A stretch of DNA of 64,000 bases from Acidimicrobiia bacterium. Lineage in GTDB: Bacteria; Actinomycetota; Acidimicrobiia; Spongiisociales; UBA11373. Both the position numbers and the translations under genes were made by a program. Location of the stretch: positions 2,874 through 66,873 of the forward strand of contig JAJCYA010000077.1 of NCBI GenBank assembly GCA_029263095.1, written 5' to 3'. Positions within the stretch are counted from its first letter, which is position 1, and the number at the start of each line of letters is the position of its first letter. Under the pieces are notes generated by a model. The model did not search any database and had not been told where the DNA came from. It was given only the letters and a program-made list of their open reading frames with translations. Below, one piece after another: positions 1 through 64,000 of the stretch.

Positions 1-8
1 CGTCGCCG

Positions 9-686
9 TCAGCTCGTGTCGAGCAGCTTCTTCTTGGCCTTCGTGTACTCGGCTGCGGTCAACGCCCCCGACTCGCGTAGGGCGGCGAGCCTCTCCAGGT
101 CTGTGGCGAGTGACGGGGACGGGGTACTCGCTTCGCTCTGCTGCGGGGTGTGGCCTGCGGCTGAGTATTTGCCGCCGGGCTCGCTGTTGACCAGGCCACG
201 TTTGCTGAGGTCGGTGATTGCGGAGCTGACCGCGATCTTTGATAGGCCGGTGGCTTGGGCCAGCTCGGCGTAGTTGCCGCTGCCCAGATTCTTGAGGGCG
301 GCGAGTACCGCCTCAGCGTCCTCACCGGGGTCGGCGGCAGGGTTGCTGACGGGCTTTGGCTTGCTGGCGGGCTTTGGCTTCTTCCGGCTCTCCGGAGCCG
401 GGGCCGGCGGCGGCGGGGGTGGCTCCTCGGTATCGGTGGCGGTTGAAGCGGTCGGCTCCTTGGCGTCCTGTGGCGTTGCGCTGCCGGTTGCGGCCGAGTA
501 TTTGCCGCCGGATTCGCTGGTGACGAGGCCACGTTTGCTGAGGTCGGTGATTGCGGAGCTGACCGCGATCTTTGATAGGCCGGTGGCTTGGGCCAGCGCG
601 GCGTAGTTGCTGCTGCCCAGACTCTTGAGGGCGGCGAGTACCGCCTCGGCGTCATCGCTGGGGGGATTTGGGTTCTTGTCGCTCAT
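9..686 (-). CDS. Protein with two tandem winged-helix HTH-like domains (AEAVLAALKxLGSxNYAxLAQATGLSKIAVSSAITDLSKRGLV), a Pro-rich linker and a C-terminal SHOCT-like motif (LERLAALRESGALTAAEYTKAKKKLL)
   Basis: 225-aa ORF with a clean N-terminus. The two domains are encoded by a near-identical ~180-bp nucleotide duplication (150-335 and 483-668). Domain assignment is by motif recognition only. Confidence 0.6.
   Translation of the reverse strand: MSDKNPNPPSDDAEAVLAALKSLGSSNYAALAQATGLSKIAVSSAITDLSKRGLVTSESGGKYSAATGSATPQDAKEPTASTATDTEEPPPPPPAPAPESRKKPKPASKPKPVSNPAADPGEDAEAVLAALKNLGSGNYAELAQATGLSKIAVSSAITDLSKRGLVNSEPGGKYSAAGHTPQQSEASTPSPSLATDLERLAALRESGALTAAEYTKAKKKLLDTS
150..668. repeat. Intragenic direct duplication of ~180 bp, two copies 333 bp apart, nearly identical
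   Basis: Seen directly: gcggc(t/c)gagtatttgccgccgg...gaggtcggtgattgcggagctgaccgcgatctttgataggccggtggcttgggccagc occurs at ~157 and ~489. Confidence 0.8.
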
Positions 687-850
687 CGGTGTTGCTGCCT
701 TGGTCTCGGTGGCCTTCGAATCGGTCGACTATTGGAGGAACTCGTCCTGTTCCTCAGCGAGCATCCTATCGACGGGACCAATCCAGGGTTCGACCTCCGG
801 CTTCGACGCTGGGCCGAGTCCGGTGGACCATCGGCGATGCCCGGCGGCCC

Positions 851-2347
851 CTACGGCCTGAGGCGCATCTCAAGGCCCTCGACCGTGAGTTCCATCGATT
901 CGATCGCGGTCTCGTTCAGGTTCGGGTTGAAGGTCGGACCCACCCACTTCTTCGGCCACCCCTTCTGGAAGGTCCACTCCACGGCGGGACCCTCGAGGGA
1001 CTCCATGAACAGCGAACCGCCCACTGCATCGTCCTGTGAAGCCGAGCGGATCCAGTTGTAGAACTCGGGGGAATCCGTCATGCCTCTCTTCAGGACGAGG
1101 TTGGTGAACTTCTGAATCGTCGGCGCCCGCATCGTCGTCTCGGGCTCGGCCCCAGTGCGGTAATCGATCGGAGCGGGCTCTGTTTCCAACCCGGAGACCT
1201 CGCTGAAACTCGCCGACATCCCCCGCTCCAACTCGACCCGGAACCGGAAACCGCCGCCACGTTTCGCTTTCTCGGCCCGGTCCTGCAGCCACTTCCATAT
1301 CCCGAACGCTGCCGCACCCGCACCGCCTACCAGCAGTGCGATCAGGAGTGGATTGGCTCCTCCGTCGTCGGTGAGGGGTGCGGCGACGACGCTGGTTGGG
1401 GGAGCGGTCGCCACGGTGGTTGGGGGACTGGTGGTTGGGGGACTGGTCGTCGGCGGAACAGTGGTAGTTGGTGGCGGTGGCGGAGCCAGGGGACCGACAA
1501 CGAACACCGGGAGGTCGGTGAGAGAGACGGGTGCCTGCAGAATGTCCACTCCGCCGAGGGTCGGGTCGAATGACTGCCCTCCCTCAGAGCAAAACGCCCC
1601 GAAGTTGAAATCGACGTTGCCGTCGCTTGCTTGGCGTCCCCGCAAGAAGCTGGGGAAGCCTGCGATCATGGCGTCGCCGGCCGCCCCGAATTCGCTTGCC
1701 GGGATGGCATAGAACAGTTCCTCGCCGATGGCCGCAGCAAACCCGTGAGCAGCTCTCTCCTCCCAGGTTCCGCCCATGAACTCGAGGCCCGCCGCCGAGA
1801 ATCCATCAGGCACGCCCTGTCCGGTGCGTATCACCGTGACATAGTTGGTCCCGTTGAACAGATCGCCGGGGATGCCGCTGAACGCCTCGTGCTCGGGGAC
1901 CTGCCAGGCGAGCGGGTACTCGCAGAACAGATCCGCGGAGTAGTCGACGTCGAGATCGAGCTGGATCTGAGCGATCACGTAGGGCCCGCCGGTATCGAAA
2001 TCAAGACCTTCGGGACTCGACCTGCGGATGCCGTCGGAGTTGAGCGACGAGTCGAAGGGACTCTTGGGAGCCGAGTGCCCCCTTTGCTGGAGATCGGTGG
2101 CCCACACGCCCAATCGGACGCCCCGGATGTCGATGTTCCCACCGGTGTAGCCGGGGGTGCCCGCCGGGTGGTAGATGTCGCCCAGTGAATCCGCCATCTC
2201 CAGCATCTCAGCGGCACCGCCCTGGTCCGTCAAGGCCAGGTCGACGCTGTCGAGCAGCCGGATTGGGAGGGGTGTAGTCCCGGCCCAAGCCGATCCAATA
2301 GAGATGAGGAGCGACGAGGCGACCAGTAGTACGAGCCGGCGGAGCAT
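851..2347 (-). CDS. Bitopic membrane protein: signal peptide, ~330-aa extracellular domain, Pro/Thr-rich linker, TM helix, and a cytoplasmic C-terminal phage tail tube domain (T4 gp19 / TIGR02241 / PF06841-like)
   Basis: Start trimmed to MLRRLVLLVASSLLISIGSAWA (signal-peptide-like). PT linker PPPPPTTTVPPTTSPPTTSPPTT. TM helix LLIALLVGGAGAAAFGIW. C-terminal FRFRVEL..FSEVSGLETE..LVLKRGMTDS..WPKKWVGP..ESMELTVEGLE matches the eCIS/T4 tube-protein pattern. Confidence 0.65.
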   Translation of the reverse strand: MLRRLVLLVASSLLISIGSAWAGTTPLPIRLLDSVDLALTDQGGAAEMLEMADSLGDIYHPAGTPGYTGGNIDIRGVRLGVWATDLQQRGHSAPKSPFDSSLNSDGIRRSSPEGLDFDTGGPYVIAQIQLDLDVDYSADLFCEYPLAWQVPEHEAFSGIPGDLFNGTNYVTVIRTGQGVPDGFSAAGLEFMGGTWEERAAHGFAAAIGEELFYAIPASEFGAAGDAMIAGFPSFLRGRQASDGNVDFNFGAFCSEGGQSFDPTLGGVDILQAPVSLTDLPVFVVGPLAPPPPPTTTVPPTTSPPTTSPPTTVATAPPTSVVAAPLTDDGGANPLLIALLVGGAGAAAFGIWKWLQDRAEKAKRGGGFRFRVELERGMSASFSEVSGLETEPAPIDYRTGAEPETTMRAPTIQKFTNLVLKRGMTDSPEFYNWIRSASQDDAVGGSLFMESLEGPAVEWTFQKGWPKKWVGPTFNPNLNETAIESMELTVEGLEMRLRP

Positions 2348-2384
2348 GCGTCGACCATACCGAGTCCTGGCGCAGAGGCGAGGC

Positions 2385-2915
2385 CTAGCGCGCCGCAGAG
2401 AACCAAGTGTGGGGGCCGAACTGGTTGCGAGGCACCGGTTCTCCCCGCTCGATGTACCACTCGAAGCCTCGGACAACTGACGACAGGTACGACCTGAGCT
2501 GCGGGCGTACTCGCAGCAGATGGGGGATCCAGCGGACCGCTACCGGCACCGACTGGAGAACGTACGGATACACGGCAATGCGCAGCGTGGAGGACCCGTT
2601 GTCGATCGGAGTGATGCGCCAGGAGACGAACGAGGTGTCTTCGCCGCTGCGGCCGATCTCCAAGTCGTAGCCAACCCCCTCGGTCCACTCCACGAAGCGG
2701 CGTTCGAACACCCATCCGCTCAGGTAATGGACCTCGTCGCGGGACCCGACACCGGGCCACTGCTCGACCGGGTTTCTGTCGCAGAACGGATGGCACTGCC
2801 CGAGGTTCCCCGGCGTCGCGATGACGTCCCACACTGCTGCGGCCGGAGCCGCGATGTGCTGGGTGACGGCCACCGGCCACCTGAACCCGGGCCGGGGGTC
2901 GTCGTGCTCTGCCAT
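2385..2915 (-). CDS. SRPBCC (polyketide cyclase/AHSA1-like) family protein
   Basis: 176-aa ORF with Trp/aromatic-rich composition typical of SRPBCC. The overlapping ORF 2230-2982 in another frame was rejected as Arg/Pro-rich. Confidence 0.55.
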   Translation of the reverse strand: MAEHDDPRPGFRWPVAVTQHIAAPAAAVWDVIATPGNLGQCHPFCDRNPVEQWPGVGSRDEVHYLSGWVFERRFVEWTEGVGYDLEIGRSGEDTSFVSWRITPIDNGSSTLRIAVYPYVLQSVPVAVRWIPHLLRVRPQLRSYLSSVVRGFEWYIERGEPVPRNQFGPHTWFSAAR

Positions 2916-3009
2916 GGTCGAACCCTATGCGCGAGACACCGCGACGGTCCATCCGCCTGCGGACCGGGTCTCTACCCTCCACCCCGTGAGCTTCGACCCT
3001 CTCTCGACG

Positions 3010-3603
3010 ATGGCCGCCTCCTACGACGCCTACGCATCCGACCGGGAGGAAGCCGGTGAGCCCGACTGGCGCGACGACATCCGGGATGACTTTGTTTCCC
3101 GGCTCCCCGCCGGGCGCCGCGTCCTGGAGATCGGAGCCGGGGTCGGGTTCACCTCCAAGTGGTTCCTAGATCAGGGGATCGACATCGTCGCCACCGACCT
3201 GTCACCCGCCAACATCGAGTTGTGCCGCGCCAAAGGGGTCCCGGCCGAAGTACGAGACATGGCCGACCTCGGCTTCGCCGACCGGTCCTTTGCCGGGGTA
3301 TGGGCGGCCAGCTGCCTGATGCACGTACCCACCGCCGAACTCGGCTCGGTGTTCGCCGAGGTCAACCGGGTGCTGGTGGACGGTGGGCTGTTTTGGGCGG
3401 GTACCTGGGGTGGACCAACCTCCGAGGGGATCTGGGCCGACGACTGGTACGAGCCGAAGCGGTTCTACTCCATCCGCGACGACGATCTCATGCGGTCCCT
3501 GTACGAGTCTCACTTCGAGGTGCTGTCGTTTAGTTCCTTTAGTCCGATGACCGACTCCGACTGGCACTACCAGTCGGCCCTGCTCCGCGCCGCGGGGGAG
3601 TGA
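3010..3603 (+). CDS. Class I SAM-dependent methyltransferase
   Basis: Motif VLEIGAGVGFTS (SAM-binding motif I) and downstream DLGFADRSFAGVWA. Start placed at MAASYDAY to avoid overlapping the divergent upstream gene; ATG 2914 is an alternative. Confidence 0.6.
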   Translation: MAASYDAYASDREEAGEPDWRDDIRDDFVSRLPAGRRVLEIGAGVGFTSKWFLDQGIDIVATDLSPANIELCRAKGVPAEVRDMADLGFADRSFAGVWAASCLMHVPTAELGSVFAEVNRVLVDGGLFWAGTWGGPTSEGIWADDWYEPKRFYSIRDDDLMRSLYESHFEVLSFSSFSPMTDSDWHYQSALLRAAGE

Positions 3604-3664
3604 GCCGCGCCGGTTCAGTGGGCCAGTGCTCGCGAGGGCCGCGATAACCTTCCAATAACCGGAG

Positions 3665-5980
3665 TCAGTCCCCGAGTGCGATCGGACAGCCATCGCCGGC
3701 GGTGAGGGTGGCGGTCATCAGCCTGAGCCCGTCGGCGGCGATAGTCACGGTGCCCGTCGAGGCGTTGAGCGTTCCAACCAGCCGGCTGCCGTCGTTCTCC
3801 AGGAGCGTGATGCGGCCTCTGCGGAAGACGGCTCCGTCGATCGTGGCGGTGATGGCGCCGCTGTCGGCGAGCATCGCCGGCAGGAACTCGAGGGCTTCGG
3901 TCATGAGCGCAAACCCACCTATGGCCAGCTCTGTGTGTTGATAGCCGAATAGCAGTCCCACCACGCCGCTCATCCCGAACAACCCGAATTCCTCGTCGTA
4001 GGAGGTGAGGGGCGGCGTGGCCGCCCCCGCCGGGTTACCACCAACCGCAGCGAGGATGGCGCCGCCGAGAGCCGCCAGCTGGAAGTAGTCGGCCAGTTGG
4101 AATAGGGCGATACCCCGATACGGCCCGCCGGGCCGCGAAGCGCATGCCGTCACCGCTGCCCCGATGTCGCCTGCGATAGGCACGTCGTCGGAGTCCACCT
4201 GGAACTGGTAGGCGCCGAACAGCACATAGGTGAGGCCGGTCCCGACGCTCGCGGTGCCGAAAGCGGCGAGGGGCTGCCCATCGGCATCGGCGTGCGCCTC
4301 GAAAGTCAGCTCCTCAAGCGAGACATCATCGCCCGGTGTGAAGGTAAAGGAGACGGACCCGTCATCGATGGTTTGCAGCGTGGGTGTCACCGAGTCCGCA
4401 GACCCGGTGATCTCGACGGTCGCCCCCCGATACGGCTCTCCGGCAAGGTCCGTCACCGCGACTAGCCACTCGGTGGCGATGCCCGCTTCGGCGTGAATAG
4501 GCGGCGCCTGAATGCACAGGGCGCTGCGGGCAACCTCGGTGGCGAACGACTCGGCCCAATCCGTCGCGGAACCCTGTGATTCCAGCAGTGCGCCGGCGTC
4601 CCTGTCGGTATTGGGATAGGCGGTCAGGGTGCTCCCGGTCTGGTGCCGCACCCCCGCGATGTACACGTCACCGGCGAATCGGTCTCCCACGCCCCACAAC
4701 GAGACCAGGCTCCCGGGCCGGAGGGGCCACAGCGGGTCGAAGGCGTGTTCGACTATCGCATCGACGTCGGCGAGGGTGATCACGTCGGCCATCGGGAGCC
4801 GGGAGGTCAAGGTCCCGGCAACCAGCTCGGTCAGCCCGGAAGAGTCGGCGCCGTTCTCATCGACGATGCGATTGAGTAGCAGCGTGCGACAGGCGGGCTG
4901 CTCGACGGCGAAGGTGTCGTCGAGCACCGGCGCCTCGAACGCGACCGGTGGGAGCGACGCCGGGGCGGCACCCACCTCGACGGACGCTCCGCACGGGGCG
5001 TCGATCGGAATCGGGCTCAGCGGTGCCGGAGGCTCGCCGTCGAGCCATCCAAACAGCATGTGTGATCCCGGTGGGATAAACAGCGAGAACTCCCCGGTTC
5101 CGGTGATGACGGCGATGCTCCGGTGGCGGCCCGACACCGACACCAGGCGGACGCCCCCCGGACCCCCGATCGACCCCGAGACGAGTGCCGGTTCGTCGCA
5201 TCGGGTCATCGGGACCAGATTCGAGAACAACACGTCGTCGCCGAGGGAGATCAGCTGCACAGCGTCGGCCTCGGCGCCGGAGATGAACAGGTCGCGCCCG
5301 GTTAGCTCGCTCAGCGCGACCGGCTCGAGACCGCCGGATACCAGCAGCCCGGATTCGGTGACTGTCAGCACGCCTGCCGGACCGCTGTCGGCGGCATCCC
5401 CGTCGTCGCTGCCGATCTCATCTCCCAATTCGGCTTCCCACCCGGTGCCGAGTCCGATGAGGATCGGTGTCGCCGGATCAATGCCCGACGAGGTGACCCG
5501 CAGACGCACCACGGCGTCGTCGGCGACGATCAGCCGGTCCGAGTCGAGCCAGAGTCCGGGACCGGCGGCCACCCGGACCGCTCCCAGGCCGATGCCCGGT
5601 CCGTCGGCGTGCAGCACGATCAGATACTCGCCCTCAGCGGTGTCGGGAGGGATCGTCAAGGCGGTCTCTCCGACACCGGCAACGACGGTGGCGACGCTTC
5701 CATCGGGTCCGATCATCTCCAGCGTCCCGGCGAACGGCACCGACACGACGGTTTCGGCTCCGGGTGCGGCGACGGGTGGCTCGACACTCAACGCGGCCAG
5801 CCCTTCACCTCGGGGCCGGGCTTGGGCGAGCGGGGCAGTCGTGTCGCCCCGGGTTGTGGACGTCGGATCGACTTCGAGGGCCGGCTCCTCTGTCGAGGTG
5901 CACGCAGCAGCAGCCAGCATCGCCAGCGCCACCAGGGCTGTGGTGGCGCGCCTTGGCGATGCGATCAGCCGGCGATGCAC
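3665..5980 (-). CDS. Large secreted lipoprotein (~771 aa), function unknown
   Basis: GTG start gives MHRRLIASPRRATTALVALAMLAAAAC (lipobox LAAAC). The upstream 230 codons of the ORF are Arg-rich wrong-frame-like and overlap the upstream gene. Low-complexity Gly/Ala/Asp composition. Confidence 0.5.
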   Translation of the reverse strand: MHRRLIASPRRATTALVALAMLAAAACTSTEEPALEVDPTSTTRGDTTAPLAQARPRGEGLAALSVEPPVAAPGAETVVSVPFAGTLEMIGPDGSVATVVAGVGETALTIPPDTAEGEYLIVLHADGPGIGLGAVRVAAGPGLWLDSDRLIVADDAVVRLRVTSSGIDPATPILIGLGTGWEAELGDEIGSDDGDAADSGPAGVLTVTESGLLVSGGLEPVALSELTGRDLFISGAEADAVQLISLGDDVLFSNLVPMTRCDEPALVSGSIGGPGGVRLVSVSGRHRSIAVITGTGEFSLFIPPGSHMLFGWLDGEPPAPLSPIPIDAPCGASVEVGAAPASLPPVAFEAPVLDDTFAVEQPACRTLLLNRIVDENGADSSGLTELVAGTLTSRLPMADVITLADVDAIVEHAFDPLWPLRPGSLVSLWGVGDRFAGDVYIAGVRHQTGSTLTAYPNTDRDAGALLESQGSATDWAESFATEVARSALCIQAPPIHAEAGIATEWLVAVTDLAGEPYRGATVEITGSADSVTPTLQTIDDGSVSFTFTPGDDVSLEELTFEAHADADGQPLAAFGTASVGTGLTYVLFGAYQFQVDSDDVPIAGDIGAAVTACASRPGGPYRGIALFQLADYFQLAALGGAILAAVGGNPAGAATPPLTSYDEEFGLFGMSGVVGLLFGYQHTELAIGGFALMTEALEFLPAMLADSGAITATIDGAVFRRGRITLLENDGSRLVGTLNASTGTVTIAADGLRLMTATLTAGDGCPIALGD

Positions 5981-6630
5981 GTCAGGTCCGCCCGCACCGT
6001 CCCGTCCACCGCTCCATCGAAGGAGCCTTCCAGATCGATCCTGGCGACGTCGGCGTCCCCCACGCTGTCGATGAAGGCGATCGTGATTTGAGCGACTCCG
6101 GCTGCGTCCTGGAACGTCACACCGATCCCGGTACCGGTCTGGTATTGAGCATCGAAGGGGGTCTCGAAGTCGCCCTGGTCGCGCCAGCCGCGGACGTGGG
6201 CCACCACCCGCACCGTCGGTTCGGTCGGGTCGTCCAGATTCTGATAGCCGAAGGCGATGTTGAGGAACTCCCCATCGGCATCGTTGCGGACGTCGCACAG
6301 CGGGAACGCTTCGAATGCCCCGGCGAGGACACCCCCGGCGGTGATGGTGCCCCCAACCGTCCAGTCGTCGGCCGGCACCGCCGTCGTCGTGGTTGAGGCG
6401 GTCGCCACTGTGATGTCGAGTTCGATCGGTCCCGGTTCGTTCGTACCGGTTGGCGGCGCTGCCGAGAACGGGGAGGTAGCGCTCGGGTCGGCTTCGGAGG
6501 CTCCTCCGCAGGCGGCGGCCACGAGCGCCAAAACGATCGGCGCGATCAGCCGGAGCGCCTCGGCGCGGACACCGGTCGGGGACGGATCGGATCCGTGATC
6601 GTGATGTCGGCTCCAGGTCTTTGGGAGCAT
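5965..6630 (-). CDS. Lipoprotein, unknown function
   Basis: LIAPIVLALVAAACGG lipobox. Its stop overlaps the GTG start of the downstream lipoprotein by 16 nt. Confidence 0.5.
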   Translation of the reverse strand: MLPKTWSRHHDHGSDPSPTGVRAEALRLIAPIVLALVAAACGGASEADPSATSPFSAAPPTGTNEPGPIELDITVATASTTTTAVPADDWTVGGTITAGGVLAGAFEAFPLCDVRNDADGEFLNIAFGYQNLDDPTEPTVRVVAHVRGWRDQGDFETPFDAQYQTGTGIGVTFQDAAGVAQITIAFIDSVGDADVARIDLEGSFDGAVDGTVRADLTCIAG

Positions 6631-7014
6631 CGGTTCCCCCTACGACGGTGTCCAAAAGCCTACCCATCAAGGGTCGTACGCACCGTGGGAGGGTTCCGAC
6701 GCGCCCACTGGGCGCGCCGCGGCGGTGGGCGGGGCTTAGATCCGGTTGAAGATCGTGCCGATCGTAAGAAGTAGGCCACCACCTGCTGCCAACCAGAACG
6801 AAACGTCTACGTCCACGTCGAGCCCAAGCCAGTCGGAGTAGAAGACGATCCCGAGCAACAGTGCTCCTACCGCCGTGGTGAAGGTCCTATTGGTAGGTGG
6901 ACTCAGCCGCAATTTGCCTCCCTGCTTTTGGTTTGGCAACGCTACCGTCCTCGGACTCCGCCGGTGTCGGTGGCCGCAGGGTATGGTTCGGAATCCATGG
7001 TGAATGGGGGCTTG

Positions 7015-7716
7015 ATGCGTTCGAAAACGGTCCTGTCGCGGCTTCTTCTGATCGCATTGGTGGCGGCCGGCTGCTCGGACGACACCGGCCCGACCACGAC
7101 GGCTGCGGCCGCAACCACGCAGACGCCCGCACCGACCCAAGCACCCACCGCCGCTACGCAGGCGCCGCCGAACACGCCTGCCCCTGCGTTGTGTCCCGCG
7201 GCTGGAATGCCCATACCCGGCGCGCAGGAGGGGCTGCCAGACACCGTGGGCGGAATGCGCAACGACATCGTTGGGGCGGCCTCGGAGTGCGACCTCGAAC
7301 GATTCGCCGAGTTGGCACGCGAGGGCCCCGGTGAGTTCGTCTTCTCCGGCGGTGAGATCCTGTTCTTTGTTGGACCGCCGGACGAGGCCGCCAGATTCCT
7401 GAGCGGGCTCGCAGATGACGGTACCGATGTCCTGGCCGACGCCGTTGGGCTTCTCGATCTGCCCTTCGGCTTCATCGAGGACCCCGAACCGTGGGCGCTG
7501 CTCGACGACCCTGCCCTGGCACCCCTGTACGTGTGGCCGGCGGCCGCGGCCTACTCGTCGTGGACGCAGGTGCCGGATCCCGCCCGCGAAGCGATCCGCG
7601 CCTTGCTCGGGGGCGCGGCGCTGCAGTTCTTTGCTGAACAGGACATGTACCTCGGTCCCCGCCTCGGTATCACCGAAGCGGGGGACTGGGTCTTCCAACA
7701 CTTCGGCGATCTGTGA
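7015..7716 (+). CDS. Lipoprotein with Thr/Ala/Pro-rich linker, unknown function
   Basis: MRSKTVLSRLLLIALVAAGCSDD lipobox followed by TTTAAAATTQTPAPTQAPTAATQAPP. Confidence 0.55.
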   Translation: MRSKTVLSRLLLIALVAAGCSDDTGPTTTAAAATTQTPAPTQAPTAATQAPPNTPAPALCPAAGMPIPGAQEGLPDTVGGMRNDIVGAASECDLERFAELAREGPGEFVFSGGEILFFVGPPDEAARFLSGLADDGTDVLADAVGLLDLPFGFIEDPEPWALLDDPALAPLYVWPAAAAYSSWTQVPDPAREAIRALLGGAALQFFAEQDMYLGPRLGITEAGDWVFQHFGDL

Positions 7717-7809
7717 TCGCTGTGATGGCCTCGGTCGAATGATTGGACTCAGGGGATAGCAGCGGTACCTGGGTATCGTCGCGGATTCACAGTGGTAGAG
7801 GGGTCTCCC

Positions 7810-8496
7810 ATGCGTCCAAGGTTCGTACTGCAAATCCTGTTGGTCGTGGCTCTGGTGGCTGCTGCCTGTTCAGATGACACCGCTTCGACAACGGCCGCGA
7901 CAACGGCGCCGGCCACCACGAGCGCTTCTGCCACGACCCAAGCACCAGCAGCAACGACGACCACCACCCAAGCTCCGTTGGTCACGACCGCTCCCGCCAC
8001 GACCGCGGCGGGAACGACCGGACTCCAGATCGTTCAGGTCGGTTTCGACACATCCTTCCAGGAAGGCTGGGTGCTGTTGCAGAACACCGGCAGTACGCCG
8101 GTATCACTTGGCGGCCACTTCTTGTGCCAGCGACCTTCGTACTTCGCACTTCCTGATGTCACGATCGCAGCGGGCGACATCTTCTGGGTCGGCGTCACGG
8201 GACCTGTGGACTCCCAGCCGACTGTCGGCGCCGGCGGGGCCATCGGATCGCTCGATGCCAGCGATGGCGAAATGGGGTTGTACTCGTCGGGTTCGTTCGG
8301 AGATCCGACCTCGATGGTGTCGTACGTCGAATGGGGATCCTCGGGGCACGGCCGGTCGTCGGTAGCTGTCGATGCCGGAATCTGGGGTGCGGGTGACTTT
8401 GTGCCTGTGCTCGGGAGTCTGACGGGAGCGATCAACGTGATCGACCCGGCCGCCGGAGCCGGGACCGCCAATTGGGAAGAGCTCGAAGCGCCGTAG
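7810..8496 (+). CDS. Lipoprotein with Thr/Ala-rich linker and C-terminal lamin-tail-domain (LTD)-like beta domain
   Basis: MRPRFVLQILLVVALVAAACSDD lipobox. LQIVQVGF..EGWVLLQNTGSTPVSLGGHFL..YFALPDVTIAAGDIFWV resembles the LTD pattern. Confidence 0.5.
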   Translation: MRPRFVLQILLVVALVAAACSDDTASTTAATTAPATTSASATTQAPAATTTTTQAPLVTTAPATTAAGTTGLQIVQVGFDTSFQEGWVLLQNTGSTPVSLGGHFLCQRPSYFALPDVTIAAGDIFWVGVTGPVDSQPTVGAGGAIGSLDASDGEMGLYSSGSFGDPTSMVSYVEWGSSGHGRSSVAVDAGIWGAGDFVPVLGSLTGAINVIDPAAGAGTANWEELEAP

Positions 8497-8639
8497 ACCC
8501 ACGAGCGAGGGCGAGTGCTGAGACCACCGAAGACGCGTGGAGCCCAAACACGGGTCGCAGCAATCGCCCGTCCGCCGCCCGGCACGATGCCGGCGAACCC
8601 TGCTACTCCCTGTTCCCGCAATCATCGTCGGCGGCGTGG

Positions 8640-8826
8640 TAGTCGAAGATCGTTAATCGATATACCGGTACGTGCTGTCACCAGAATGAGTTGGCAATTG
8701 CTAGTATAATAGTGATTAAAGCCACATACTCTTGACGGCGATGTCTGGTACCGGTAGTATTAGATCGGTAAACGAGAGTTTCGCCGATAAACAGTCATAA
8801 CACAATGGTTAACTAGGGAAGCTTCC
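8640..8826. promoter_or_regulatory. AT-rich (low-GC) promoter/operator region upstream of hipB
   Basis: Seen directly: a perfect TATAAT, a TTGACG-17nt-TAGTAT sigma70-like promoter, two ACCGGT-core palindromes (ataccggtac, tggtaccggtag), and SD GGGAAG before the ATG at 8827. Confidence 0.45.
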
Positions 8827-9165
8827 ATGAGTATTGAGAGTTGGACTGACGAAGCCATCCTTGCCCAGGTAGGTGAGCGGATTCGGACCGAGCGACTCAA
8901 CCGGAACCTCACCGCCCAGGAAGTCGCCGACTACGCCGGGGTTTCCCTCGCCACTCTCTCCAAGGTCGAGCGAGGTCACAACCACTCGCTCAAGACACTC
9001 CTGAGGATCCTGCGCGCCTTGGGTCTTCTGAACCGTGTTGAGGCACTGCTACCCGACCAGGGACCGAGCCCCATTCAGCTGGCCAGGTTGCGCGGCAAGC
9101 AGCGCCAACGCGCCACCGGAAGCCGGGGACGAGATCGCCCCGCCGACGGTGAACCGCCGTGGTAG
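8827..9165 (+). CDS. hipB: HTH XRE-family antitoxin HipB
   Basis: XRE HTH (LTAQEVADYAGVSLATLSKVERG), placed immediately upstream of and overlapping hipA. Confidence 0.75.
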   Translation: MSIESWTDEAILAQVGERIRTERLNRNLTAQEVADYAGVSLATLSKVERGHNHSLKTLLRILRALGLLNRVEALLPDQGPSPIQLARLRGKQRQRATGSRGRDRPADGEPPW

Positions 9166-10442
9166 GACGCATCGATGTCGCCGAGGTCCACCTGTGGGGG
9201 CGACAGATCGGTGCCGTGGCTTGGAACGACGACCGCTCATTGGCGACGTTTGAGTATTCCCCCGACTTCCTGCGTACCGGGATCGAGCTTACGCCGCTGA
9301 CCATGCCGCTTGGCCCGGGGCTCTTTCGGTTCCCCGAGCTGGCCTTCAGGACCTATCGGGGCCTGCCGGGCATGTTGGCGGACTCCCTACCGGACAACTT
9401 TGGGAACAGCCTGATCGACGCCTGGCTGGCGAGGGAGGGACGCGATCGGTCGTCCTTCTCTCCGGTGGAACGCCTCTGCTACATCGGTACCCGCGGCATG
9501 GGAGCGCTCGAGTATCACCCGGCCACTCGGGGCCGCGATGCCTCGGCCACGGTGCAAGTAGATGAGCTGGCCGACCTCGCCAAGACGATGCTGGCCTCCC
9601 GCCGAGACCTCCAGGTCGGCCTCGACGATGAAGGCCTGGCCGAGCTGCTCCGGGTGGGGACCTCCGCAGGGGGAGCCCGTGCCAAGGCGATCGTGGCGTG
9701 GAACCCGACCACGGGGGAGGTTCGATCGGGTCAGGTCTCGGCTCCCGAAGGATTCCAGTACTGGATCGTCAAGTTTGACGGCGTGGGCAGTTCCGATCAT
9801 GGACTCGCCGACCCCGAGGGCTACGGCCGCATCGAGTACGCCTATCACCTCATGGCCGTTGACGCCGGCATCGACATGACTGCGTCGAGGCTCTTCGTCG
9901 ACAAGGCGGGCCGAGCCCACTTCATGACTCGCCGCTTCGATCGAACCGACGACGGCGGCAAGCTTCACATTCAGACCCTCGCCGCCATGGGGCACCTCGA
10001 CTACAACGAACCCGGGGCCCACAGCTACGAAGAGGCACTCGCCCTGACCCTGCGGATCTGCGGTGCGGCCGACGTTGATCGGCTATTCAGGCGGATGGTC
10101 TTCAACGTCGTGAGCCGCAACCAGGATGACCACACCAAGAACGTCACGTTCGTCATGGGTCGATCAGGACGGTGGCGTCTGTCGCCCGCCTACGACGTCA
10201 CATGGGCATTTAACCCGCAGGGCCAGTGGACCAACCGCCACCAGATGACGATCGCGGGCAAACGCGACGACCTCACCCGCTCCGACCTGGTGGCGGTCGC
10301 CGATGAGTTTGGGATTCGGTCTCCCGAGCAAGTCATCGGCCAGGTCGTTTCGGTGCTCGGCGATTGGAAGCACTACGCGTCGGAAGCCGGAGTCGACGAT
10401 GCCTATCGCGAGCTGATCGCATCCACCCACCGGCTCATCTAG
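9159..10442 (+). CDS. hipA: Type II toxin HipA (Ser/Thr kinase)
   Basis: HipA N-terminal coupling domain plus kinase motifs GGARAK and SRNQDDHTKN. GTG start overlaps the hipB stop (GTGGTAG). Confidence 0.85.
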   Translation: MVGRIDVAEVHLWGRQIGAVAWNDDRSLATFEYSPDFLRTGIELTPLTMPLGPGLFRFPELAFRTYRGLPGMLADSLPDNFGNSLIDAWLAREGRDRSSFSPVERLCYIGTRGMGALEYHPATRGRDASATVQVDELADLAKTMLASRRDLQVGLDDEGLAELLRVGTSAGGARAKAIVAWNPTTGEVRSGQVSAPEGFQYWIVKFDGVGSSDHGLADPEGYGRIEYAYHLMAVDAGIDMTASRLFVDKAGRAHFMTRRFDRTDDGGKLHIQTLAAMGHLDYNEPGAHSYEEALALTLRICGAADVDRLFRRMVFNVVSRNQDDHTKNVTFVMGRSGRWRLSPAYDVTWAFNPQGQWTNRHQMTIAGKRDDLTRSDLVAVADEFGIRSPEQVIGQVVSVLGDWKHYASEAGVDDAYRELIASTHRLI

Positions 10443-10517
10443 GCATTCAGCTGGTTTGGTTGAATCGGTGAACGCCACCGGTGGGGCCGTGTCATGGTGG
10501 ATCCTTAGCTTGATGGC

Positions 10518-10877
10518 GTGGCAGCAAATCGGCGATGGCGGGACTACCGGACCCGGGGCGGAAGACGCCCGGTCAAGGAGTTTTTGGATGGCCTGTCTGA
10601 TTCGGATGCTGCGGCCGTCGTTGCCGGCATGAGAGATGTGCAGGTCAACGGCAATCGCGTGGCTCGTCACCTCGAGGGGGAGATCTACGAGCTGCGGGTT
10701 GCTGGCGACAGGCAGGCCTTCAGAGTGCTCTACGCCACCGAGGGTAAGGGGAATCAGATCCTTCTCGCGCTGGAGGCCTTCTCCAAGAAGACCCAGAAGA
10801 CGCCCAATCAGGCCATCCGGCTTGCCAAGCGGAGATTGACTGATTGGCGCTCCAGAGCGAGGAGCAATCGACCTTGA
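10518..10877 (+). CDS. RelE/ParE-superfamily toxin of the Gp49/HigB-like family
   Basis: 119 aa with VKEFLDGL..YELRV..FRVLYA..ILLALEAFSKKTQKTP, a toxin-first arrangement with a downstream XRE antitoxin. Confidence 0.6.
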   Translation: MAANRRWRDYRTRGGRRPVKEFLDGLSDSDAAAVVAGMRDVQVNGNRVARHLEGEIYELRVAGDRQAFRVLYATEGKGNQILLALEAFSKKTQKTPNQAIRLAKRRLTDWRSRARSNRP

Positions 10878-10942
10878 CATGTCGTTAGAGCGATATCATT
10901 ATTGATATGGCCCGATCGTGCCGAATACTGAGACGAGCTGCA

Positions 10943-11233
10943 ATGAACGAAGACTTCCTTGAAGAACTGATTGCCGAACGAAGCGGAGCCAATGAGCAGT
11001 TCGCCGAAAGGGTCGAAGCCGCGTTCCGGCGGCGCGAGCTCATACGCCAGCTCGCTGAGATTCGTACCTCTCTCTCGATCTCCCAGACTCGGCTCGCCGC
11101 ACTGATGGGTACGTCGCAATCTGCCGTGGCTCGCCTCGAGTCGGGAGATTCGGACGCACGTGCGTCCACTCTCGCCCGTTACGCCGCTGCACTCGGTCGT
11201 CGTATCGAGTTCCAAGTGGTCGAGGGCACCTAG
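10943..11233 (+). CDS. HTH XRE-family antitoxin (HigA-like)
   Basis: LAEIRTSLSISQTRLAALMGTSQSAVARLESG HTH. Start placed at MNEDFLEEL. Confidence 0.6.
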   Translation: MNEDFLEELIAERSGANEQFAERVEAAFRRRELIRQLAEIRTSLSISQTRLAALMGTSQSAVARLESGDSDARASTLARYAAALGRRIEFQVVEGT

Positions 11234-11391
11234 CTGCCGGGTACCAGAAGTGCGAGACGTACCGATCCCAAGCTCGAAGGCGGCTCCCTCCGTTTCGGTC
11301 TTCGCGGCGTAGAGGAACCGGCCCGGCCCAAACAGCAGTACCCTTACCCCTGCAGTCATACCGGACAAGCCGCAAGCCAGGGAGGCATCCA

Positions 11392-11589
11392 TTGGGAATC
11401 TTCGACAAGTTCAAGAAGAAGACCGGCGAACTCGCTGAGGAGCACGGCGACAAGGCAGAAGACGCCATAGACAAGGGCGCTGACTTTGCCGACGACAAGA
11501 CCGGCGGCAAGTACACCGACCAGATCGATACCGGCGCCGAGAAGGCGAAGGACTTTTTCGAGGGTGCCGCGGGCAACGACGACGAGTAG
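11392..11589 (+). CDS. MT0933-like (PF14013) small protein / CsbD-like
   Basis: MGIFDKFKKKTGELAEEHGDKAEDAIDKGADFADDKTGGKYTDQIDTGAEKAKDF matches the mycobacterial Rv0909/MT0933 family pattern. Confidence 0.55.
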   Translation: MGIFDKFKKKTGELAEEHGDKAEDAIDKGADFADDKTGGKYTDQIDTGAEKAKDFFEGAAGNDDE

Positions 11590-11665
11590 AACCGCAACAC
11601 CCGAACCAACGAACTCTGAGAATGATCTCGGGGTGTCGACCTAACAAAGACCCCGGAGGTCAACA

Positions 11666-11863
11666 ATGCAGCAGACCGGAACCGTAAAGTTCTTCAACGA
11701 GCAGAAGGGCTTTGGCTTTATCACCTCTGCCGACGGCGGAGACGTATTCGTTCACATCTCCAACATCGTTGGCGGCGCCACAATCACTGAGGGCCAGGCC
11801 GTGGAATTCGAGACTGGTCCTGGTCGCAAAGGCCCGGAAGCCACCAACGTCAGGCCCGTCTAG
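11666..11863 (+). CDS. cspA: Cold-shock protein, CspA family
   Basis: [34 protein letters not shown] carries the RNP1/RNP2 motifs. SD ggagg lies upstream. Confidence 0.9.
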
Positions 11864-12127
11864 GTGGCCCAACGCGGACGGGAGGCGATGGCGAAGCGTG
11901 CTCGTGAACGCTCCCGCCAGGAGCGCAAAGACGCCAAGCGCGCCCAACGCCTCGCAGCATCCGCGGCTCCCAAGTCCACCGACGCACCCCAAGAGGATGC
12001 ACTCATGGAGGAGTTCCGGGTGCTGAGTGAGGGGCACGCGGCGGGACGGATCTCAGAAGAGGCCTACCGCCAGGAGCGCCATCGGATCTTTGTAGAGCTC
12101 GGTATCGAGACGGACGACGACGTCTAG
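11864..12127 (+). CDS. Hypothetical small charged protein downstream of cspA
   Basis: ORF only; possible internal ATG start at 11888 (MAKRARERS). No recognisable domain. Confidence 0.3.
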   Translation: MAQRGREAMAKRARERSRQERKDAKRAQRLAASAAPKSTDAPQEDALMEEFRVLSEGHAAGRISEEAYRQERHRIFVELGIETDDDV

Positions 12128-12136
12128 GAATGGTCT

Positions 12137-12390
12137 GATCACTCTCCCCTTTGGGGGGTGTCAAACGCCGCAGGCGTTTGGTGGGGGGTCTCTTCGAGCT
12201 TTCCCCCCCACCAGCGCGCGTTGCTCGCTGACTCCCCTTCCGAGGGGGAGTAGTTCCAGATTGGATCACTCTCCCCTTTGGGGGGAGTCGAACGCCGTAG
12301 GCGTATGGTGGGGGGTCTCTCTCTCAGCTTTCCCCCCCACCAGCTCGCTTTGCTCGCTGACTCCCCCTCCAAGGGGGAGTAGTTCAGAGT
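12137..12390. repeat. Two tandem copies (~127 bp each) of a structured G/C-tract-rich repeat element
   Basis: Unit: gatcactctcccctttgggggg.gtc.aacgccg.aggcgt.tggtggggggtctct...agctttcccccccaccagc...ttgctcgctgactcccc.tcc.agggggagtagttc. Three hairpins per unit (aaacgcc/ggcgttt; tggtgggggg/cccccccacca; actcccc/ggggagt). Lies between convergent genes. Confidence 0.75.
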
Positions 12391-12402
12391 GTCGCGGCCG
12401 AT

Positions 12403-12588
12403 CTAGCCCGAATCGGACCCAGAGCCGCCTGAGGAGTCGGAGCCTTCGCCACCAGATCCCGAGGACGGATCACTCTCATCGCCACTGCGGTAGACCGAGG
12501 TCTGCTTCTTGCTGAGGCGGGTGTGCTTGGAGCACGCAACAACCGGGCCCGGCTTCCATTTGCCGTCGCAGAAGTGGCTGGTCGTCAT
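12403..12588 (-). CDS. Small protein (61 aa) with a Ser/Gly/Asp-rich acidic tail
   Basis: Strong SD (GGGAGAccacc-ATG). MTTSHFCDGKWKPGPVVACSKHTRLSKKQTSVYRSGDESDPSSGSGGEGSDSSGGSGSDSG; no family recognised. Confidence 0.4.
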   Translation of the reverse strand: MTTSHFCDGKWKPGPVVACSKHTRLSKKQTSVYRSGDESDPSSGSGGEGSDSSGGSGSDSG

Positions 12589-12742
12589 GGTGGTCTCCCG
12601 TATCAGTGCGTGGTGCTTGGAGAAGAGCCGCCATCGTACTGTCGGCCTCAGAGCTGTGGTGTCGGTCGGCGCCCGGCTTGGTGGGAGGGGAGTATGTTCC
12701 AGGTGGCTTGGGAGGAGAGCGGAGACATGAGTCTTCAGTGCG

Positions 12743-13186
12743 ATGTTCGTGCTCCTGGCGGTGCTCGTTGATGAGCTGCTTGATCTGCCGCTCCTGTTGC
12801 CGGAAGGGAGCAACCTGGCGGTGGGCGTTCCGGTGATTGCAGCAGGAATCCTGATCACTGCCTGGTCGGCGCTCCACTTCCTGAGAAGCAAGGGAACTCC
12901 GGTTCCCTTCAACCCTCCTCCGACTCTGGTGGCGACCGGTCCGTACCGTCTTGTCAGGAATCCGATGCTGACCGGAGTGTCCCTTCTCCTGTTTGGTGTC
13001 GGCTTCGCCATCAGGTCGGTTTCGCTCGTGCTTGTTGTTGCTCCGCTCTACGTACTGATCAATGCTTGGGAGCTGAAGCGGATCGAAGAGCCCGAACTCG
13101 CCAGACGGCTGGGCGACGAATGCCTGGCCTACCTACAACGGACACCCATGTTCGTCCCCGGACTGTGGAGGCGCCATCGGGGTTGA
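12743..13186 (+). CDS. Isoprenylcysteine carboxyl methyltransferase (ICMT/PEMT) family membrane methyltransferase
   Basis: GPYRLVRNPMLTG...YVLINAWELKRIEEPELARRLGDECLAYLQRTP matches the ICMT family C-terminal signature. N-terminal TM segments present. Confidence 0.65.
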   Translation: MFVLLAVLVDELLDLPLLLPEGSNLAVGVPVIAAGILITAWSALHFLRSKGTPVPFNPPPTLVATGPYRLVRNPMLTGVSLLLFGVGFAIRSVSLVLVVAPLYVLINAWELKRIEEPELARRLGDECLAYLQRTPMFVPGLWRRHRG

Positions 13187-13196
13187 GTGACCCTCG

Positions 13197-13943
13197 GTGA
13201 TGACGTGCGCAATGAGCGATCATGGCGACATGGAACACCTCGGCGGGGTCCGTGCCCTGCTCTTTGACGTCTTTGGCACCGTGGTGGATTGGCGCGGCTC
13301 CCTGATCACCGAGATCACCCAAATCACCGACGAGATGGGTATCGACCTGCCCGCCGCCGAACTCGCCGACGACTGGCGGGGCCGCTACGGCCCGAGCATG
13401 GAGCGGGTTCTTGCCGGAAGCGACCCCTATGTGAACTTGGATACTCTCCATCGCGCCTCCCTGCTCCAGCTACTCGACGAGCGAGGAGTCCGACTCTCAG
13501 GCGAGACCATCGAACGCCTGGTCTTCGCCTGGCATCGCCTGGAGCCATGGCCGGATTCGGTCCGGGGTCTTACACGTCTCAAGAGCCGTTACGTCCTCGC
13601 AACGATGTCGAACGGCAACGTGGCTCTTCTCGTCGACATGGCGAAGCACGCCGGGCTGCCGTGGGACGCCATCCTCACTCCGGAATTGATGCAGACCTAC
13701 AAGAAGAACCTGGACAGTTACCGGTACGTCATCTCTCTGCTCGGTCTGCGGCCCGAACAGACGATGATGGTCGCCGCTCACCCCGGCGAGCTCCGAATGG
13801 TCGGCGGGATCGGGATGCGCACCGCCTACGTGCCGCGACTGGCCGAGTTCGGCGACTCCGGCCAACCGGTAGTGGAATTGGACACACCCGTCGATGTGGT
13901 GTGTACCGACCTGGAGAACCTTGCAGACCTGCTCGGCGCCTGA
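13197..13943 (+). CDS. Haloacid dehalogenase type II (HAD superfamily)
   Basis: LLFDVFGTVVDW motif I plus HAD fold motifs; ~245 aa. Confidence 0.7.
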   Translation: MMTCAMSDHGDMEHLGGVRALLFDVFGTVVDWRGSLITEITQITDEMGIDLPAAELADDWRGRYGPSMERVLAGSDPYVNLDTLHRASLLQLLDERGVRLSGETIERLVFAWHRLEPWPDSVRGLTRLKSRYVLATMSNGNVALLVDMAKHAGLPWDAILTPELMQTYKKNLDSYRYVISLLGLRPEQTMMVAAHPGELRMVGGIGMRTAYVPRLAEFGDSGQPVVELDTPVDVVCTDLENLADLLGA

Positions 13944-13951
13944 AGCGGCGT

Positions 13952-14524
13952 CTACGAGCAGCCGAAGGCGACGCTGACTACTTCCTTCATCTCGTTGGGG
14001 ATCCACGGCACGTCCCTGAATGTCTCGCGGTCCTGGGTTGCGTCGAGTTCCGTTTGAGTGGCGAGGCAGAGCTCGATCACACCGTCGAGAGCGGCCAGCG
14101 CAGCAAGGCCCTCCGGGCTATCCCACATCTGGTCGATTTCGGCAGTGGTCTCAAACGTGGCGACGCTGGCCTCCAGAGTCTCCTCGGCTGCATTGAGCGC
14201 GCTGAACCGGTCGAAAGCAGCCTCATGCATCTCGGCGAGTTGCTCAGGGGGTTCGAGGTCCCGCAGATGCTCCAGGAACTCGACGCGTGCCCCGACCCGT
14301 TGCTCCAAATAGGTCTGGGCACCCTCCACCGTCGGCTCCTGCAACTTCCACTCGGCGTCTATCGCATCGATCTCTTCGACCAGATCTGCGACCAGGGCCT
14401 CGGTCCGTTCGCCATACTCCGACAGGGTCAGCCTGCCACCGGCGCAGGCCACCAGCACAACGGCGAGACAAGTGATGCCCCATAGGGTTCGCACAGAAGT
14501 TCCTTCCACCGACGCACCCCTCAT
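13952..14524 (-). CDS. Lipoprotein, unknown function
   Basis: ITCLAVVLVACAGG lipobox. Exact start uncertain. Confidence 0.45.
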   Translation of the reverse strand: MRGASVEGTSVRTLWGITCLAVVLVACAGGRLTLSEYGERTEALVADLVEEIDAIDAEWKLQEPTVEGAQTYLEQRVGARVEFLEHLRDLEPPEQLAEMHEAAFDRFSALNAAEETLEASVATFETTAEIDQMWDSPEGLAALAALDGVIELCLATQTELDATQDRETFRDVPWIPNEMKEVVSVAFGCS

Positions 14525-14639
14525 CTGCGGCAACAGGCTACAGACGCACCGCAAGCCGCTCTGGATCTGGGCGTTCTGCGAACGCCTGCCGATCGACTAC
14601 ACACGGGAGAACTGACCGGAGCCAGCCAGTCCGTCCTGT

Positions 14640-16265
14640 TCAGCCTTCTTTGCCGATCCCCGCAGCGACACCCGTTGCAATCCCCCAGAATGCGGCCAAG
14701 GTTCCCGTCACGATCAACGGGTAGCTGCGGCGGTATTCCCGCATGAGGCCTCTCCCGTGAGACCGCACATTCCGACCGACGCGATAGAGGCGTCGCGGGA
14801 CGTACATCGACAGAGGCAAGGCACGCCGCAGAAGCACTGTGCGGCGACTCCCATGCCGCTCCAGCAGAATCTGCGCCCACGCCCGACCGCGGGTGTAGTG
14901 GTGGGAAGCGAGATCGGAAACGGTCGAGCAGGGCGAAATGTGTATCGCAGCCGCCTCCTGATCCCGGTAGGCCGAGTATCCGATCCGCCACAGGGCCGTG
15001 TTGACCACTGTGTCCTCACCGGCCCGCCGGTCCTCTGGGAACCCCCCTACCTCGTCGAGAAGGAACCTGACATACGAGCACCGCGTCGGAGCATCGGTTA
15101 ACTCTCCCGACGGGCGATCGGGAAGCAGAGTCGAATGGTCCAGGAAGTAGGACGCCCAGCCGGCACGTGTGGCGTTTCCGTTCAGTACCGATCCCGTGAC
15201 CATCGCCCATCCCTCGGCATGAGCATGAACTCGAGCGGCCAGGCTCCCTGTGGGCAGAACGATGTGCGAGGACGGAAAGGCTACGAAATCGCCGCGGGCG
15301 ACCGCGAGGCCGGCGTTGCGGGCCGCCCCCGGTAGAGCCGGCTCTACCAACTCAACCACTTCGACACCCGGGAATCGGTCGCGAATGCGGGCGGCGGCGG
15401 ACTTGCTATCGCTGGTCACGACTACCACTTCATGACCGCCGGGGACGTTTTGGCCGACCACCGAGGCCACAGCGTCATCGATGACGGGCTCGTCACCGCG
15501 TGAGATGACGATTGCCGACAGAACCGGGTGGTCGTCGTCCTCGGTTCGATCGTGCACCCCGAGCACCATCGGCGCCGAGGAATCGTGCGCTTGGAGCGGA
15601 GTCATAGCCTCCGGCCGATCCAGCAGGTGGTCGTAGGATTCCTGCCACCGGTTGTCCGGATCGGCCTCGAGGTACTTGTCGAATCTCGCTCGTCGATCGT
15701 GTTCGGCGGTGGTACCCACGTGGAGAATCCGCACATTGGTTCTCAGCCATTTCCGTCGCGGGATCGAGAGGGGCAACGGAACGAGATGCAGCTGCTTTGC
15801 CGGCAACTCCAGGCCCGGTTCCCAGGCGAACATGCGGTAAACCCATCGACCGGCGGAATCGATCGACGCTAGATCGTCGGTTGCCGCGTGAATCCGGAAC
15901 CCGTAGGCGAACCCGCGCTCCCCCTCCGTGGTGATCTGGCGCAACCAATCGTGGTCGGGAGGCGCCACTCGCTCGTCGGCGTCGAGAAACATCACCCAAC
16001 CCGGGGTGAACTCGCCGGCGGCGCTGAGCAATTGCTGTCGGTTGTCGCGATCGTCCCAACCCTCGAACGTGTGGCGCACCGGTTTGCTGATGACCCGCGA
16101 CACCAGTGGGTGGGAGTCGAGGATCAATCTGGTGCTGTCGGTGCTCCCGTCGTTTAGGGCGACGACGGCGTCGGCCCACTGCGAGGCGGCGTCGAGCCAC
16201 TCCGGCAGCCAGCGCTCTGCATTGCGGACCGGGAGGAGCGCCATCAGCTCCGGTCGGGTCCGCAC
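14640..16265 (-). CDS. Glycosyltransferase with two tandem GT2 (GT-A) domains
   Basis: N-terminal LLPVRNAERWLPEWLDAA..NDGSTDST and a second domain LSAIVISRGDEP..VVVVTSDS..ARNAGLAVARGDFVAF. Probable GTG start directly after the upstream stop. Confidence 0.7.
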   Translation of the reverse strand: MRTRPELMALLPVRNAERWLPEWLDAASQWADAVVALNDGSTDSTRLILDSHPLVSRVISKPVRHTFEGWDDRDNRQQLLSAAGEFTPGWVMFLDADERVAPPDHDWLRQITTEGERGFAYGFRIHAATDDLASIDSAGRWVYRMFAWEPGLELPAKQLHLVPLPLSIPRRKWLRTNVRILHVGTTAEHDRRARFDKYLEADPDNRWQESYDHLLDRPEAMTPLQAHDSSAPMVLGVHDRTEDDDHPVLSAIVISRGDEPVIDDAVASVVGQNVPGGHEVVVVTSDSKSAAARIRDRFPGVEVVELVEPALPGAARNAGLAVARGDFVAFPSSHIVLPTGSLAARVHAHAEGWAMVTGSVLNGNATRAGWASYFLDHSTLLPDRPSGELTDAPTRCSYVRFLLDEVGGFPEDRRAGEDTVVNTALWRIGYSAYRDQEAAAIHISPCSTVSDLASHHYTRGRAWAQILLERHGSRRTVLLRRALPLSMYVPRRLYRVGRNVRSHGRGLMREYRRSYPLIVTGTLAAFWGIATGVAAGIGKEG

Positions 16266-17381
16266 TCAGTCGCCGGAGACGAAGGCCGGTTCGGTCGGCG
16301 GATCTACCAGCGGCTCCGTCGGATCGGCTCCCATCACGTCGCCACCCCGGCTCGCCTCGGAGAAGAATCCGTCGTGGCCGAACGCAGTGACACGGAAGGG
16401 TGCCGGATAGACACCGAACTCGCTCGTCGGTATGAACCACACCACCCACGGACCGTCGATCACCAGACGAACGGCCGATGCCTCACTCGCCTGCGGAAAC
16501 GATCCGTCGGCGGTCAGCTGCGTCAGGTCCACCAACCAGGTGCCGGTGGCGTGGTCGTAGACCGCCTGGTACCAGCGATCAGCGCCCTGGAAGTAGTCCC
16601 ACTCGAACGGAGGATTGAAGACCCAGTCGTTGGCGCCGTCGCCGTCGGAGTCGAAGACGATCGAGTAGATGTAGGAACGCTCGGTAGAGGCGGTTGGAAT
16701 ATCGGTGGCCATCTCGACGGCCACGACCAGCATCTCACCGGCCGGCATTTCGAGCACCTCGTTCGCGCACACGACTAGAGGATTCGTATCTCCGCATGGG
16801 TACACCGTGTTGCCGAACGCGTTGAGCTGGAAGACATGATCCACCTCGAAAAGGATGGCGATCGTTCTCTTGATCTCGACGTCGGCACCCTGATAGGGCG
16901 GAGAGACCCCGAGCAGGCTGTCGATCAGATCCCCTACCAAATCGCTGAGCTCGCGCTTCTCGGTCGAATCGAGACCGCCGAGACCGATAGCTTGTAGCAC
17001 ATCATCGAGAACAGGGTCACCGGTCGTCGGCGGTGGCGTCACCGGTGGTGCCTCGGTGCCCGTGGTCGCGTCGGATCCCGGCGACGACGAACTCGACGAC
17101 GAGCTCGAAGAAGAACTGGCTGAGGTCGGTGGCGGCGAGCCGATGATCTCGGCCTCGCCATCGTTGAACACCACCCAGCAACTCCCCAAGATGATCACAG
17201 CGATGATGATCACTGCGATGAGGCAGCCACCGGCAGGGAACTCATCGCCGCGATGACCTTCGGGGCCGTAGAAGTCAGGGTCTCCGGGGCTGACCATCTG
17301 GCCGGTGGCAAGGGCGATTCGCTTTTTGCGACGACGACGCAACCATCGCGCCACATCGGTTGCAGTCCACCGTTGTCTCAT
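16266..17381 (-). CDS. Bitopic membrane protein with a 13-residue poly-Ser tract and an extracellular domain of unknown function
   Basis: Start trimmed to MRQRWTATDV, which has SD GGGAG upstream. TM LIAVIIIAVIILGSCWVV followed by SASSSSSSSSSSSSS. The upstream 150 codons of the ORF are Arg-rich artefact. Confidence 0.5.
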   Translation of the reverse strand: MRQRWTATDVARWLRRRRKKRIALATGQMVSPGDPDFYGPEGHRGDEFPAGGCLIAVIIIAVIILGSCWVVFNDGEAEIIGSPPPTSASSSSSSSSSSSSPGSDATTGTEAPPVTPPPTTGDPVLDDVLQAIGLGGLDSTEKRELSDLVGDLIDSLLGVSPPYQGADVEIKRTIAILFEVDHVFQLNAFGNTVYPCGDTNPLVVCANEVLEMPAGEMLVVAVEMATDIPTASTERSYIYSIVFDSDGDGANDWVFNPPFEWDYFQGADRWYQAVYDHATGTWLVDLTQLTADGSFPQASEASAVRLVIDGPWVVWFIPTSEFGVYPAPFRVTAFGHDGFFSEASRGGDVMGADPTEPLVDPPTEPAFVSGD

Positions 17382-17485
17382 GCCACTCCCCTCGAGACTG
17401 ATGACAACACTAACGCCGTGCTGGTGTGGAATCTTGAGGATGACACCCCCATCGCGGGTCGGCCTTGCGGGTCGAGTGGGTCCGG

Positions 17486-18505
17486 CTACGGCCGGATGAT
17501 GGGTCGCGCCGGACCGGTTCGGTCCCCGGCGGCGAGGGCGGCCAGTAGTTCGGCGCCGTCTGCCAGGTCTACATCCATGGTTTCGGGGGCGACGACGCTC
17601 CCGTCTGCCAATGCCGCCAGAACCGTTGCGGTGTCGCCGGGGAGGCTCCCGTAGGAGCCCAATAGCGAGTACTCGTTGTTGGACCACAGGACCACCGGGA
17701 GCGACACCACCGGTTCGATCCCTACCCCTACCGCAACCGCCCGACCACCCGGACGGATCGACTTGACCGCGGCATCGACCGCCGACGCCGATCCGACGAA
17801 TTCGATGGCTGCATCCACGCCGCCGTCGCACAGCATCTTGACCTGGCGGCCCACCGAACCTCCCGGTTCCACCAGGACCGTCTCGTCCACCCCCAGGTTT
17901 GCCGCTCGCTCGAGTGCTCGGGCGTTGGTGTCGGCGACGATCACGGCTCCGGCCCCCGCCAATTGGGCGAATTGGATGCCGTAGGTGCCGAGGCCACCGG
18001 CCCCGATCACGAGGACCGATTCCCCTGCCCTGACCTGCGCCCGGCGTTCGACGGCGTGCAGTGCAGTAGCTCCGGCATCGACCGCGGTGGCGGCGGCGGC
18101 CACCGGCACCTCGGGTGGGCGGATCACGATCGAATCGACCGGTACTGCCACCAGATCGGCAAAGCCGCCATCCACGTGGATACCGAGGATGCGGGCTCGT
18201 TCACACAGATTGGGTCGGCCCTCCAAACAGCGGGGGCATGCCAGACAGAAGCGTCCCACCTCGGCCACCACCTCCGTCCCTGGGGCGAAGTCGTCGTTGG
18301 GTGCCGACACGATCCGCCCTGCCACCTCGTGACCCAGCGAGATCGGAACGTGGCCGGTACGGGCCGAACCATCGACGAAGTGCACGTCCGATCCGCATAC
18401 CCCGCAAGCCTCCACCTGGACGACGGCGGTGGCGGCATCGGCTTCGGGTGGTGGTACGTAGTCGAGGCGGACATCTCCCGGACCGTGAAGGCGGAGGGCG
18501 CGCAT
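17486..18505 (-). CDS. Zinc-dependent alcohol dehydrogenase (MDR family)
   Basis: GVCGSDVH, GHEVAGRI, CLACPRCLEGRPNLC (structural Zn site) and GAGGLGTYGIQFA (Rossmann). Start placed at MRALRLHG. Confidence 0.7.
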   Translation of the reverse strand: MRALRLHGPGDVRLDYVPPPEADAATAVVQVEACGVCGSDVHFVDGSARTGHVPISLGHEVAGRIVSAPNDDFAPGTEVVAEVGRFCLACPRCLEGRPNLCERARILGIHVDGGFADLVAVPVDSIVIRPPEVPVAAAATAVDAGATALHAVERRAQVRAGESVLVIGAGGLGTYGIQFAQLAGAGAVIVADTNARALERAANLGVDETVLVEPGGSVGRQVKMLCDGGVDAAIEFVGSASAVDAAVKSIRPGGRAVAVGVGIEPVVSLPVVLWSNNEYSLLGSYGSLPGDTATVLAALADGSVVAPETMDVDLADGAELLAALAAGDRTGPARPIIRP

Positions 18506-18628
18506 GCCGCGGATTGTCGCAGGTCGTTGGGGGGGCTGTCCGGACAAAGTGATTGCCGCGTCGCCAGGGAGGCGGACGATCGCCGCGGGTACGATTACGC
18601 CAACTTCTGAGACAACCGGGGGTTGAGC

Positions 18629-19687
18629 ATGTCCAAGATCGTCCATGTCGTCGGCACCGGAACAATCGGGGAGCCTCTCATCGGGCTACTGGCCGACGAC
18701 GCCGAGGCATTTGGGATCGACGAGGTCACGTTTCACAAGCGGACGCCGCTGATCGAGGAGCGCGCCAAGGTGCGCGACCTGGTGCGGCGGGGAGCATCTC
18801 TTGCAGTCGACGAGGATCGGCAGGCTTCGTTCGAGGAGCTGGGTCACGCTCCCAAGCTCGAGGCGCGGCACGCCGTCGAGCGGGCCTCGGTAGTGATCGA
18901 CTGCACACCGGCCGGCAACGCCAACAAGGGCGAGCTGTACTCAACGGCGCCGGGACCGCTCGGATTCCTGGCGCAGGGCTCGGAGTTCGGCTTTGGCAAG
19001 ATGTACGCCAGGGGTATCAACGATGAGGCCCTGGTGCAAGGCGACGATCGCTTCATCCAAGTTGTGTCGTGCAACACCCACAACATCTCGGTGCTCATCA
19101 AGACGCTGGCCATGGATCCCGACGGAACCTCGCACCTCAATAGTGGGCGGTTCCTGTGCCTGCGGCGTGCCAACGACATCAGCCAGGACGGTTCGTTCAT
19201 CCCAAGCCCGGTAGTCGGCAAGCACGACGATGATCGTTTTGGCACCCATCACGCCCGGGATGCTCACCACCTGTTCGAGACGCTCGACCACGACCTCCCG
19301 GTGTTCTCATCGGCGATCAAGATGAACACGCAGTACATGCACGCCCTCCACTTCAGTCTCGACCTGGATGAGGAGATGACGACGGCACAAGCGATCGAGC
19401 GGATGGCGGCCAATCCGAGGATCGCGCTCACGCACAAGCGTTCGGCCAACCAGATCTTCTCGTTCGGCAGGGATCACGGCTACTTCGGCCGCATCCTCAG
19501 CCAGACGGTGGTTCCGATCGAGACGCTGGCGGTGCGCAACGGGACCGAGTTGATCGGTTTCTGCTTTACCCCCCAGGACGGCAACGCGTTGCTGTCCTCG
19601 ATCGCCGCAACCCTCTGGTACCTCTATCCAGACGGGTTCGATGACCGGCTCGATGTGGTTCGCCGCTACCTGTTCGAAGAGGTGTGA
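18629..19687 (+). CDS. Type II (archaeal-type) glyceraldehyde-3-phosphate dehydrogenase-like oxidoreductase
   Basis: IVHVVGTGTIG (NAD-binding), IDCTPAGNANKG and the catalytic VVSCNTHN motif (compare archaeal GAPDH IDCTPEG / VVSCNTTG). Confidence 0.6.
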   Translation: MSKIVHVVGTGTIGEPLIGLLADDAEAFGIDEVTFHKRTPLIEERAKVRDLVRRGASLAVDEDRQASFEELGHAPKLEARHAVERASVVIDCTPAGNANKGELYSTAPGPLGFLAQGSEFGFGKMYARGINDEALVQGDDRFIQVVSCNTHNISVLIKTLAMDPDGTSHLNSGRFLCLRRANDISQDGSFIPSPVVGKHDDDRFGTHHARDAHHLFETLDHDLPVFSSAIKMNTQYMHALHFSLDLDEEMTTAQAIERMAANPRIALTHKRSANQIFSFGRDHGYFGRILSQTVVPIETLAVRNGTELIGFCFTPQDGNALLSSIAATLWYLYPDGFDDRLDVVRRYLFEEV

Positions 19688-20628
19688 CCGTTTCGGTCCC
19701 CAGCAGGGGAGATATCGAAGCCGCCGCCGCTCGGATCGCAGGGCACATACGAAGGACACCCGTCCTGGAGTTGCTGCACGGGGTGGGGGATGCTCCGGGC
19801 AGGGTCACCTTCAAGCTCGATCTTCTCCAACCCACAGGGTCGTTCAAGGCACGAGGTGCGTTCTCCCGTCTGCTGGCGGCGCACCCGGCACCATCACGAG
19901 TCGTGGCCGCCTCGGGAGGCAACTTCGGACTCGCAGTGGCCTACGCCGCTGCCGAGTTGGGGATGGCTGCGGACATCTTCGTCCCTGAGACCTCACCGTT
20001 GGCCAAGATCGAGCGCCTCCGTCGAATTGGGGCCTCGGTGCACGTTATTGCCGGACATTATGCAGAGGCACTCGAAGCCAGCGAGACGTGGGTCGAGACC
20101 AACGAGGCGCTCTTTGCCCACGCCTATGACCAGCCGGATGTCGTTGCCGGTCAGGGGACCTGTGGACTGGAGATGAGCGCACAGATCCCGGGAGCGGACA
20201 CGGTCCTGGTGGCCGTCGGCGGGGGAGGGCTAATTGGGGGAATCGCCTCGTGGTACCGCGACGACACGCGGGTGATCGGAGTCGAGACCGAGGGGACTCC
20301 GACACTTCACTCAGCCCGCCGGGCCGGTGGCCCAATCGATATCGAGGTGGGGGGTCTGGCGGTCTCGTCGCTCGGATCTCGCCGGCTCGGCGAGATCGCC
20401 TGGGAGGCCTCGCGTCGCTGGATCGATGATTCGATCCTGGTGAGCGACGAGGCCACAGCAGCTGCACAGGGGTGGTTGTGGGACAACTGCCGCCTGGCCG
20501 TCGAACCGGGAGCGGCGACGCCCGTGGCTGCATTGCTGTCGGGGGCCTACGTCCCCGATCCCGATGAGCATGTGGCGGTTCTGGTGTGTGGCGCCAATGT
20601 CGATCCGGGCAGCGTTGTTTCCGGTTGA
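19684..20628 (+). CDS. PLP-dependent threonine/serine dehydratase (fold type II)
   Basis: LQPTGSFKARGA PLP-lysine motif and a GGGGLIGG glycine loop. GTG start overlaps the upstream stop. Confidence 0.75.
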   Translation: MTVSVPSRGDIEAAAARIAGHIRRTPVLELLHGVGDAPGRVTFKLDLLQPTGSFKARGAFSRLLAAHPAPSRVVAASGGNFGLAVAYAAAELGMAADIFVPETSPLAKIERLRRIGASVHVIAGHYAEALEASETWVETNEALFAHAYDQPDVVAGQGTCGLEMSAQIPGADTVLVAVGGGGLIGGIASWYRDDTRVIGVETEGTPTLHSARRAGGPIDIEVGGLAVSSLGSRRLGEIAWEASRRWIDDSILVSDEATAAAQGWLWDNCRLAVEPGAATPVAALLSGAYVPDPDEHVAVLVCGANVDPGSVVSG

Positions 20629-20637
20629 CGCCGGGAG

Positions 20638-21708
20638 CTAGAGCACCTGTGAAATCATCTCGATGGCACGAGCGTTGTCATCTTCGGTTCCAACCGTCAC
20701 TCTGATCCACGGCCCCATCGGGCGCATCATCACACCGGATTGGAGCAATTCTGCGGCCAGCAGCGCCGGGTCCTCGGAGGGTTCCCACAGGACGAAGTTG
20801 GTTTGGCTGTCGATCACGCTCTGATCGAGTTGGCGCAGCTGCTGTGCCAGGAACGTTCGTCCGGCGGCGTTGGATTCGACCCGGCGCGCCACCAGATCCT
20901 GATGCTTTAGGGCTTCGATTGCTGCAACCTGAGCAAGGGTTCCGGTTGCATATGGCGCCTGCGGCCGTCGCAGCGCCCGAATGGTCGCCGGATCACCGAT
21001 CGCATACCCGACCCTCATCCCAGCGAGTCCATACACCTTTGAGAACGTTCGGCTCACAATGACGTTGTCGTGGTCGTTGGTCAGCGGGATTGCGCTGGAG
21101 TAGTCGGCGGCATCCACGTACTCGGCGTACGCCTCGTCGAAGACGATCGTGACCGAGTCGGGTACCAACTCGACCAGCCTGCGAATATCGGCCTCGCTGG
21201 AGTGGGTCCCGGTCGGGTTGTTGGGGTTGCAGTAGTACACCACGGCCGTGTCGGGGCGCACCGCGGCGGCCATGCCCTCCGGGTCGAGCCTCCATGCACC
21301 GTCGAGCGGTATCGCCAGCGGTTCGGCACCTGCAAGCAATGAGGCCATCCGGTAGACGACAAATGACGGGTTGCCGAATACGACGGAGGTTCCCGGACCG
21401 GATGTGGAGAGTGCGATCGAGGTCAGAATCGAAGTGCTGCCCGGACCCACCCAGAACCGATCCGGGGCGATGTCGTACAGATCGGCCAGCGATTCGACCA
21501 GATAGTCGGCGTTGCTGAGCGGATAGCGATTGATCGTCGCCAGGGCCGCTGCGACGGCCGCCTGAACCTCGGGGAAGGGCGGGGAGGGACACTCGTTGGC
21601 GGCGAGTTCGATGATCCGGTCCAGCCCGAGATCGGATGCCAGTTCGGCGGTGGGGCGCCCCGGATCGTATGCCGGGATGTCCTCCAAATCTGGTCGGTAT
21701 CTGGGCAG
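20638..21708 (-). CDS. hisC: Histidinol-phosphate aminotransferase family (class II aminotransferase)
   Basis: YYCNPNNPTGT and SRTFSKVYGLAGMRVGY motifs. Start uncertain: a perfect SD AAGGAGG precedes a CTG at 21708, a TTG at 21687 is an alternative, and the ATG-containing upstream part of the ORF is Arg-rich and overlaps the tetR promoter. Not in a his-operon context. Confidence 0.7.
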   Translation of the reverse strand: MPRYRPDLEDIPAYDPGRPTAELASDLGLDRIIELAANECPSPPFPEVQAAVAAALATINRYPLSNADYLVESLADLYDIAPDRFWVGPGSTSILTSIALSTSGPGTSVVFGNPSFVVYRMASLLAGAEPLAIPLDGAWRLDPEGMAAAVRPDTAVVYYCNPNNPTGTHSSEADIRRLVELVPDSVTIVFDEAYAEYVDAADYSSAIPLTNDHDNVIVSRTFSKVYGLAGMRVGYAIGDPATIRALRRPQAPYATGTLAQVAAIEALKHQDLVARRVESNAAGRTFLAQQLRQLDQSVIDSQTNFVLWEPSEDPALLAAELLQSGVMMRPMGPWIRVTVGTEDDNARAIEMISQVL

Positions 21709-21807
21709 CGGAACCCTCCTTGTTGCTCCTCGGCGACCGCGGTGGCCGGGCCGGGGGAGGGGAGAGAGTCTACCAATCCACCCGCGACGGCCATCGGCCG
21801 GACCCTC

Positions 21808-21862
21808 TTGACACCTTGAATGTGGTGACATAGAGTTCTACCGACCGACTGACCGGTCGGTC
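21808..21862. promoter_or_regulatory. Consensus-like promoter (TTGACA-17nt-TAGAGT) plus a 7-bp inverted repeat (GACCGAC-n6-GTCGGTC), candidate TetR operator upstream of the tetR-bcr operon
   Basis: Seen directly at 21808-21836 and 21843-21862, about 20 nt before the SD/GTG of tetR. Confidence 0.45.
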
Positions 21863-21882
21863 ACAGTGAGCACGGAGGAAAC

Positions 21883-22542
21883 GTGACCGGGAACAGGACC
21901 GGGGACGAGGCCAAGGGTGGAGACGGGTTCGGCAACAGGTCCGAGACCAGGGCAGAGGCAACGGCGGCTCGGATTGTCGGCGCTGCCCGCGGTCTGTTTC
22001 TTGCCAAGAGCTACGCCGAGGTGACGACCGACCTCATCGCACGAGCCGCTGATGTGACCAAGGGTGGCTTGTATCACCACTTTCCGAGCAAGGAATCGTT
22101 GTACCTCTCGATGATGCTGGAGGAGCTGGACCGCAAGCGGCTCCTCTTCGAGAAGGCCGTCGCCATGGCGGGCGACTCCCGTGAACGGCTGGCCCGGCTG
22201 ACCAGAGACTTCCTCGACCTCCCGACCGACGAGCGCGAGTTGATGCGCCTCGTGCGGCGTGACATCAACATCTTCGATGGCGTCGAGCGCGACCAGTTGG
22301 TGCGCGCCTATCAGCGGGCCCTTCCCGAGCAGGTCGAAGCGATCCTGCGCGACGGGATCCGAGATGGCGAGCTGAGCGTCGCCGACCCCCGACTGCTCTC
22401 CTGGTCGTTTGTGGCATTGGTCGAGATCGTGATCGGGGACTACGCGCATCGGGCCCTGGGTGATACCGGAGCTCGTCTCGATCATGTGTTGGAGCTGTTC
22501 TTCGGCGGAGCCGCCGCCCGCAGGGTCGGGGCGGCTGTATGA
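21883..22542 (+). CDS. TetR-family transcriptional regulator, first gene of the bcr-like operon
   Basis: ARGLFLAKSYAEVTTDLIARAADVTKGGLYHHFPSKESL HTH. Its stop overlaps the next gene's start (ATGA). Confidence 0.7.
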   Translation: MTGNRTGDEAKGGDGFGNRSETRAEATAARIVGAARGLFLAKSYAEVTTDLIARAADVTKGGLYHHFPSKESLYLSMMLEELDRKRLLFEKAVAMAGDSRERLARLTRDFLDLPTDERELMRLVRRDINIFDGVERDQLVRAYQRALPEQVEAILRDGIRDGELSVADPRLLSWSFVALVEIVIGDYAHRALGDTGARLDHVLELFFGGAAARRVGAAV

Positions 22543-23714
22543 CAACGATGACGACTCGGGTGTTTCCGGAGTGGCGCGACAAGTCCCTCGACGACTCCTT
22601 GCTGGAGTGCCGCGACCTGGTGGAGTCGGCAGAGTTCGAGACGGTTGCTAGATGGCGCGAGGGTGGGGGTTTGGTCGCCGGCCATTTTCAGGTGTACTTC
22701 CCCGAGGAGATTGTGGAGGCCGCAGGGATGCTCGCCTTCAAGATGCGGGGAGCACCGCTCGAACCCGATCAAGCGGACTCTCATTTCGGCTCCTACCTGT
22801 GCTCGATCCTCAAGACGTCTCTAGAGCTGTCGCTGAGCGGGACGGCCGAGTTGGACGTGTTCTTCTCGCACCCGATTTGCGATGCCGCCCGCAACCTGGC
22901 GGCGATCTGGGGCCGCAACTTCGACTACCCGAGCCAGATTGTGTACCTACCGCAGAACCCCAACTCATCGGGGAGCGTCGAGTACCTGCGTCACGAGTAC
23001 GACCGGGTGCGTCGGGTGGTGGAGGAGGTGTCGGGTCGTGAGATCACCGACGACGATCTGCGCAGATCGATCGAGGTGTTCAACGAGAATCGCCGGCTTC
23101 TTCGTGAGCTGTACGACATCAAGTCGGAGACCCCTTGGCTGATCACCGCCGAGGATGCATACGCGCTGGTGGCGCTGGCCGGGATGATGCCGCGCCGAGA
23201 GCACAACGAGCTGCTGGCGACACTGCTCCCACAGATCAGGGAGCGCACCGCCAAGAAGGAGGACCGAATTCGGTTGGTGTTCGAGGGGGGCTTCTGCGAG
23301 CAGCCGCCGTTCGACCTGATCCGGATGCTGGGTCGGACCAGCTACGTCGTCGACGATGACTTCCTGATCGGGTTGCGTTGGATCACATCGGACGTGCCCA
23401 CCGAAGGAGACCCACTCACCAACCTGGCCGAGGCGTATATCGAGCAGTCGAGCTACAGCCCGGTGCAGCACGATCTGCGCAAGCCGAAGGAGAAGATGCT
23501 GCTGGAGCGGATTCGAGAGTCGGGGGCCGAGGCCGCCGTTCTCGCCGCCGCCAAGATGTGCGAGCCGGGGCTCGAAGAGCAGGTGGCCTACACCCACGCG
23601 CTCGACGAGGCTGGCATTTCCTACTTCGTGTCGGAATTCGAGGAGAACATGAGCTCGTTCGACCAGCTGGAGATGCAGCTCGAGACCTTTGTAGAGAACC
23701 TGCTCTTTGCATGA
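22539..23714 (+). CDS. bcrC: Benzoyl-CoA reductase subunit C / BzdN / HgdB-like (2-hydroxyacyl-CoA dehydratase family, PF06050)
   Basis: 391-aa HGD-D family member, first of a C-B-ATPase-ATPase cluster in the same order as bcrCBAD. Assignment to BCR rather than dehydratase rests on context. Confidence 0.65.
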   Translation: MTTMTTRVFPEWRDKSLDDSLLECRDLVESAEFETVARWREGGGLVAGHFQVYFPEEIVEAAGMLAFKMRGAPLEPDQADSHFGSYLCSILKTSLELSLSGTAELDVFFSHPICDAARNLAAIWGRNFDYPSQIVYLPQNPNSSGSVEYLRHEYDRVRRVVEEVSGREITDDDLRRSIEVFNENRRLLRELYDIKSETPWLITAEDAYALVALAGMMPRREHNELLATLLPQIRERTAKKEDRIRLVFEGGFCEQPPFDLIRMLGRTSYVVDDDFLIGLRWITSDVPTEGDPLTNLAEAYIEQSSYSPVQHDLRKPKEKMLLERIRESGAEAAVLAAAKMCEPGLEEQVAYTHALDEAGISYFVSEFEENMSSFDQLEMQLETFVENLLFA

Positions 23715-25021
23715 TGGAGGAAGGCATGAACAGTGAGGCTGCGGTGGATCTGGTGGGCAGGGGCAACCGGGAGGGTGCCGCGCTGTTTCGCGACTGGTTC
23801 GACGAGCTGAACACGACTGCCACCAGCGGTGGGCAGGCCGCCTACGTGTTCGTCATGGGGAGCATCAACGAGATCCTGAAGTCGTTCGATCTGCCGGTCG
23901 TGTTCCCTGAGATCAACTCTTTGCAGACTGCGGTGCGGCGCGTCGCCCACGAGTACCTGGAGGAAGCCGAGGACTACGGCTATTCGCCCGATATCTGCGG
24001 CTACGTCAAGGCCGACGTCGCCACCCAGTTACGCGGTGGCGAACACCCGATGGGTCAGATTCCACCCCCGACGCTCTCGGTGCTCACCAATGCCTGCAAC
24101 ACCTACATCAAGTGGGCCGAGATCTGGGAGCGGATGTACGACTGCCCCACATTTACTCTCGACGTGCCGGGTACTCGCCAGTCGGGTCGGCAGACCTGGC
24201 GGGGCGACTCCGATTTCGAGGCAGATCGCAAGTACGTCGAGGTACAGCTGCGTGAGCTGATCACCGTCTGCGAGGCGGTGACTGGCCGCAAGTTCGACAT
24301 CGACAAGTTTCGCGAAGTCCTCACCCACGCCAACACGATGAGCCGATCCTGGAATCGGATACTCGAACTCAATCAGTCCAAGCCGGCCCTGTTCAGTGCT
24401 CTCACCGACGGCACGATCTTCCTTGGGGTAGCCAACGGGTTCAGGGGAACGGAGGCCGGTGCTCGCTACTTCGAGCGGCTGGTCGAGGAGATGGAGTACA
24501 AGGCAGCCAACGGGATAGGGACCACCATCGAGGAGGAGTACCGCCTCCTGTTCGTGGGAGTGCCCTGCTACCCGATCTTTCGCCGGTTCAATGAGCTGTT
24601 TACCGACTGGGGAGGCACGTTCGTCAACTCCACCTACCTGTGGTTCGCCTCGGGCGGGACCAACCGCGGTTTCGAGTACGACCTCAAAGACCCGATTGCC
24701 AGCCTGGCCGAGGGGGTATTGGTGAGCGTGCGGGATGCCATGGACGCCATGTTCCATCAGGACGTCGTGCTGGCAGACATGGTCGACGACTTTGGGGCGG
24801 ACGGGGTGATCTACCACCCGATCAAGAGCTGTCGGACCGTCTCCACCGGGCTGGCAGACGGGCGCCGCTATCTGACCAAGGAGCGCGACATCCCCACCCT
24901 GTTCATCGAGTCGGACATGATGGATCGCAGGGTGGTCTCGGAAGCACAGATGAAGAACCGCATCGACGCCTTCTTCGAAGGCTTGGCGTCGCGTCGCCAG
25001 ATGGCTGGAACGAAAGGATGA
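23711..25021 (+). CDS. bcrB: Benzoyl-CoA reductase subunit B / BzdO / HgdA-like (PF06050)
   Basis: 437 aa after trimming the 111 Arg-rich leading codons. Start [10 protein letters not shown] overlaps the upstream stop (ATGA). Confidence 0.65.
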
Positions 25022-25031
25022 GGTGCCACCC

Positions 25032-25853
25032 ATGGCTTATGCAGCCGGAGTAGATGTCGGCTCCACCCAGACGAAGGCCGTGATCATCGGCGAGGACCGC
25101 CGTATCGCGGGGCGTTCACTGCTGGACACGGGGGCCAACGTCATAAAGGCGGCGGAATCCGCCTATATGGCCGCGCTCGAACAAGGGGGGATCGAGGAGA
25201 GAGAGGTCGAGTACGTCGTCGGGACCGGATACGGACGATATCGGGTCACCTTCGGAAACACCCAGGTCACCGAGATCAGCTGCCACGGCCGGGGAGCAGT
25301 CCATCTGTTTCCCAACACCAGGACCGTTGTCGACATGGGGGGACAGGACACCAAGGCGATCAGCGTCAGTCCCCAGGGTGAGATCACCGACTTCTGTATG
25401 AATGACAAGTGTGCCGCCGGAACCGGCCGCTTTCTAGGAGCCGCAGCAGCGGCTCTCGACATTCCCCTCGACGATCTGGGATCGATCTCGCTGAAGTCGG
25501 ACAGACCCATCAAGATCAGCACCACTTGTACGGTCTTCGCCGAATCCGAGGTGCTCGCCTGGATCGGCAAGGGCAAGAAGATCGAGGACATCCTGTCTGG
25601 GGTGCACAAGTCGATTGCCTCCAGATCGGCCGCTCTGATGCGGAGGGTGGGGATCGACGATGAAGTGACCTTTACCGGCGGCGTTTCGCGCAACGAAGGC
25701 ATGGTGAAGGCACTCGAGGACAGGCTCGGTACTCGACTCAACATCAGCGACGATTGCCACTACATGGGGGCACTCGGCGCCGCCCTGTTTGCACTCGATC
25801 ACGTTGTTGCCGGCCGGGCTCCGGCCGCCGAGGGAGCGGGGGTCTCGGCGTGA
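25032..25853 (+). CDS. BadF/BadG/BcrA/BcrD/HgdC-type ATPase (activase) subunit
   Basis: [12 protein letters not shown] (actin-fold phosphate-1) and [11 protein letters not shown] (cluster-binding Cys motif). Confidence 0.75.
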
Positions 25854-26662
25854 TGGTCACAGCAGGGCTCGATGTCGGATCGACGTATACGAAGGTCGTG
25901 ATCCAGGCCGGTGACGGTTCGATCCTCGGCAATGCTGCGGCTCCCACGGGTTTTCGACTGCGGGAGCAGGCCAGGGACACCTACGACAGGGCACTCGCCG
26001 AGGCAGGAATCTCCGAATCCGATGTCGACTACGTGGTGGCCACCGGGATCGGTCGTCACCAGGTCGACTTCAAGGATCTCCACGTGACCGACCTCACCGC
26101 CAGCGCCAGGGGAGCGCACTTCCTGTTCCCGGAGACCCGGACCATTCTCGATATCGGCGGTCAGACGATGAAGGCCAGCCGGATCGACGGTGTTGCCAAG
26201 GTTCTCTCATTCCGCCTCAACGACAAGTGTGCCGCCGGGACCGGCGCCTTCCTGGAGAAGACCGCTCGCTACATGGGGTACACGACCAGCGAGATCGGTC
26301 CGCTGATGTCGACTTCGAAGGATCCGGTGCCGATATCGGGGGTTTGTGCGGTGTTTGCCGAGTCCGAGGTGATCAACCACCTATCTCTGGGGACTGCACC
26401 CGCCGACATCATGCAGGGTGCGATCGAATCGCTGACCAATCGGGCGGTTCAACTGATGAAGCGCGTCAGGGCCGAACCCGAACACACGCTTGTCGGGGGC
26501 ATCCTCAGGTTCGAGACCATGGGTCGCTCCGTGAGTGAGACTCTGGGGGCAGATGTCAATGTCCCTGATCCCGAAATGGTTCAGTTCGTCTCGGCCCTGG
26601 GGTGCGCCATCCTCGCCCGACTCCGGTTGGAGAAGCTGGCGGCGACGGGAGCAGCGGTGTGA
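25853..26662 (+). CDS. Second BadF/BadG/BcrA/BcrD/HgdC-type ATPase subunit
   Basis: AGLDVGSTYTKV and [11 protein letters not shown] motifs. TGATG overlap with the upstream gene. Two ATPase genes is the BCR signature; dehydratases have one. Confidence 0.75.
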   Translation: MVTAGLDVGSTYTKVVIQAGDGSILGNAAAPTGFRLREQARDTYDRALAEAGISESDVDYVVATGIGRHQVDFKDLHVTDLTASARGAHFLFPETRTILDIGGQTMKASRIDGVAKVLSFRLNDKCAAGTGAFLEKTARYMGYTTSEIGPLMSTSKDPVPISGVCAVFAESEVINHLSLGTAPADIMQGAIESLTNRAVQLMKRVRAEPEHTLVGGILRFETMGRSVSETLGADVNVPDPEMVQFVSALGCAILARLRLEKLAATGAAV

Positions 26663-26910
26663 GCACGCCGGTCCGTATCACCGGATTGACTATCGGCGAT
26701 GCCCCCGAGCTGGCTGCGGGCGGTTGGGTCCGGCGCGCCGTGACCGATGCCCAACGAGCCGAGGAGCAGGGACAGCTCTATTCGGAGATCGGCTTCGAAG
26801 TGATGCTGCGTCCCCTCGATGACTCGAGTTACGCCGAAGACTGCACCGGTTGCGCCGCGGGGCCGACTTCGGTCATTGTCTACACCCGTAGGCCCCAAGC
26901 CGCCTCCTAA
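26659..26910 (+). CDS. Hypothetical small protein with a single CxxC, translationally coupled to the ATPase gene
   Basis: GTG start overlaps the upstream TGA (GTGA). Not a canonical 2x[4Fe-4S] ferredoxin. Confidence 0.3.
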   Translation: MSTPVRITGLTIGDAPELAAGGWVRRAVTDAQRAEEQGQLYSEIGFEVMLRPLDDSSYAEDCTGCAAGPTSVIVYTRRPQAAS

Positions 26911-26936
26911 TCGCTCCTCTCTCGGGAGGGGATTCT

Positions 26937-27120
26937 GATCACTCTCCCCTTTGGGTGTCGGGTTGCGCGACAGGGCCGAAGATCGTTGGCTTCTTCTGGA
27001 CTACTCCCCCTCGGAGGGGGAGACAGCGAGCGAAGCGAGCTGGTGGGGGGGAAAGCTCAAGAACCCCCCATCCCCCTCGTCGCTGCGCTCCTCACGGACT
27101 TCCCCCACAAGGGGGGAAAG
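26937..27120. repeat. Third, rearranged copy of the 12.1-kb repeat family
   Basis: Shares the 5' end tgatcactctcccctttggg, then carries the reverse complement of the unit's 3' half (ctactccccctcggagggggag..gctggtgggggggaaagct). Flanked by gattct on both sides; between convergent genes. Confidence 0.65.
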
Positions 27121-27139
27121 ATTCTCCTTCTTGTGCCCG

Positions 27140-27844
27140 CTACAGGTATTGGCCGCCGTCTACTCGGATCACCTGGCCCGTGATGTGGCGGGCGGCATCG
27201 GACACCAAGAAGGCGATCACGTCGGCGACGTCTTCGGGCTCACCGAGGCGCCCCAGACTGCTGTCTTTGCGAGCCGCCTCTTGGATCTCATCGGGTAATG
27301 ACACCGTCATTGGGGTGCGGATCATGCCGGGGGCGACGACGTTTACCCGAATCCCAAAGTGGCCGAGCTCTCGGGCCAGCGATTTGGCCAACCCGTGGAG
27401 ACCGGCCTTGGAGGCGGCATAGTTGGCCTGGCCGAACTTGCCACGTTCTCCGTTGATCGAAGACACGAAGACGATGGCGCCGCCGCCTGCTTGCCGCATC
27501 AGGGGTGTCGCCGCTCGGCTGAGATAGAAGCCCGAATCGAGGTTGACGGCCAGCACAGATTTCCAGTCGGAGTCGTCCATCTTCCACGACACACCATCTC
27601 TGGTGATACCGGCAGCATGGACCAGGACGTCCAGGCCTCCAAACGCCTCGGCGGCGGCACTCACCGCATCGGCGCATGCAGCGGGGTCGGCCAGGTCGCA
27701 AGCGAACATCTCGTCGGCACCGGGTGGTGGGTCGTTTGTCTGAATGTCGGCGACGGCCACTAGGTGGTCCGTCTGTGCCAACGCCGCCACCGTTGCGCGG
27801 CCGATTCCTCCGCTCCCGCCACTGACCAGTGCTCTGACACTCAT
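27140..27844 (-). CDS. SDR-family oxidoreductase (3-oxoacyl/3-hydroxyacyl reductase-like)
   Basis: SGGSGGIGRA glycine motif, the NYAASKAG catalytic YxxxK, and the C-terminal ITGQVIRVDGG. Confidence 0.7.
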   Translation of the reverse strand: MSVRALVSGGSGGIGRATVAALAQTDHLVAVADIQTNDPPPGADEMFACDLADPAACADAVSAAAEAFGGLDVLVHAAGITRDGVSWKMDDSDWKSVLAVNLDSGFYLSRAATPLMRQAGGGAIVFVSSINGERGKFGQANYAASKAGLHGLAKSLARELGHFGIRVNVVAPGMIRTPMTVSLPDEIQEAARKDSSLGRLGEPEDVADVIAFLVSDAARHITGQVIRVDGGQYL

Positions 27845-28599
27845 GCATTTCTCCACTCTGGGTTGCGCTTGTCGAGAAACGCTTGGATTCCCTCGACTCC
27901 GTCGTGGAGCTCGAGAAGCTCCTCGAGGTAGATGCGCTCGGCATTGCTGAGGCGGTCCTCGATTGCCTTGCGCTGTGGCTCCCGTACCGCTCGGGTGGCC
28001 AAGCGCAGCGAAGCGGCCGAGCGAGGTGCGAAGTGCTCGGCTATGAACCCGTCCACCGTCTCATCGAGGCTGTTCGATGGGGCGAGCGCGTTGACGATCC
28101 CGAGTCTGAAGGCCTCGGTTGCGGTCAAGTCTCGACCGGTGAGGAGCACGTCCTCGGCGGCGCGTCCTGTCAAGAGGGCGGTCGCCGCCGGGGCGAGCAC
28201 CCCGAGGCGAATCTCGGGCGAGGCGAGCACGGCGTCTTCCTCGGCAATGACGATGCCGCACGCTAGGGCCAATTCCAGCCCTCCGCCCAAGCACCGGCCC
28301 TGGACCCCGGCCAGCGTCGGGTATGGGAAGCCGACCAGGTCGCGTACCACGCCGCCGATCGCCTCCAACATCTGCGGTGCTTGCTCGGGCAGGTGCTCCT
28401 CGACGCTGGCGCCGAACGAGAAGTGCTTCCCGGCCCCCCGCAGCACCAGCACCTTGCCGCGCTCATCGGCTGCTGCTGTCGCGATGGCGGGTCGTAGCTC
28501 GGCACATAGAGCCAGGTCGATCACATTGCCGGGCGGTGAGTCCATCGTGATCGTCTGGACACCGCCGTCGGGTGACGCAGTGTGGAGCACGATGGCCAT
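27841..28599 (-). CDS. dch: Enoyl-CoA hydratase (crotonase fold), candidate cyclohexa-1,5-diene-1-carbonyl-CoA hydratase (Dch)
   Basis: Crotonase motifs (GAGKHFSFGASV, GGGLELALACG) in a ~28-kDa protein placed between oah and an SDR. Dch identity is contextual. Confidence 0.6.
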   Translation of the reverse strand: MAIVLHTASPDGGVQTITMDSPPGNVIDLALCAELRPAIATAAADERGKVLVLRGAGKHFSFGASVEEHLPEQAPQMLEAIGGVVRDLVGFPYPTLAGVQGRCLGGGLELALACGIVIAEEDAVLASPEIRLGVLAPAATALLTGRAAEDVLLTGRDLTATEAFRLGIVNALAPSNSLDETVDGFIAEHFAPRSAASLRLATRAVREPQRKAIEDRLSNAERIYLEELLELHDGVEGIQAFLDKRNPEWRNA

Positions 28600-29696
28600 C
28601 AGGATTGCGGGGAAATGGCGGCGGTCAGATCATCGCCCCAAGTCTCGCCACCGGCGAGGCGGAGGCGGAGATCGACGAAGTCGACCTCGCGGCCAACCTC
28701 CCTGTCGCCGCGGTGAAACGCCTGGAAGCCGGCCTTGGCTTCGGTCATCATGTTCAACGAGAGCCAAGCTCGGTTGGTCTCCTTGTTCTGATCCCAATGC
28801 TCCAGCTTCTTCTTTCGCATCGACTCGACGGTCTTGATGGTGCAGTCGGGCATGGTGTAGAGGATCTTGGTGACAAGCGCCTCGACTCCGGCGTCGAGTA
28901 GAGAGAAGTCGGTCTCGCCGGCCTTCAGCATTGCCTTGCCGTCGGCGAGGTCATCACCTTCCTTCATCTTCCCGTGGACGATCCGACCCCAATCGTCGAG
29001 GTAGCGATCCGTGATCACCAATGGGTTGGGGACGAACTCCCCATCCACTTTGAGTACAGGGAAGATGTCATTGACCAGGCCCAGACGGAGTGCCTCGTGG
29101 GCGCTCCACGCCTCGCACAGCACACAGGAGGCCATGGCCTCGCCGAAGCCGACGTATAGGTGCAGAAAGTCGGTGGAGCCACCATCGGGCGCCGAGCCGT
29201 GCTTGGGTCCTGCCTGGCCGAAGCGGGCCAGATCGCTGGCGACGGTGAAGTCACACGCCATCCCGATCTCCTGGCCGCCGCCGATCCGCATGCCGTTGAC
29301 TCGGTTGATCACCGGCTTGTCGCAGGCAAGGATCGTCGAGACCATGTCGTTGAAGAGCCGCATGTATTGGCGGTACTCACCAGGTCGGCCGGCGTAGTAC
29401 TCGGAGTACTCCTCGGTGTTGCCCCCGGTGCAGAAGGAGCGATCTCCGGCGCCCGTAAAGACGACTGCCACCGCGGCCCGATCTACCGAGGCGCGCCGGA
29501 AGGCGAGGATCGTGTCCTTGACGGTTTCGGTCGTATAGGAGTTGAGCTGCTCGGGGTTGTCGAGCGTAATCCACACCGAATGCAGACCGTCCACCGGTTG
29601 TCCGGAGGAGTCGAGGACCGGCTTCTCCTCGTAACGGACCTCGGTGAGTTCCCGGTCGGGTACCAGATCGTGGTTCTTGAACTCCATGGGCTCCAT
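28599..29696 (-). CDS. bamA: 6-oxocyclohex-1-ene-1-carbonyl-CoA hydrolase (ring-cleaving crotonase; BamA/Oah)
   Basis: 366 aa after trimming 110 Arg-rich leading codons; SD AAAGGA upstream. Contains LNSYTT and QEIGM, the peptide motifs targeted by the bamA primers SP9/ASP1, with 19/22 and 17/18 nt identity to the primer sequences. Confidence 0.8.
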   Translation of the reverse strand: MEPMEFKNHDLVPDRELTEVRYEEKPVLDSSGQPVDGLHSVWITLDNPEQLNSYTTETVKDTILAFRRASVDRAAVAVVFTGAGDRSFCTGGNTEEYSEYYAGRPGEYRQYMRLFNDMVSTILACDKPVINRVNGMRIGGGQEIGMACDFTVASDLARFGQAGPKHGSAPDGGSTDFLHLYVGFGEAMASCVLCEAWSAHEALRLGLVNDIFPVLKVDGEFVPNPLVITDRYLDDWGRIVHGKMKEGDDLADGKAMLKAGETDFSLLDAGVEALVTKILYTMPDCTIKTVESMRKKKLEHWDQNKETNRAWLSLNMMTEAKAGFQAFHRGDREVGREVDFVDLRLRLAGGETWGDDLTAAISPQS

Positions 29697-29701
29697 TCCT
29701 T

Positions 29702-30760
29702 TCACGGTATGAGAATCGAACGGCGGGGGTCGGATCCGGAACGAGCAGCTGCCAGCGCCGCTTCGGCCTCCGCCATCGGGACCTTGCGGGTAAACGGGAG
29801 AAGATCGATGCGCCCTGCGGTGACCAGTTCCACAGCCTCTGGATAACGCTCCGGCGGACAGCCCCATGAGCCGAAGGCGGCGGCGTCGAAGGCCATGAGG
29901 TTGGAGAGGCGAATCGAAACCTTGTCCATGGTGAATCCGACCACCGCCAGCGTGCCGGCGGGACCCAGCATCCCGAAGGCCGTCTCCTGGCCGGGGGCGG
30001 TGCCGGAGCACTCGAATATCTTCCACCCGGTCGATGGGGCGTTGAGGTCACGGGCCTGCTCCCGAGCGGCGTCACGCACCTGGCGTGGTGATAGGCCGTC
30101 GGCATTGACGGTGGTGGATGCACCGTGGTCGAGTAGTGGGGTCAAACGGGCTTCGTCGACATCGACTGCGATCACGGTGGCTCCCGAGGCTGCTGCGATC
30201 TGGACCGCGTAGGTGCCGACACCTCCGGTGCCTATCACGACGGCCAGGTCACCTTCGGCGACACCGGCACGTCGTATCGCCTGGAGCGGCGTTGTGACGG
30301 CGTCGGCGACCACTGCGAAATCGGCCAGTTCGTACCCGTTGGGGAGGGAATCGATCGCGGCCAAACCCACCGCCGGCACGGTGACGTGGGTGGCGAATCC
30401 GCCGTCGAGATCGTTCCCCGGCATCTTCTGCCGTTTACATACGTTGCCGCGGCCCGACGTACACAGGCCGCACTCGCCGCACGGGATGACGGCGGGCACC
30501 AGCACATCTTTGCCCAACCAAGCCTCGGCGCCGGTTCCGGTCGCGATGATCGTTCCGACGATCTCATGTCCCAGTACCAGAGGGAGGGACGCCCTGGTGG
30601 CGACGTGACCGTCGGCAAAGCCGAGGTCGGTGTGGCATACCCCACATCCGGCGATTTCGATCAGCACCTCGCCAGCCTCGGGGTCCCTCCCGGCGTCTTC
30701 CACCCGTTCCAGGGTCTTGCCCGGCTCCACCAGGCGCCAGGAGTAGCGGTCGGCGCTCAT
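29702..30760 (-). CDS. had: Zinc-dependent alcohol dehydrogenase family, candidate 6-hydroxycyclohex-1-ene-1-carbonyl-CoA dehydrogenase (Had)
   Basis: GCGVCHTDL, GHEIVG, CGECGLCTSGRGNVC and GTGGVGTYAVQIA motifs. Lies directly upstream of bamA; SD GGAGAGGAG. Confidence 0.65.
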   Translation of the reverse strand: MSADRYSWRLVEPGKTLERVEDAGRDPEAGEVLIEIAGCGVCHTDLGFADGHVATRASLPLVLGHEIVGTIIATGTGAEAWLGKDVLVPAVIPCGECGLCTSGRGNVCKRQKMPGNDLDGGFATHVTVPAVGLAAIDSLPNGYELADFAVVADAVTTPLQAIRRAGVAEGDLAVVIGTGGVGTYAVQIAAASGATVIAVDVDEARLTPLLDHGASTTVNADGLSPRQVRDAAREQARDLNAPSTGWKIFECSGTAPGQETAFGMLGPAGTLAVVGFTMDKVSIRLSNLMAFDAAAFGSWGCPPERYPEAVELVTAGRIDLLPFTRKVPMAEAEAALAAARSGSDPRRSILIP

Positions 30761-30864
30761 CTTGACTTGGGCTCCTCTCCTGGGCCGGACCATGTTGGCA
30801 CAAGCTCCTGGGGATCCGATCGGCTGCCGACCAGCGATGGGACCGCTCCGGGTACTGTGCCCAG

Positions 30865-31416
30865 ATGAGCGACACCGCAACCGGAATCTTGCGAGCGGAA
30901 CACCGGCTCATCCTGGAAGTGGCTTCGGTGCTGGAGAGGGCTCTGGACACCGGGGAGGGTGATCACGACACGCTGGGCGACTGCATTGCTTTCTTTCGCC
31001 TCTTTGCCGACGCCTGCCATCACGGGAAGGAGGAGGACCTTCTGTTTCCCGCTCTGGAGGACGAGGGAATGCCCACCGACGCCGGGCCGATCGCCGTCAT
31101 GCTTCATGAGCACCGCATCGGGCGTGAGTTCATCCGCCGCATGGCCGACGCATTGCCCCGCTCCGGTGAGGGTGACTCCACCGCCGCCACCGAGGTCGCC
31201 GATGCCGGTCGGGGCTACATCGAGCTGATCAGGGCGCACATAGCCAAAGAGGACGGGGTTCTTTTCGAAATGGCCGACGGGATGGTCACCGGCCCCGCCT
31301 GCAGGGACTTGTGCTCGGCGTACGACGAGGGTTGTGCCCGCCGCTTCGAGGGCAAGACGCTGCAGGATCTGGAGGATTTGGCCGAGTCGCTGCGAGGTCG
31401 CTACCCCGCAGTCTGA
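30865..31416 (+). CDS. Hemerythrin HHE cation-binding domain protein
   Basis: H..E/H...H spacing (ILRAEHRLI, CHHGKEEDLLFP, MLHEHRIGREF, RAHIAKED). Confidence 0.6.
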   Translation: MSDTATGILRAEHRLILEVASVLERALDTGEGDHDTLGDCIAFFRLFADACHHGKEEDLLFPALEDEGMPTDAGPIAVMLHEHRIGREFIRRMADALPRSGEGDSTAATEVADAGRGYIELIRAHIAKEDGVLFEMADGMVTGPACRDLCSAYDEGCARRFEGKTLQDLEDLAESLRGRYPAV

Positions 31417-31907
31417 GAGTCGAGCAGCGCCAGGATTCCTCCTGCCGCCAGGATGTCGCGCATTTCGGGAGGAAGTGGCTCTCCCTGGAGGCGACGGTCG
31501 CCGTCACCGGAGGTGATAGTGCCCGCCGCCAGGTCAACCGCCACCTCGTCTCCATCGGCGAAGGCCTCGTGGACTCCTGCACAGATGAGTACCGGGAGCC
31601 CGATGGCAACCGCGTTGCGCATGAACAGGCGAGACAACGACTCGGCGACAACGCAGGCAACTCCGAGGGCCTTTAGGTTCTCGGCCGCGGTTTCGCGGCT
31701 CGACCCGCATCCAAAGTTCCTGCCTGCGATCACCAGATCGCCGGTTCGCACGTCGGAGGCAAACCCAGGGCTGATCGACTCCAGAGTGTGGATCATCCGT
31801 ACCTCGACGGGATCCACCGCGTACGTGCCGGGAGACAGCAGGTCGGTGCTGACATCGTGATCGAACTTCCAGGCTCGGCCCTGCATCATTGCGCCGGTCT
31901 CAGACAT
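31401..31907 (-). CDS. leuD: Aconitase-family small subunit (LeuD-like, short archaeal/HACN type)
   Basis: 168 aa with a swivel domain (GRNFGCGSSRE). SD GAGGAGG 6 nt before the ATG. Confidence 0.7.
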   Translation of the reverse strand: MSETGAMMQGRAWKFDHDVSTDLLSPGTYAVDPVEVRMIHTLESISPGFASDVRTGDLVIAGRNFGCGSSRETAAENLKALGVACVVAESLSRLFMRNAVAIGLPVLICAGVHEAFADGDEVAVDLAAGTITSGDGDRRLQGEPLPPEMRDILAAGGILALLDSQTAG

Positions 31908-33168
31908 TTGCTGCCTCCTCCCTCGGGTCGGCGATTCGGCCAGCCAGCGCGGATGCGGCGACGGTTTCGGGTGACGCCAGGTAGATCTCAGCCTGGGGGC
32001 TGCCCATCCGGCCAATGAAATTCCGGTTGTGAGTGCCGATGCAACGCTCTCCCGGCGCAAGCAAGCCGCCGTGGCCGCCAAAGCACGGACCGCATCCGGA
32101 TGGCAGCACCGAAGCGCCGGCTTCGACCAACGTGGCGACTATGCCCTCATCGATGGCCTGGGAAAGGACGCCGCGTGAGGCGGGTGCCACCAGCAGGCGG
32201 ACACCTGCGGCGATTTTGCGACCATCGAGGATGGCGGCTGCCGCCCGAAGATCTTCGATGCGGCCGTTGGTGCATGAGCCGAGGAAGGCCTGTTGGATCG
32301 TGATGTCGGTCAGGTCATCCACCGCCTCCACGTTGTCCACCTCGTGGGGGAGGGCTACTTGCGGCGCCAGGGCGGAGAGGTCCATCTCGTGCTCGGCCTC
32401 GTAGGAGGCGTCGCCATCGGGTTCGAGTGGTGCGACGTCTTCGATGCCCCGGTCCGCAAGGTAGGCGGCGGTGACGGCATCCGACGGGAAGAGAGCAAAC
32501 TTGGCGCCCATCTCGAGGCCCATGTTGGAGACCGTGAGGCGGCTGGACATTCCGGCCGCGGCAACGGCCGGTCCGCCAAACTCCATCGACCGGTACTGGG
32601 CACCGTCGGAGCCAAAGCGACCGGCCAGCGCCAAGATGACGTCCTTCCAAGATACGCCGCGGGTCAGGGATCCGCGAAGCTCGTAGCGGATGGTCTCGGG
32701 AACCCGGAACCACAACCGTCCCGTGGCCATGACGTATGCCATCTCCGAGGTTCCGATCCCGGTGGAGGCCGCCGCGAGTGCTCCGTGGGTTGTGGTGTGG
32801 GAGTCGGTTCCCACAACCATCATTCCGGGCCGGATGTGGCCCTTCTCAGGGAGCAACTGGTGGCTTATTCCCTCGCCGGAATCGTAGAAGGCGTCTATGC
32901 CGAGACGGGCCACATGGTCGCGGATCCGATGATGGACGGCAGCAGCCTCGGCAGAAGGAGCAGGTACCAGGTGGTCGATGACGACGACGGCCTTGTCGGG
33001 ATCGAACACTTTTCCTCCGCCCACTTCGGCCAGCATGTCGAAGACAGAAGCGGCAAAGATGTCGTGCACCATGGCGAGGTCGATGTCGGCGACGATGAAC
33101 TCGCCCGCGGTGACGGTGTCGCGCCCCGCCGCTCTCGCCATGATCTTTTCGGCCAGTGTTGAACCCAT
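31900..33168 (-). CDS. leuC: Aconitase-family large subunit (LeuC-like, short type) with 3 cluster Cys
   Basis: GTDSHTTTHGA, GSCTNGR and SGCGPCFG motifs. ~420 aa, the small-subunit-type architecture. Confidence 0.75.
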   Translation of the reverse strand: MGSTLAEKIMARAAGRDTVTAGEFIVADIDLAMVHDIFAASVFDMLAEVGGGKVFDPDKAVVVIDHLVPAPSAEAAAVHHRIRDHVARLGIDAFYDSGEGISHQLLPEKGHIRPGMMVVGTDSHTTTHGALAAASTGIGTSEMAYVMATGRLWFRVPETIRYELRGSLTRGVSWKDVILALAGRFGSDGAQYRSMEFGGPAVAAAGMSSRLTVSNMGLEMGAKFALFPSDAVTAAYLADRGIEDVAPLEPDGDASYEAEHEMDLSALAPQVALPHEVDNVEAVDDLTDITIQQAFLGSCTNGRIEDLRAAAAILDGRKIAAGVRLLVAPASRGVLSQAIDEGIVATLVEAGASVLPSGCGPCFGGHGGLLAPGERCIGTHNRNFIGRMGSPQAEIYLASPETVAASALAGRIADPREEAANV

Positions 33169-33182
33169 GCCCCTCCCTCCGT

Positions 33183-33929
33183 TCAGCTCGCGCCCAGGCT
33201 GCGCCCGCCGCATACGTACAGCACCTGACCGGTGACGTATGAGGCCTCATCGGAAGCCAGATACAGCACCGCATTGCCGATGTCATCGGGGGTCCCCACC
33301 CGTCGTAGCGGGATGGTCTTGACGAGACGTTCCTTGACCTCATCGTCGAGTCCCTGGAACAGCGGGGTATCGACCAATGCTGGGGCGATGCAGTTGGCGG
33401 TGATCTGGTATCGAGCCATCTCCAGCGCCAGGGTGCGAGTAAGGCTGATCACCGCTCCCTTGGATGCGGCGTAATTGGCCTGGCCGGGACCTCCGAGCCA
33501 TGCCCGCGATGAGATGTTGACGATGCGTCCGTGCTCCTGCTCCATCATGTGGGGAGCGGCGGCGCGGCAGGTGAGGAACTGCGACTTGGTGTTGACGCGC
33601 AGCACCTCGTCCCAGTTCTCTTCGCTCATCTTGGCGAGCCAACCGTCGCGGGCGATGCCGGCATTGTTGACGAGGATGTCCACCCGGTCGTGAGCGTCCA
33701 TCGCTCCGGCAATCAATGCCGCCGCACCGTCGGCAGTGCCGACATCTGAGGCGATACCCGTGGCGTCGATCCCCGCGCCGTGGAGACCGTCCACTGAATC
33801 CTGGACCCGATCCTCCACGAGGTCGTTGACGACGACCTTGGCCCCTGCAGCGCCCAAGACCCGGGCGATCCCCGCTCCGATGCCCTGGCCGGCACCGGTG
33901 ATGACCGCCACCCGATCCATTACGTTCAT
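33183..33929 (-). CDS. SDR-family oxidoreductase (FabG-like)
   Basis: TGAGQGIGAGIA, NNAGI and YAASKGAV motifs. Confidence 0.7.
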   Translation of the reverse strand: MNVMDRVAVITGAGQGIGAGIARVLGAAGAKVVVNDLVEDRVQDSVDGLHGAGIDATGIASDVGTADGAAALIAGAMDAHDRVDILVNNAGIARDGWLAKMSEENWDEVLRVNTKSQFLTCRAAAPHMMEQEHGRIVNISSRAWLGGPGQANYAASKGAVISLTRTLALEMARYQITANCIAPALVDTPLFQGLDDEVKERLVKTIPLRRVGTPDDIGNAVLYLASDEASYVTGQVLYVCGGRSLGAS

Positions 33930-33957
33930 GATTGCTACCTCCCTAGGTCCGACACCA

Positions 33958-34758
33958 CTAGCGGCCCTTGAACTCGGGGCTTCTCTTGTCGATGAATGCC
34001 TGGATGCCCTCTTGGCGGTCCTCGCTCGCCCGCAGGACGGCGTGGCTGGTCGACTCGAAGTCGAGTCCGGCCTCGATGTCGGTGTCGGCGGCGCGGTTGA
34101 TGAGCACCTTGATCCGATCCAGCGAGAGCGGCGCCTTGGCGGCGATTCCCTGAGCCATCGTCATGGCCTCGGCGAGAAGGTCGGCGTCCGGTACAACCCG
34201 ATTGACCAGACCCATCCGGTGCGCCTCGGCGGCGCTGTATCGCTCGGCCGTGAACATCATCTCCTTGGCGTATCCCGGTCCGACGAGGCGGGTGAGACGC
34301 TGGGTCCCCCCGGCACCGGGGAGACTTCCCACCTTGGCTTCGGGGAACCCGAGCTGGGCGCTCTCGGCGGCGATGCGGATGTCGCACGCGAGAGCCATCT
34401 CCATCCCGCCGCCCAGCGCATAGCCTTGGATCGCCACCACGACCGGGACATTCAGATTCTCGAAGCGCCCAAACACACTGCGCACCAGGATTCCCAACGG
34501 ATCGTGCACGGCGCCCGCCTCGTACTCGGCCGCCCGACTTTTGAGGTCGGCGCCCACACAGAACGCCTTTTCTCCGGCGGCGGCCAATACCACGGCTCGA
34601 ATGTCAGGATCGGCCTCGATCTCGTCGAGTAGACGGCCCATCGTGTGCAGCATGTCGGTCGTCATTGCATTCAGCGCTTGGGGTCTGTTGAGCGTCATCA
34701 CCGCAACTGCTCCGTCGCGCTCGAACAGGACCAGCTCTTCGAGGGTCTCTTCTGCCAC
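33958..34758 (-). CDS. Enoyl-CoA hydratase/isomerase (crotonase family)
   Basis: [24 protein letters not shown] and [18 protein letters not shown] motifs. Confidence 0.75.
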
Positions 34759-34766
34759 TTCTGCTC

Positions 34767-35969
34767 CTATCTCTCCGGGCCGGCGACGACGGCGCGGCCC
34801 ATCAGGTCTTCGATCTCGTCGTTGGTGAACTCGAACTCGACGAGTACTTCACGTGTGTGCTCACCCGGAATCGGCGGAGCCGAGAGGTTCGGGGGCCCAT
34901 CGTTGGCTGAGAGGCGCGCAGGAATGCGCGGCGATCGGACGGCTCCCGAGACCGGATGCTCAGTAGTGACAATCATCCCTCCCGACTCCACCTGTTCGGA
35001 TGTGATCAGTTCGGGGTAGGCGAGGATGGGGCCACACAGAATGTCGGCGGCCTCCAGGGTCTCGATCCACTCTGCGGTTGTGCGGGTGGCAAAGATGGGA
35101 GCCAGCACCGCGTTGAGGTCGGCTCGGGCCTCCACCCGCTTCCCGTTGTCTTCAAAGCGCGGGTCCTGCGCGAGATCGGGTAGTCCCAGAGCCTCACAGA
35201 GCGCCGGCCACCGCTTAGCGGTATAGGCAGCCACCATCACGTGTCCATCGGCGGTGGCATAGGCCTCGTTGGGTGCGGCGTATGGGGCGGCGCTGCCCAA
35301 ACGACGAGGTGTCTCCCCGCTGGCTAGGAACATGGAGAGTGGGACTACCTGGAACGCCAGTAGAGCGTCGAGGAGTGACACATCCACCCGCTGCCCCTTG
35401 CCGGTGCGCTCTCTGTCTAACAGGGCGGCAAGGATCGCCTGGGTCATAAACGCTCCGCCGGCCATATCGGCGGCGGGTACTCCCACCTTCACCGGCCCCG
35501 CGTCATCGGTGCCGGTCACGCTCATAATGCCGCCCATCGCCTGCGCGACGCCATCCACGCCGGGACGATCTCGCCAGGGGCCCTCCCGGCCGAAAGCCGA
35601 GATGGCTGCATAGATCAGGCCAGGGTTGCGGGCCGCCATGGAGTCGTATCCGATGCCGAGGCGGTCGGCTACACCGGGACGGAAACTTTCGAGCGCCACG
35701 TCGCATCGAGCGGCGAGGCGCAAGATCACCTCGCTCCCACCGTCTTGCTTGAGATCGGCCACGACGCTGCGCTTGTTGCGGTTCATCCCCAGGAACGCGG
35801 CGGCGGCACCTGCGACGAACGGTGGTCCCAGATTGCGACCCCACTCGCCTCCCGGCGGCTCGACCTTTATCACCTCGGCCCCGAGGTCGGCGAGGTGCAT
35901 GGCGCAGGTGGGGCCTGCCGCTCCCTGTGATAGATCGAGGATTCTCAACCCGGCGAGTGCCCTGCTCAA
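34767..35969 (-). CDS. Family III CoA-transferase (CaiB/BaiF)
   Basis: [33 protein letters not shown] at the N-terminus, conserved Asp region; ~400 aa. Confidence 0.75.
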
Positions 35970-36595
35970 CGCGTGACCTCCCCGGCTGCGGCCCGTTCGG
36001 TGTCTCGCGCTCCGAGTCCGCGCACTGCGGTGTCGGCGAATGTTGCTGCTATCTCGTCGGGGGCGTACTCCCCGGTGGGTCGGTAGCGACGGATGACGCT
36101 GTCACACATACCGAGAAGGGCCATCGTTGCCAACCCAGAGTCCTGCTCCAGGAACTCGCCGCGGTCGATACCTTCCTCGATCACCTTCTGGAAGAGCGAC
36201 TCGTATTCGCCCTTCTTTTTGCGGTGAGTCTCCATGAAGGTGGGGGAGAGGTACCGACTCTCCTCCGAGAAGCAGGCTACGTAATCCCTCTCTCTGATCG
36301 ACTCGACGGTGTGGAGCGTCAGAGCCCTATGGAGTCGCCCGGTGGCCGGGAGGTCCGACTGGGCGATCTCTCGCACGAGGGGGGTGACTCGGCTCATCGT
36401 CACTTCGATGATTTCGGCGAGCAAGGCCTGCTTGCTGGGGTAGTGGTGATACAGGCTCGATTTGGTGATACCGACGGCAGTTGCCAATGCCTGCATGCTC
36501 GTTCCGTTGAACCCCTTCTGGCGAAACAGGGTTGCGGCAGAGTCCCGGATCCGTTCCGCTGTTCCCGGCTCCTGCGCTGACTCCCGATTGATCAC
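35966..36595 (-). CDS. TetR-family transcriptional regulator
   Basis: IRDSAATLFRQKGFNGTSMQALATAVGITKSSLYHHYPSK HTH. GTG start overlaps the upstream stop (GTGA). The upstream 207 codons of the ORF were rejected. Confidence 0.6.
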   Translation of the reverse strand: MINRESAQEPGTAERIRDSAATLFRQKGFNGTSMQALATAVGITKSSLYHHYPSKQALLAEIIEVTMSRVTPLVREIAQSDLPATGRLHRALTLHTVESIRERDYVACFSEESRYLSPTFMETHRKKKGEYESLFQKVIEEGIDRGEFLEQDSGLATMALLGMCDSVIRRYRPTGEYAPDEIAATFADTAVRGLGARDTERAAAGEVTR

Positions 36596-37833
36596 GCAGA
36601 TCCGCCCAAGAGGGCGTGGATCTCTGGGTCGGCGAGCACATGGTCGCCCTTCTTGGCGACATCGAGGATGCTCTCCACCATCTGCTGTGTGCACTCGATC
36701 TGTCGCTTGGAGAGCCAGGCGACGACGTTGGCCTCGCCGCTCATCGGTCCCACTGTTATCTCTTGCTCCCGCCCGAGCATCTCGGAGGGCACGCCGCTGT
36801 AAATGCGATTGGCGAGCCAGGGGTCGCCGGTGCGCATGGCCTTTAGGACCGCGGCGGCATGGACCCCTGTGCTGGTCTCGAAGGCATCCTTCCCGATGGC
36901 AGGCGTGTTTCCCGGTATCGGGGTATCGGTGGCACGGGAGGCGGCAGAGGAGTAGCGGGGGAGAGTTGTGAGATCGTTGTCGATCCATCCCAAGAGCCGG
37001 AGATTGACCAACAGGGGCTCCATGGGCGTGTTGCCGACCCTCTCGCCGATGCCGATGGCGCAACCGTGAACCCGGTCTGCGCCGGCCGAGAGTGCGGTGA
37101 GCGAGTTGATGACGCTCAAGTGGCGATCGCGATGGCCGTGGTAGTCGATCTTGACGTCCTCGCCGGTGTCGGCCACCAACTCTTTGGCGAATTGAACCAG
37201 GCTGCGGACTCCCCATGGGCTGGCGTGACCGACAGTGTCCGAGAGGCAGATGCGGCGCGCCCCGGCCCCGATGGCCGCTGTGTACACACGTCGCAACACG
37301 TCGGGATGGGCACGGGTCGTATCTTCGGTGACGTACATCACAGTGAGGTCGTTCTCGCGAGCGAGGTGGACGGCCTTTTCGGTCGTCTCGAGTAGCCAGT
37401 CGACATCCCAGCCCTCGACGAACTGACGGATCGGGCTGGATCCGATGAAAACCGAAGCTTCTATTGGGAACCCTGCCCGCTGCTGAGCCTCGGCGATGGG
37501 GAGGATGTCGGCGGGATGGGTCCGACCGGCGCAGTTGGCCTCGATCGCCAGATCGGCGCGATCGATTTCCTCGGCCAAGCCCACCACATCGTTGAGCATC
37601 TGGTCGCCTGCACCCGGGTAGCCGATGTCGGCAAAGCGGATGCCGAGGGCGGCGATCTCATGGAGGATCTCGATCTTCTCGGGCAGAGAGGGTTGGCGCA
37701 CCGACGGGCTCTGCAGGCCGTCACGCAGGGTCTCGTCATCGAGTTCTACCTGAGTCGGTGCCGGGAGGTCTGCTTCGCCGATGAGATTCCAGTCGTGGAG
37801 AAGCTCCTGTTCCCGGTCCAGATCGTCCGCCAT
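36592..37833 (-). CDS. HMGL-like DRE-TIM synthase (2-isopropylmalate / citramalate / homocitrate synthase family)
   Basis: LRDGLQSP, HGHRDRHLSV and a (b/a)8 pyruvate-carboxyltransferase-like pattern. 413 aa short form without a LeuA regulatory domain. Confidence 0.65.
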   Translation of the reverse strand: MADDLDREQELLHDWNLIGEADLPAPTQVELDDETLRDGLQSPSVRQPSLPEKIEILHEIAALGIRFADIGYPGAGDQMLNDVVGLAEEIDRADLAIEANCAGRTHPADILPIAEAQQRAGFPIEASVFIGSSPIRQFVEGWDVDWLLETTEKAVHLARENDLTVMYVTEDTTRAHPDVLRRVYTAAIGAGARRICLSDTVGHASPWGVRSLVQFAKELVADTGEDVKIDYHGHRDRHLSVINSLTALSAGADRVHGCAIGIGERVGNTPMEPLLVNLRLLGWIDNDLTTLPRYSSAASRATDTPIPGNTPAIGKDAFETSTGVHAAAVLKAMRTGDPWLANRIYSGVPSEMLGREQEITVGPMSGEANVVAWLSKRQIECTQQMVESILDVAKKGDHVLADPEIHALLGGSA

Positions 37834-38015
37834 GGCGTCCTCCTTCGATCATTCCGTATCGGACCGACGCAGGACGACTCTGGTGGTACCCGTGCTGCGG
37901 GCGGCTTCTCCATGACGCCCGACCCCTCGATACTTCAGCGGCCGGGTGGCACGGCGAGTAGTCTACCGAACGGTCGGACGGCGCGTAGCTGGAGGCAACT
38001 GATGGAGGTTCGACG

Positions 38016-38444
38016 GTGACGACGGCGCAACCGGAGACGGTCCCGAAATCGTTCCGCCCCGTGGAATTCGAGGTCACGGCAGGGGGTGAGGGGTTCTTGC
38101 TGGGCAGTCGCTGCAGCAACTGTGGAGCTCACTTCTTTCCGGTACGGCAGGCGTGTTCCGGGTGTCTACACGCCGATCTGGAGACAGTCCGATTCTCGAC
38201 AACGGCGACGCTCTACACCTTCTCTGTAGTCCGCCAATCCACGCCGGACTTCGCCGTGCCCTATGCCCTCGGCTATGTCGATCTGCCGGAAGGGGTGCGG
38301 GTCATGGCACAGCTCACCGGCCGCGACCCTGAGGATTACCAAATCGGGATGGAGATGGAATTGGTGGTGGAGCCTTTTGGCGCAGATGAGGACGGCAACG
38401 AGATGACCGGCTACCGCTTCCAGCCCAAGGAGGGGTCCCAATGA
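38016..38444 (+). CDS. DUF35 Zn-ribbon/OB-fold protein (thiolase-associated)
   Basis: CSNCGAHFFPVRQACSGC Zn ribbon followed by an OB fold. Immediately upstream of and overlapping an SCP-x-type thiolase. Confidence 0.7.
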   Translation: MTTAQPETVPKSFRPVEFEVTAGGEGFLLGSRCSNCGAHFFPVRQACSGCLHADLETVRFSTTATLYTFSVVRQSTPDFAVPYALGYVDLPEGVRVMAQLTGRDPEDYQIGMEMELVVEPFGADEDGNEMTGYRFQPKEGSQ

Positions 38445-39583
38445 CCGGCGTATACGTTCTGGGGGTGGGGATGACCCGGTTCGGAAAGCACCCCGACAAG
38501 GATGCGGCCGACCTCGGTTCGGCTGCCTTCCAGGAGGCCGTGACCGATGCCGGCATAGAGCCTCGACAGATCGAAGCGGCCTACTGCGGGCATGTGTTCC
38601 AGGGGATGGTCACCGGACAGCGCATTCTTGCTCAAGTGGGTCTGGCAGGGCTTCCCCTATCGAATGTCGAGAATGCCTGCAGCAGCGGAGCCACCGCAAT
38701 TCGCGAAGCTTCGCTTGCCATCCGCGCCGGGGAACACGACGTGGTGATGGCGGTGGGTACCGAGCACCTGACGACCAAGTTCCGAGGCGCCCTGACTCCC
38801 GACCCCAGCGACCCCGAGGCCGCCGTCGGCGCCACCATGCCGAGCGTGTATGCAATGCGGGCGCGTCGCTACATGGAGGAGTTCGGCATGACCAGACGTC
38901 AATTGGCGCTGGTGGCCGTCAAGAACAAGCGAAATGCTGCGGCCAACCCGCTGGCCCACTTTCGCAAGGAGATCACGGTTGAGGATGTGTTGGAGTCCCG
39001 TCCGATTGCCGACCCGCTACGGCTCCACGACTGTTCGCCCGTTACCGACGGAGCGGCCGCTGTCGTCCTAGTCAGCGACCGGGCTGTCAAGAAGCTGGGC
39101 AACGGTCGGGCGATCCGTCTGGCCGCATCGACCCTGTTCACCGGAACGGTCGATGTGGAGCCGACGACGATGACATTCGAGCCGCTGACCCACAAGACGG
39201 CTCTTGCTGCCTACGAAAGGGCTGGCATCGGACCAGAGGATGTAGATTTCGCCGAGGTTCACGACTGCTTCAGCATCGCTGAAGTGCTGCGGGTAGAGGG
39301 TCTCGGGCTGTTCGAGCGGGGGGCTTACCCCGGGGCGGTTGAGCGAGGAGAGGCCGACATCGGCGGCCGACTTCCCATCAACCCCAGCGGTGGTCTACTC
39401 GGGAAGGGCCATCCGCTGGGAGGCACCGGCGTCGCTCAGGTCGTGGAGCTGGTGCGACAGCTGCGCGGAGAGGCCGGCGACCGACAGATCGAAGGAGCCA
39501 AGGTGGGTCTGGCCCACTGCCGTGGTGGCAAGGCCGTAGGTATCGAAGGTGCCGCCTGCACGGTGCAGGTGCTGGTGAAGTGA
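38441..39583 (+). CDS. Thiolase-like protein, SCP-x/nonspecific lipid-transfer-protein type
   Basis: NVENACSSGATAI (active-site Cys region) and C-terminal thiolase motifs; ~380 aa. Confidence 0.75.
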   Translation: MTGVYVLGVGMTRFGKHPDKDAADLGSAAFQEAVTDAGIEPRQIEAAYCGHVFQGMVTGQRILAQVGLAGLPLSNVENACSSGATAIREASLAIRAGEHDVVMAVGTEHLTTKFRGALTPDPSDPEAAVGATMPSVYAMRARRYMEEFGMTRRQLALVAVKNKRNAAANPLAHFRKEITVEDVLESRPIADPLRLHDCSPVTDGAAAVVLVSDRAVKKLGNGRAIRLAASTLFTGTVDVEPTTMTFEPLTHKTALAAYERAGIGPEDVDFAEVHDCFSIAEVLRVEGLGLFERGAYPGAVERGEADIGGRLPINPSGGLLGKGHPLGGTGVAQVVELVRQLRGEAGDRQIEGAKVGLAHCRGGKAVGIEGAACTVQVLVK

Positions 39584-40722
39584 GCGGCGAGCAGGTTGCG
39601 CTGCCCTTCACGCTGATGCGGGGAGGAACATCGAAGGCGGTGTTTCTGCGCGGTGCCGACCTGCCTCCATCAGGTGCTCTACGCGACCGTATGATCTTGG
39701 CGTTGTTCGGCAGTCCCGATCCCCGGCAGATAGATGGTCTGGGAGGCGCGGACATCCTCACCAGCAAGCTGGCCATCATCGATCCCCCCTCTCGACCCGA
39801 TGTGGACCTGAACTACACCTTTGCGCAGGTGAGTGTCTCGGAACCGGTAGTGGATTACGACATCATCTGCGGAAACATCTCGGCCGCCGTCGGTGCCTAC
39901 GCAGTGGATGAGGGCTTGGTGTCGCCCGAAGAATCCGAGGCGACGGTGCGGATCTACAACACGAACACGGATCGCGTCTTCCGGGCGATGGTTCCGGTGC
40001 AGCGTGGCCGGGCCGCCATCGACGGTGACTGCGTGATCGATGGTGTCCCCGGTAGCGGGGCACCCATTGCCCTGGACCTCAGCGGCACGTACGGCAGCGA
40101 AACCGGAGCACTGCTCCCGACGGGCAATCCACTCGACGTGCTGGAAACCGGGATCGGATCCGTGGAGGTGTCGATCGTGGATCTCGCCAGCCTGTGTGTC
40201 TTCTTTCACGCTTCGGCGGTGGGGCTCGACGGAACTGAAGGACCGGATGCGGTGAGCGGTGATCATGTGGCTGCCGTAGTCGCCGTGAAGGAGGCGACTT
40301 CCAAGCTCCTCGGCCTGGCTCCCGATGCATTGACTCCAATACCGGCGGCGGTTGCGGCGCCGACCGACTACGTCGGCTTCGGGAACGGCGACCCCGTCGC
40401 CACAGCCGACGTCGATCTGGTGGCGCGAGTCATCGGGGGAAGGCCCCCGATGCTGCACAAGGCGTATCCCGGCGCTTCGGCAGCCTGCACAGCCGTGGCT
40501 GCTCGCATTCCCGGCACTGTTGTGGCTCAAGTCGTTCAGCAGCTCGAGCCCGGCACGCTGCGTATCGGCCACACCAGTGGCGTCATGAGCGTTGGCGTTG
40601 CCGTCGCACCCGATGGAGACACCTGGCAGGTGCAGCGCGCCTCCTACGACCGGACGGCTCGACGTTTGGCCGAGGGCACAGCGTTTGTTCGCCGGGCCGA
40701 AGCCGGCGCGGACGGCCGATGA
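39580..40722 (+). CDS. PrpF/AcnD-accessory (DUF453) family isomerase
   Basis: MRGGTSKAVF N-terminal signature of the PrpF/Mii/GalD family. GTG start overlaps the thiolase stop. Confidence 0.65.
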   Translation: MSGEQVALPFTLMRGGTSKAVFLRGADLPPSGALRDRMILALFGSPDPRQIDGLGGADILTSKLAIIDPPSRPDVDLNYTFAQVSVSEPVVDYDIICGNISAAVGAYAVDEGLVSPEESEATVRIYNTNTDRVFRAMVPVQRGRAAIDGDCVIDGVPGSGAPIALDLSGTYGSETGALLPTGNPLDVLETGIGSVEVSIVDLASLCVFFHASAVGLDGTEGPDAVSGDHVAAVVAVKEATSKLLGLAPDALTPIPAAVAAPTDYVGFGNGDPVATADVDLVARVIGGRPPMLHKAYPGASAACTAVAARIPGTVVAQVVQQLEPGTLRIGHTSGVMSVGVAVAPDGDTWQVQRASYDRTARRLAEGTAFVRRAEAGADGR

Positions 40723-41189
40723 CCGACGGCATCCTCACCCTCACGGTGAACGGCGAAGCCCGTCGTCTTGTCGCTGAGGGGCAGCGCACTCTTCTCGAGT
40801 TGCTGCGCGACGATCTGGGTCTGACGGGGACCAAGCACGGGTGCGACCTGGGTGAGTGCGGCACCTGCACCGTTCTGGTCGACGGTAAGCCGGTGCTCTC
40901 CTGCCTGACTCTGGCGACGCAGACGCGGGGGAGCGAAGTGACCACCGTCGAGGGGTTGGCCGATGGATTGGTTCCCCATCCGTTGCAGAAGGCATTCGCC
41001 GAACTGGGGGCGGCCCAGTGCGGGTACTGCACGCCGGGGATGCTGGTCACGGCGGCGGCGTTGCTCGAGCGCAATCCGCAACCCGACACCGACGAGATCA
41101 GGCAAGCCCTGGCCGGGAATCTCTGTCGCTGCACCGGGTACATCAAGATCCTCGATGCAGTGAAACTCGCCGCGGGTGCGGTCCGGTGA
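40719..41189 (+). CDS. hcrC: [2Fe-2S]-binding small subunit of the xanthine dehydrogenase/CO dehydrogenase family, HcrC-like
   Basis: CDLGECGTCTV (plant-type cluster) and CGYCTPGM...CRCTGY (second cluster). Confidence 0.75.
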   Translation: MTDGILTLTVNGEARRLVAEGQRTLLELLRDDLGLTGTKHGCDLGECGTCTVLVDGKPVLSCLTLATQTRGSEVTTVEGLADGLVPHPLQKAFAELGAAQCGYCTPGMLVTAAALLERNPQPDTDEIRQALAGNLCRCTGYIKILDAVKLAAGAVR

Positions 41190-43546
41190 CGGGCAACGTA
41201 GTGGTCGGTCGTCCGGGTCCGCGAGTCGATGCCGCCGATCAGGTAACCGGCCGGACCACCTTCGCAGGCGACATCGATCGTTCAGGGATGCTGATCGGCG
41301 GCCTCCTCGAGTCGTCGCAGGCGCACGCCCGGATTCTCAGCGTCGATACTTCGGCTGCCGAGGCACTTCCAGGTGTCCGTGCTGTACTCACAGGAGCGGA
41401 TCTTCCGGTTCCTTACGGGATCCTTCCCGTAAGCCAAGACGAGCACGCGCTCGCGGTGGACAAGGTTCGATATGTGGGGGAGCCGGTGGCGGCCGTTGCT
41501 GCCGTGGATGCCGATTCGGTGGAAGAGGCCTTGTCTCGGATCGTGGTCGAATACGAGCCGCTCGACGCGGTTGCGACCATCGAAGAGGCCCTGGCTTCGG
41601 GAACCCGAATCCACGGCGAAGGCGAAGGCGACAACGTGCACCGCCGCGCTGCCCTCGAGTTTGGAGACGTCGGTTCGGGTTTCGATGCCGCCCATCTGGT
41701 GCGAGAGGATGTCTACTTCTTCGGCGGCAACACTCACGCCGCACTGGAACAGCACGCGGCGGTGGCGTCCGCCGGACTCGACGGGCGGGTGACGCTGTGG
41801 TCTTCCACGCAGGTGCCGCATTATCTGCATCGCACTCTCGAGAAGGTGCTCGAAATGCCCGCCGGTCGGATCCGGGTGATCGCCGCCCCCGTCGGCGGTG
41901 GATTCGGCGGCAAGACCGATCCCTTCAGTCATGAGATCGTTGCCGCCAAGCTGGCGATGGTCACCGGACGCCCGGTCAAGATCGTTCTGTCGCGCCAGCA
42001 GGTCTTCTACGCCCACAGGGGCAGGCATCCGGTGCTGATGTGGGTCAAGACCGGATTCGATCCTGAGGGCCGGATCACAGCCATGCACTTCAAGTCATTC
42101 CTCGACGGGGGTGCCTACGGCTCCTATGGGGCCGCCTCCCTCCTCTACACCGGGTCGCTCCAAACCTCCACTTACCGGATCCCCAACTACAAGTTCGAAG
42201 GCGTGCGGGTGTTCACCAACAAGCCACCTTGTGGGCCCAAGCGGGGGCACGGAACTCCCCAGCCCCGGTTTGCACTCGAATGCCAGCTGGACGAGGCGGC
42301 GGCCGATCTGGGTCTCGATCCGGTGACCATTCGGCGCCGCAATCTGGTGGAACCCTTCTCGATGACGGTCAATCACCTTCGGATCACCAGCTGCGGCATC
42401 GAGGAGTGCCTGGATCGTGCCGTTGAAGCCTCCGACTTCTCCGCCAAGCACGGCAACCTCCCGGAGGGCAAGGGGATCGGCCTCGCTGCCGGCGCCTACC
42501 TGTCTGGAGCCGGTCTCCCCATCTACTGGAACGATATGCCGCAGTCCGAGGTGGAGATCAAGGTGGATCGAGGTGGGGGGGTCACGGTGTTCTCGATGGC
42601 TACCGACGTGGGCCAGGGCTCGACGTCGGTGCTGGCGACGATCGTCGCCGAAGTACTGGGCCTCGAACCGAGCGACCTAGCGATGGTCACTGCCGATACC
42701 GATCTGACACCGGTGGACCTCGGGTCATATTCGAGTCGGGTCACCTTTATGGCGGGAAACGCCGCCAAGGAAGCCGCGGAAGGGATCCGAGACCGGGTGA
42801 TTGCGGCTGTAGCCGACGAATTGGGGCTTTCAGCAGACGTCGTGGTGGTGGCGGGAGGAAGGGTCGGCTCAGCGAACGACGAAGACAAGACTCTCTCGTG
42901 GGCCGACGCGGTCCGGGCTGCCATCGTCCGGGGCGGGTCCCTGACGGGCTCAGGCTCCTACCGGGCGCCAGATCTCGCCGGTCCGTATCGGGGATCCGGA
43001 GTTGGTATTTCACCCGCATACTCGTACTCGGTGGCGGTGGTAGAGGTCGACTGCGATTCTGAGACCGGTGAGGTGCGAGTGGCAAAGGTGTGGCTGGCCC
43101 ACGACATCGGCCGGGCACTAAACCCCCTCCTGGTCGAGGGCCAGATGGAAGGCGGGGTCTACATGGGGCTGGGGGAGGCACTATTCGAGGAGCAGGCGTT
43201 CCGGCACACCCTCCACCGGGGCCCGTCACTGCTCGACTACAAGCTGCCGACCTTTCTCGAGATGCCACCGGTGCAGTCGATTCTGGTCGAAACCGACGAT
43301 CCTGAGGGGCCGTTTGGTGCCAAGGAGGTCGGTCAGGGTCCACTGCTGCCGGTCATACCGGCACTGGCCAATGCGGTCCACGACGCCCTGGGTGTTCGCG
43401 TCGCTGAGGTGCCGATCACCCCCGACAAGGTGGTCGCCGCCCAGCGAGACATCAAACGGGGAGGGGATGGCCGCTTTGGGCCCCGATCCGTGCCCGACTA
43501 CGACTTCGGGCGACTCACCCGAGTCGATCCCCCTGGGGAGTTCTAG
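41186..43546 (+). CDS. hcrA: Molybdopterin-cofactor large subunit (XDH/CODH family), HcrA-like 4-hydroxybenzoyl-CoA reductase alpha
   Basis: 787 aa from a GTG overlapping the hcrC stop. Typical MoCo-subunit motifs (GGGFGGK, etc.). Confidence 0.7.
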   Translation: MTGNVVVGRPGPRVDAADQVTGRTTFAGDIDRSGMLIGGLLESSQAHARILSVDTSAAEALPGVRAVLTGADLPVPYGILPVSQDEHALAVDKVRYVGEPVAAVAAVDADSVEEALSRIVVEYEPLDAVATIEEALASGTRIHGEGEGDNVHRRAALEFGDVGSGFDAAHLVREDVYFFGGNTHAALEQHAAVASAGLDGRVTLWSSTQVPHYLHRTLEKVLEMPAGRIRVIAAPVGGGFGGKTDPFSHEIVAAKLAMVTGRPVKIVLSRQQVFYAHRGRHPVLMWVKTGFDPEGRITAMHFKSFLDGGAYGSYGAASLLYTGSLQTSTYRIPNYKFEGVRVFTNKPPCGPKRGHGTPQPRFALECQLDEAAADLGLDPVTIRRRNLVEPFSMTVNHLRITSCGIEECLDRAVEASDFSAKHGNLPEGKGIGLAAGAYLSGAGLPIYWNDMPQSEVEIKVDRGGGVTVFSMATDVGQGSTSVLATIVAEVLGLEPSDLAMVTADTDLTPVDLGSYSSRVTFMAGNAAKEAAEGIRDRVIAAVADELGLSADVVVVAGGRVGSANDEDKTLSWADAVRAAIVRGGSLTGSGSYRAPDLAGPYRGSGVGISPAYSYSVAVVEVDCDSETGEVRVAKVWLAHDIGRALNPLLVEGQMEGGVYMGLGEALFEEQAFRHTLHRGPSLLDYKLPTFLEMPPVQSILVETDDPEGPFGAKEVGQGPLLPVIPALANAVHDALGVRVAEVPITPDKVVAAQRDIKRGGDGRFGPRSVPDYDFGRLTRVDPPGEF

Positions 43547-44511
43547 TGCGCCTCCCGGCCTTCGGCTACTTGGAACCCTCCACCGTTGAGGACGCGGTCG
43601 AGTTGCTGGCGATCAATCCGGGGGCCGAGATCATTGCCGGGGGGACCGACCTGATCCCGAACATGAAGCGTCGCCAGATCAGTCCGTCGACGGTGATAGC
43701 GCTAGGCACGATCGATGGGATGAGCGGGATCCAAGTCGATGACGATGGTGGCGTGACGATCGGGGCGCTGACCCTGCTGCACGACTTGGCTGCTTCGTCG
43801 GAGGTTCCGGCCGCACTTGCATCGGCTGCTGCCGAGATCGGGTCGCCTCAGATACGGAACGTGGCAACGGTCGGTGGCAATCTCTGTCTGGACACGCGGT
43901 GCGGCTTCATCAATCAGACAGAGTCGTGGCGTCTGGCATCGGGTCTTTGCCTCAAGGCGGATGGCGACGTGTGCTGGGTGGCTCCCAAGGGAGAAGAGTG
44001 CGTTGCAGTCTCATCCTCCGATCTGGCACCGGTTACGGTCGCTCTCGATGCCGAGGTGGGCCTAGTCGGACCAGATGGATCACGCACCCTGGCCGCCTCC
44101 GATCTGTATCGCTCCGACGGTATCGATCACCTCGGGAAGTCGGCGGATGAGATTGTCACAGCTCTCACGGTGCCGCCTCGCCCGCGGTGGCGGACGGGCT
44201 ACCGCAAACTGCGCCGCAGGGGGACGATCGACTTCCCGATTCTCGGCGTCGCCGTGGCCGTCGAGGTGGCGGACGACGGCAGGGTCAAGGATGCGCGAAT
44301 CGTTCTCGGTGCGATAGCGCCTGCACCTATGCGAATGCGTCAGGCCGAGGAGGCCCTGGTGGGGAGCCGACTCGACGCCGAGGCGATAGAGCGCGCTGCC
44401 GAACTGGCTGCCAAGCCGGTACGCCCCTACGACAACGTGGACCTGGGGTCTCGCTACCGCAAGTGGATGGCACCGGTGTTCATCACAAGGGCGTTGCAGG
44501 ACCTCCGGTAG
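43546..44511 (+). CDS. hcrB: FAD-binding medium subunit with a Cys-rich insertion (HcrB-like)
   Basis: CoxM-like FAD domain plus the inserted NLCLDTRCGFINQTESWRLASGLCLKADGDVCWVAPKGEEC (5 Cys in 42 aa), consistent with the extra [4Fe-4S] loop characteristic of 4-hydroxybenzoyl-CoA reductase beta subunits. Confidence 0.7.
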   Translation: MRLPAFGYLEPSTVEDAVELLAINPGAEIIAGGTDLIPNMKRRQISPSTVIALGTIDGMSGIQVDDDGGVTIGALTLLHDLAASSEVPAALASAAAEIGSPQIRNVATVGGNLCLDTRCGFINQTESWRLASGLCLKADGDVCWVAPKGEECVAVSSSDLAPVTVALDAEVGLVGPDGSRTLAASDLYRSDGIDHLGKSADEIVTALTVPPRPRWRTGYRKLRRRGTIDFPILGVAVAVEVADDGRVKDARIVLGAIAPAPMRMRQAEEALVGSRLDAEAIERAAELAAKPVRPYDNVDLGSRYRKWMAPVFITRALQDLR

Positions 44512-44563
44512 GTTCGCTCAAGCGACCGACTCTCCTTCATCCGGGCAATCGACCCGGCCGCCG

Positions 44564-45883
44564 TCAAGCCCTCTTTACGCACCGTGCCGAGTACTCGGCA
44601 GTCGCGCTCTTGCGCACCCACCCTCCATCCTCGTCGAGAAGGATCGGGCTGCCCCCTCCGGCAGGGTTCTCGAATAGGACGCACTTGCAGTCCTCACATG
44701 CTTCGCCGCGAGGCTGTGCCCTAACCATTACCCGGCGACCGTCGGTGTCGGTGACGGACTGCTGATCTACCCGACAAGCCCTCGCCTCGCAGTACTCCCA
44801 GTCGTTGCCCTGATCGTCGGTGAATGTCCCGCTGCCTGCCGCGGTCCCACCGAGATCGGAGGCTAGGTAGATACCGCCCCCGACGAGGATCAGTCCGAGC
44901 AGCACGAGGAAGAAGACAACCCAGGGGAACCCATCGCCGCCGGTGTCGATTCGAGTGTCGTTTCCGAGGTCGGTGGGCGCAGCAGTTGCCGCCGTGGTTG
45001 CCGCCGCGGTCGTGGTCGTCGTCGTAGTGCTCGTTGTGGTGGAACTCGTGGTGGTTGTCGCCGCCACCATGGGACCGAGGACGGGCCGGGTGTCGAGACT
45101 CTTCAGCGGCTCACCGACCCGCGGATAGGTCTGAGCGGCCACGGTGTCGGGACTGCTCGGATTGGAGGCCATCGTCTTGAAGATTCCACCCCGAACTCCC
45201 TCATAGTCCACCATGCCGGTGAAGGCGAACACGGTTGCGTGCGGGAAGTGGGCTACTCGCGAACCGGCGACATCCCCATCGAAGCCTTCGGGGGTCCAGT
45301 GAACGAGGTCCTGCCACTTGCCCTGGTTCCATCCCAAGATGAGGGCGTCGCCCAGGCCGTCGAAGAGGTCGGCCTCGACGAAACCGACGAAGCCACCGTT
45401 GCCACCCAGGAATATCTCAAAGTTGTACATATCGTTCGGCTCATCGGGGAACGGGGCGTCATACCCCAAAACGAACATGTCAAAGCCGTTTGCGTAGGCA
45501 TCGCCGCTGCCGTCGTCATTGGCTCCACAGCGCACGGTGTACCCGTCGTGGTCGCCGCACGAGAATGAACCACCTGATCCGAACGCGCCGCCGACACCTC
45601 CGTCGAGCGCTTCGGGGGCGACCCAGCTGAATCCGAAATGGTTGATGGACACCGGCAGATCGACCGTACCGGGTCCGCCGAACGGACTAAACGGATCGGC
45701 CGGCGGGACGTCCGTGGCCCCGCCGTTCTCGTCGATGCGGTTCCACAGACCCGGTGTTCCCAGAGACCGGTCGACGGCATCTCCTATCGCGATATCTCCC
45801 GCCGCAGCAATAGCGGGGATGAACCCGGCAACGAGACCGACGGCCAACACCAACGCAAGCTTTCGCAAACGTGAAATATGCAC
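44564..45883 (-). CDS. Bitopic membrane protein: signal peptide, extracellular Gly/Asp-rich domain, poly-Thr linker, TM helix, Cys-rich cytoplasmic tail
   Basis: Start near (V/I)HISRLRKLALVLAVGLVAGFIPAIAAAG with SD AGGAGGG. TTTTSSTTTSTTTTTTT linker and FPWVVFFLVLLGLILVGGGIYLA TM. Start codon uncertain. Confidence 0.45.
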   Translation of the reverse strand: MHISRLRKLALVLAVGLVAGFIPAIAAAGDIAIGDAVDRSLGTPGLWNRIDENGGATDVPPADPFSPFGGPGTVDLPVSINHFGFSWVAPEALDGGVGGAFGSGGSFSCGDHDGYTVRCGANDDGSGDAYANGFDMFVLGYDAPFPDEPNDMYNFEIFLGGNGGFVGFVEADLFDGLGDALILGWNQGKWQDLVHWTPEGFDGDVAGSRVAHFPHATVFAFTGMVDYEGVRGGIFKTMASNPSSPDTVAAQTYPRVGEPLKSLDTRPVLGPMVAATTTTSSTTTSTTTTTTTAAATTAATAAPTDLGNDTRIDTGGDGFPWVVFFLVLLGLILVGGGIYLASDLGGTAAGSGTFTDDQGNDWEYCEARACRVDQQSVTDTDGRRVMVRAQPRGEACEDCKCVLFENPAGGGSPILLDEDGGWVRKSATAEYSARCVKRA

Positions 45884-46007
45884 CCCTCCTGAATTGGAGG
45901 AAACTCTATAGGGGTTGCTCGTACTACCCACGGCCGTTTGGTCGGTCGACGGTCGACGGTCGACGGTCGAGTCTCCTACGCGACGGATCGAGAGCCGTCG
46001 AACGAAT

Positions 46008-46469
46008 CTAGGAAGGTGTCGGGTCGAGACCACCAACCGCCTGGGCGTTGTCCAGGTTCTGCAGCCGGACCTGACCGCGCGCCGCAAGCTTGCCGTCGGA
46101 ATCCCGCGTGACGGTCACCTGCCACAACTGCTGGCGACGACCGCGATGGATCGGCGTCGCCTCGATCGAGAGTCGATCGGAACGCACCGGCCGGAGAAAA
46201 TCGGTCGTGTTGGAGACGCCGACCGCCCCCACGAGTCCTTGGGTGATCGCCCAGTAGGCCGCTCCGACGGATGCGGTGGCTTCGATCACGGTGCAGTAGA
46301 CGCCCCCGTGGACGAGTCCGTACGGCTGCTGATGCTTGGACGTGATTCCCAGCGAGGCCACTACCAGGTCGGGGGCGATCTCCTCGAACTCCAATCCGAC
46401 TTCACCGTTGAAGCCGTAGTTGAGGTCCTGCTCGAGTTCTGGTGGTTGTTGGTGCGCGATAGAGCGCAA
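46008..46469 (-). CDS. PaaI/hotdog-fold acyl-CoA thioesterase family protein
   Basis: GLVHGGVYCTVIEATASVGA hotdog motif; 153 aa. Confidence 0.6.
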   Translation of the reverse strand: MRSIAHQQPPELEQDLNYGFNGEVGLEFEEIAPDLVVASLGITSKHQQPYGLVHGGVYCTVIEATASVGAAYWAITQGLVGAVGVSNTTDFLRPVRSDRLSIEATPIHRGRRQQLWQVTVTRDSDGKLAARGQVRLQNLDNAQAVGGLDPTPS

Positions 46470-46516
46470 CGCTAGACGGGTGGGCGGCCGGATCGCTCGC
46501 GGCGCTCTAGACGCGG

Positions 46517-46840
46517 CTATCCGCGACTGCTGCAGGTGACGCAGCGCGAGGTAGCGGGGAGTGCCTCTTGTCGGGGTTCGCCTATGCGTTCTCCGCAGTC
46601 GTCACAGGTTCCGTATGACCCGTCGGCGAGCTTGTCCAGGGCCCTGTCGATGTCGGCAATCGATCCAGCGATGGATCGGGCGGTGGCGGTGGTGGACAGT
46701 CGTTCCACGGCCTCCGAGGTTCCATCGCCGATTCGTTTGCCAAACGCCACCGTCGATCCCGGCGGCGGTGGTTCGGTCAGCCGCTCGAGTTCGGCGGCCA
46801 GTTCGGCGCGCCGGACTTGGAGGCGCTCGGCGATCGACAT
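46517..46840 (-). CDS. DksA/TraR-family C4-type zinc-finger protein
   Basis: C-terminal GSYGTCDDCGERIGEPRQEALPATSRCVTCSS (CxxC-n17-CxxC). Start trimmed to MSIAERL. Confidence 0.6.
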   Translation of the reverse strand: MSIAERLQVRRAELAAELERLTEPPPPGSTVAFGKRIGDGTSEAVERLSTTATARSIAGSIADIDRALDKLADGSYGTCDDCGERIGEPRQEALPATSRCVTCSSRG

Positions 46841-46939
46841 CTGGTGAGCGTACGCATCATCTGGGATCACCACAGCTGTTGCGACCGAACGGCTCCGCGG
46901 CGTGAGATAACGCGGGGTCTTGGTACCGTCGGACGCGAC

Positions 46940-48319
46940 ATGCTGATTCGCCGGATGTTTGCTGTTCTCACGGCGCTCGCTGTCGTCTCGACGGCTTGTG
47001 CCGATGCTGCAACGGACCCATCCACCTCGGCACCGGTTGCGACGACGACCAGCACTACCTCTCAGGCCGCGGGGGGAGACACGACGGCAGTGTCGTCGCA
47101 GTCGTTCGTCAGCGGTGAGGTGGTGCAACTCGACCTCCCGCGATCTGATGCATTGGTCACCGACGCCGACATTGCTGCGGTTGTCGCCGCCGACACCGCC
47201 TTGGGTCTCGATCTGCTCAGGGTCGCCATAGGGTCGCAGAACGTGATGGTTTCACCGTATTCGGTCGCTACCGCGCTCAGCATGCTGTATCCCGGGGCCA
47301 GGGGTCAGACGGCGTCGGAAATCGCTCGGGTGTTGCACCTCGAGGTGGAGGATTCGACGCTCCATGAGGTCCGGAACCACATCGATTCTGTTCTGAATGC
47401 ACCTCCGCCACCGTTGGGTGACGATGACGCACGCGTGCCCTTTGCGATCCGACCGGCTAATTCGGCTTGGGGTCAGGGTGGCTACCCGTTCTTGGACGGC
47501 TACCTAGAGGTCCTCGCCAGCCACTATGGAGCCGGCCTTCACTTGCTCGACTTCGTCGGGGATCCCGACGGTGCCACCGAGACGATCAATCGCTGGGTCG
47601 AGGAAGTCACCGAAGACCGCATTCAGGATCTGATCCCGAGTGACGCGATCGACGTTCTGACCCGCCTCATCCTGGTGAATGCCATCTGGTTCAAGGCGAA
47701 TTGGGCCACGATGTTCGACCCCGCTGCGACCGCAAACGGACGCTTTGCGCTGTTGGACGGCAACGAGGTGTCGGTGCCCCTGATGCACTCCTCCATCCGT
47801 ACCGGTTTTGCGGACAACGGGTTATTCGAGGCGGTGCTACTTCCTTATGCCGGTGATGCGGCGATGGTCGTTGCGCTTCCGCGATCCGGGTCTCCCTCCG
47901 ACCTGTTGGAGCAACTCGACGCTGAGGATTTCCAGATCGAGTGGGGTGACTTTCAAGTAGATCTGACCCTCCCGCGCTTTGAGTTCGAGGCTGAGTTGGC
48001 TCTCAAGGAAACGCTGCAGTCTCTCGGAATGTTGGCAGCGTTTGTGCCACCCGGTAGTGGATCCGAGCGCGAAGCCGATCTGACCGGTATCACCGCCGTC
48101 AGGGAGCTCTATGTATCGGACGCCTTCCACAGGACGTTTATCGCGGTCGATGAGAACGGTACCGAGGCGGCCGCAGCCACCGCGCTCATCTCTGGCGTGA
48201 CATCGCTGCCGATGCCGGCGACCTTTGCTGCTGACCGCCCCTTCCTGTTCTGGATCGAACACGCCAGTACCGGTGAGGTTCTCTTCTTGGGGCAGGTCAC
48301 CAATCCCCTCGAGAACTGA
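46940..48319 (+). CDS. Serpin (serine protease inhibitor), lipoprotein
   Basis: MLIRRMFAVLTALAVVSTAC lipobox. Serpin motifs NAIWFKANW and the hinge GTEAAAATA followed by ADRPFLFWI. Confidence 0.8.
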   Translation: MLIRRMFAVLTALAVVSTACADAATDPSTSAPVATTTSTTSQAAGGDTTAVSSQSFVSGEVVQLDLPRSDALVTDADIAAVVAADTALGLDLLRVAIGSQNVMVSPYSVATALSMLYPGARGQTASEIARVLHLEVEDSTLHEVRNHIDSVLNAPPPPLGDDDARVPFAIRPANSAWGQGGYPFLDGYLEVLASHYGAGLHLLDFVGDPDGATETINRWVEEVTEDRIQDLIPSDAIDVLTRLILVNAIWFKANWATMFDPAATANGRFALLDGNEVSVPLMHSSIRTGFADNGLFEAVLLPYAGDAAMVVALPRSGSPSDLLEQLDAEDFQIEWGDFQVDLTLPRFEFEAELALKETLQSLGMLAAFVPPGSGSEREADLTGITAVRELYVSDAFHRTFIAVDENGTEAAAATALISGVTSLPMPATFAADRPFLFWIEHASTGEVLFLGQVTNPLEN

Positions 48320-48379
48320 GCCTCCCCGGCGTTGGGTCCCTACCTCGATAGCCTGCCCTCCTCCTGCCGGTGAGAAGCC

Positions 48380-49096
48380 ATGACCAGCACCCCACATCGA
48401 CCGTTGAGAATCCTGTCGGCCAATCTCTGCGGAGACCGCGCCGATAGTGCTGCCTTCGCCGAGCTTCTCGCCCGAAGCGGCGCCGATATTGCGGCCCTTC
48501 AAGAACTGGCACCGGACACGGCGGAAGCAGTGGCCGAGGTGCTTCCGTTCGGGCACCTGGAACCAGCACCCGGGGCCACAGGCATGGGCATTGCCATGCG
48601 GCACAAGGGCCAAGTCAGAGCGGTATCGCTGCCTAAACGCAACGCCCAAATGGTCGTACTCGACCCGTCGGACTGGACCACCATCGACCGCAGCTTGGAG
48701 GTCATGAATGTCCACTTCAGCAACCCACTGCGTCAGCCGCCTTGGCGTACCTGGACTCAGAGAACGGCACAGAGTCGGGTAGTTGGGACGTGGCTGGCGG
48801 ACGCCGGAGGGCCCCGCGTGGTGGTGGGGGACTTGAATTCCTCGCCGCTTTGGCCTCTCTATCGGCATCTCAGGCGTTGGGGTGATGACTTGATGCTGAC
48901 GGTCGCCGGGCGGGATGGAACGAGACCGGGGCGAACCTGGAGCCCCCTTTGGAGTGGTCGGCGACGCCTGCTTCGGATCGACCACGCTCTGGGTGCCGGC
49001 ATCGTCGCTCGGACCGCGGAGGTGCTATACGTGGAAGGTTCTGACCACTCCGCAATCGTGCTCGACATTGATGCGGCTACAGGTTCGGATGGCTAG
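48380..49096 (+). CDS. Endonuclease/exonuclease/phosphatase (EEP) family protein
   Basis: LRILSANL...ALQEL N-terminal and GSDHSAIVLD C-terminal motifs. Confidence 0.65.
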   Translation: MTSTPHRPLRILSANLCGDRADSAAFAELLARSGADIAALQELAPDTAEAVAEVLPFGHLEPAPGATGMGIAMRHKGQVRAVSLPKRNAQMVVLDPSDWTTIDRSLEVMNVHFSNPLRQPPWRTWTQRTAQSRVVGTWLADAGGPRVVVGDLNSSPLWPLYRHLRRWGDDLMLTVAGRDGTRPGRTWSPLWSGRRRLLRIDHALGAGIVARTAEVLYVEGSDHSAIVLDIDAATGSDG

Positions 49097-49129
49097 AACA
49101 CCGACATCCCGCCGACGATTCGAAACGAG

Positions 49130-49357
49130 CTAGTTCTTGTAGCGCCAGACGATGCGGCCACGACTCGGGTCGTAGACCGATAGGTCCAAGTCGACCTTGT
49201 CGCCGGGGAGGATGCGGATGTAGCGACCACGGCGCATCTTGCCCGCAGCACGCGCCAGGACCTCCATGCCTCCCTCGATCTCCACTTTGAACATCGCGTT
49301 GGGGAGGGTCTCCTTGACGGTGCCTTGTACCCGTACGACGTCGTCTTGCTTTGCCAC
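49130..49357 (-). CDS. infA: Translation initiation factor IF-1
   Basis: [65 protein letters not shown]; a GTG start gives ~75 aa. Confidence 0.85.
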
Positions 49358-49436
49358 GTTCCGGTGTGCTCTCGGGTCGGGGACGGATGAGAACCAGGTT
49401 CTCGCCGGGTCACTCAACCAGGGTGGTGCCTCTAGG

Positions 49437-49910
49437 TCAAACCTCTCCGAGAGAATCCAGATCGTCGAGCCTGGCCGCCTCGGTCGCGATCTCGGCCGCC
49501 GTCCGTCCGTTCGTAGCTATGACGGCGACCTCGCTGATCGATCTCTCGAAGCCTCTGGAGGCTCCTGCCACCCGGTGATCTTCGAGCCAGATCACCCGCG
49601 TCAGAGAGGCGTCGGTGAGAGCCGACGCCCAAGCGGTGATCGTCTCTGCCGGAGAAGCGCTGAACGAACGCTCGCGAGCATCGAACGCCGCCTCCGGGAT
49701 CACGACTGCCGAGAAACACCCCGCAGCGGCACCTGCAATGTGTGAGCCGTCCGAAACGTCGCCGACGGCCACTTTGACCCCACCATCACGCAGTCTCTTT
49801 GCAACAGAAGGGTCGGAAACGAAGGCACGAACCTCACCCCGGTTCGCCGTCAGCGCGGCAACGACGACCTCGCCCAGGGCGGTGTCGGCTCCTATGACAA
49901 TTGCGGGCAT
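49437..49910 (-). CDS. Hypothetical protein with an N-terminal Rossmann-like motif ([13 protein letters not shown])
   Basis: ORF with a plausible NAD(P)-binding start. No further support. Confidence 0.35.
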
Positions 49911-50177
49911 TGGCCGAGCCTACGAGACCGTGGCGGCGGGGAACACTCGGCAGCCAGAGAGACAAGAAAAATGGAACGCATAGCGCCGCTGCCGTGTTGT
50001 AATGCGTGAAGCGGAGGTGCCGGACACGGGTCGGTCTTCCCCCACTCCCCCATCCCGGTCCGGCAGCCTCCGCTTTACCGCCTCCCGCCATTCGTTGTCC
50101 CCGCGCTGCCCCTTGTCTCGGAACCGGACGTCAATACAATCTGGCGTACACGGGTTCCAGAGGAGTTGAACGTCTCA

Positions 50178-51584
50178 ATGGCCACAGTTGACATCGATCT
50201 GAGCAAGTATCAGCTCGGCTGGCACGACACCGAGGACGATTACGTCTTCAAGCCGAAGAAGGGCTTGAACGAAGGAATCATCCGCGAGATGTCGTCGATG
50301 AAGGACGAGCCGGAGTGGATGCTCGCCTTCCGCCTCAAGGCCTATCGACGCTATCTACGCAAGCCGGTGCCGACGTGGGGCGGAGGTGGGCTCCTCCAAG
50401 AGATCGACTTCGACGACATCTACTACTACATCAAGCCGACCGAGGGTCAGGCCAAGGACTGGGATATGGTCCCCGACTCGATCAAGGAGACCTACGAGAA
50501 ACTGGGTATTCCTGAAGCGGAACGCAAGTATCTGGCCGGGGTCACCGCGCAGTATGAGAGCGAGGTGGTCTACCACCGCAATCGCGAGGATCTGGAGGAA
50601 CTGGGAGTCCTCTTCTGCGACATGGACACTGCAGTGCGAGAGTATCCCGAGATCGTCCAGGAGTACTTCGGGACGATCATTCCTCCGAACGACAACAAGT
50701 TTGCGGCACTGAATTCTGCCGTGTGGTCGGGTGGCTCCTTCATCTACGTGCCGCCGGGCGTGCACGTGGACCAACCCCTCCAGGCCTACTTCCGGATCAA
50801 TGCCGAGAACATGGGCCAATTCGAGCGAACCCTCATCATCATTGACGAGGGTGCATATGTGCACTACGTGGAGGGATGCTCGGCACCCACCTACTCCAGC
50901 GACTCGCTGCATTCGGCCGTCGTGGAGATTGTCGTCAAAGAGGGCGGCCGCTGCCGCTACACGACCATCCAGAACTGGTCGAACAATGTCTACAACCTCG
51001 TCACCAAGCGTGCCGCCGCCTACCGCAACGCCACCATGGAGTGGGTAGATGGGAACCTGGGCTCGAAGCTCACGATGAAGTACCCGGCCGTTTGGCTCAT
51101 GGAGGAGGGTGCCCACGGCGAAGTGCTGTCGATCGCCTTTGCCGGCGAAGGTCAGCACCTGGATGCCGGGGCAAAGATCGTGCATGCCGCCCCCAATACG
51201 ACCTCGCTCATCACTTCGAAGTCGATTTCGAAGGACGGCGGGCGCGCCGGGTATCGGGGCCTGATTCGGGTGGAAGACGGGGCAGAGGATGCCAAGTCAT
51301 TCGTACGGTGTGATGCGCTCATCCTCGACGAGGACAGCCGCTCCGACACGTATCCGTATATGGAGATCGAAGAGTCGAACGCCCAGATCGGGCACGAGGC
51401 GACGATCTCCAAAGTCGGCGATGATCAACTCTTCTACCTCATGAGTAGGGGCCTGTCGGAGGAGGAGGCCACTGCGATGATTGTGGCCGGCTTCATCGAG
51501 CCGGTTGTCAAGGAGCTGCCGATGGAATACGCAGTCGAACTCAACCGGCTCATCGAACTACAGATGGAGGGAAGCGTCGGTTAG
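50178..51584 (+). CDS. sufB: Fe-S cluster assembly protein SufB
   Basis: High similarity across its length to SufB (YGWHD.., [27 protein letters not shown]-terminal [14 protein letters not shown]). Confidence 0.85.
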
Positions 51585-51594
51585 GCGCTGGTCG

Positions 51595-53370
51595 CTAAGC
51601 CGCGGAGCTTTCCATCAGGTCATTGCCGCTTGTGACCGGCAGGGTCACGACGAAACGGGCACCCGTGTCGCTCTGGCGATCTTCGGCCCATACCCTTCCT
51701 CCGTGCGTCTCGACCAGGGCTCGAACCAGGTAGAGCCCGATTCCCGTTCCAGAGAGATCATGACCCTGTCCTCTCCAGAAGCGCTGGAAGATCGCTTGCT
51801 TCTCCTCGTCGGGGATCCCAGGGCCCTCGTCGGAGACCACTACGCGGACGATCTGGTGCTCGTCGACCTGGGCGGATATCTCGATAGGGGAGTCGGCGGG
51901 GCTGTATTTGGCGGCGTTTTCGACGAGATTGATGAACACCTGGCGCAGACGATCGGCATCAGCACTCTGGAGCGTTAGATTCTCGCCCATCTCGAGGGAG
52001 ATCCTCCGGTCGGGATAGAGCCTGCCGATGAGATCGGCTGCTTCGGTAACGATCGACGCAAGATCCACCTCCCGGTAGCGGAGGTCCAGCATGCCGGCCT
52101 CCATCTGGGAGGTGACGAGGAGGTTGGAGATCAGGGCCTCGAGGTGTGCCGATTCGCGGCGGATGAGGTCGATAAACTCTGCCGTTTCCGGGTCGCTGGC
52201 GCTGTCGGCCAGTACATCACCGAACCCGATGATCGTCGTCAGCGGAGTGCGTAGCTCATGGGAGACGGCTGCCACGAATGTAGATTTGAGCTGATCGATC
52301 TCTCGCAAACGAGCGGCCGCCTCGCGTTCTGTGGCGAGGGAACGGGTGAGGCCGATAGCGGCGGCGCCTTGGGCTGCCACCCCTTTGGCCATTCGCATCT
52401 GTTGCGCGCTGATCGTGCCCCCGTACCGTCGGTCGAGCACGAGGATCCCAAACTTCTGGTCCCATGCCGTCAACGGCAGGAAGATCATTGACTCGATGCC
52501 GAAGGGCTCGTGCCATGACGGGGGTATCAGGTCGGGGTGCTTTCCGGGATCGGAGAACGCGGCCGGCTCACCGGACTGGAGTACCTGCCAGCCGATGGGT
52601 AGGTCATCGTCCGACCTGGTGAATTGGTTCCAGGCCTCGAGATCGGCATGCCCGTCGGCGAACTGACTCATGACGGGTTTGAGGCGGCCCGAGATTTCGT
52701 CGATCAGAAGCACCGAGCACCGTTCGAACCCGGTGACTCTGGCGCAGTTCTGTGCCACCGATGCCAGCACGGGGATGAGTTCGGTGGTTCGTGTCAGTAC
52801 GTCTCCTACATCCAGCAGTGCCTGTGCGTCACTGGCGCGCTGCTTCTCGGCTTCGAACGCCCGAGCATTGGCCAGGGCCATGGCCACGTATTGGCTGAAC
52901 TCTGCGGCTTCGTCGTGCCGGGCCCGCAGGATCTCGGGCTCGCCCTCGATCATCAGCACGCCCTGTAGGCGTCCTTCGCTGCGGAGAGCGAACCCAGTGA
53001 AGGCCTTGAGAGAGAACCTTTCCACGACATCCCGGGGGAGACCACCCGGATCTAGAGGGTTGTCGATCGAAATCGTCGTCTCGCCGGCTCGGATTCGGGT
53101 GACGAGCTCGAAGCGTTCTGGGTCCACGGACTGCCAGTCTTCGAACATTGCCTCGTCCGGTGCACCCGACGCAAACTCCGACACATATGGCTGGAGGCGG
53201 CCGTGGTCCTCGGAGGCGAGGAAGAGACTGACCCTGTCCACTCCGAAATTGCTGGCGATGAATTGGAACATCTCCGCAACCAGACGCTGAGTGGAGCGTT
53301 CGGTCCCGGACCTTCTGAGGAAATCGAGGATGGCATCCGAGACATGCCTGTCTCGCGGCGGCAGCTGCAT
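51595..53370 (-). CDS. Cytoplasmic sensor histidine kinase with GAF-GAF-HisKA-HATPase domains
   Basis: Two GAF-like regions, the H-box AAVSHELRTPL, and the N/G1/G2 boxes (NLVENAAKY, DEGPGI, GTGIGL). No TM segment and no adjacent response regulator. Confidence 0.75.
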   Translation of the reverse strand: MQLPPRDRHVSDAILDFLRRSGTERSTQRLVAEMFQFIASNFGVDRVSLFLASEDHGRLQPYVSEFASGAPDEAMFEDWQSVDPERFELVTRIRAGETTISIDNPLDPGGLPRDVVERFSLKAFTGFALRSEGRLQGVLMIEGEPEILRARHDEAAEFSQYVAMALANARAFEAEKQRASDAQALLDVGDVLTRTTELIPVLASVAQNCARVTGFERCSVLLIDEISGRLKPVMSQFADGHADLEAWNQFTRSDDDLPIGWQVLQSGEPAAFSDPGKHPDLIPPSWHEPFGIESMIFLPLTAWDQKFGILVLDRRYGGTISAQQMRMAKGVAAQGAAAIGLTRSLATEREAAARLREIDQLKSTFVAAVSHELRTPLTTIIGFGDVLADSASDPETAEFIDLIRRESAHLEALISNLLVTSQMEAGMLDLRYREVDLASIVTEAADLIGRLYPDRRISLEMGENLTLQSADADRLRQVFINLVENAAKYSPADSPIEISAQVDEHQIVRVVVSDEGPGIPDEEKQAIFQRFWRGQGHDLSGTGIGLYLVRALVETHGGRVWAEDRQSDTGARFVVTLPVTSGNDLMESSAA

Positions 53371-53435
53371 GGTTGACTATCGGTCGGCTTGGCGTCGGAA
53401 TTGAGGTTTGCCCGATGCTTGTGACGACGAGGTTT

Positions 53436-53933
53436 CTACATCTTGAAATCGCGGTCCGCAATTGTCTCGCCGGGGACCCACTCTCGCTCGCCGCTGAGGT
53501 CCATGAAGGTCTCGATATGGCCGAGGACATCGAATCCGGCGTCACGGAAGAACTGAATCGCCGAGGTGTTGCGACCCACCGGCCGCACGGAGAGCAGCCG
53601 AACGCCAAGGGAGGCCGCTTCGTCGACCACCTTGGACACGAGCGCTCGCCCGATACCGGCTCCTCGTCGGAGTTCTGTGACCACAACCGGCTCCACCTCT
53701 CCGGAGGTACCGTCGATGATGAGTCCAGCTAGGCCAACGATGGCGCCCTCGAGTTCTGCCACCCAGACCCTCTCGGGACCTACAGCCATCAGATGCTCGT
53801 CGAACTGGCTCCCCGGATCTTCACCGCCGATCGTGTCGACGCCGTAGATCCGACGGTGGTGCAGAGTCAGCTCCACCCAGAGATCCCGGCATGCTTCGCG
53901 ATCGGCTGCCTCGTAGCATCTGATCAGCACCAT
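53436..53933 (-). CDS. GNAT-family N-acetyltransferase
   Basis: GLAGLII..VVTELRRGAGIGRALV (acetyl-CoA-binding motif A). Start trimmed to MVLIRCYEAAD. Confidence 0.6.
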   Translation of the reverse strand: MVLIRCYEAADREACRDLWVELTLHHRRIYGVDTIGGEDPGSQFDEHLMAVGPERVWVAELEGAIVGLAGLIIDGTSGEVEPVVVTELRRGAGIGRALVSKVVDEAASLGVRLLSVRPVGRNTSAIQFFRDAGFDVLGHIETFMDLSGEREWVPGETIADRDFKM

Positions 53934-53969
53934 CCCGAGACGGTAACCCAGAATGAGTAGCCTCGACTG

Positions 53970-54455
53970 ATGATCACCGACCTGCTCTCGCGCGGCTTTC
54001 GCCGCAATCAGCGACTGATTCATGCTCACGCAGATGGGATAACGCATCAGGAGTCACTTGCTCAGACCGAGTACAACGTCAACTGCTTCAACTGGACGCT
54101 CGGGCACATCATCAGCAGCCGAGGGGGCATCCTCGAACTTCTGGGTGCGGATCGGGTGATGAGTTCTGAGGACGCCGAGAGGTATCTGAGGGAGTCGGAT
54201 CCGATAACCGAAGATGGTCCCGGAGTGCTCAAGTTCGGCGATCTGCTCTCCCTTCTCGATGCCACTGAGGAATCGCTAGAAGCGGCATTGAACGCCATGG
54301 ACGACGAGTCCATGGCCGAGGAACTCTCGGTGGAAGGCGATCGCACCGCATCCCGCGCCGCCCAGGTGATGTTTGGCTACTTTCACGACACATATCACGT
54401 CGGACAGACGGACATCCTGCGTCAGCTCTCAGGCCGGAGCGACAAGATCGTTTAG
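53970..54455 (+). CDS. DinB/YfiT-like (DinB_2) family protein
   Basis: NWTLGHI...YHVGQ His-containing helices typical of the DinB superfamily. Modest confidence. Confidence 0.45.
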   Translation: MITDLLSRGFRRNQRLIHAHADGITHQESLAQTEYNVNCFNWTLGHIISSRGGILELLGADRVMSSEDAERYLRESDPITEDGPGVLKFGDLLSLLDATEESLEAALNAMDDESMAEELSVEGDRTASRAAQVMFGYFHDTYHVGQTDILRQLSGRSDKIV

Positions 54456-54532
54456 GGATCGGCGGCCGCCGCCGCCTCCCGCAATTGGCAAGAGGGAACG
54501 AGAGTCGGTTGCTGATCGCCGATCGCTGATCG

Positions 54533-55351
54533 CTACGCCTCGGTTTCGAGCATCCGGTCTAGTGCCCGGCGGAACTGCTCGGCGAGGTCGGGTCGCGACA
54601 AACCCACCGCGGCGGTGGCCTCCAGAAGCCCGGCCGGGATGCCGGTGTCGAAAAGGTCGTCCCCAACGACCACCCCGACGGCTTGGTCGCGTCGTGCGAG
54701 AGCATCGATGGCGTCGGTGAGTTGGATCTCGCCGCCGTGGCCCGGTTCTTGGGAGGACAGCAGTTCGAAGATTTCGGATGTAAACACGTACCGGCCCGGC
54801 AGGCCGAGATTGGATGGAGCATCTGGTCCGGGCTTTTCGACTGCGCCTGTCACTTCGACGATCCCGTCTGCGGGATCCCCGCCTGTGGCGACGAATCCCC
54901 ATCGGACGAAGTATTCGTCGGGCATTGGCTGCACTGCGAGAACAGTTCTGCCATCGAATGCCTCTACCAGGCGGTGGGCGTAGGAACGGCCCGGGCGAGG
55001 GAACATGTCGGAGAGCATGCAGAGGAATGGTCGATCGCCCACGGCTTCGGCGGCACAGAGCACGGCATCGCCTAGACCGCGGGGCGCATCCTGAACCGCT
55101 CTAGTAAACGTGATGTCCTCGAGTCCGGGCACCGGCTCACCATCCGTGAAGTGGGACATCACCGGATCCCCCGGTCGTTCGTCGACCACCAGCACGATCT
55201 CGGTGATCCCAGCGCTCACTGCCTCTTCGGCAACGTATTGGATGACCGGACGATCAATGACGGGAATCAGCGGCTTGGGCACGATTCGCGTCGCGGGGCG
55301 CATGCGGGTTCCGGCACCGGCGCAGGGGATTACGGCGACGTCGATGTTCAC
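54533..55351 (-). CDS. galU: UTP--glucose-1-phosphate uridylyltransferase-like sugar nucleotidyltransferase
   Basis: [23 protein letters not shown] (G-loop) and a GT-A nucleotidyltransferase fold. GTG start at VNIDVAVIP chosen so the divergent nucS start is not overlapped. Confidence 0.65.
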
Positions 55352-55391
55352 GGACCCGACGGTAGCGCCGATCTGGCTACGCTCGCCGCTC

Positions 55392-56057
55392 ATGCGTCTC
55401 GTTGTCGCTCGCTGTTCGGTCGACTACTCGGGCCGTTTGTCGTCCCATCTGCCATCGGCCGTCAGGCTTCTCATGATCAAGGCCGACGGCTGCGTGGCCA
55501 TCCACGCCGACGGTGGCGCCTACAAGCCCCTCAACTGGATGAATGCTCCGAACCATCTCGTCGAGTCGGACAATCAGTGGGTCGTAACAAATGCCAAGGG
55601 CGAGACGCTCACGATCTCTCTCGAACAGGTACTGGCAGACGTGTCGCATGAGCTGGGGGAGGATCCGGGATTATCCAAGGATGGCGTTGAGCGAAACCTC
55701 CAAGAGGTTCTGGCCGAGCGGCCGTGGGCCATCGAGGACGGATTGGAGATGCTCGAGCGTGAGTACATGACGGATCTGGGTCCGGTGGACCTCTTGTGCA
55801 GGGATCGAGACGGACAGGTCGTAGCGGTCGAAATCAAGAGGAAGGGAGAGATCGCCGGTGTAGAACAGCTGACCCGATATCTCGACTTCCTCAACAAGGA
55901 CTCGACACTCTCGCCGGTACGCGGGATCCTGGCAGCTCAGTCGATTGTCCCTCAGGCGAGGACGCTCGCCTCCGATCGTGGCATTGGCTGCATCGAGGTC
56001 GACTACGACGTTCTTCGAGGGGTGGAGGGGATGGCCCCGCGACTATTCAATATCTGA
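55392..56057 (+). CDS. nucS: Endonuclease NucS (EndoMS, mismatch-specific)
   Basis: [23 protein letters not shown]...[13 protein letters not shown]...[35 protein letters not shown], collinear with mycobacterial NucS. Confidence 0.85.
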
Positions 56058-56111
56058 GACAAGTAGGCGTCTGTCGCAGGTCTGTTGCAGGTCTGTTGCG
56101 ATGGCTCGGCG

Positions 56112-57212
56112 CTAGAGCATCGACTCCAAATCGAACCCACATGAGGGATGACGAAGCTTGGCCAATGCCCGCCCCTCTATCTGCCGGATGCGTTCCCTGG
56201 TGAGATCAAAGCGATCGCCCACATCGGAGAGGGTCCGGGGACTCGTGCCATCGAGACCGTAGCGAAGGACGATGATCTCTCTCTCCCGGTCATCGAGTAG
56301 GCACATCGCCTGCTCGAGATGGCGGCGAGCCGAGGCCTTCGCCGCGATCTCGAACGGGTCTGGGGCGTCGGTGTCCTCGACGAAATCGCCGAGTTGGGCG
56401 TCTCCCTCGAAACCGACGGGTCGGTCGAGTGAGACGGTATCGCTGGGAGCTGTGAGGGCGAGCTCGACTCGCTCCAGATCTAGCCCGCTGGCCTGAGAGA
56501 TCTCTTCGAAGGTCGGACTGCGACGCAGCTTCTCGTTGAGGTTGAGCGCCGTTTCCTGGACCGTTCGCACGACATCGACCATGTGAACCGGGAGACGGAT
56601 CGTCCTTCCCTGGTTCCCCAGCCCCCTTGTGATCGCCTGTCTGATCCACCATGTGGCGTAGGTGGAGAACTTGAAGCCTTTTCGCCAGTCGAATTTCTCG
56701 ACGGCTCGTATGAGTCCAAGGTTTCCTTCCTGCACCAGGTCGAGTAGATCGAGGCCGCGACCCGAGTACCGCTTGGCGATCGAGATCACGAGTCGAAGAT
56801 TGGAGCGGATGAAGGCCGCCTTTGCCTCATCGGCCTGGTGGATGGCCCGAAAGACCCTGGCCCGTTCGGTGGGGGTCAATCTGGCGCCGTCGTCGAGCTT
56901 GCGCTGTGCCTTGCGACCGGTCTCCATGGCCCTAGCGAGGCGAACCTCGTCCTCGGCCGTGAGCAATTCATGCTTTGCGACCGAATCGAGGTAGAGGCCG
57001 ACGCTGTCAGACAGCGGCGGCGTGTCGCGCAAACGCTTGGCCAACCCGCGCACCCCCTTTCGTCCCGGTGGGCGGGCGAGAACGGTATCACCCGGATCGG
57101 GTGCGCCGCAAAGAGGATCCACAGGCCCTGTGGAGAAGTGGAGCCGATGGAACCCCTTGCGAGCTGGGCATGTCTGACGAATGCGGAGCAGGCTGTGGAG
57201 AGTTGTCCACAA
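56112..57212 (-). CDS. Sigma-70 family RNA polymerase sigma factor (group 1/2-like, no long region 1.1)
   Basis: Regions 1.2 (LYLDSVAKHELLTAEDEVRLA), 2 (LRLVISIAKRY..FSTYATWWIRQAITR), 3 and 4 (RTLSDVGDRFDLTRERIRQIE). Exact start uncertain. Confidence 0.75.
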   Translation of the reverse strand: MWTTLHSLLRIRQTCPARKGFHRLHFSTGPVDPLCGAPDPGDTVLARPPGRKGVRGLAKRLRDTPPLSDSVGLYLDSVAKHELLTAEDEVRLARAMETGRKAQRKLDDGARLTPTERARVFRAIHQADEAKAAFIRSNLRLVISIAKRYSGRGLDLLDLVQEGNLGLIRAVEKFDWRKGFKFSTYATWWIRQAITRGLGNQGRTIRLPVHMVDVVRTVQETALNLNEKLRRSPTFEEISQASGLDLERVELALTAPSDTVSLDRPVGFEGDAQLGDFVEDTDAPDPFEIAAKASARRHLEQAMCLLDDREREIIVLRYGLDGTSPRTLSDVGDRFDLTRERIRQIEGRALAKLRHPSCGFDLESML

Positions 57213-57256
57213 CCTGCGCTTCGACTACTCCACAAGGAGGGTGTGGGTGCAAGCCG

Positions 57257-57961
57257 ATGCGGTCCTATGGTGCCGGAGTGATCGCGATCGGAAAGCTCGA
57301 GGAGGAGATAGTCGAATGTCGGCGCTGTCCTCGGCTCGTCGAGTGGCGTGAGAGGGTCGCTCGGATGAAACGAGCCTCCTATGCCGACGAGGTCTACTGG
57401 GGTAGGCCGGTCCCGGGGTTTGGCGACCCCGCGGCGCGACTCGTTGTCGTAGGGCTGGCGCCGGCGGCCCATGGAGCAAATCGGACCGGGCGGATGTTTA
57501 CTGGTGATCGATCGGGGGACTGGCTGTTTCGCGCTCTACATCGTGCCGGGTTCGCATCGCAACCGGAGTCGGTGAATCGGGGTGACGGACTCCGTTTGCG
57601 CGACGCCTGGGTCACAGCTGCCGTGCGGTGTGCGCCTCCGGCCAACAAGCCGACGACCGAGGAGCGCGACAACTGTGTTCCGTGGCTCGAGGCCGAGATG
57701 GAGCTGTTGGCCAACGCCCCGATCGTGGTCTGCCTCGGGGGATTCTCTTGGGGTGTGGTTCATCGGGTGCTGTCGGATGCCGGGACGATGGTGCCCCGGC
57801 CCCGCCCGGCGTTCGGTCACGGGGTCGAATCGGAGACAGCGGGGCCTGTGCTCATCGCCTCCTACCACCCCAGTCAGCAGAACACGTTCACCGGGCGCCT
57901 CACGGAGGAGATGTTCGACTCGGTATTCGCTCGGGCCCGACGCCGCCTGGATCTTGGATAG
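57257..57961 (+). CDS. Uracil-DNA glycosylase, family 5 (UdgB)-like
   Basis: ECRRCPRL and the GLAPAAHGANRTGRMFTG motif (the family-5 GLAPA variant of the GEGPG motif). Start placed at MRSYGAG. Confidence 0.65.
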   Translation: MRSYGAGVIAIGKLEEEIVECRRCPRLVEWRERVARMKRASYADEVYWGRPVPGFGDPAARLVVVGLAPAAHGANRTGRMFTGDRSGDWLFRALHRAGFASQPESVNRGDGLRLRDAWVTAAVRCAPPANKPTTEERDNCVPWLEAEMELLANAPIVVCLGGFSWGVVHRVLSDAGTMVPRPRPAFGHGVESETAGPVLIASYHPSQQNTFTGRLTEEMFDSVFARARRRLDLG

Positions 57962-58013
57962 CGACACCCCCCTCAATAGAGTCGCGTCTGCCGTCTCACA
58001 CGGACTTCGACGC

Positions 58014-59246
58014 GTGCTCGCACTAGACCGAAATACACACCAACGCCTCACAGCGGATCTTCCCAAGCCGCTTCGCGACGCCGCGTCTTCTTCCTTCGAG
58101 GCCTTTGAGTCGATGTCGATGCCGAGCCCGGCAGAAGAGGATTGGCGCTACGTCGCAGTGCCGGGGAGCCTCTCGAATCTGCAGATTCCAAGAAGTCCGG
58201 GGGCTGACCCCACCCGCAGCACCTACGAGTCGCTCCTCGGAGAGACCACCGGCCGCGCCGATATCGTCGATGGCCACGTCAGCGGGGTCGCGGGGAGCAA
58301 CATCGCTCAACTCGCCGAATCTGATGTTTCTTGGTACGAGCCGGCCGCACCGGTAGACAGGTTCGCAGCTGCCGCCTCCGCTTTTGGAGGGTCGGGGGTG
58401 GTCGTGTCGGCAGACGCAGGAGAGATCGTGTCGCAGCCGCTGTTTGTCTCGATCGAGGCCGCCACTCCGGGGGTCGTGTCGATTCCGCGTCTGCTCGTCG
58501 TCGGAGCAGAGGCCTCTGCGGTCGACGTGGTGGTGGAGCAGCGATCGCCTGACGGGTTCGAATCTCTAGTGCTCCCCGATGTGGAGGTCGTCGCCGGAAG
58601 AGCGGCTCGAGTGTCGGTAACGGTTGTGCAGAACTGGGGGGACCAAACCACCGCAGTCGGACGGCATCGATTGCGGGCGGACGGCGGCGCATCCGTCGGG
58701 TTCGCTGAGGCTGGTCTCGGAGCACGCTTCTCGCGGCTGCATCTCACCGTCGATCTGGTCGGCAGGGGTGCCGATGCCCGTATCTCGGGCACCTATTTCG
58801 GGGATGCGGACCAGACGCTCGACTATCGCTATTTCATGAATCATCTCGGACCCAATACGACGTCCGAGATGTTCCTAAAAGGAGCCGTCGCCGGCGCGGC
58901 CCGGTCGGTGTTTACCGGTCTCATTCGCGTCGATCCTGATGGCCAAGGGACAAACGCTCATCAGACCAATCGAAATCTGGTGCTATCGGATTCTGCAGAG
59001 GCCCACTCGGTGCCCAATCTCGAGATTCTTGCGAACGACGTTCGTTGCGGACACGGATCGGCAGTCGGCCCACTCGATGAGGAGCAGCGCTACTACCTCA
59101 TGAGCCGTGGCCTCCCCGCCCCGAGGGCGGATCGACTCCAGGTGCTCGGGTTCTTCGAGGAGTCACTGCAACGTTTTCCCAACCAGAAGCTCGAGCCGAT
59201 GCTGCGCGCAGCAGCCATGGCAAAGTACGACCGGGTGGCCTCATGA
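58014..59246 (+). CDS. sufD: Fe-S cluster assembly protein SufD
   Basis: SufBD beta-helix domain and C-terminal YYLMSRGLP. Start uncertain (GTG 58014 or ATG 58110); the upstream 144 codons of the ORF overlap udgB and were rejected. Confidence 0.7.
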   Translation: MLALDRNTHQRLTADLPKPLRDAASSSFEAFESMSMPSPAEEDWRYVAVPGSLSNLQIPRSPGADPTRSTYESLLGETTGRADIVDGHVSGVAGSNIAQLAESDVSWYEPAAPVDRFAAAASAFGGSGVVVSADAGEIVSQPLFVSIEAATPGVVSIPRLLVVGAEASAVDVVVEQRSPDGFESLVLPDVEVVAGRAARVSVTVVQNWGDQTTAVGRHRLRADGGASVGFAEAGLGARFSRLHLTVDLVGRGADARISGTYFGDADQTLDYRYFMNHLGPNTTSEMFLKGAVAGAARSVFTGLIRVDPDGQGTNAHQTNRNLVLSDSAEAHSVPNLEILANDVRCGHGSAVGPLDEEQRYYLMSRGLPAPRADRLQVLGFFEESLQRFPNQKLEPMLRAAAMAKYDRVAS

Positions 59247-59575
59247 TTGAGCGTCATCGTGTGGCAGCATTCGATCAGCTTGCCGAGTCTGCCGGTCTTC
59301 GCGTCGATGTCGCCGGGCATCGGATCGCCCTATTCCGGCTCGGTGACGATGTGTACGCCATTGGGGATCGTTGCAGCCACGCGGAGGCATCGTTGGCCGA
59401 AGGCGAGGTGTTCGATGGTGCGGTCGAGTGCCCGAGGCACGGCTCCGAATTCGATCTTCGTACCGGCAGATCCGAATCGTTGCCGGCTACGCGTCCCGTG
59501 CCGACGTACACGGTCGAAGTCGAAGGAACAGACGTGTTCGTCACCGTGGAGTCGAGCGAAGGCGGCGAGGCATGA
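59243..59575 (+). CDS. Rieske [2Fe-2S] domain protein (suf-associated)
   Basis: CSHAEASL...CPRHGSEF (CxH...CxxH Rieske motif). Overlaps the sufD stop and the sufC start. Confidence 0.7.
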   Translation: MIERHRVAAFDQLAESAGLRVDVAGHRIALFRLGDDVYAIGDRCSHAEASLAEGEVFDGAVECPRHGSEFDLRTGRSESLPATRPVPTYTVEVEGTDVFVTVESSEGGEA

Positions 59576-60342
59576 GCACTTCGGCGTTGACGATCACCGA
59601 TCTCACGGTGCGGCTCGGAGATCTCCAGATCCTGCGGGGTGTCGATCTCGAGGTTCCCTTCGGCGAGGTACACGCTCTCATGGGCCCAAACGGCTCCGGC
59701 AAATCGACTCTTTGTCACGCTCTCATGGGGAAGCCGGGATATGAGGCTGCGGGATCAGCCCGGGTCGACGGCGCCGAGCTGCTCGGCCTGCCGGTCGATG
59801 AGCGCGCCCGGCTTGGCTTGTTTGAAGGGTTCCAATACCCCGTGGAGGTGCCGGGCGTGGCGCTGCGCGAACTGCTCGACGAGATGGCTGCTGTTGGCGG
59901 TTCGGAGATCAGTGATAGGGGGGCGGCGTCGGCTGCGCGACTCGACATGGAACGGTTCCTGGACCGCCCTGTGAATGCCGGGTTGTCTGGAGGCGAGAAG
60001 AAGCGCTCTGAGATGCTCCAGCTTGGCGCCCTTGCCCCCCGGGTGGCGATCCTCGATGAGATCGACTCCGGTCTCGACATTGATGCCGTTCGAGATGTGG
60101 CCGAAGCCGTCGAAGGGATGCGCGGACCGGATCTCGGAGTGCTGGTGATCACCCACTACAGCCGGATACTGAGGTATCTGACTGTGGACAGGGTCCACGT
60201 GATGGTGGCGGGTCGGATAGTCGCGTCGGGCAGTTCAGAATTGGCCGAGGATCTCGAAGCCTCCGGGTACGACGCTCTTGTCGGCGAACACGACGCCGGA
60301 TCTGAAGCGGTCGTGTCCGAATCCTTTCTCGACGGCTTGTAG
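59572..60342 (+). CDS. sufC: Fe-S cluster assembly ATPase SufC
   Basis: GPNGSGKST (Walker A), LSGGEKKR (ABC signature), ILDEIDSGLD (Walker B); ~256 aa. Confidence 0.85.
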   Translation: MSTSALTITDLTVRLGDLQILRGVDLEVPFGEVHALMGPNGSGKSTLCHALMGKPGYEAAGSARVDGAELLGLPVDERARLGLFEGFQYPVEVPGVALRELLDEMAAVGGSEISDRGAASAARLDMERFLDRPVNAGLSGGEKKRSEMLQLGALAPRVAILDEIDSGLDIDAVRDVAEAVEGMRGPDLGVLVITHYSRILRYLTVDRVHVMVAGRIVASGSSELAEDLEASGYDALVGEHDAGSEAVVSESFLDGL

Positions 60343-60355
60343 GCCGGAACGCCTC

Positions 60356-61120
60356 ATGTCGGTGCCTCTCCACACGACTTCATGGGGAGGCCATGCCGAG
60401 AGGCGCATCCTGCTTCTTCACGGCATAACTTCGAGCGTCGCCGGGTGGTGGCGGGTCGGCCCCGATCTGGCGGAGATGGGTTGGGAGGTCGTCGCAGCCG
60501 ATCTGCGTGGCCACGGGGACAGTCCTCATCCAGGCTCCTACAGATTCTCAGAGCACGTTGCAGACGTGATAGCGCTCGGCTCGGGTTGGGATGCCGTTCT
60601 GGGTCACTCCATGGGGGGGACGATCTCGGTGCTCGCCGCCACCGCCGCTCCTTCGTGGGCGAGGGGAATCGTCCTCCAGGATCCAGCCCTGATGCTGCCC
60701 GAACCGATGTCTGAGGTCCTCGGGTGGCTGCTGGAGGAGTACCACGCGGATTCCGATGCGGATCGAATTGCCGAGATGAGCCCGAGGTGGCACCCGATCG
60801 ACGTGGCGGCAAAGGTCGAGGCGCTCGGAAAGTCGTCTTCGGAGGTCGTGACCCAAACGGTCGAGGTGAATTGGCCATGGATGGTGCTGGACGAGGCGAG
60901 CAATCTCCCGGTGCCGACTGCAGTACTCGGGTCGGATCCAGGGGCAGGGGGGATCCTTCCGGTAGCGTTCGGTGAGTGGCTCGCAGGCTCGCCGTTGATC
61001 GAATACGAGATGATCCCCAACTCGTCGCACTCAGCCCACAGGGACGATGACCAATACAACACCTATCTATCGGCCCTGGCCGGGGCCCTGGATCGCCTGC
61101 CTACGCTGGGTGGGCAATAG
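60356..61120 (+). CDS. Alpha/beta-hydrolase fold protein
   Basis: GHSMGG nucleophile elbow, and LLLHG N-terminal to it. Confidence 0.6.
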   Translation: MSVPLHTTSWGGHAERRILLLHGITSSVAGWWRVGPDLAEMGWEVVAADLRGHGDSPHPGSYRFSEHVADVIALGSGWDAVLGHSMGGTISVLAATAAPSWARGIVLQDPALMLPEPMSEVLGWLLEEYHADSDADRIAEMSPRWHPIDVAAKVEALGKSSSEVVTQTVEVNWPWMVLDEASNLPVPTAVLGSDPGAGGILPVAFGEWLAGSPLIEYEMIPNSSHSAHRDDDQYNTYLSALAGALDRLPTLGGQ

Positions 61121-61193
61121 ATCGCCACGATTCCGCGGGGTCCCGAATTCAACTGTGTACGGCGGATCCCGGTCGAACAGAGGAGCGTTTCGC

Positions 61194-62582
61194 ATGCGAA
61201 TCGAAAAGGACTCGATGGGAGAGGTCCAGGTTCCCGACGACGCCTACTACGGCGCTTCGACCCAGAGGGCGGTCGACAACTTCCCAATCTCCGACCTCCG
61301 GTTCGCCCGGCGGATGATCGAAGCTCTCGGCTTGATCAAGGGGAGCGCAGCCGTCACCAACCTTGGGCTGGGGATCCTCACTGAGGAGGAAGCAGAGGCG
61401 ATCGGGCGCGCCGCCGAAGAGGTGATCGAGGGGGTTCACGATGATCAGTTCGTAGTGGACATCTTCCAAACCGGATCCGGGACCTCTTCGAACATGAACG
61501 CCAACGAGGTCATCGCCAATCGGGCCACCGAGCTTCTGGGCGGCGAGCGCGGCGAGAAGCTGGTGCATCCGAACGACCATGTCAACGCCAGTCAGTCGTC
61601 GAACGACGTCATTCCGACCGCTATCCACATTGCTGTGGTCGCCACCCTGCGCGAGGCGACGATCCCATCACTCGAACGACTCGCGGCAGCGCTCGAGGCC
61701 AAGGCAATCGAGTTCGATCCGATCGTGAAGTCCGGTCGAACCCATTTGATGGATGCGACTCCGGTGCGGCTTGGCCAGGAATTCGCCGGGTACGCGGCTC
61801 AGGTCCGAAAGGGTATCGAACGGATCGAAGCCACCTTGCCCGGTCTCGAGGAGCTTGCCTTGGGAGGCACCGCCGTCGGTACCGGTATCAATGCTCCCGA
61901 GGGCTTTGCCGGCGACACGATCGCCAGGATGGCGGAGAAGACCGGGTACGGCTTCCGCGAGGCGAGAGACCACTTCGAGGCTCAGGGAGCCAAGGATGCC
62001 GCCGTGTTTGCGTCCGGGGCACTGAAGACGGTCGCGACCGCGCTGTTCAAGATCGCCAACGACATCCGCTGGCTCGGATCGGGACCCCGCACCGCGATTG
62101 GTGAGCTGGCCCTTCCCGCTACCCAGCCCGGTTCATCGATCATGCCGGGGAAGGTCAACCCAGTCATGGCCGAGTCCGTCATGCAGGTCGTGGCCCAGGT
62201 GATCGGCAACGATGCCGCAGTGGCTTGGTCGAACGCCAATGGCAACTTCGAGCTGAACGTGATGATGCCGGTGTTGGCTCACAATCTCCTGGAGTCGGCC
62301 GAGTTGATCGGCGCGGTGTGCGATGCGTTCAGAGAGAAGTGCATCGAGGGCATCGAAGCCAACGAGGAGCGGGCCACCGAGTTGCTCTCCAAGAACATCA
62401 TCATCATCACCGCTCTAGCCCCGAAGGTCGGTTACGACAAGGCGGCCGCAATAGCGAAGCAGGCATTTGCCACAGGAAAGGGAGTCAAGGAGGTGGCACT
62501 CGAGATGGAGGTGCTCCCGGAGGACGAACTCGACCGTGCGCTCGATCTGTATTCGATGACCGAGGGCGGAATCGCCGGGTAA
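61194..62582 (+). CDS. fumC: Class II fumarate hydratase
   Basis: MRIEKDSMGEVQVPDDAYYGASTQRA N-terminus and the GSSIMPGKVNP signature. The upstream 49 codons of the ORF were rejected. Confidence 0.85.
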   Translation: MRIEKDSMGEVQVPDDAYYGASTQRAVDNFPISDLRFARRMIEALGLIKGSAAVTNLGLGILTEEEAEAIGRAAEEVIEGVHDDQFVVDIFQTGSGTSSNMNANEVIANRATELLGGERGEKLVHPNDHVNASQSSNDVIPTAIHIAVVATLREATIPSLERLAAALEAKAIEFDPIVKSGRTHLMDATPVRLGQEFAGYAAQVRKGIERIEATLPGLEELALGGTAVGTGINAPEGFAGDTIARMAEKTGYGFREARDHFEAQGAKDAAVFASGALKTVATALFKIANDIRWLGSGPRTAIGELALPATQPGSSIMPGKVNPVMAESVMQVVAQVIGNDAAVAWSNANGNFELNVMMPVLAHNLLESAELIGAVCDAFREKCIEGIEANEERATELLSKNIIIITALAPKVGYDKAAAIAKQAFATGKGVKEVALEMEVLPEDELDRALDLYSMTEGGIAG

Positions 62583-62620
62583 GACCCTGCGATCTCGCCC
62601 TCGGTCACAATCGCAGGTTG

Positions 62621-63259
62621 CTATCCCGTCATCGTCAACGGCCCGGGGATCGTCGTTCCGTCGGTAAACGTTACGCCGGAGAGCACCGCTTCGAATCCGT
62701 CGGCGTCGGCTTGGACGATCTCGATGTCGCCGCTCGCCAGGAAGTCAGCTCCCAGGTCACCGATCGGACCGGTCCCATCAGGGTCGAAGTGCACGCAGAT
62801 ACCACTACCGCCTGGAGAGCAATCGATCGTGGACATGCCCAGTTCTCCGGCCCAAGCCGTCCCGTACCCGGTCGTGTAGGCCTCGATCGAGAGGAAGAAG
62901 CCGTCGGTGTCTGGGTTGTTGTGCACGTGGAAGAACGGATCGGTTGAACCCGACGCCGGCGGGATGAAGAAGACCCCCTCCAGCGCGGCCCAGTCGATGG
63001 TCACTTCGCCGTCGGCGGTGATCTCGAACACTGCCATCGGGGCCGCAACGGTGGTCGCAGGTGCCGCCGTTGTCGTTGGCGCAATCGTGGTAGCGGCCGC
63101 TGCGGTGGTCGTGGTTTCGGCTGGGGCGGTCGATGTGGTCGCCACAGGGGCAGTGGTCGCCGGAGTGGTGCCGGAGCCTGCCGAGTCGTCGTCGCCGCAT
63201 GCGACGGCAACGAGTCCTATTGCCAGTGCGAACGCGATCAACTGCTTGAACTTGCCCAT
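62621..63259 (-). CDS. Lipoprotein with Thr/Ala-rich linker, unknown function
   Basis: MGKFKQLIAFALAIGLVAVACGDDD lipobox, followed by a TTAPVATTSTAPAETTTTAAAATT linker. Confidence 0.5.
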   Translation of the reverse strand: MGKFKQLIAFALAIGLVAVACGDDDSAGSGTTPATTAPVATTSTAPAETTTTAAAATTIAPTTTAAPATTVAAPMAVFEITADGEVTIDWAALEGVFFIPPASGSTDPFFHVHNNPDTDGFFLSIEAYTTGYGTAWAGELGMSTIDCSPGGSGICVHFDPDGTGPIGDLGADFLASGDIEIVQADADGFEAVLSGVTFTDGTTIPGPLTMTG

Positions 63260-63372
63260 TCGGGAACCCCTCGATAGGTGAGCCAGGAAGAGTACCCCGC
63301 CATCGTGAGTTACTCAGCCGGTTCTCAGGCCGGCCTTACATGTGCATAACCTGAGCCGTCGACGTTCAATAC

Positions 63373-64000
63373 ATGAAGAACAAGCTGAACCCACCGTTGC
63401 TTGCATTGGCGATTGTTGCCGCCGCCTGTGGTGGCGGTGGACCGACCAGCGTCACTGCGTCCGTCCAAGCCACGACGGAAGCGTTCACTCCTGACTCCAC
63501 TCTCTCGGACAGGAGATCGGACTCTGGTCCGCTCTACATCGGGGTGTCGATCCATGTCGAAGGATGGAAGGACGAGGACCGCAACGAGGCCGTGTTCGAC
63601 CGCCACGTCGCGGGGCTTCTGACGATGGCCGAGGTCGCAGGCGACTTCGGTGCCGTCTTCACATTCGAATTCTCTGAGGTGTTCATGGACGGCGTGATCC
63701 GTTGGGAGAGCGATGTGATCGATCGTCTCGACGCGTTCGGCCATGCCACCGGAATCCATGCCGATGTCGGCGGAAGAGGCGATTCCAGCTTCGAGAGCCT
63801 GGTTGCGCCGCTGGTGCGAATGCGCAACAAGGCGGCCTCGATCGGAGTCGACACCCGCCACGTCTCGGGGATCTGCTCGCGGGGCCCCTGGGTCGAGGCG
63901 GCGTTGGAGGCAGGGTTTCAGTCGACGAATGGAGCGGTCGAGTACTGCGCTACTTCGCTCGATCCGGAGGTTGTCCCGGATGCATGGGATCTGTCGGGCT
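63373..64000 (+). CDS. Lipoprotein, 3'-truncated by the window edge
   Basis: My own translation from the ATG at ~63373: MKNKLNPPLLALAIVAAACGGGG..., open to the end of the window. Not in the supplied ORF track because it has no stop codon. Confidence 0.4.
   Translation, partial: MKNKLNPPLLALAIVAAACGGGGPTSVTASVQATTEAFTPDSTLSDRRSDSGPLYIGVSIHVEGWKDEDRNEAVFDRHVAGLLTMAEVAGDFGAVFTFEFSEVFMDGVIRWESDVIDRLDAFGHATGIHADVGGRGDSSFESLVAPLVRMRNKAASIGVDTRHVSGICSRGPWVEAALEAGFQSTNGAVEYCATSLDPEVVPDAWDLSG

Follow-up and report, generated by a model that had tools for sequence, protein, structure and literature searches.

Four tightly coupled, co-directional open reading frames on the minus strand, in the order had, oah/bamA, dch-like and SDR, very probably constitute an operon for the modified β-oxidation that follows ATP-dependent ring reduction of aroyl-CoA; its expression and activity are predicted. 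They occupy positions 27140–30760 of the window, i.e. the whole 64 kb stretch of DNA analysed, which belongs to a metagenome-assembled contig of an uncultured Acidimicrobiia (Actinomycetota) bacterium. The block is convergent to a plus-strand reductase operon ending at 26662. The initial annotation had described this arrangement and had read the block as a ring-hydrolysis (ring-opening) module; the frames were found where it had placed them, and its reading is backed by Oah and Had scores above curated cut-offs. Gene starts and junctions were taken from the nucleotide sequence, followed by an exact-sequence look-up of the products; those of 362, 252 and 234 residues (three of the four genes) are exact records on an 88,131 bp NCBI contig. 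The features of the block are as follows.

ATG 30760 to stop 29702, minus strand: had, 352 aa
29688..30026, minus strand: spurious 5′ extension of the bamA frame, non-coding in that frame and overlapping had in another
ATG 29687 to stop 28599, minus strand: oah/bamA, 362 aa
29528..29549, minus strand: site of bamA primer SP9 (encoding QLNSYTT), 19 of 22 bases matched
29258..29275, plus strand: site of bamA primer ASP1 (antisense of QEIGM), 17 of 18 bases matched
ATG 28599 to stop 27841, minus strand: dch-like crotonase, 252 aa, 26.6 kDa (initially given as 28 kDa)
ATG 27844 to stop 27140, minus strand: SDR, 234 aa

The sequence GGAGAGGAG lies 11 nt upstream of the had ATG at 30760. AAGGA (5 nt spacer) stands immediately after the had stop, oah and the dch-like gene overlap by 1 nt (TGATG), and the dch-like and SDR genes are coupled by an ATGA overlap.

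In the proposed pathway, the neighbouring reductase, of the MBR type, would deliver cyclohexa-1,5-diene-1-carbonyl-CoA or a substituted analogue. The Dch-like protein would hydrate the cyclohexadiene-carbonyl-CoA, Had would oxidize the hydrated product to the 6-oxo compound in an NAD+-dependent reaction, and Oah/BamA would add water and cleave a ring C–C bond hydrolytically, giving 3-hydroxypimeloyl-CoA. The fourth gene product, an NAD-type SDR, would most likely convert the Oah product to 3-oxopimeloyl-CoA.

The 362-residue protein scored 556.3 bits on the NCBIfam equivalog TIGR03200 (cut-off 464.45), aligned over profile positions 2–356 of 360. The next-best NCBIfam families were BadI (129 bits), MenB (107–119 bits) and ordinary enoyl-CoA hydratases (<105 bits). 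By profile it is thus a member of the Oah/BamA family with predicted ring-hydrolase activity; clustering with ordinary enoyl-CoA hydratases had been named beforehand as the outcome that would speak against BamA, and the scores point the other way. Members of the family are expected to carry a crotonase domain and a family-specific C-terminal extension, giving about 360–380 residues versus about 260. With the 366-residue translation as query, Pfam ECH_1 was limited to residues 43–220, and the domain is followed by an extension of about 140 residues, the TIGR03200 alignment reaching residue 359. Homologues are 355–384 residues long. A search of the PDB gave no Oah structure; the best solved structure was MenB (116 bits, residues 43–223). 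The BadI/MenB branch holds the nearest families outside Oah and shares with it the motif GPKxGS...DGG, but its matches are limited to the N-terminal crotonase domain, the 140-residue C-terminal region being Oah-specific.

The true bamA start is ATG 29687. As tracked, the frame runs over 28599–30026 (475 aa), and of the 113 residues upstream of the methionine at 29687, 20 are Arg and 21 Gly. The Arg-rich extension said to mask the start is real; it arises where the 3′ end of had (29702–30026) is read in the wrong frame. The alternative first ATG at 29696 would give 365 residues, but it abuts the ribosome-binding site. ATG 29687 leaves a spacing of 9 nt and agrees with the homologues and with the deposited protein (P0001), to which the 362-residue product is identical and which, like them, begins MEFKNHD. 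The length of 366 residues given initially counted a non-start GGA codon and is corrected to 362.

The 352-residue protein, proposed initially as a Had candidate of the zinc-ADH type, passed TIGR03201 with 435.1 bits (cut-off 338.65; profile positions 2–349 of 349; next NCBIfam family 138 bits) and is a member of the Had family by profile, with predicted catalysis. Its Pfam domains, ADH_N and ADH_zinc_N, are those of a Zn-dependent medium-chain alcohol dehydrogenase. The catalytic Zn motifs CGVCHTD and GHEIVG, the structural Zn motif CGECGLCTSGRGNVC and the NAD fold (GTGGVG...AVDVD) were read from the sequence.

The 252-residue crotonase had been put forward as the Dch candidate. Its best NCBIfam family is indeed TIGR03189 (213.5 bits, profile positions 8–250 of 251; next family 126 bits), but the score lies below the cut-off of 292.5. 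The syntenic proteins of Rhodoplanes and Bradyrhizobiaceae (loci L040 and L072), 40–41% identical to it, both pass (368.6 and 361.7 bits), and the protein is their positional orthologue; its identity to the other crotonase of the window is only 32%. TIGR03189 was the top family of every dch-position protein scored, with values of 369, 362, 290, 260, 256, 232, 209–213 (Acidimicrobiia), 198 and 191 bits. The protein contains GGGLE and SPEIRLG, which are conserved in the syntenic homologues and which we take to be the two hydratase glutamate motifs of enoyl-CoA hydratases. Because the curated cut-off is missed, it is described as Dch-like and a probable Dch rather than a proven member; the assignment is based on the lead of about 87 bits, the conserved position and the way the scores of dch-position proteins grade into values above the cut-off.

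The synteny comparison covered 80 genomes of GTDB species, representing ten or more phyla. In 70 of 74 loci the gene immediately upstream of oah is a had homologue, and in 65 of 73 the one immediately downstream is a dch-like homologue; the order had–oah–dch is conserved across phyla. Reductase genes occur within 10 kb in 64/80. In most other phyla, the same had–oah–dch proteins stand, at similar identity, beside reductases of the Thauera BCR type, so that a single type of reductase does not define the company of the module.

The BamA protein carries the marker peptides LNSYTT and QEIGM. The primer sequences used in the initial annotation agree with the published SP9 and ASP1 (PMC3794298, PMC3579730), and its counts of matched bases were reproduced. 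The SP9 mismatches fall at primer positions 4, 5 and 15, leaving the seven 3′ bases perfect, and the single ASP1 mismatch at position 5; the suggested in-silico PCR gave a product of 292 bp. No such SP9 match was found in 100 shuffles (0/100). Among the 80 homologues the SP9 peptide reads QFNSYTT in 29, QLNSYTT in 26 and QYNSYTT in 17, and 48 have at least three SP9 mismatches. Such matches are typical of bamA genes generally and so add little to the protein-level evidence.

Dch, Had and Oah of Thauera aromatica are the equivalents of BamR, BamQ and BamA of Geobacter metallireducens and of BzdW, BzdX and BzdY of Azoarcus/Aromatoleum; their pathway roles have been described (PMC1924859, PMC9795900, PMC6678401). 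The block resembles these systems in its three reactions and protein families, a likeness established through NCBIfam profiles (Oah and Had above cut-off). It also shares the bamA marker peptides and the primer sites at the same 292 bp spacing. It differs in its host (an uncultured member of the Acidimicrobiia instead of a proteobacterium), in the order had–oah–dch with an SDR as fourth gene, in the divergent Dch and in the SP9 peptide (QLNSYTT instead of QYNSYTT).

The reductase and further context genes in the window are listed below.

21883..22542, plus strand: TetR-family regulator (TetR-type NCBIfam matches), sharing 4 nt with the first reductase gene
22539..26662, plus strand: operon for an MBR-type class I aryl-CoA reductase of four subunits, by PDB matches
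22539–23714, plus strand: mbdN-like, 515.5 bits to MbdN
23711–25021, plus strand: mbdO-like, 550.9 bits to MbdO (56% identity over 423 residues)
25023–25853, plus strand: mbdQ-like, 412.8 bits to MbdQ
25853–26662, plus strand: mbdP-like, 297.9 bits to MbdP
38016–39583: BbsAB-like thiolase
40719–44511: 4-hydroxybenzoyl-CoA reductase-like γ/α/β set

Class I reductases have been divided into the types BCR, MBR and BZD (PMC11971306). The best PDB matches of the subunits pair one-to-one with MbdN, MbdO, MbdQ and MbdP of the solved 3-methylbenzoyl-CoA reductase (9g87, 9gai); BzdO and BzdN reached only 92–98 bits, and 2-hydroxyisocaproyl-CoA dehydratase subunits 116–126 bits. None of the four subunits reaches the NCBIfam cut-offs for the Thauera or the Azoarcus type. 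Assignment to the Thauera BCR type (BcrCBAD, TIGR02263/02260/02259/02261) was rejected, the scores being 248.5 versus 421, 211.4 versus 487, 210.7 versus 578 and 149.9 versus 313 bits; true BCR-type neighbours at two other loci (L072 and L007) reached 466–833 bits. On these scores the reductase is of the MBR and not of the Thauera BCR type. Of the Thauera-type route proposed initially, the dch/had/oah chemistry thus stands, as opposed to Rhodopseudomonas badK/H/I, while the adjacent reductase departs from it. Given the reductase type, the physiological substrates may include methyl- or halo-substituted rings besides benzoyl-CoA. Hemerythrin was observed to be frequent in MBR-type clusters.

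The TetR gene is kept beside the reductase in two further loci (L003 and L006); its product matches MbdR (PDB 4uds) only weakly (38.9 bits, seventh in the match list). The 4-hydroxybenzoyl-CoA reductase-like genes would supply benzoyl-CoA, in unsubstituted form, and the thiolase could have a lower-pathway role. Neither an aryl-CoA ligase nor a ferredoxin (CxxCxxCxxxC motif) was found within the 64 kb, and the pathway is accordingly incomplete within the window.

The enzymes of the block might instead be functional equivalents of MbdW, MbdX and MbdY acting mainly on methyl- or halo-substituted dienoyl-CoA, with 3-hydroxy-methylpimeloyl-CoA as product; this we consider unlikely. The Azoarcus mbd operon encodes MbdMNOPQWXYZ under control of the TetR-family MbdR, and the window shares with that cluster the reductase type (4/4 subunits paired, MbdO at 56% identity), an adjoining TetR-family regulator, here co-transcribed with the reductase, and a linked hydratase/dehydrogenase/hydrolase module (PMC4424350). 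The score of the Dch-like protein, under the cut-off made for the benzoyl-CoA pathway, would also fit. Differences from the mbd cluster are the gene order N-O-Q-P, a ring-opening module that is convergent and not in the same operon, a window without an MbdM-equivalent ferredoxin and a regulator with little similarity to MbdR. Oah and Had, moreover, score above cut-off on equivalogs designed for the benzoyl-CoA pathway, the same three proteins accompany BCR-type reductases in most other phyla, and the 4-hydroxybenzoyl-CoA reductase-like genes of the island would yield an unsubstituted substrate. MBR-type reductases also reduce benzoyl-CoA, which is a further point against a dedicated mbd-type module.

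Two other readings appear very improbable. In a Rhodopseudomonas-type (bad) route to pimeloyl-CoA, the 362-residue protein would be a hydrolase like BadI (2-ketocyclohexanecarboxyl-CoA hydrolase), the SDR would resemble BadH (2-hydroxycyclohexanecarboxyl-CoA dehydrogenase) and the crotonase BadK. An SDR and crotonase-family enzymes do share the operon, and BadI is the second-best family of the hydrolase; however, its match to TIGR03210 reached only 129.3 bits (cut-off 467.6) over residues 42–221, against 556 bits over the full length for Oah, so that BadI identity was rejected and the bad route is disfavoured. A dedicated Had of the Zn-ADH type that passes its equivalog is present, and the family profile matches of the SDR gave no specific BadH signal. 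The genes could also be a generic fatty-acid β-oxidation set, or an unrelated crotonase, alcohol dehydrogenase and SDR with chance primer matches, since these families are large and paralogues are plentiful in the window. At the level of sequence evidence this is refuted by equivalog-level scores for two genes, by the shuffles and by a three-gene order kept across many phyla beside arene reductases.

Within the ring-opening operon favoured here, the SDR is probably an NAD-dependent 3-hydroxypimeloyl-CoA dehydrogenase. Its family matches (FabG, acetoacetyl-CoA reductase and (3R)-hydroxyacyl-CoA dehydrogenase types) allow a generic assignment; an Asp at the end of β2 (VAVAD) and the Ser and YxxxK residues were read from the sequence. 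Homologues (39–66% identity) occur in 22 of the 80 oah loci; these 22 include 8 of the 12 loci whose reductase is of the MBR type. The gene adjoins oah, upstream of dch, in six loci, whereas the six other Acidimicrobiia loci have no such SDR next to dch. In Aromatoleum the 3-hydroxypimelyl-CoA dehydrogenase step (AabC) comes after BzdY (PMC9795900). The proposed role matches that of AabC, which in Aromatoleum sp. CIB carries out the first step of the lower pathway encoded by aab (PMC9795900); the SDR of the window is generic and FabG-like, and lies inside the ring-opening operon instead of in a separate aab cluster.

The four-gene block represents the known ring-opening steps of oxygen-free aromatic breakdown and is ordinary apart from its host and its MBR-type neighbour. 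To our knowledge, no cultured anaerobic benzoyl-CoA reducer exists among the Actinomycetota. It is conceivable, though we hold it with somewhat less than even confidence, that Acidimicrobiia run complete ATP-dependent arene reduction, in which an MBR-type reductase and had–oah–dch with a recruited NAD-dependent SDR lead to 3-oxopimeloyl-CoA, and the SDR and hemerythrin are accessory parts. By recruiting its own SDR, the operon would then deliver 3-oxopimeloyl-CoA and not 3-hydroxypimeloyl-CoA from the ring-opening unit, and both accessory parts would be previously unassigned components of the ring-opening module.

Genes were called from an ORF listing of 24–34 kb of the window and from a base-level read of 27100–30960 on the minus strand. 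Four consecutive minus-strand genes were found at 27140–30760, and the convergent block that the initial annotation had placed next to the reductase operon is present:

ATG 30760 to stop 29702, minus strand: had, Zn-ADH-type dehydrogenase (352 aa, 36.2 kDa)
ATG 29687 to stop 28599, minus strand: oah/bamA, 6-oxo-ene ring hydrolase (362 aa, 40.1 kDa)
ATG 28599 to stop 27841, minus strand: dch-like gene, crotonase family (252 aa, 26.6 kDa)
ATG 27844 to stop 27140, minus strand: SDR gene (234 aa, 24.1 kDa)

The four genes are joined as in a translationally coupled operon: AAGGA immediately follows the had stop in the base read, oah and dch have one base in common (TGATG) and dch and the SDR gene overlap by ATGA. 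Products of 362, 252 and 234 aa with identical sequences are recorded on an 88,131-bp NCBI contig, which confirms the starts of three of the four genes; since the 352-aa Had as called has no exact match on record, its start was assigned by reference to the GGAGAGGAG site, 11 nt ahead of the ATG. The 252-aa protein is also encoded on a 1.76-kb Logan contig from run SRR15505517. The mechanical bamA ORF is 475 aa long, and the 113 residues ahead of Met 29687 (20 Arg and 21 Gly among them) are the Arg-rich extension previously noticed as masking the bamA start, which corresponds to the out-of-frame 3′ end of had. The first ATG, at 29696 (365-aa product), abuts the ribosome-binding site. An earlier length of 366 aa for BamA had taken in a GGA codon and is corrected to 362 aa; likewise, the crotonase described as 28 kDa has a computed mass of 26.6 kDa. 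The block converges on the plus-strand reductase operon, which ends at 26662. No convincing ORF, Rfam family, terminator-like site or ferredoxin was found in the 478-nt convergent gap (26663–27139), which holds only short G/C-run inverted repeats (27040–27111).

The closest proteins were from uncultured Acidimicrobiia (one 100% identical, several at 90–93% and many at 79–85%). A profile scan with the BamA alignment was performed on one genome per GTDB species and the 80 closest oah/bamA loci (L001–L080), all in metagenome-assembled genomes, were used for comparison. Six of these are from Acidimicrobiia or Microthrix, and the others are from Acidobacteriota, Gemmatimonadota, Myxococcota, Planctomycetota, Bacteroidota, Ignavibacteria, Alphaproteobacteria and others; Thauera, Geobacter and Azoarcus were absent from the 80 closest loci. 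BamA was also sought on PLSDB plasmids by tblastn, without a match. Synteny was counted by tblastn with the window's proteins. Of the 74 loci with space for the gene, 70 have had immediately upstream of oah; a dch-like gene is directly downstream in 65/73, and reductase genes lie within 10 kb in 64/80. Close homologues already carry matching annotation, and the window's module adds to known systems.

Curated equivalog HMMs (NCBIfam) and synteny were used in place of an anchored phylogeny. Oah scored 556.3 bits against TIGR03200 (cut-off 464.45), with profile positions 2–356 of 360 aligned, and the families ranked after it were BadI (129 bits) and MenB (107–119 bits), which places the 362-aa protein with BamA rather than with ordinary hydratases. 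Its crotonase domain covers residues 43–220 only (Pfam), the C-terminal rest being a family-specific region. The zinc-ADH proposed as Had matched TIGR03201 over its full length (435.1 bits, cut-off 338.65) and keeps this name. None of the PDB structures is an Oah, Had or Dch, and those matching best were MenB and generic hydratases.

The proposal that the 252-aa crotonase is Dch stood in part: TIGR03189 (Dch) ranked first and the gene position is conserved, but the score of 213.5 bits (next family 126 bits) is below the cut-off of 292.5. Ten dch-position proteins of oah loci were scanned against NCBIfam with the same cut-off. TIGR03189 was the top family in all ten, and the scores graded continuously from Rhodoplanes (369 bits) and Bradyrhizobiaceae (362 bits), which pass, through Brocadiaceae (290 bits), Myxobacteria (256–260 bits), Ignavibacterium (232 bits) and Acidimicrobiia (209–213 bits) to Gemmatimonadales (198 bits) and Thermoanaerobaculia (191 bits). 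The window's protein shares 40–41% identity with both passing proteins and only 32% with the window's other crotonase. On this continuum and these identities the 252-aa protein is treated as a putative divergent positional orthologue of Dch, scoring outside the curated family.

The bamA marker primer sequences used in the initial annotation agree with the published ones, CAGTACAAYTCCTACACVACBG for SP9 and CMATGCCGATYTCCTGRC for ASP1 (PMC3794298, PMC3579730). The earlier match counts were reproduced, with 19/22 bases for SP9 at 29528–29549 (mismatches at primer positions 4, 5 and 15, the last seven 3′ bases perfect) and 17/18 for ASP1 at 29258–29275 (mismatch at primer position 5). In-silico PCR gave a 292-bp product, and both marker peptides are present in Oah as QLNSYTT (formerly given as LNSYTT) and QEIGM. 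No SP9 match was found in any of 100 shuffled sequences. The primer-site matches are correct yet not distinctive: the SP9 peptide reads QFNSYTT in 29, QLNSYTT in 26 and QYNSYTT in 17 of the 80 homologues. SP9 has at least three mismatches in 48/80 bamA genes and its targeted Tyr codon is Phe or Leu in at least 55/80, so that SP9/ASP1 surveys probably under-sample non-proteobacterial bamA.

Three types of class I benzoyl-CoA reductase are distinguished, namely BCR (Thauera Bcr), MBR (3-methylbenzoyl-CoA, Mbd) and BZD (Azoarcus Bzd) (PMC11971306). The neighbouring enzyme, initially read as benzoyl-CoA reductase-like within a Thauera-type route, is indeed a class I reductase, but all four subunits score well below the Thauera-type and Azoarcus-type NCBIfam cut-offs. 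The oah-adjacent reductases of Bradyrhizobiaceae and Thermoanaerobaculia easily pass the Thauera-type models. In the PDB the subunits were matched as follows (9g87/9gai):

22539–23714, plus strand: reductase subunit, MbdN (515.5 bits)
23711–25021, plus strand: reductase subunit, MbdO (550.9 bits, 56% identity over 423 residues)
25023–25853, plus strand: reductase subunit, MbdQ (412.8 bits)
25853–26662, plus strand: reductase subunit, MbdP (297.9 bits)

BzdN and BzdO gave merely 92–98 bits in the PDB search. From the one-to-one matches to 3-methylbenzoyl-CoA reductase subunits, the window's reductase (22539–26662, plus strand) is assigned by sequence to the MBR type. The failing Bcr and Bzd models had suggested a third, new kind of class I reductase, an idea that was dropped on this PDB match. 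An MBR-type reductase accompanies had-oah-dch in 12/80 loci, with Gemmatimonadota, Vicinamibacterales, Eisenbacteria and Omnitrophota among the hosts. For a cluster-mate of the MbdN-like protein (≥90% identity), NCBI gives the name '2-hydroxyacyl-CoA dehydratase' and JGI 'benzoyl-CoA reductase subunit C'; the MBR-type reductase, which scores below the Bcr and Bzd cut-offs, is therefore missed by surveys based on those models. The first reductase gene shares a 4-nt overlap with a TetR-family gene. In Azoarcus, the mbd cluster, which encodes MbdMNOPQWXYZ, is likewise under TetR-type control by MbdR (PMC4424350), but the window's TetR is only weakly similar to it in sequence. The MbdR match was weak and seventh in the list, and the two regulators were taken to be analogous, not orthologous.

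The chemistry and gene families of the module belong to textbook anaerobic aromatic catabolism. The MBR-type reductase would provide a dienoyl-CoA, which the operon would hydrate, then oxidize and then open hydrolytically to 3-hydroxypimeloyl-CoA, the SDR probably oxidizing this product further; we hold this reading with high confidence. That the module is instead an MbdW/X/Y equivalent acting mainly on methylated or halogenated rings is unlikely. Both the MBR type of the adjoining reductase and the TetR gene beside it would fit such a role, but the same module, at similar identity, occurs with BCR-type reductases elsewhere, Oah and Had pass equivalogs made for the benzoyl-CoA pathway, and unsubstituted benzoyl-CoA would come from the 4-hydroxybenzoyl-CoA reductase-like genes. 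A Rhodopseudomonas-type route and a generic β-oxidation reading were rejected on scores.

The SDR is of generic FabG type (NCBIfam), and among PDB structures it comes closest to FabG enzymes, a (3R)-hydroxyacyl-CoA dehydrogenase (2et6) and acetoacetyl-CoA reductases. In SDRs generally, the residue at the end of β2 indicates NAD or NADP; the motif VAVAD at this position points to NAD rather than NADP as the probable cofactor. SDR homologues (39–66% identity) were found in 22/80 loci, 21 of them with the gene co-directional with oah, and in 8/12 loci with an MBR-type reductase versus 13/52 with the other type. The homologue lies next to oah and upstream of dch in six loci (L033, L035, L037, L039, L048 and L079) and after the last reductase gene in others; no homologue was found beside dch in the six other Acidimicrobiia loci. 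The step following Oah is catalysed by 3-hydroxypimelyl-CoA dehydrogenase, AabC in Aromatoleum (PMC9795900). This would be the most economical role for the SDR, and is proposed tentatively, at somewhat under even odds, from its family of 3-oxoacyl/3-hydroxyacyl thioester oxidoreductases, its coupling to dch and the nature of the step that follows Oah.

The aromatic island spans approximately 21.9 to 46.5 kb of the window and includes:

30865–31416, plus strand: hemerythrin-domain protein, divergent from had
31401–40722: LeuCD-like dehydratase pair, second SDR, second crotonase, family III CoA-transferase, second TetR gene, IPMS-like aldolase/synthase, BbsAB-like thiolase pair and PrpF-like isomerase
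40719–44511, plus strand: three-subunit molybdenum hydroxylase, best families 4-hydroxybenzoyl-CoA reductase gamma/alpha/beta

Hemerythrin homologues were also seen in L012, L059, L074, L035, L003 and L001; in several other phyla they lie within or adjacent to MBR-type clusters, and in L012, L059 and L074 the gene separates dch from the first reductase gene. This hints that the hemerythrin may handle oxygen or iron in connection with the oxygen-sensitive reductase. The gene order around the module is the same in L001 (73–93% identity), and IPMS, BbsAB and PrpF are conserved beside had in every Acidimicrobiia locus long enough to show them; the BbsAB-like thiolase could be a candidate 3-oxopimeloyl-CoA thiolase. 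The gamma, alpha and beta subunits of the molybdenum hydroxylase, which lies directly upstream of had in L002, L003 and L006, all score below cut-offs (190 versus 258, 862 versus 995 and 277 versus 405 bits, respectively). No aryl-CoA (benzoate-CoA) ligase was found within the 64-kb window, nor a 2×[4Fe–4S]-type ferredoxin motif CxxCxxCxxxC in any of its frames, so that the genes for the activation step and the electron donor must lie elsewhere.

Upstream of the catabolic island are a 541-aa ORF (851–2476, minus strand) whose C terminus holds a T4 gp19 tail-tube domain, a 1001-aa ORF (3665–6670, minus strand) with no Pfam match and a HipA-type kinase toxin gene (9159–10442, plus strand); together they may represent what is left of a prophage, or a contractile-injection-system region. 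The 500-aa protein encoded at 46817–48319 (plus strand) contains a serpin domain at full length (307 bits); such domains are uncommon in bacteria.

The frequency of SP9 mismatches (48/80) bears on bamA amplicon censuses of anaerobic aromatic degraders. In a 2025 study, bcrBC and bbsA were described in marine-sediment members of the UBA5794 Acidimicrobiia (PMC12008989). The window presents a coherent syntenic case of Acidimicrobiia with the whole reduce-and-open core, beyond stray bcr matches, the points of note being the actinobacterial host, the MBR-type partner missed by standard models and the recurrent SDR.

Follow-up and report, generated by a model that had tools for sequence, protein, structure and literature searches.

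[quoted passage not shown] The window referred to below is the whole stretch of DNA analysed, 64 kb in length.

Gene block and operon structure

The genes for the small, large and medium subunits lie in the order hcrC-hcrA-hcrB with overlapping starts and stops (GTGA at 41186-41189, TAGTG at 43544-43548), the open reading frames being found where the original prediction had placed them and the junctions overlapping as it had stated:

40719..41189, + strand: hcrC-like small subunit, 156 aa; Pfam Fer2 and Fer2_2; 8 Cys, two [2Fe-2S] sites
41186..43546, + strand: hcrA-like large molybdopterin subunit, 786 aa from the GTG at 41186; Ald_Xan_dh_C, MoCoBD_1 and MoCoBD_2
43546..44511, + strand: hcrB-like medium FAD subunit, 321 aa; FAD_binding_5 and CO_deh_flav_C

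The start of the large subunit was set at 41186, where its homologues begin; the longest reading frame would open at 41018. Three further genes precede the block on the same strand:

38016..38444, + strand: DUF35/Zn-ribbon OB-fold subunit, BbsA-like; Pfam zf-ChsH2 and OB_ChsH2_C; top PDB match 7PXP_A (BbsA)
38441..39583, + strand: SCP2-type thiolase, BbsB-like; top PDB match the benzoylsuccinyl-CoA thiolase 7PXP_C (280 bits, runner-up 240)
39580..40722, + strand: PrpF-family protein, 3-methylitaconate delta-isomerase-like; Pfam PrpF; shares GTGA with the end of the thiolase gene and ATGA (40719-40722) with the beginning of hcrC

All six genes, from that for the DUF35 protein to hcrB, are joined by overlapping stop and start codons, and hcrCAB is translationally coupled to the BbsAB-like thiolase and the methylitaconate-isomerase-like gene. 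Neither thiolase component reaches its NCBIfam cut-off: the thiolase scores 316 bits against BbsB (cut-off 750), and BbsA is the sole NCBIfam match of the DUF35 protein (85 bits, cut-off 250). The PrpF-family protein best matches 3-methylitaconate isomerase (Mii; 3G7K, 348 bits) in the PDB, ahead of the hypothetical protein 2H9F (204) and the PrpF methylaconitate isomerase (202); among characterised isomerases it is thus nearer Mii than the PrpF/oxalomesaconate isomerases (348 vs at most 202 bits). NCBIfam holds no Mii model, and its oxalomesaconate tautomerase and PrpF models both score below cut-off.

Family assignment of the subunits

4-HBCR is the top NCBIfam family for HcrC, HcrA and HcrB alike, but the curated equivalog cut-offs are missed by all three. 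HcrA scores 862.9 bits against TIGR03194 (cut-off 994.55; second-best family, XdhA, 519), HcrB 276.8 bits across the full length of TIGR03195 (cut-off 404.55), and HcrC 190 bits against the gamma subunit model TIGR03193 (cut-off 257.8). E-values range from 1e-57 to 1e-188, ruling out chance similarity. Among PDB structures, HcrA is nearest Thauera HcrA (1RM6_A, 629 bits, 41.9% identity) and HcrB nearest Thauera HcrB (1RM6_B, 196 bits, 38.1% identity), with runner-up structures at 302 and 121 bits, respectively. The PDB matches of HcrC are non-discriminating (nicotinate dehydrogenase small subunit 174 bits, 1RM6_C 172). Kinship of the large subunit with CO or xanthine dehydrogenases had been named beforehand as the finding that would speak against the assignment, and on both comparisons HcrA lies with its Thauera namesake over those enzymes.

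In a neighbor-joining tree with a single outgroup, the HcrA clade of the window stands beside the Thauera clade. Columns compared between the two include 50 clade-fixed differences and 150 that are invariant in both. NCBI annotates the clade members only as xanthine dehydrogenase family protein. By sequence relationship, HcrCAB is an HBCR-type enzyme in a sister clade of canonical 4-HBCR, and not a canonical member. The name originally proposed therefore holds as far as likeness to HcrCAB goes, but not for the canonical enzyme, given the sub-cut-off scores, the modest identities and a Glu-to-Gln exchange at the active site.

The cysteine-rich loop of HcrB

Matches of HcrB to FAD subunits that lack the loop (e.g. 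4ZOH_B) break into residues 3-113 and 157-317, so that residues 114-156 constitute an insertion:

43885..44013, + strand: HcrB insertion, residues 114-156; C114 and the predicted [4Fe-4S] ligands C119, C135, C143 and C152

The five cysteines lie in the motifs first quoted for them, although the length is 43 residues and not the 42 first given. The insertion aligns without gaps and at equal length with residues 117-159 of Thauera HcrB (1RM6_B). We take the [4Fe-4S] ligands of the Thauera protein to be Cys122/138/146/155, in the numbering of Unciuleac et al. 2004; this numbering is consistent with the 1RM6_B alignment, in which their counterparts are C119, C135, C143 and C152. These four positions are Cys in all 152 related sequences, the fifth Cys of the loop being variable (present in 123 of the 152). 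Judged from the alignment, the insertion is a homologue of the Thauera [4Fe-4S] loop, with its four ligand cysteines in register, as had been proposed.

Also as proposed, ordinary CoxM and XdhB proteins lack the loop, and it is likewise absent from PaoB and Ucd. The one loop-less comparator inspected for cysteines was an XDH-family enzyme of Sinorhizobium, whose FAD subunit contains just 2 Cys. The loop had been regarded as diagnostic, yet it is carried by at least 150 clusters at 50% identity; with a loop-bearing beta family this large, the loop does not fix the substrate and is not diagnostic of it.

Active-site substitution in HcrA

43334..43336, + strand: codon for HcrA Gln717, aligned with the xanthine-oxidase (XO) family's catalytic Glu (Thauera E726)

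The active-site motif is GAKEVGQGP in the window HcrA and GAKEASEGM in Thauera; nicotinate dehydrogenase, CoxL and PaoC have GAKG(V/I/L)GE. Of the 120 closest relatives, 119 have Gln at this position; of 120 Thauera-clade proteins, 119 have Glu. In xanthine dehydrogenases, substitution of the catalytic Glu abolishes activity. As the residue is Gln across the HcrA clade, the chemistry may differ in detail. No assayed member of the Gln-type clade was found in the searched literature.

Neighbouring genes and recurrence of the block

A divergent operon adjoins that of hcrCAB and comprises BbsD-like dehydrogenase, hydratase, CoA-transferase, LeuCD-like and isopropylmalate-synthase-like genes. Genes of benzoyl-CoA degradation lie farther upstream, as originally noted. 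Listed toward lower coordinates, the features are:

36592..37833, - strand: HMGL-like protein, isopropylmalate/homocitrate synthase type; Pfam HMGL-like; motifs LRDGLQ, HGHRD, GIGERVGN
35966..36595, - strand: TetR-family regulator, 209 aa; Pfam TetR_N and TetR_C_24; start inferred from the L001 gene call
34767..35969, - strand: family III CoA-transferase, dicarboxylate type; Pfam CoA_transf_3
33958..34758, - strand: enoyl-CoA hydratase; Pfam ECH_1
33183..33929, - strand: short-chain dehydrogenase, BbsD-like
31900-33168 and 31401-31907, - strand: LeuC-like and LeuD/DmdB-like subunits of an aconitase-family dehydratase (NCBIfam)
27841..30880, - strand: lower-pathway genes for benzoyl-CoA, resembling dch, oah and had (NCBIfam)
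22539..26662, + strand: class I benzoyl-CoA reductase (BCR)-like set, four genes in bcrCBAD order; Pfam, two HGD-D and two BcrAD_BadFG
20638..21831, - strand: HisC-family aminotransferase (NCBIfam hisC, 292 bits, cut-off 277), a candidate aromatic aminotransferase that may belong to the system

Among the 212 PDB matches of the short-chain dehydrogenase, BbsD (7PCS_B) is first, with 236 bits over the full length, followed by a (3R)-hydroxyacyl-CoA dehydrogenase (2ET6_A, 231 bits, covering the query in part) and FabG-type reductases (at most 200). The HMGL-like protein has 2-isopropylmalate and homocitrate synthases as its top NCBIfam families, far under their cut-offs, and the nearest families of the CoA-transferase, succinate-glutarate and succinyl-CoA:mesaconate CoA-transferase, are both sub-cut-off. 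Cut-offs are passed by the LeuC-like subunit (aconitase/IPM dehydratase large subunit family, 557 bits vs 385), the LeuD/DmdB-like small subunit (150 vs 109), Oah (555 vs 464) and Had (434.5 vs 339), but not by Dch (213.5 vs 292.5). The BCR-like proteins have BcrC, BcrB, BcrA and BcrD as top families, each well under cut-off.

The six-gene order is seen again in about 25 loci, with isomerase identities of 57-86%, and the operon block recurs in about 25 Acidimicrobiia-type loci, in one of them without hcrCAB. This locus, L027, is collinear with L023 except that hcrCAB is missing, which is consistent with a view of hcrCAB as an add-on that handles a hydroxylated substrate. Loci without hcrCAB are L027 and L033-L039; L033 has a homologue of the HisC-family gene, 2 kb downstream of that for the isomerase. 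Dch-like and BCR-like genes, found within 20 kb here, also adjoin the module in other loci, and ferredoxin-reducing 2-oxoacid oxidoreductases are its only recurrent extra neighbours. Neither a ferredoxin gene with a CxxCxxCxxxCP motif nor an XdhC-type chaperone was found in the 64-kb window. Pairs of Mii-like and LeuCD-like genes are found repeatedly in unrelated metagenomic loci.

Proposed function

HcrCAB is probably a ferredoxin-driven 4-hydroxybenzoyl-CoA dehydroxylase whose substrate is supplied by the coupled BbsAB-like thiolase and whose product, benzoyl-CoA, enters the BCR route. Cofactors, electron donor, direction of reaction, substrate and substrate origin would then be as follows. 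By homology with the Thauera enzyme, low-potential ferredoxin would reduce the extra [4Fe-4S] cluster at C119, C135, C143 and C152 of HcrB, and electrons would travel on via FAD and the pair of [2Fe-2S] clusters in HcrC to the molybdenum cofactor of HcrA, where the para-hydroxyl of the aroyl-CoA would leave as water. The likeliest substrate is 4-hydroxybenzoyl-CoA, which the co-transcribed thiolase would generate in situ by splitting 4-hydroxybenzoylsuccinyl-CoA, with succinyl-CoA as the other product; a 4-hydroxybenzoate-CoA ligase would not be its source. Benzoyl-CoA would pass to the class I BCR-like reductase and Dch/Had/Oah, encoded 10-20 kb upstream. This reading is favoured by the subunit architecture, the best family and structure matches, the loop with its invariant ligands, the recurrent coupling to Bbs-like genes, the benzoyl-CoA pathway genes, the ferredoxin-reducing oxidoreductases in other loci and the ligase-type genes beside clade members at 67-69% identity. 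Against it speak the sub-cut-off scores, the generic NCBI naming, identities of 42% (alpha) and 38% (beta) to the sole structurally characterised enzyme, the Gln at the active site, the wide spread of the loop and the failure to find a ferredoxin gene or an XdhC-type chaperone in the 64-kb window.

More tentatively, hcrCAB may supply the final reaction of an anaerobic pathway, so far undescribed, that leads from arylpyruvates (derived from tyrosine and phenylalanine) to aroyl-CoA and dispenses with alpha-oxidation and with a glycyl-radical enzyme; the Glu-to-Gln exchange would set the Gln-type proteins apart as a mechanistic subclass among XO-family reductases. The isopropylmalate-synthase-like enzyme would condense 4-hydroxyphenylpyruvate with acetyl-CoA to 2-(4-hydroxybenzyl)malate, the LeuCD-like dehydratase would yield the benzylmaleate, and the methylitaconate-isomerase-like protein would move the double bond to give 4-hydroxyphenylitaconate. 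Family III CoA-transferase, hydratase, BbsD-like dehydrogenase and BbsAB-like thiolase could then produce 4-hydroxybenzoyl-CoA and succinyl-CoA, leaving the hydroxyl to be removed by Gln-type HcrCAB. Were this possible route correct, the loci without hcrCAB would take phenylpyruvate straight to benzoyl-CoA by the same steps.

Alternative explanations

The same type of enzyme could act on another substrate, as an HBCR-like paralogue and not a 4-HBCR: either a para-hydroxylated CoA thioester of the pathway, for which 4-hydroxyphenylitaconyl-CoA (a vinylogous para-hydroxy thioester) and 4-hydroxybenzoylsuccinyl-CoA are candidates, or a hydroxybenzoyl-CoA such as protocatechuyl-CoA. The scores of all subunits under the equivalog cut-offs, the 50 fixed differences from the canonical clade (catalytic Glu to Gln included), the high diversity of the loop-bearing family and the position of hcrCAB amid pathway genes, with no ligase alongside, are consistent with this, and the family is more versatile than once assumed, as shown by Ucd, another XO-family dehydroxylase, which takes a non-CoA substrate (PMC12771579). 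It is nevertheless considered unlikely. 4-HBCR is by far the nearest characterised enzyme, the two clades share their 150 invariant columns, and in clade members at 67-69% identity PaaK-type (aryl-CoA-ligase-type) genes adjoin hcrB and Bbs-like genes are absent, an arrangement that fits a substrate derived from free hydroxybenzoate.

A canonical 4-HBCR that channels phenol (via phenylphosphate and 4-hydroxybenzoate) or free 4-hydroxybenzoate through a CoA ligase would agree with the HBCR-like character of the enzyme and with the benzoyl-CoA pathway genes upstream; in some related loci, moreover, a gene for a PaaK-type ligase or one of the UbiD family is located less than 10 kb away. However, the 64-kb window contains no AMP-forming aryl-CoA ligase, no UbiD-family or phenylphosphate carboxylase and no PEP-utilising phenylphosphate synthase, and the conserved coupled partners are the thiolase and the isomerase. 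Phenol or 4-hydroxybenzoate as the source, part of the original prediction, is not borne out on these grounds, and we regard this explanation as improbable.

Bbs-like genes could also serve the degradation of p-cresol (or toluene) by fumarate addition, as in Desulfobacterium cetonicum, with 4-hydroxybenzylsuccinate converted by beta-oxidation to 4-hydroxybenzoyl-CoA for HcrCAB. BbsA, BbsB and BbsD are indeed the nearest structural homologues, and a 2025 genomic study interpreted bbsA together with bcrBC in UBA5794 Acidimicrobiia from marine sediment as anaerobic degradation of toluene (PMC12008989). Yet neither a glycyl-radical synthase nor a BbsG-type acyl-CoA dehydrogenase is present in the 64-kb window, and neither recurs among the 71 flanking ORFs of 13 loci, where acyl-CoA dehydrogenase domains occur in one ORF and the 25 families listed, out of 54, include none of the glycyl-radical type. 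The conserved isopropylmalate-synthase-like, LeuCD-like and methylitaconate-isomerase-like genes would also go unexplained, and fumarate addition is likewise improbable here.

That homology has led to mis-assignment of an ordinary oxidative hydroxylase, of xanthine, CO or aldehyde dehydrogenase type, is scarcely credible, for although HcrC does not discriminate between families and the NCBI pipeline supplies only a generic family name, the FAD subunit bears the [4Fe-4S] loop, the general-base Glu required for hydroxylation is missing (Gln in GAKEVGQGP), and scores against CO and xanthine dehydrogenase models are lower by a factor of two to three.

Comparison with known systems

The dehydroxylase proposed here resembles HcrCAB of Thauera aromatica (1RM6/1SB3) and HbaBCD of Rhodopseudomonas palustris in its three subunits, C-A-B order and linkage to a benzoyl-CoA degradation cluster. 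It differs from Thauera HcrCAB in that its genes sit inside a thiolase/isomerase operon of an Acidimicrobiia-type actinobacterial host with no adjacent 4-hydroxybenzoate-CoA ligase, and in that Gln717 replaces Glu726. Such a ligase is a typical neighbour in known 4-HBCR clusters, if not a strictly defining one.

The three-subunit XO-family type and, by prediction, the removal of a phenolic hydroxyl that stands para to an electron-withdrawing carbonyl are shared with Ucd (UcdCFO/Ucdh), the urolithin C dehydroxylase of Enterocloster bolteae. Ucd is without the [4Fe-4S] loop and draws on NADH; it retains the Glu (E741), takes a non-CoA substrate and shows about 33% identity to 4-HBCR (PMC11760930, PMC12771579). 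In the window enzyme the loop is present and the Glu is missing.

With the enzymes of benzylsuccinate beta-oxidation in anaerobic toluene degraders (BbsAB thiolase, 7PXP; BbsCD dehydrogenase, 7PCS; BbsH hydratase; BbsEF CoA-transferase; BbsG dehydrogenase) the likeness lies in the DUF35 protein, thiolase and dehydrogenase, which match BbsA, BbsB and BbsD best among solved structures; a CoA-transferase of family III and a hydratase of crotonase fold (Pfam) round off the set. Unlike the Bbs set, the window lacks a BbsG-type acyl-CoA dehydrogenase and benzylsuccinate synthase, has one dehydrogenase gene in its operon instead of the BbsC/BbsD pair, misses the BbsA and BbsB cut-offs and adds isomerase, LeuCD-like and synthase-like genes.

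These added genes recall nicotinate fermentation in Eubacterium barkeri (Mii 3G7K, DmdAB), the PrpF-family protein being near Mii and the small dehydratase subunit falling in the LeuD/DmdB family. The neighbours differ from those of Mii and DmdAB, and no nicotinate genes are among them. Unlike Mii, the window isomerase may act on an aryl-substituted maleate/itaconate, in the direction of the itaconate form.

The hcrCAB genes and their cysteine-rich loop

The genes for the three subunits of a 4-HBCR-like enzyme (4-HBCR, for 4-hydroxybenzoyl-CoA reductase) lie in C-A-B order, and the overlapping starts and stops of the original prediction hold, the junctions of the string being ATGA, GTGA and TAGTG.

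Genes of the hcrCAB block and the HcrB insertion
40719-41189, plus strand: hcrC, small subunit, 156 aa; Pfam Fer2 and Fer2_2
41186-43546, plus strand: hcrA, large subunit, 786 aa from the GTG at 41186; Ald_Xan_dh_C, MoCoBD_1 and MoCoBD_2
43546-44511, plus strand: hcrB, medium subunit, 321 aa; FAD_binding_5 and CO_deh_flav_C
43885-44013, plus strand: insertion in HcrB, residues 114-156, with Cys at 114, 119, 135, 143 and 152

The longest open reading frame of the large subunit starts at 41018, within hcrC; the start was placed at 41186 because all homologues begin there. Matches of HcrB to FAD subunits without a loop split into residues 3-113 and 157-317. The insertion between them aligns without a gap with residues 117-159 of Thauera aromatica HcrB (PDB 1RM6_B), and all five of its cysteines pair with Thauera C117, C122, C138, C146 and C155. 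C122, C138, C146 and C155 we take to be the [4Fe-4S] ligands (Unciuleac et al. 2004). At the level of sequence, the gapless alignment settles the homology of the two loops, as had been proposed.

Each subunit has the corresponding 4-HBCR equivalog (gamma, alpha or beta) as its top NCBIfam model. The large subunit scores 863 bits with 4-HBCR alpha versus 519 with XdhA, and the medium subunit covers the whole 321-position beta profile, loop included. Among solved structures 1RM6_A leads with 629 bits (next 302) and 1RM6_B with 196 (next 121). Scores with the CO dehydrogenase and xanthine dehydrogenase models are smaller by a factor of two to three; neither a misaligned loop nor a large subunit grouping with those dehydrogenases was found. 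The small subunit is non-discriminating, with 174 bits for a nicotinate dehydrogenase small subunit versus 172 for HcrC (1RM6_C).

The reading as a canonical-type hcrCAB survives in part: the closest family is HcrCAB-like, but all subunits fall under the curated equivalog cut-offs (190 versus 257.8, 862.9 versus 994.55 and 276.8 versus 404.55) and the catalytic glutamate is replaced. The alpha subunit shares 41.9% identity with its Thauera counterpart, the beta subunit 38.1%. Judged from its sequence, then, the enzyme of the window is not a canonical 4-HBCR member. Members of its clade are named 'xanthine dehydrogenase family protein' by the NCBI pipeline, since scores are under the equivalog cut-offs, and 4-HBCR in JGI annotation.

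Breadth of the loop family

With HcrB as query, 1.84 billion cluster representatives were searched exhaustively, and 1047 proteins had E <= 1e-30. The four ligand cysteines are present in every one of the best 150 of these 1047 representatives, each of which stands for a cluster at 50% identity; the fifth is variable (Cys in 123 of 152 aligned sequences). Thauera HcrB would sit near the foot of the ranked list. The loop had been called diagnostic; given this breadth, it is not so for the substrate. It marks a large family of xanthine oxidase (XO)-type enzymes, probably ferredoxin-linked, of which canonical 4-HBCR is one branch. A plasmid collection yielded no loop-bearing HcrB, and its best alpha matches were ordinary XDH-family proteins, one of which served as tree outgroup.

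A sister clade with glutamine in place of the catalytic glutamate

Homologue sets comprised the 120 best matches each for the HcrA of the window and for Thauera HcrA, every one closely related to its query, and are without R. palustris HbaD, Geobacter PcmRST and further HBCRs with physiological support. The 120 best-listed relatives of the window protein share 66-100% identity with it and all come from metagenome assemblies; where a taxon is named, it is in most cases Acidimicrobiia or lies elsewhere in Actinomycetota, and Armatimonadota, Firmicutes and Proteobacteria contribute one bin each. The 120 best-listed relatives of Thauera HcrA group apart from these, at 42-44% identity to the HcrA of the window. 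The active-site comparison covers family-wide motifs. Within the motif GAKG(V/I/L)GE, which holds the catalytic glutamate, Thauera has GAKEASEGM (Glu726) and the window GAKEVGQGP, with Gln717 in its place. This glutamine is found in 119 of the 120 best-listed window-clade proteins, and glutamate in 119 of the 120 best-listed Thauera-clade proteins. A comparison of the clades gives 150 invariant columns common to both, and 50 that are fixed in each to a different residue.

HcrA relatives at 67-69% identity in other phyla lie in a different setting: an IclR regulator gene, hcrCAB, and after it genes for a CoA ligase of PaaK type and for ABC transporters of the aromatic-acid type. At one public locus (L003, 20785-22144, an Armatimonadota bin) the neighbours of Gln-type hcrCAB are a PaaK-type ligase gene and genes resembling paaA/C and paaD. 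The latter belong to the aerobic phenylacetyl-CoA pathway, odd company for an enzyme whose Thauera form is sensitive to oxygen.

Gene context in the window

Six genes (DUF35, thiolase, PrpF-family, hcrC, hcrA, hcrB) form a string in which stops and starts overlap throughout, with hcrCAB at its 3' end. From it diverges a minus-strand block with HMGL-like (hereafter the synthase), TetR, family III CoA-transferase, enoyl-CoA hydratase, short-chain dehydrogenase and LeuC-/LeuD-like genes.

Genes adjoining hcrCAB
38016-38444, plus strand: DUF35 protein; best solved homologue BbsA
38441-39583, plus strand: thiolase; best solved homologue BbsB (benzoylsuccinyl-CoA thiolase subunit), 280 bits, next 240
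39580-40722, plus strand: PrpF-family protein (the isomerase); 3-methylitaconate delta-isomerase (Mii) 348 bits, PrpF/oxalomesaconate isomerases at most 202
36592-37833, minus strand: HMGL-like protein; isopropylmalate/homocitrate synthase families match best; motifs LRDGLQ, HGHRD and GIGERVGN

The best of 212 matches to the short-chain dehydrogenase is BbsD (236 bits, full length); a (3R)-hydroxyacyl-CoA dehydrogenase reaches 231 bits, aligned with part of the query, and no FabG-type enzyme exceeds 200. The LeuD-like subunit is placed in the LeuD/DmdB family. In its motifs the HMGL-like protein agrees with isopropylmalate and homocitrate synthases, which are Claisen-condensing enzymes. Operation as a reverse-direction lyase was rejected, GIGERVGN being a condensing-synthase motif and the Claisen condensation practically irreversible. 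A 167-aa open reading frame at 37516-38019 (plus strand), whose stop overlaps the DUF35 start (GTGA), has no family match, is uncalled in the public contig and is probably not a gene.

Beyond the LeuCD-like genes follow a hemerythrin gene, had, oah, dch and a second short-chain dehydrogenase. Farther upstream are a bcrCBAD-ordered class I benzoyl-CoA reductase (BCR)-like set (22539-26662), a TetR gene and a HisC-family aminotransferase. Genes of the predicted upstream benzoyl-CoA pathway are present; Had and Oah score above their equivalog cut-offs, and Dch and the four BCR-like subunits below theirs. The BCR-like set (plus strand) falls far under both Thauera-type and bzd-type NCBIfam cut-offs (e.g. 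BcrC 248 versus 421), is kept at 77-87% identity beside the module at three public loci (L008, L024, L026) and may represent a divergent actinobacterial aryl-CoA reductase lineage. The hemerythrin-domain gene (30865-31416, plus strand), between had and the LeuD-like gene, recurs in the same place at 73-82% identity in L006-L011 and L016; its product could be an O2/redox sensor or a protector of oxygen-sensitive enzymes. The second short-chain dehydrogenase (27140-27856, minus strand), adjoining dch, is 41-44% identical to the BbsD-like orthologues of the loci and may act as 3-hydroxypimelyl-CoA dehydrogenase or as a partner of BbsC type.

Genes 3' of hcrB, among them those for a secreted Thr-rich protein and a serpin, are unrelated. 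They include a 507-aa protein with no Pfam match and a long Thr/Ser/Ala-rich linker (44564-46087, minus strand), a bacterial serpin (46817-48319, plus strand; Pfam Serpin 307 bits), two SufB/D-family genes (50166-51584 and 57582-59246, both plus strand) and a NucS endonuclease gene (55110-56057, plus strand). NucS is typical of Actinobacteria and Archaea, and so agrees with an actinobacterial host and the Acidimicrobiia assignment of the closest loci. At the left end, a contractile-tail element or prophage may have left remnants: an ORF that has a T4 gp19 tail-tube domain at its C-terminus (851-2476, minus strand), a 1001-aa ORF with no Pfam match (3665-6670, minus strand) and a HipA-family toxin kinase (9159-10442, plus strand).

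Conservation of the module

A single-protein scan of species genomes gave 7 loci, and an alignment-based metagenome scan reached further. The DUF35-thiolase-isomerase-hcrCAB order occurs in about 25 public loci (isomerase identity 57-86%), with the divergent synthase/CoA-transferase/hydratase/dehydrogenase/LeuCD block wherever the contig extends. Taxon-labelled loci with this module are Acidimicrobiia or Actinomycetota bins, with a single Kiloniellaceae exception. BCR and dch/had/oah genes adjoin it in several (L008, L023, L024, L026). In two collinear metagenomic loci, L027 (10001-13400) and L023 (10001-17200), the whole hcrCAB cassette is missing from the former, where the isomerase gene is followed directly by had-oah-dch. 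Loci L033-L039 and L043 (isomerase 51-62% identical) likewise keep the thiolase pair and isomerase and lack hcrCAB; they mostly carry CoA-transferase, hydratase and dehydrogenase genes, two (L033 and L035) have BCR-like genes alongside, and some are without synthase or LeuCD genes inside 10 kb.

Among 71 other flanking ORFs in 13 loci, the only recurrent Pfam families were 2-oxoacid:ferredoxin oxidoreductase domains; acyl-CoA dehydrogenase domains occurred once. One L002 oxidoreductase lies above the cut-off for indolepyruvate (arylpyruvate):ferredoxin oxidoreductase alpha (IorA, 663 versus 651), and a second is of KorA type (565 versus 411; KorAB type present). A five-gene oxidoreductase block adjoins the module at L002 518-5214, L006 13472-18602 and about 1700-6850 in L023, L024 and L027; the window has none. 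More distant Mii-like genes occur in L048-L056 (about 46% identical) and in L064, L067, L068, L074, L075, L090 and L092, in unrelated metagenomes. These distant genes partner either a thiolase/dehydrogenase/CoA-transferase/hydratase set or LeuCD-like genes, a hint that 'itaconate-type' beta-oxidation pathways form a broader family, as yet uncharacterised.

Proposed function

Beside the observed architecture, loop, relatedness and synteny, we infer the cofactors, donor, direction and substrate of HcrCAB. The enzyme is probably a 4-HBCR-type reductive dehydroxylase that converts thiolase-released 4-hydroxybenzoyl-CoA into benzoyl-CoA. By homology, electrons from reduced ferredoxin would enter at the extra [4Fe-4S] cluster and pass through FAD and two [2Fe-2S] clusters to the molybdenum centre, which would strip the para-hydroxyl from the aroyl-CoA. 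The 2-oxoacid oxidoreductases accompanying the module elsewhere could regenerate ferredoxin; a six-frame search of the window found no CxxCxxCxxxCP ferredoxin motif. The BbsAB-like thiolase would give 4-hydroxybenzoyl-CoA and succinyl-CoA, HcrCAB would form benzoyl-CoA from the former, and the BCR-like reductase and Dch/Had/Oah would carry it onward. This thiolase-HcrCAB-BCR order is the simplest reading because hcrCAB is translationally coupled to the thiolase and absent from an otherwise identical locus.

An HBCR-like paralogue acting on another para-hydroxy thioester is unlikely; the missed cut-offs and the glutamine speak for it. The funnelling of phenol or 4-hydroxybenzoate through a ligase encoded elsewhere, as first envisaged, seems quite improbable: the ligase or phenylphosphate genes expected nearby did not appear, Pfam detecting no AMP-forming ligase, UbiD-family carboxylase or PEP-utilising enzyme among essentially all sizeable ORFs of the 64 kb. 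Very doubtful is p-cresol entering by fumarate addition; the same ORFs include Bbs-like genes, and Pfam detected no acyl-CoA dehydrogenase or glycyl-radical enzyme among them. An ordinary oxidative hydroxylase is barely credible, since HcrB carries the loop and the general base is missing.

A possible source of the substrate

The conserved genes could, tentatively, make up a chemically complete route from aromatic 2-oxo acids to benzoyl-CoA. The HisC-type aminotransferase would turn tyrosine or phenylalanine into an arylpyruvate, the synthase-like enzyme would condense this with acetyl-CoA to 2-benzylmalate, and the LeuCD-like enzyme would dehydrate that to benzylmaleate. The isomerase would then yield benzylidenesuccinate (phenylitaconate), by analogy with dimethylmaleate/methylitaconate in Eubacterium barkeri. 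Succinyl-CoA-dependent activation, hydration, oxidation and thiolysis as in the Bbs (benzylsuccinate beta-oxidation) pathway would follow, giving aroyl-CoA and regenerating succinyl-CoA. Such a route would explain Bbs-like genes without a BbsG-type dehydrogenase or fumarate-adding enzyme, and why hcrCAB is optional. Its weak points are the loose aminotransferase link and the hcr-less loci with no synthase and LeuCD genes nearby; equally, the arylpyruvate oxidoreductase could be part of a parallel arylacetyl-CoA route. Literature searches returned no relevant description of benzylmalate or phenylitaconate routes, and nothing relevant on HBCR in Acidimicrobiia or on anaerobic conversion of tyrosine to 4-hydroxybenzoyl-CoA.

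The markers 'bbs' and 'hcr' in sediment metagenomes are now read as toluene, cresol or phenol degradation; bbsA and bcrBC in sediment UBA5794 Acidimicrobiia were taken as toluene degradation in a genomic study (PMC12008989). If the arylpyruvate route is true, this reading changes, and the markers could signal amino-acid catabolism instead.

Comparison with known systems

The hcrCAB block itself is unsurprising to annotators, and KEGG-style pipelines already name it hcrCAB. New and testable are the clade with Gln for Glu, the wide spread of the loop-bearing proteins and the conserved thiolase/isomerase/synthase context. 4-HBCR is one of only two XO-family enzymes shown reversed as dehydroxylases, and the only one of the two for which the extra [4Fe-4S] cluster is reported. 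Most of the very large family that the loop-bearing subunit defines is uncharacterised, and marine-type Acidimicrobiia have the enzyme firmly tied to a Bbs-like beta-oxidation set and to synthase, dehydratase and isomerase genes. The change from glutamate to glutamine across a widespread sister clade of 4-HBCR offers a direct way into the mechanism of the reverse reaction.

Thauera HcrCAB is the closest characterised relative, to which the window enzyme is likened in its working by homology; from the Thauera type it differs in failing the curated cut-offs and in the catalytic glutamate. The urolithin C dehydroxylase (Ucd) of Enterocloster bolteae has no loop, keeps the glutamate and uses NADH, whereas the window enzyme has the loop and glutamine in place of glutamate.
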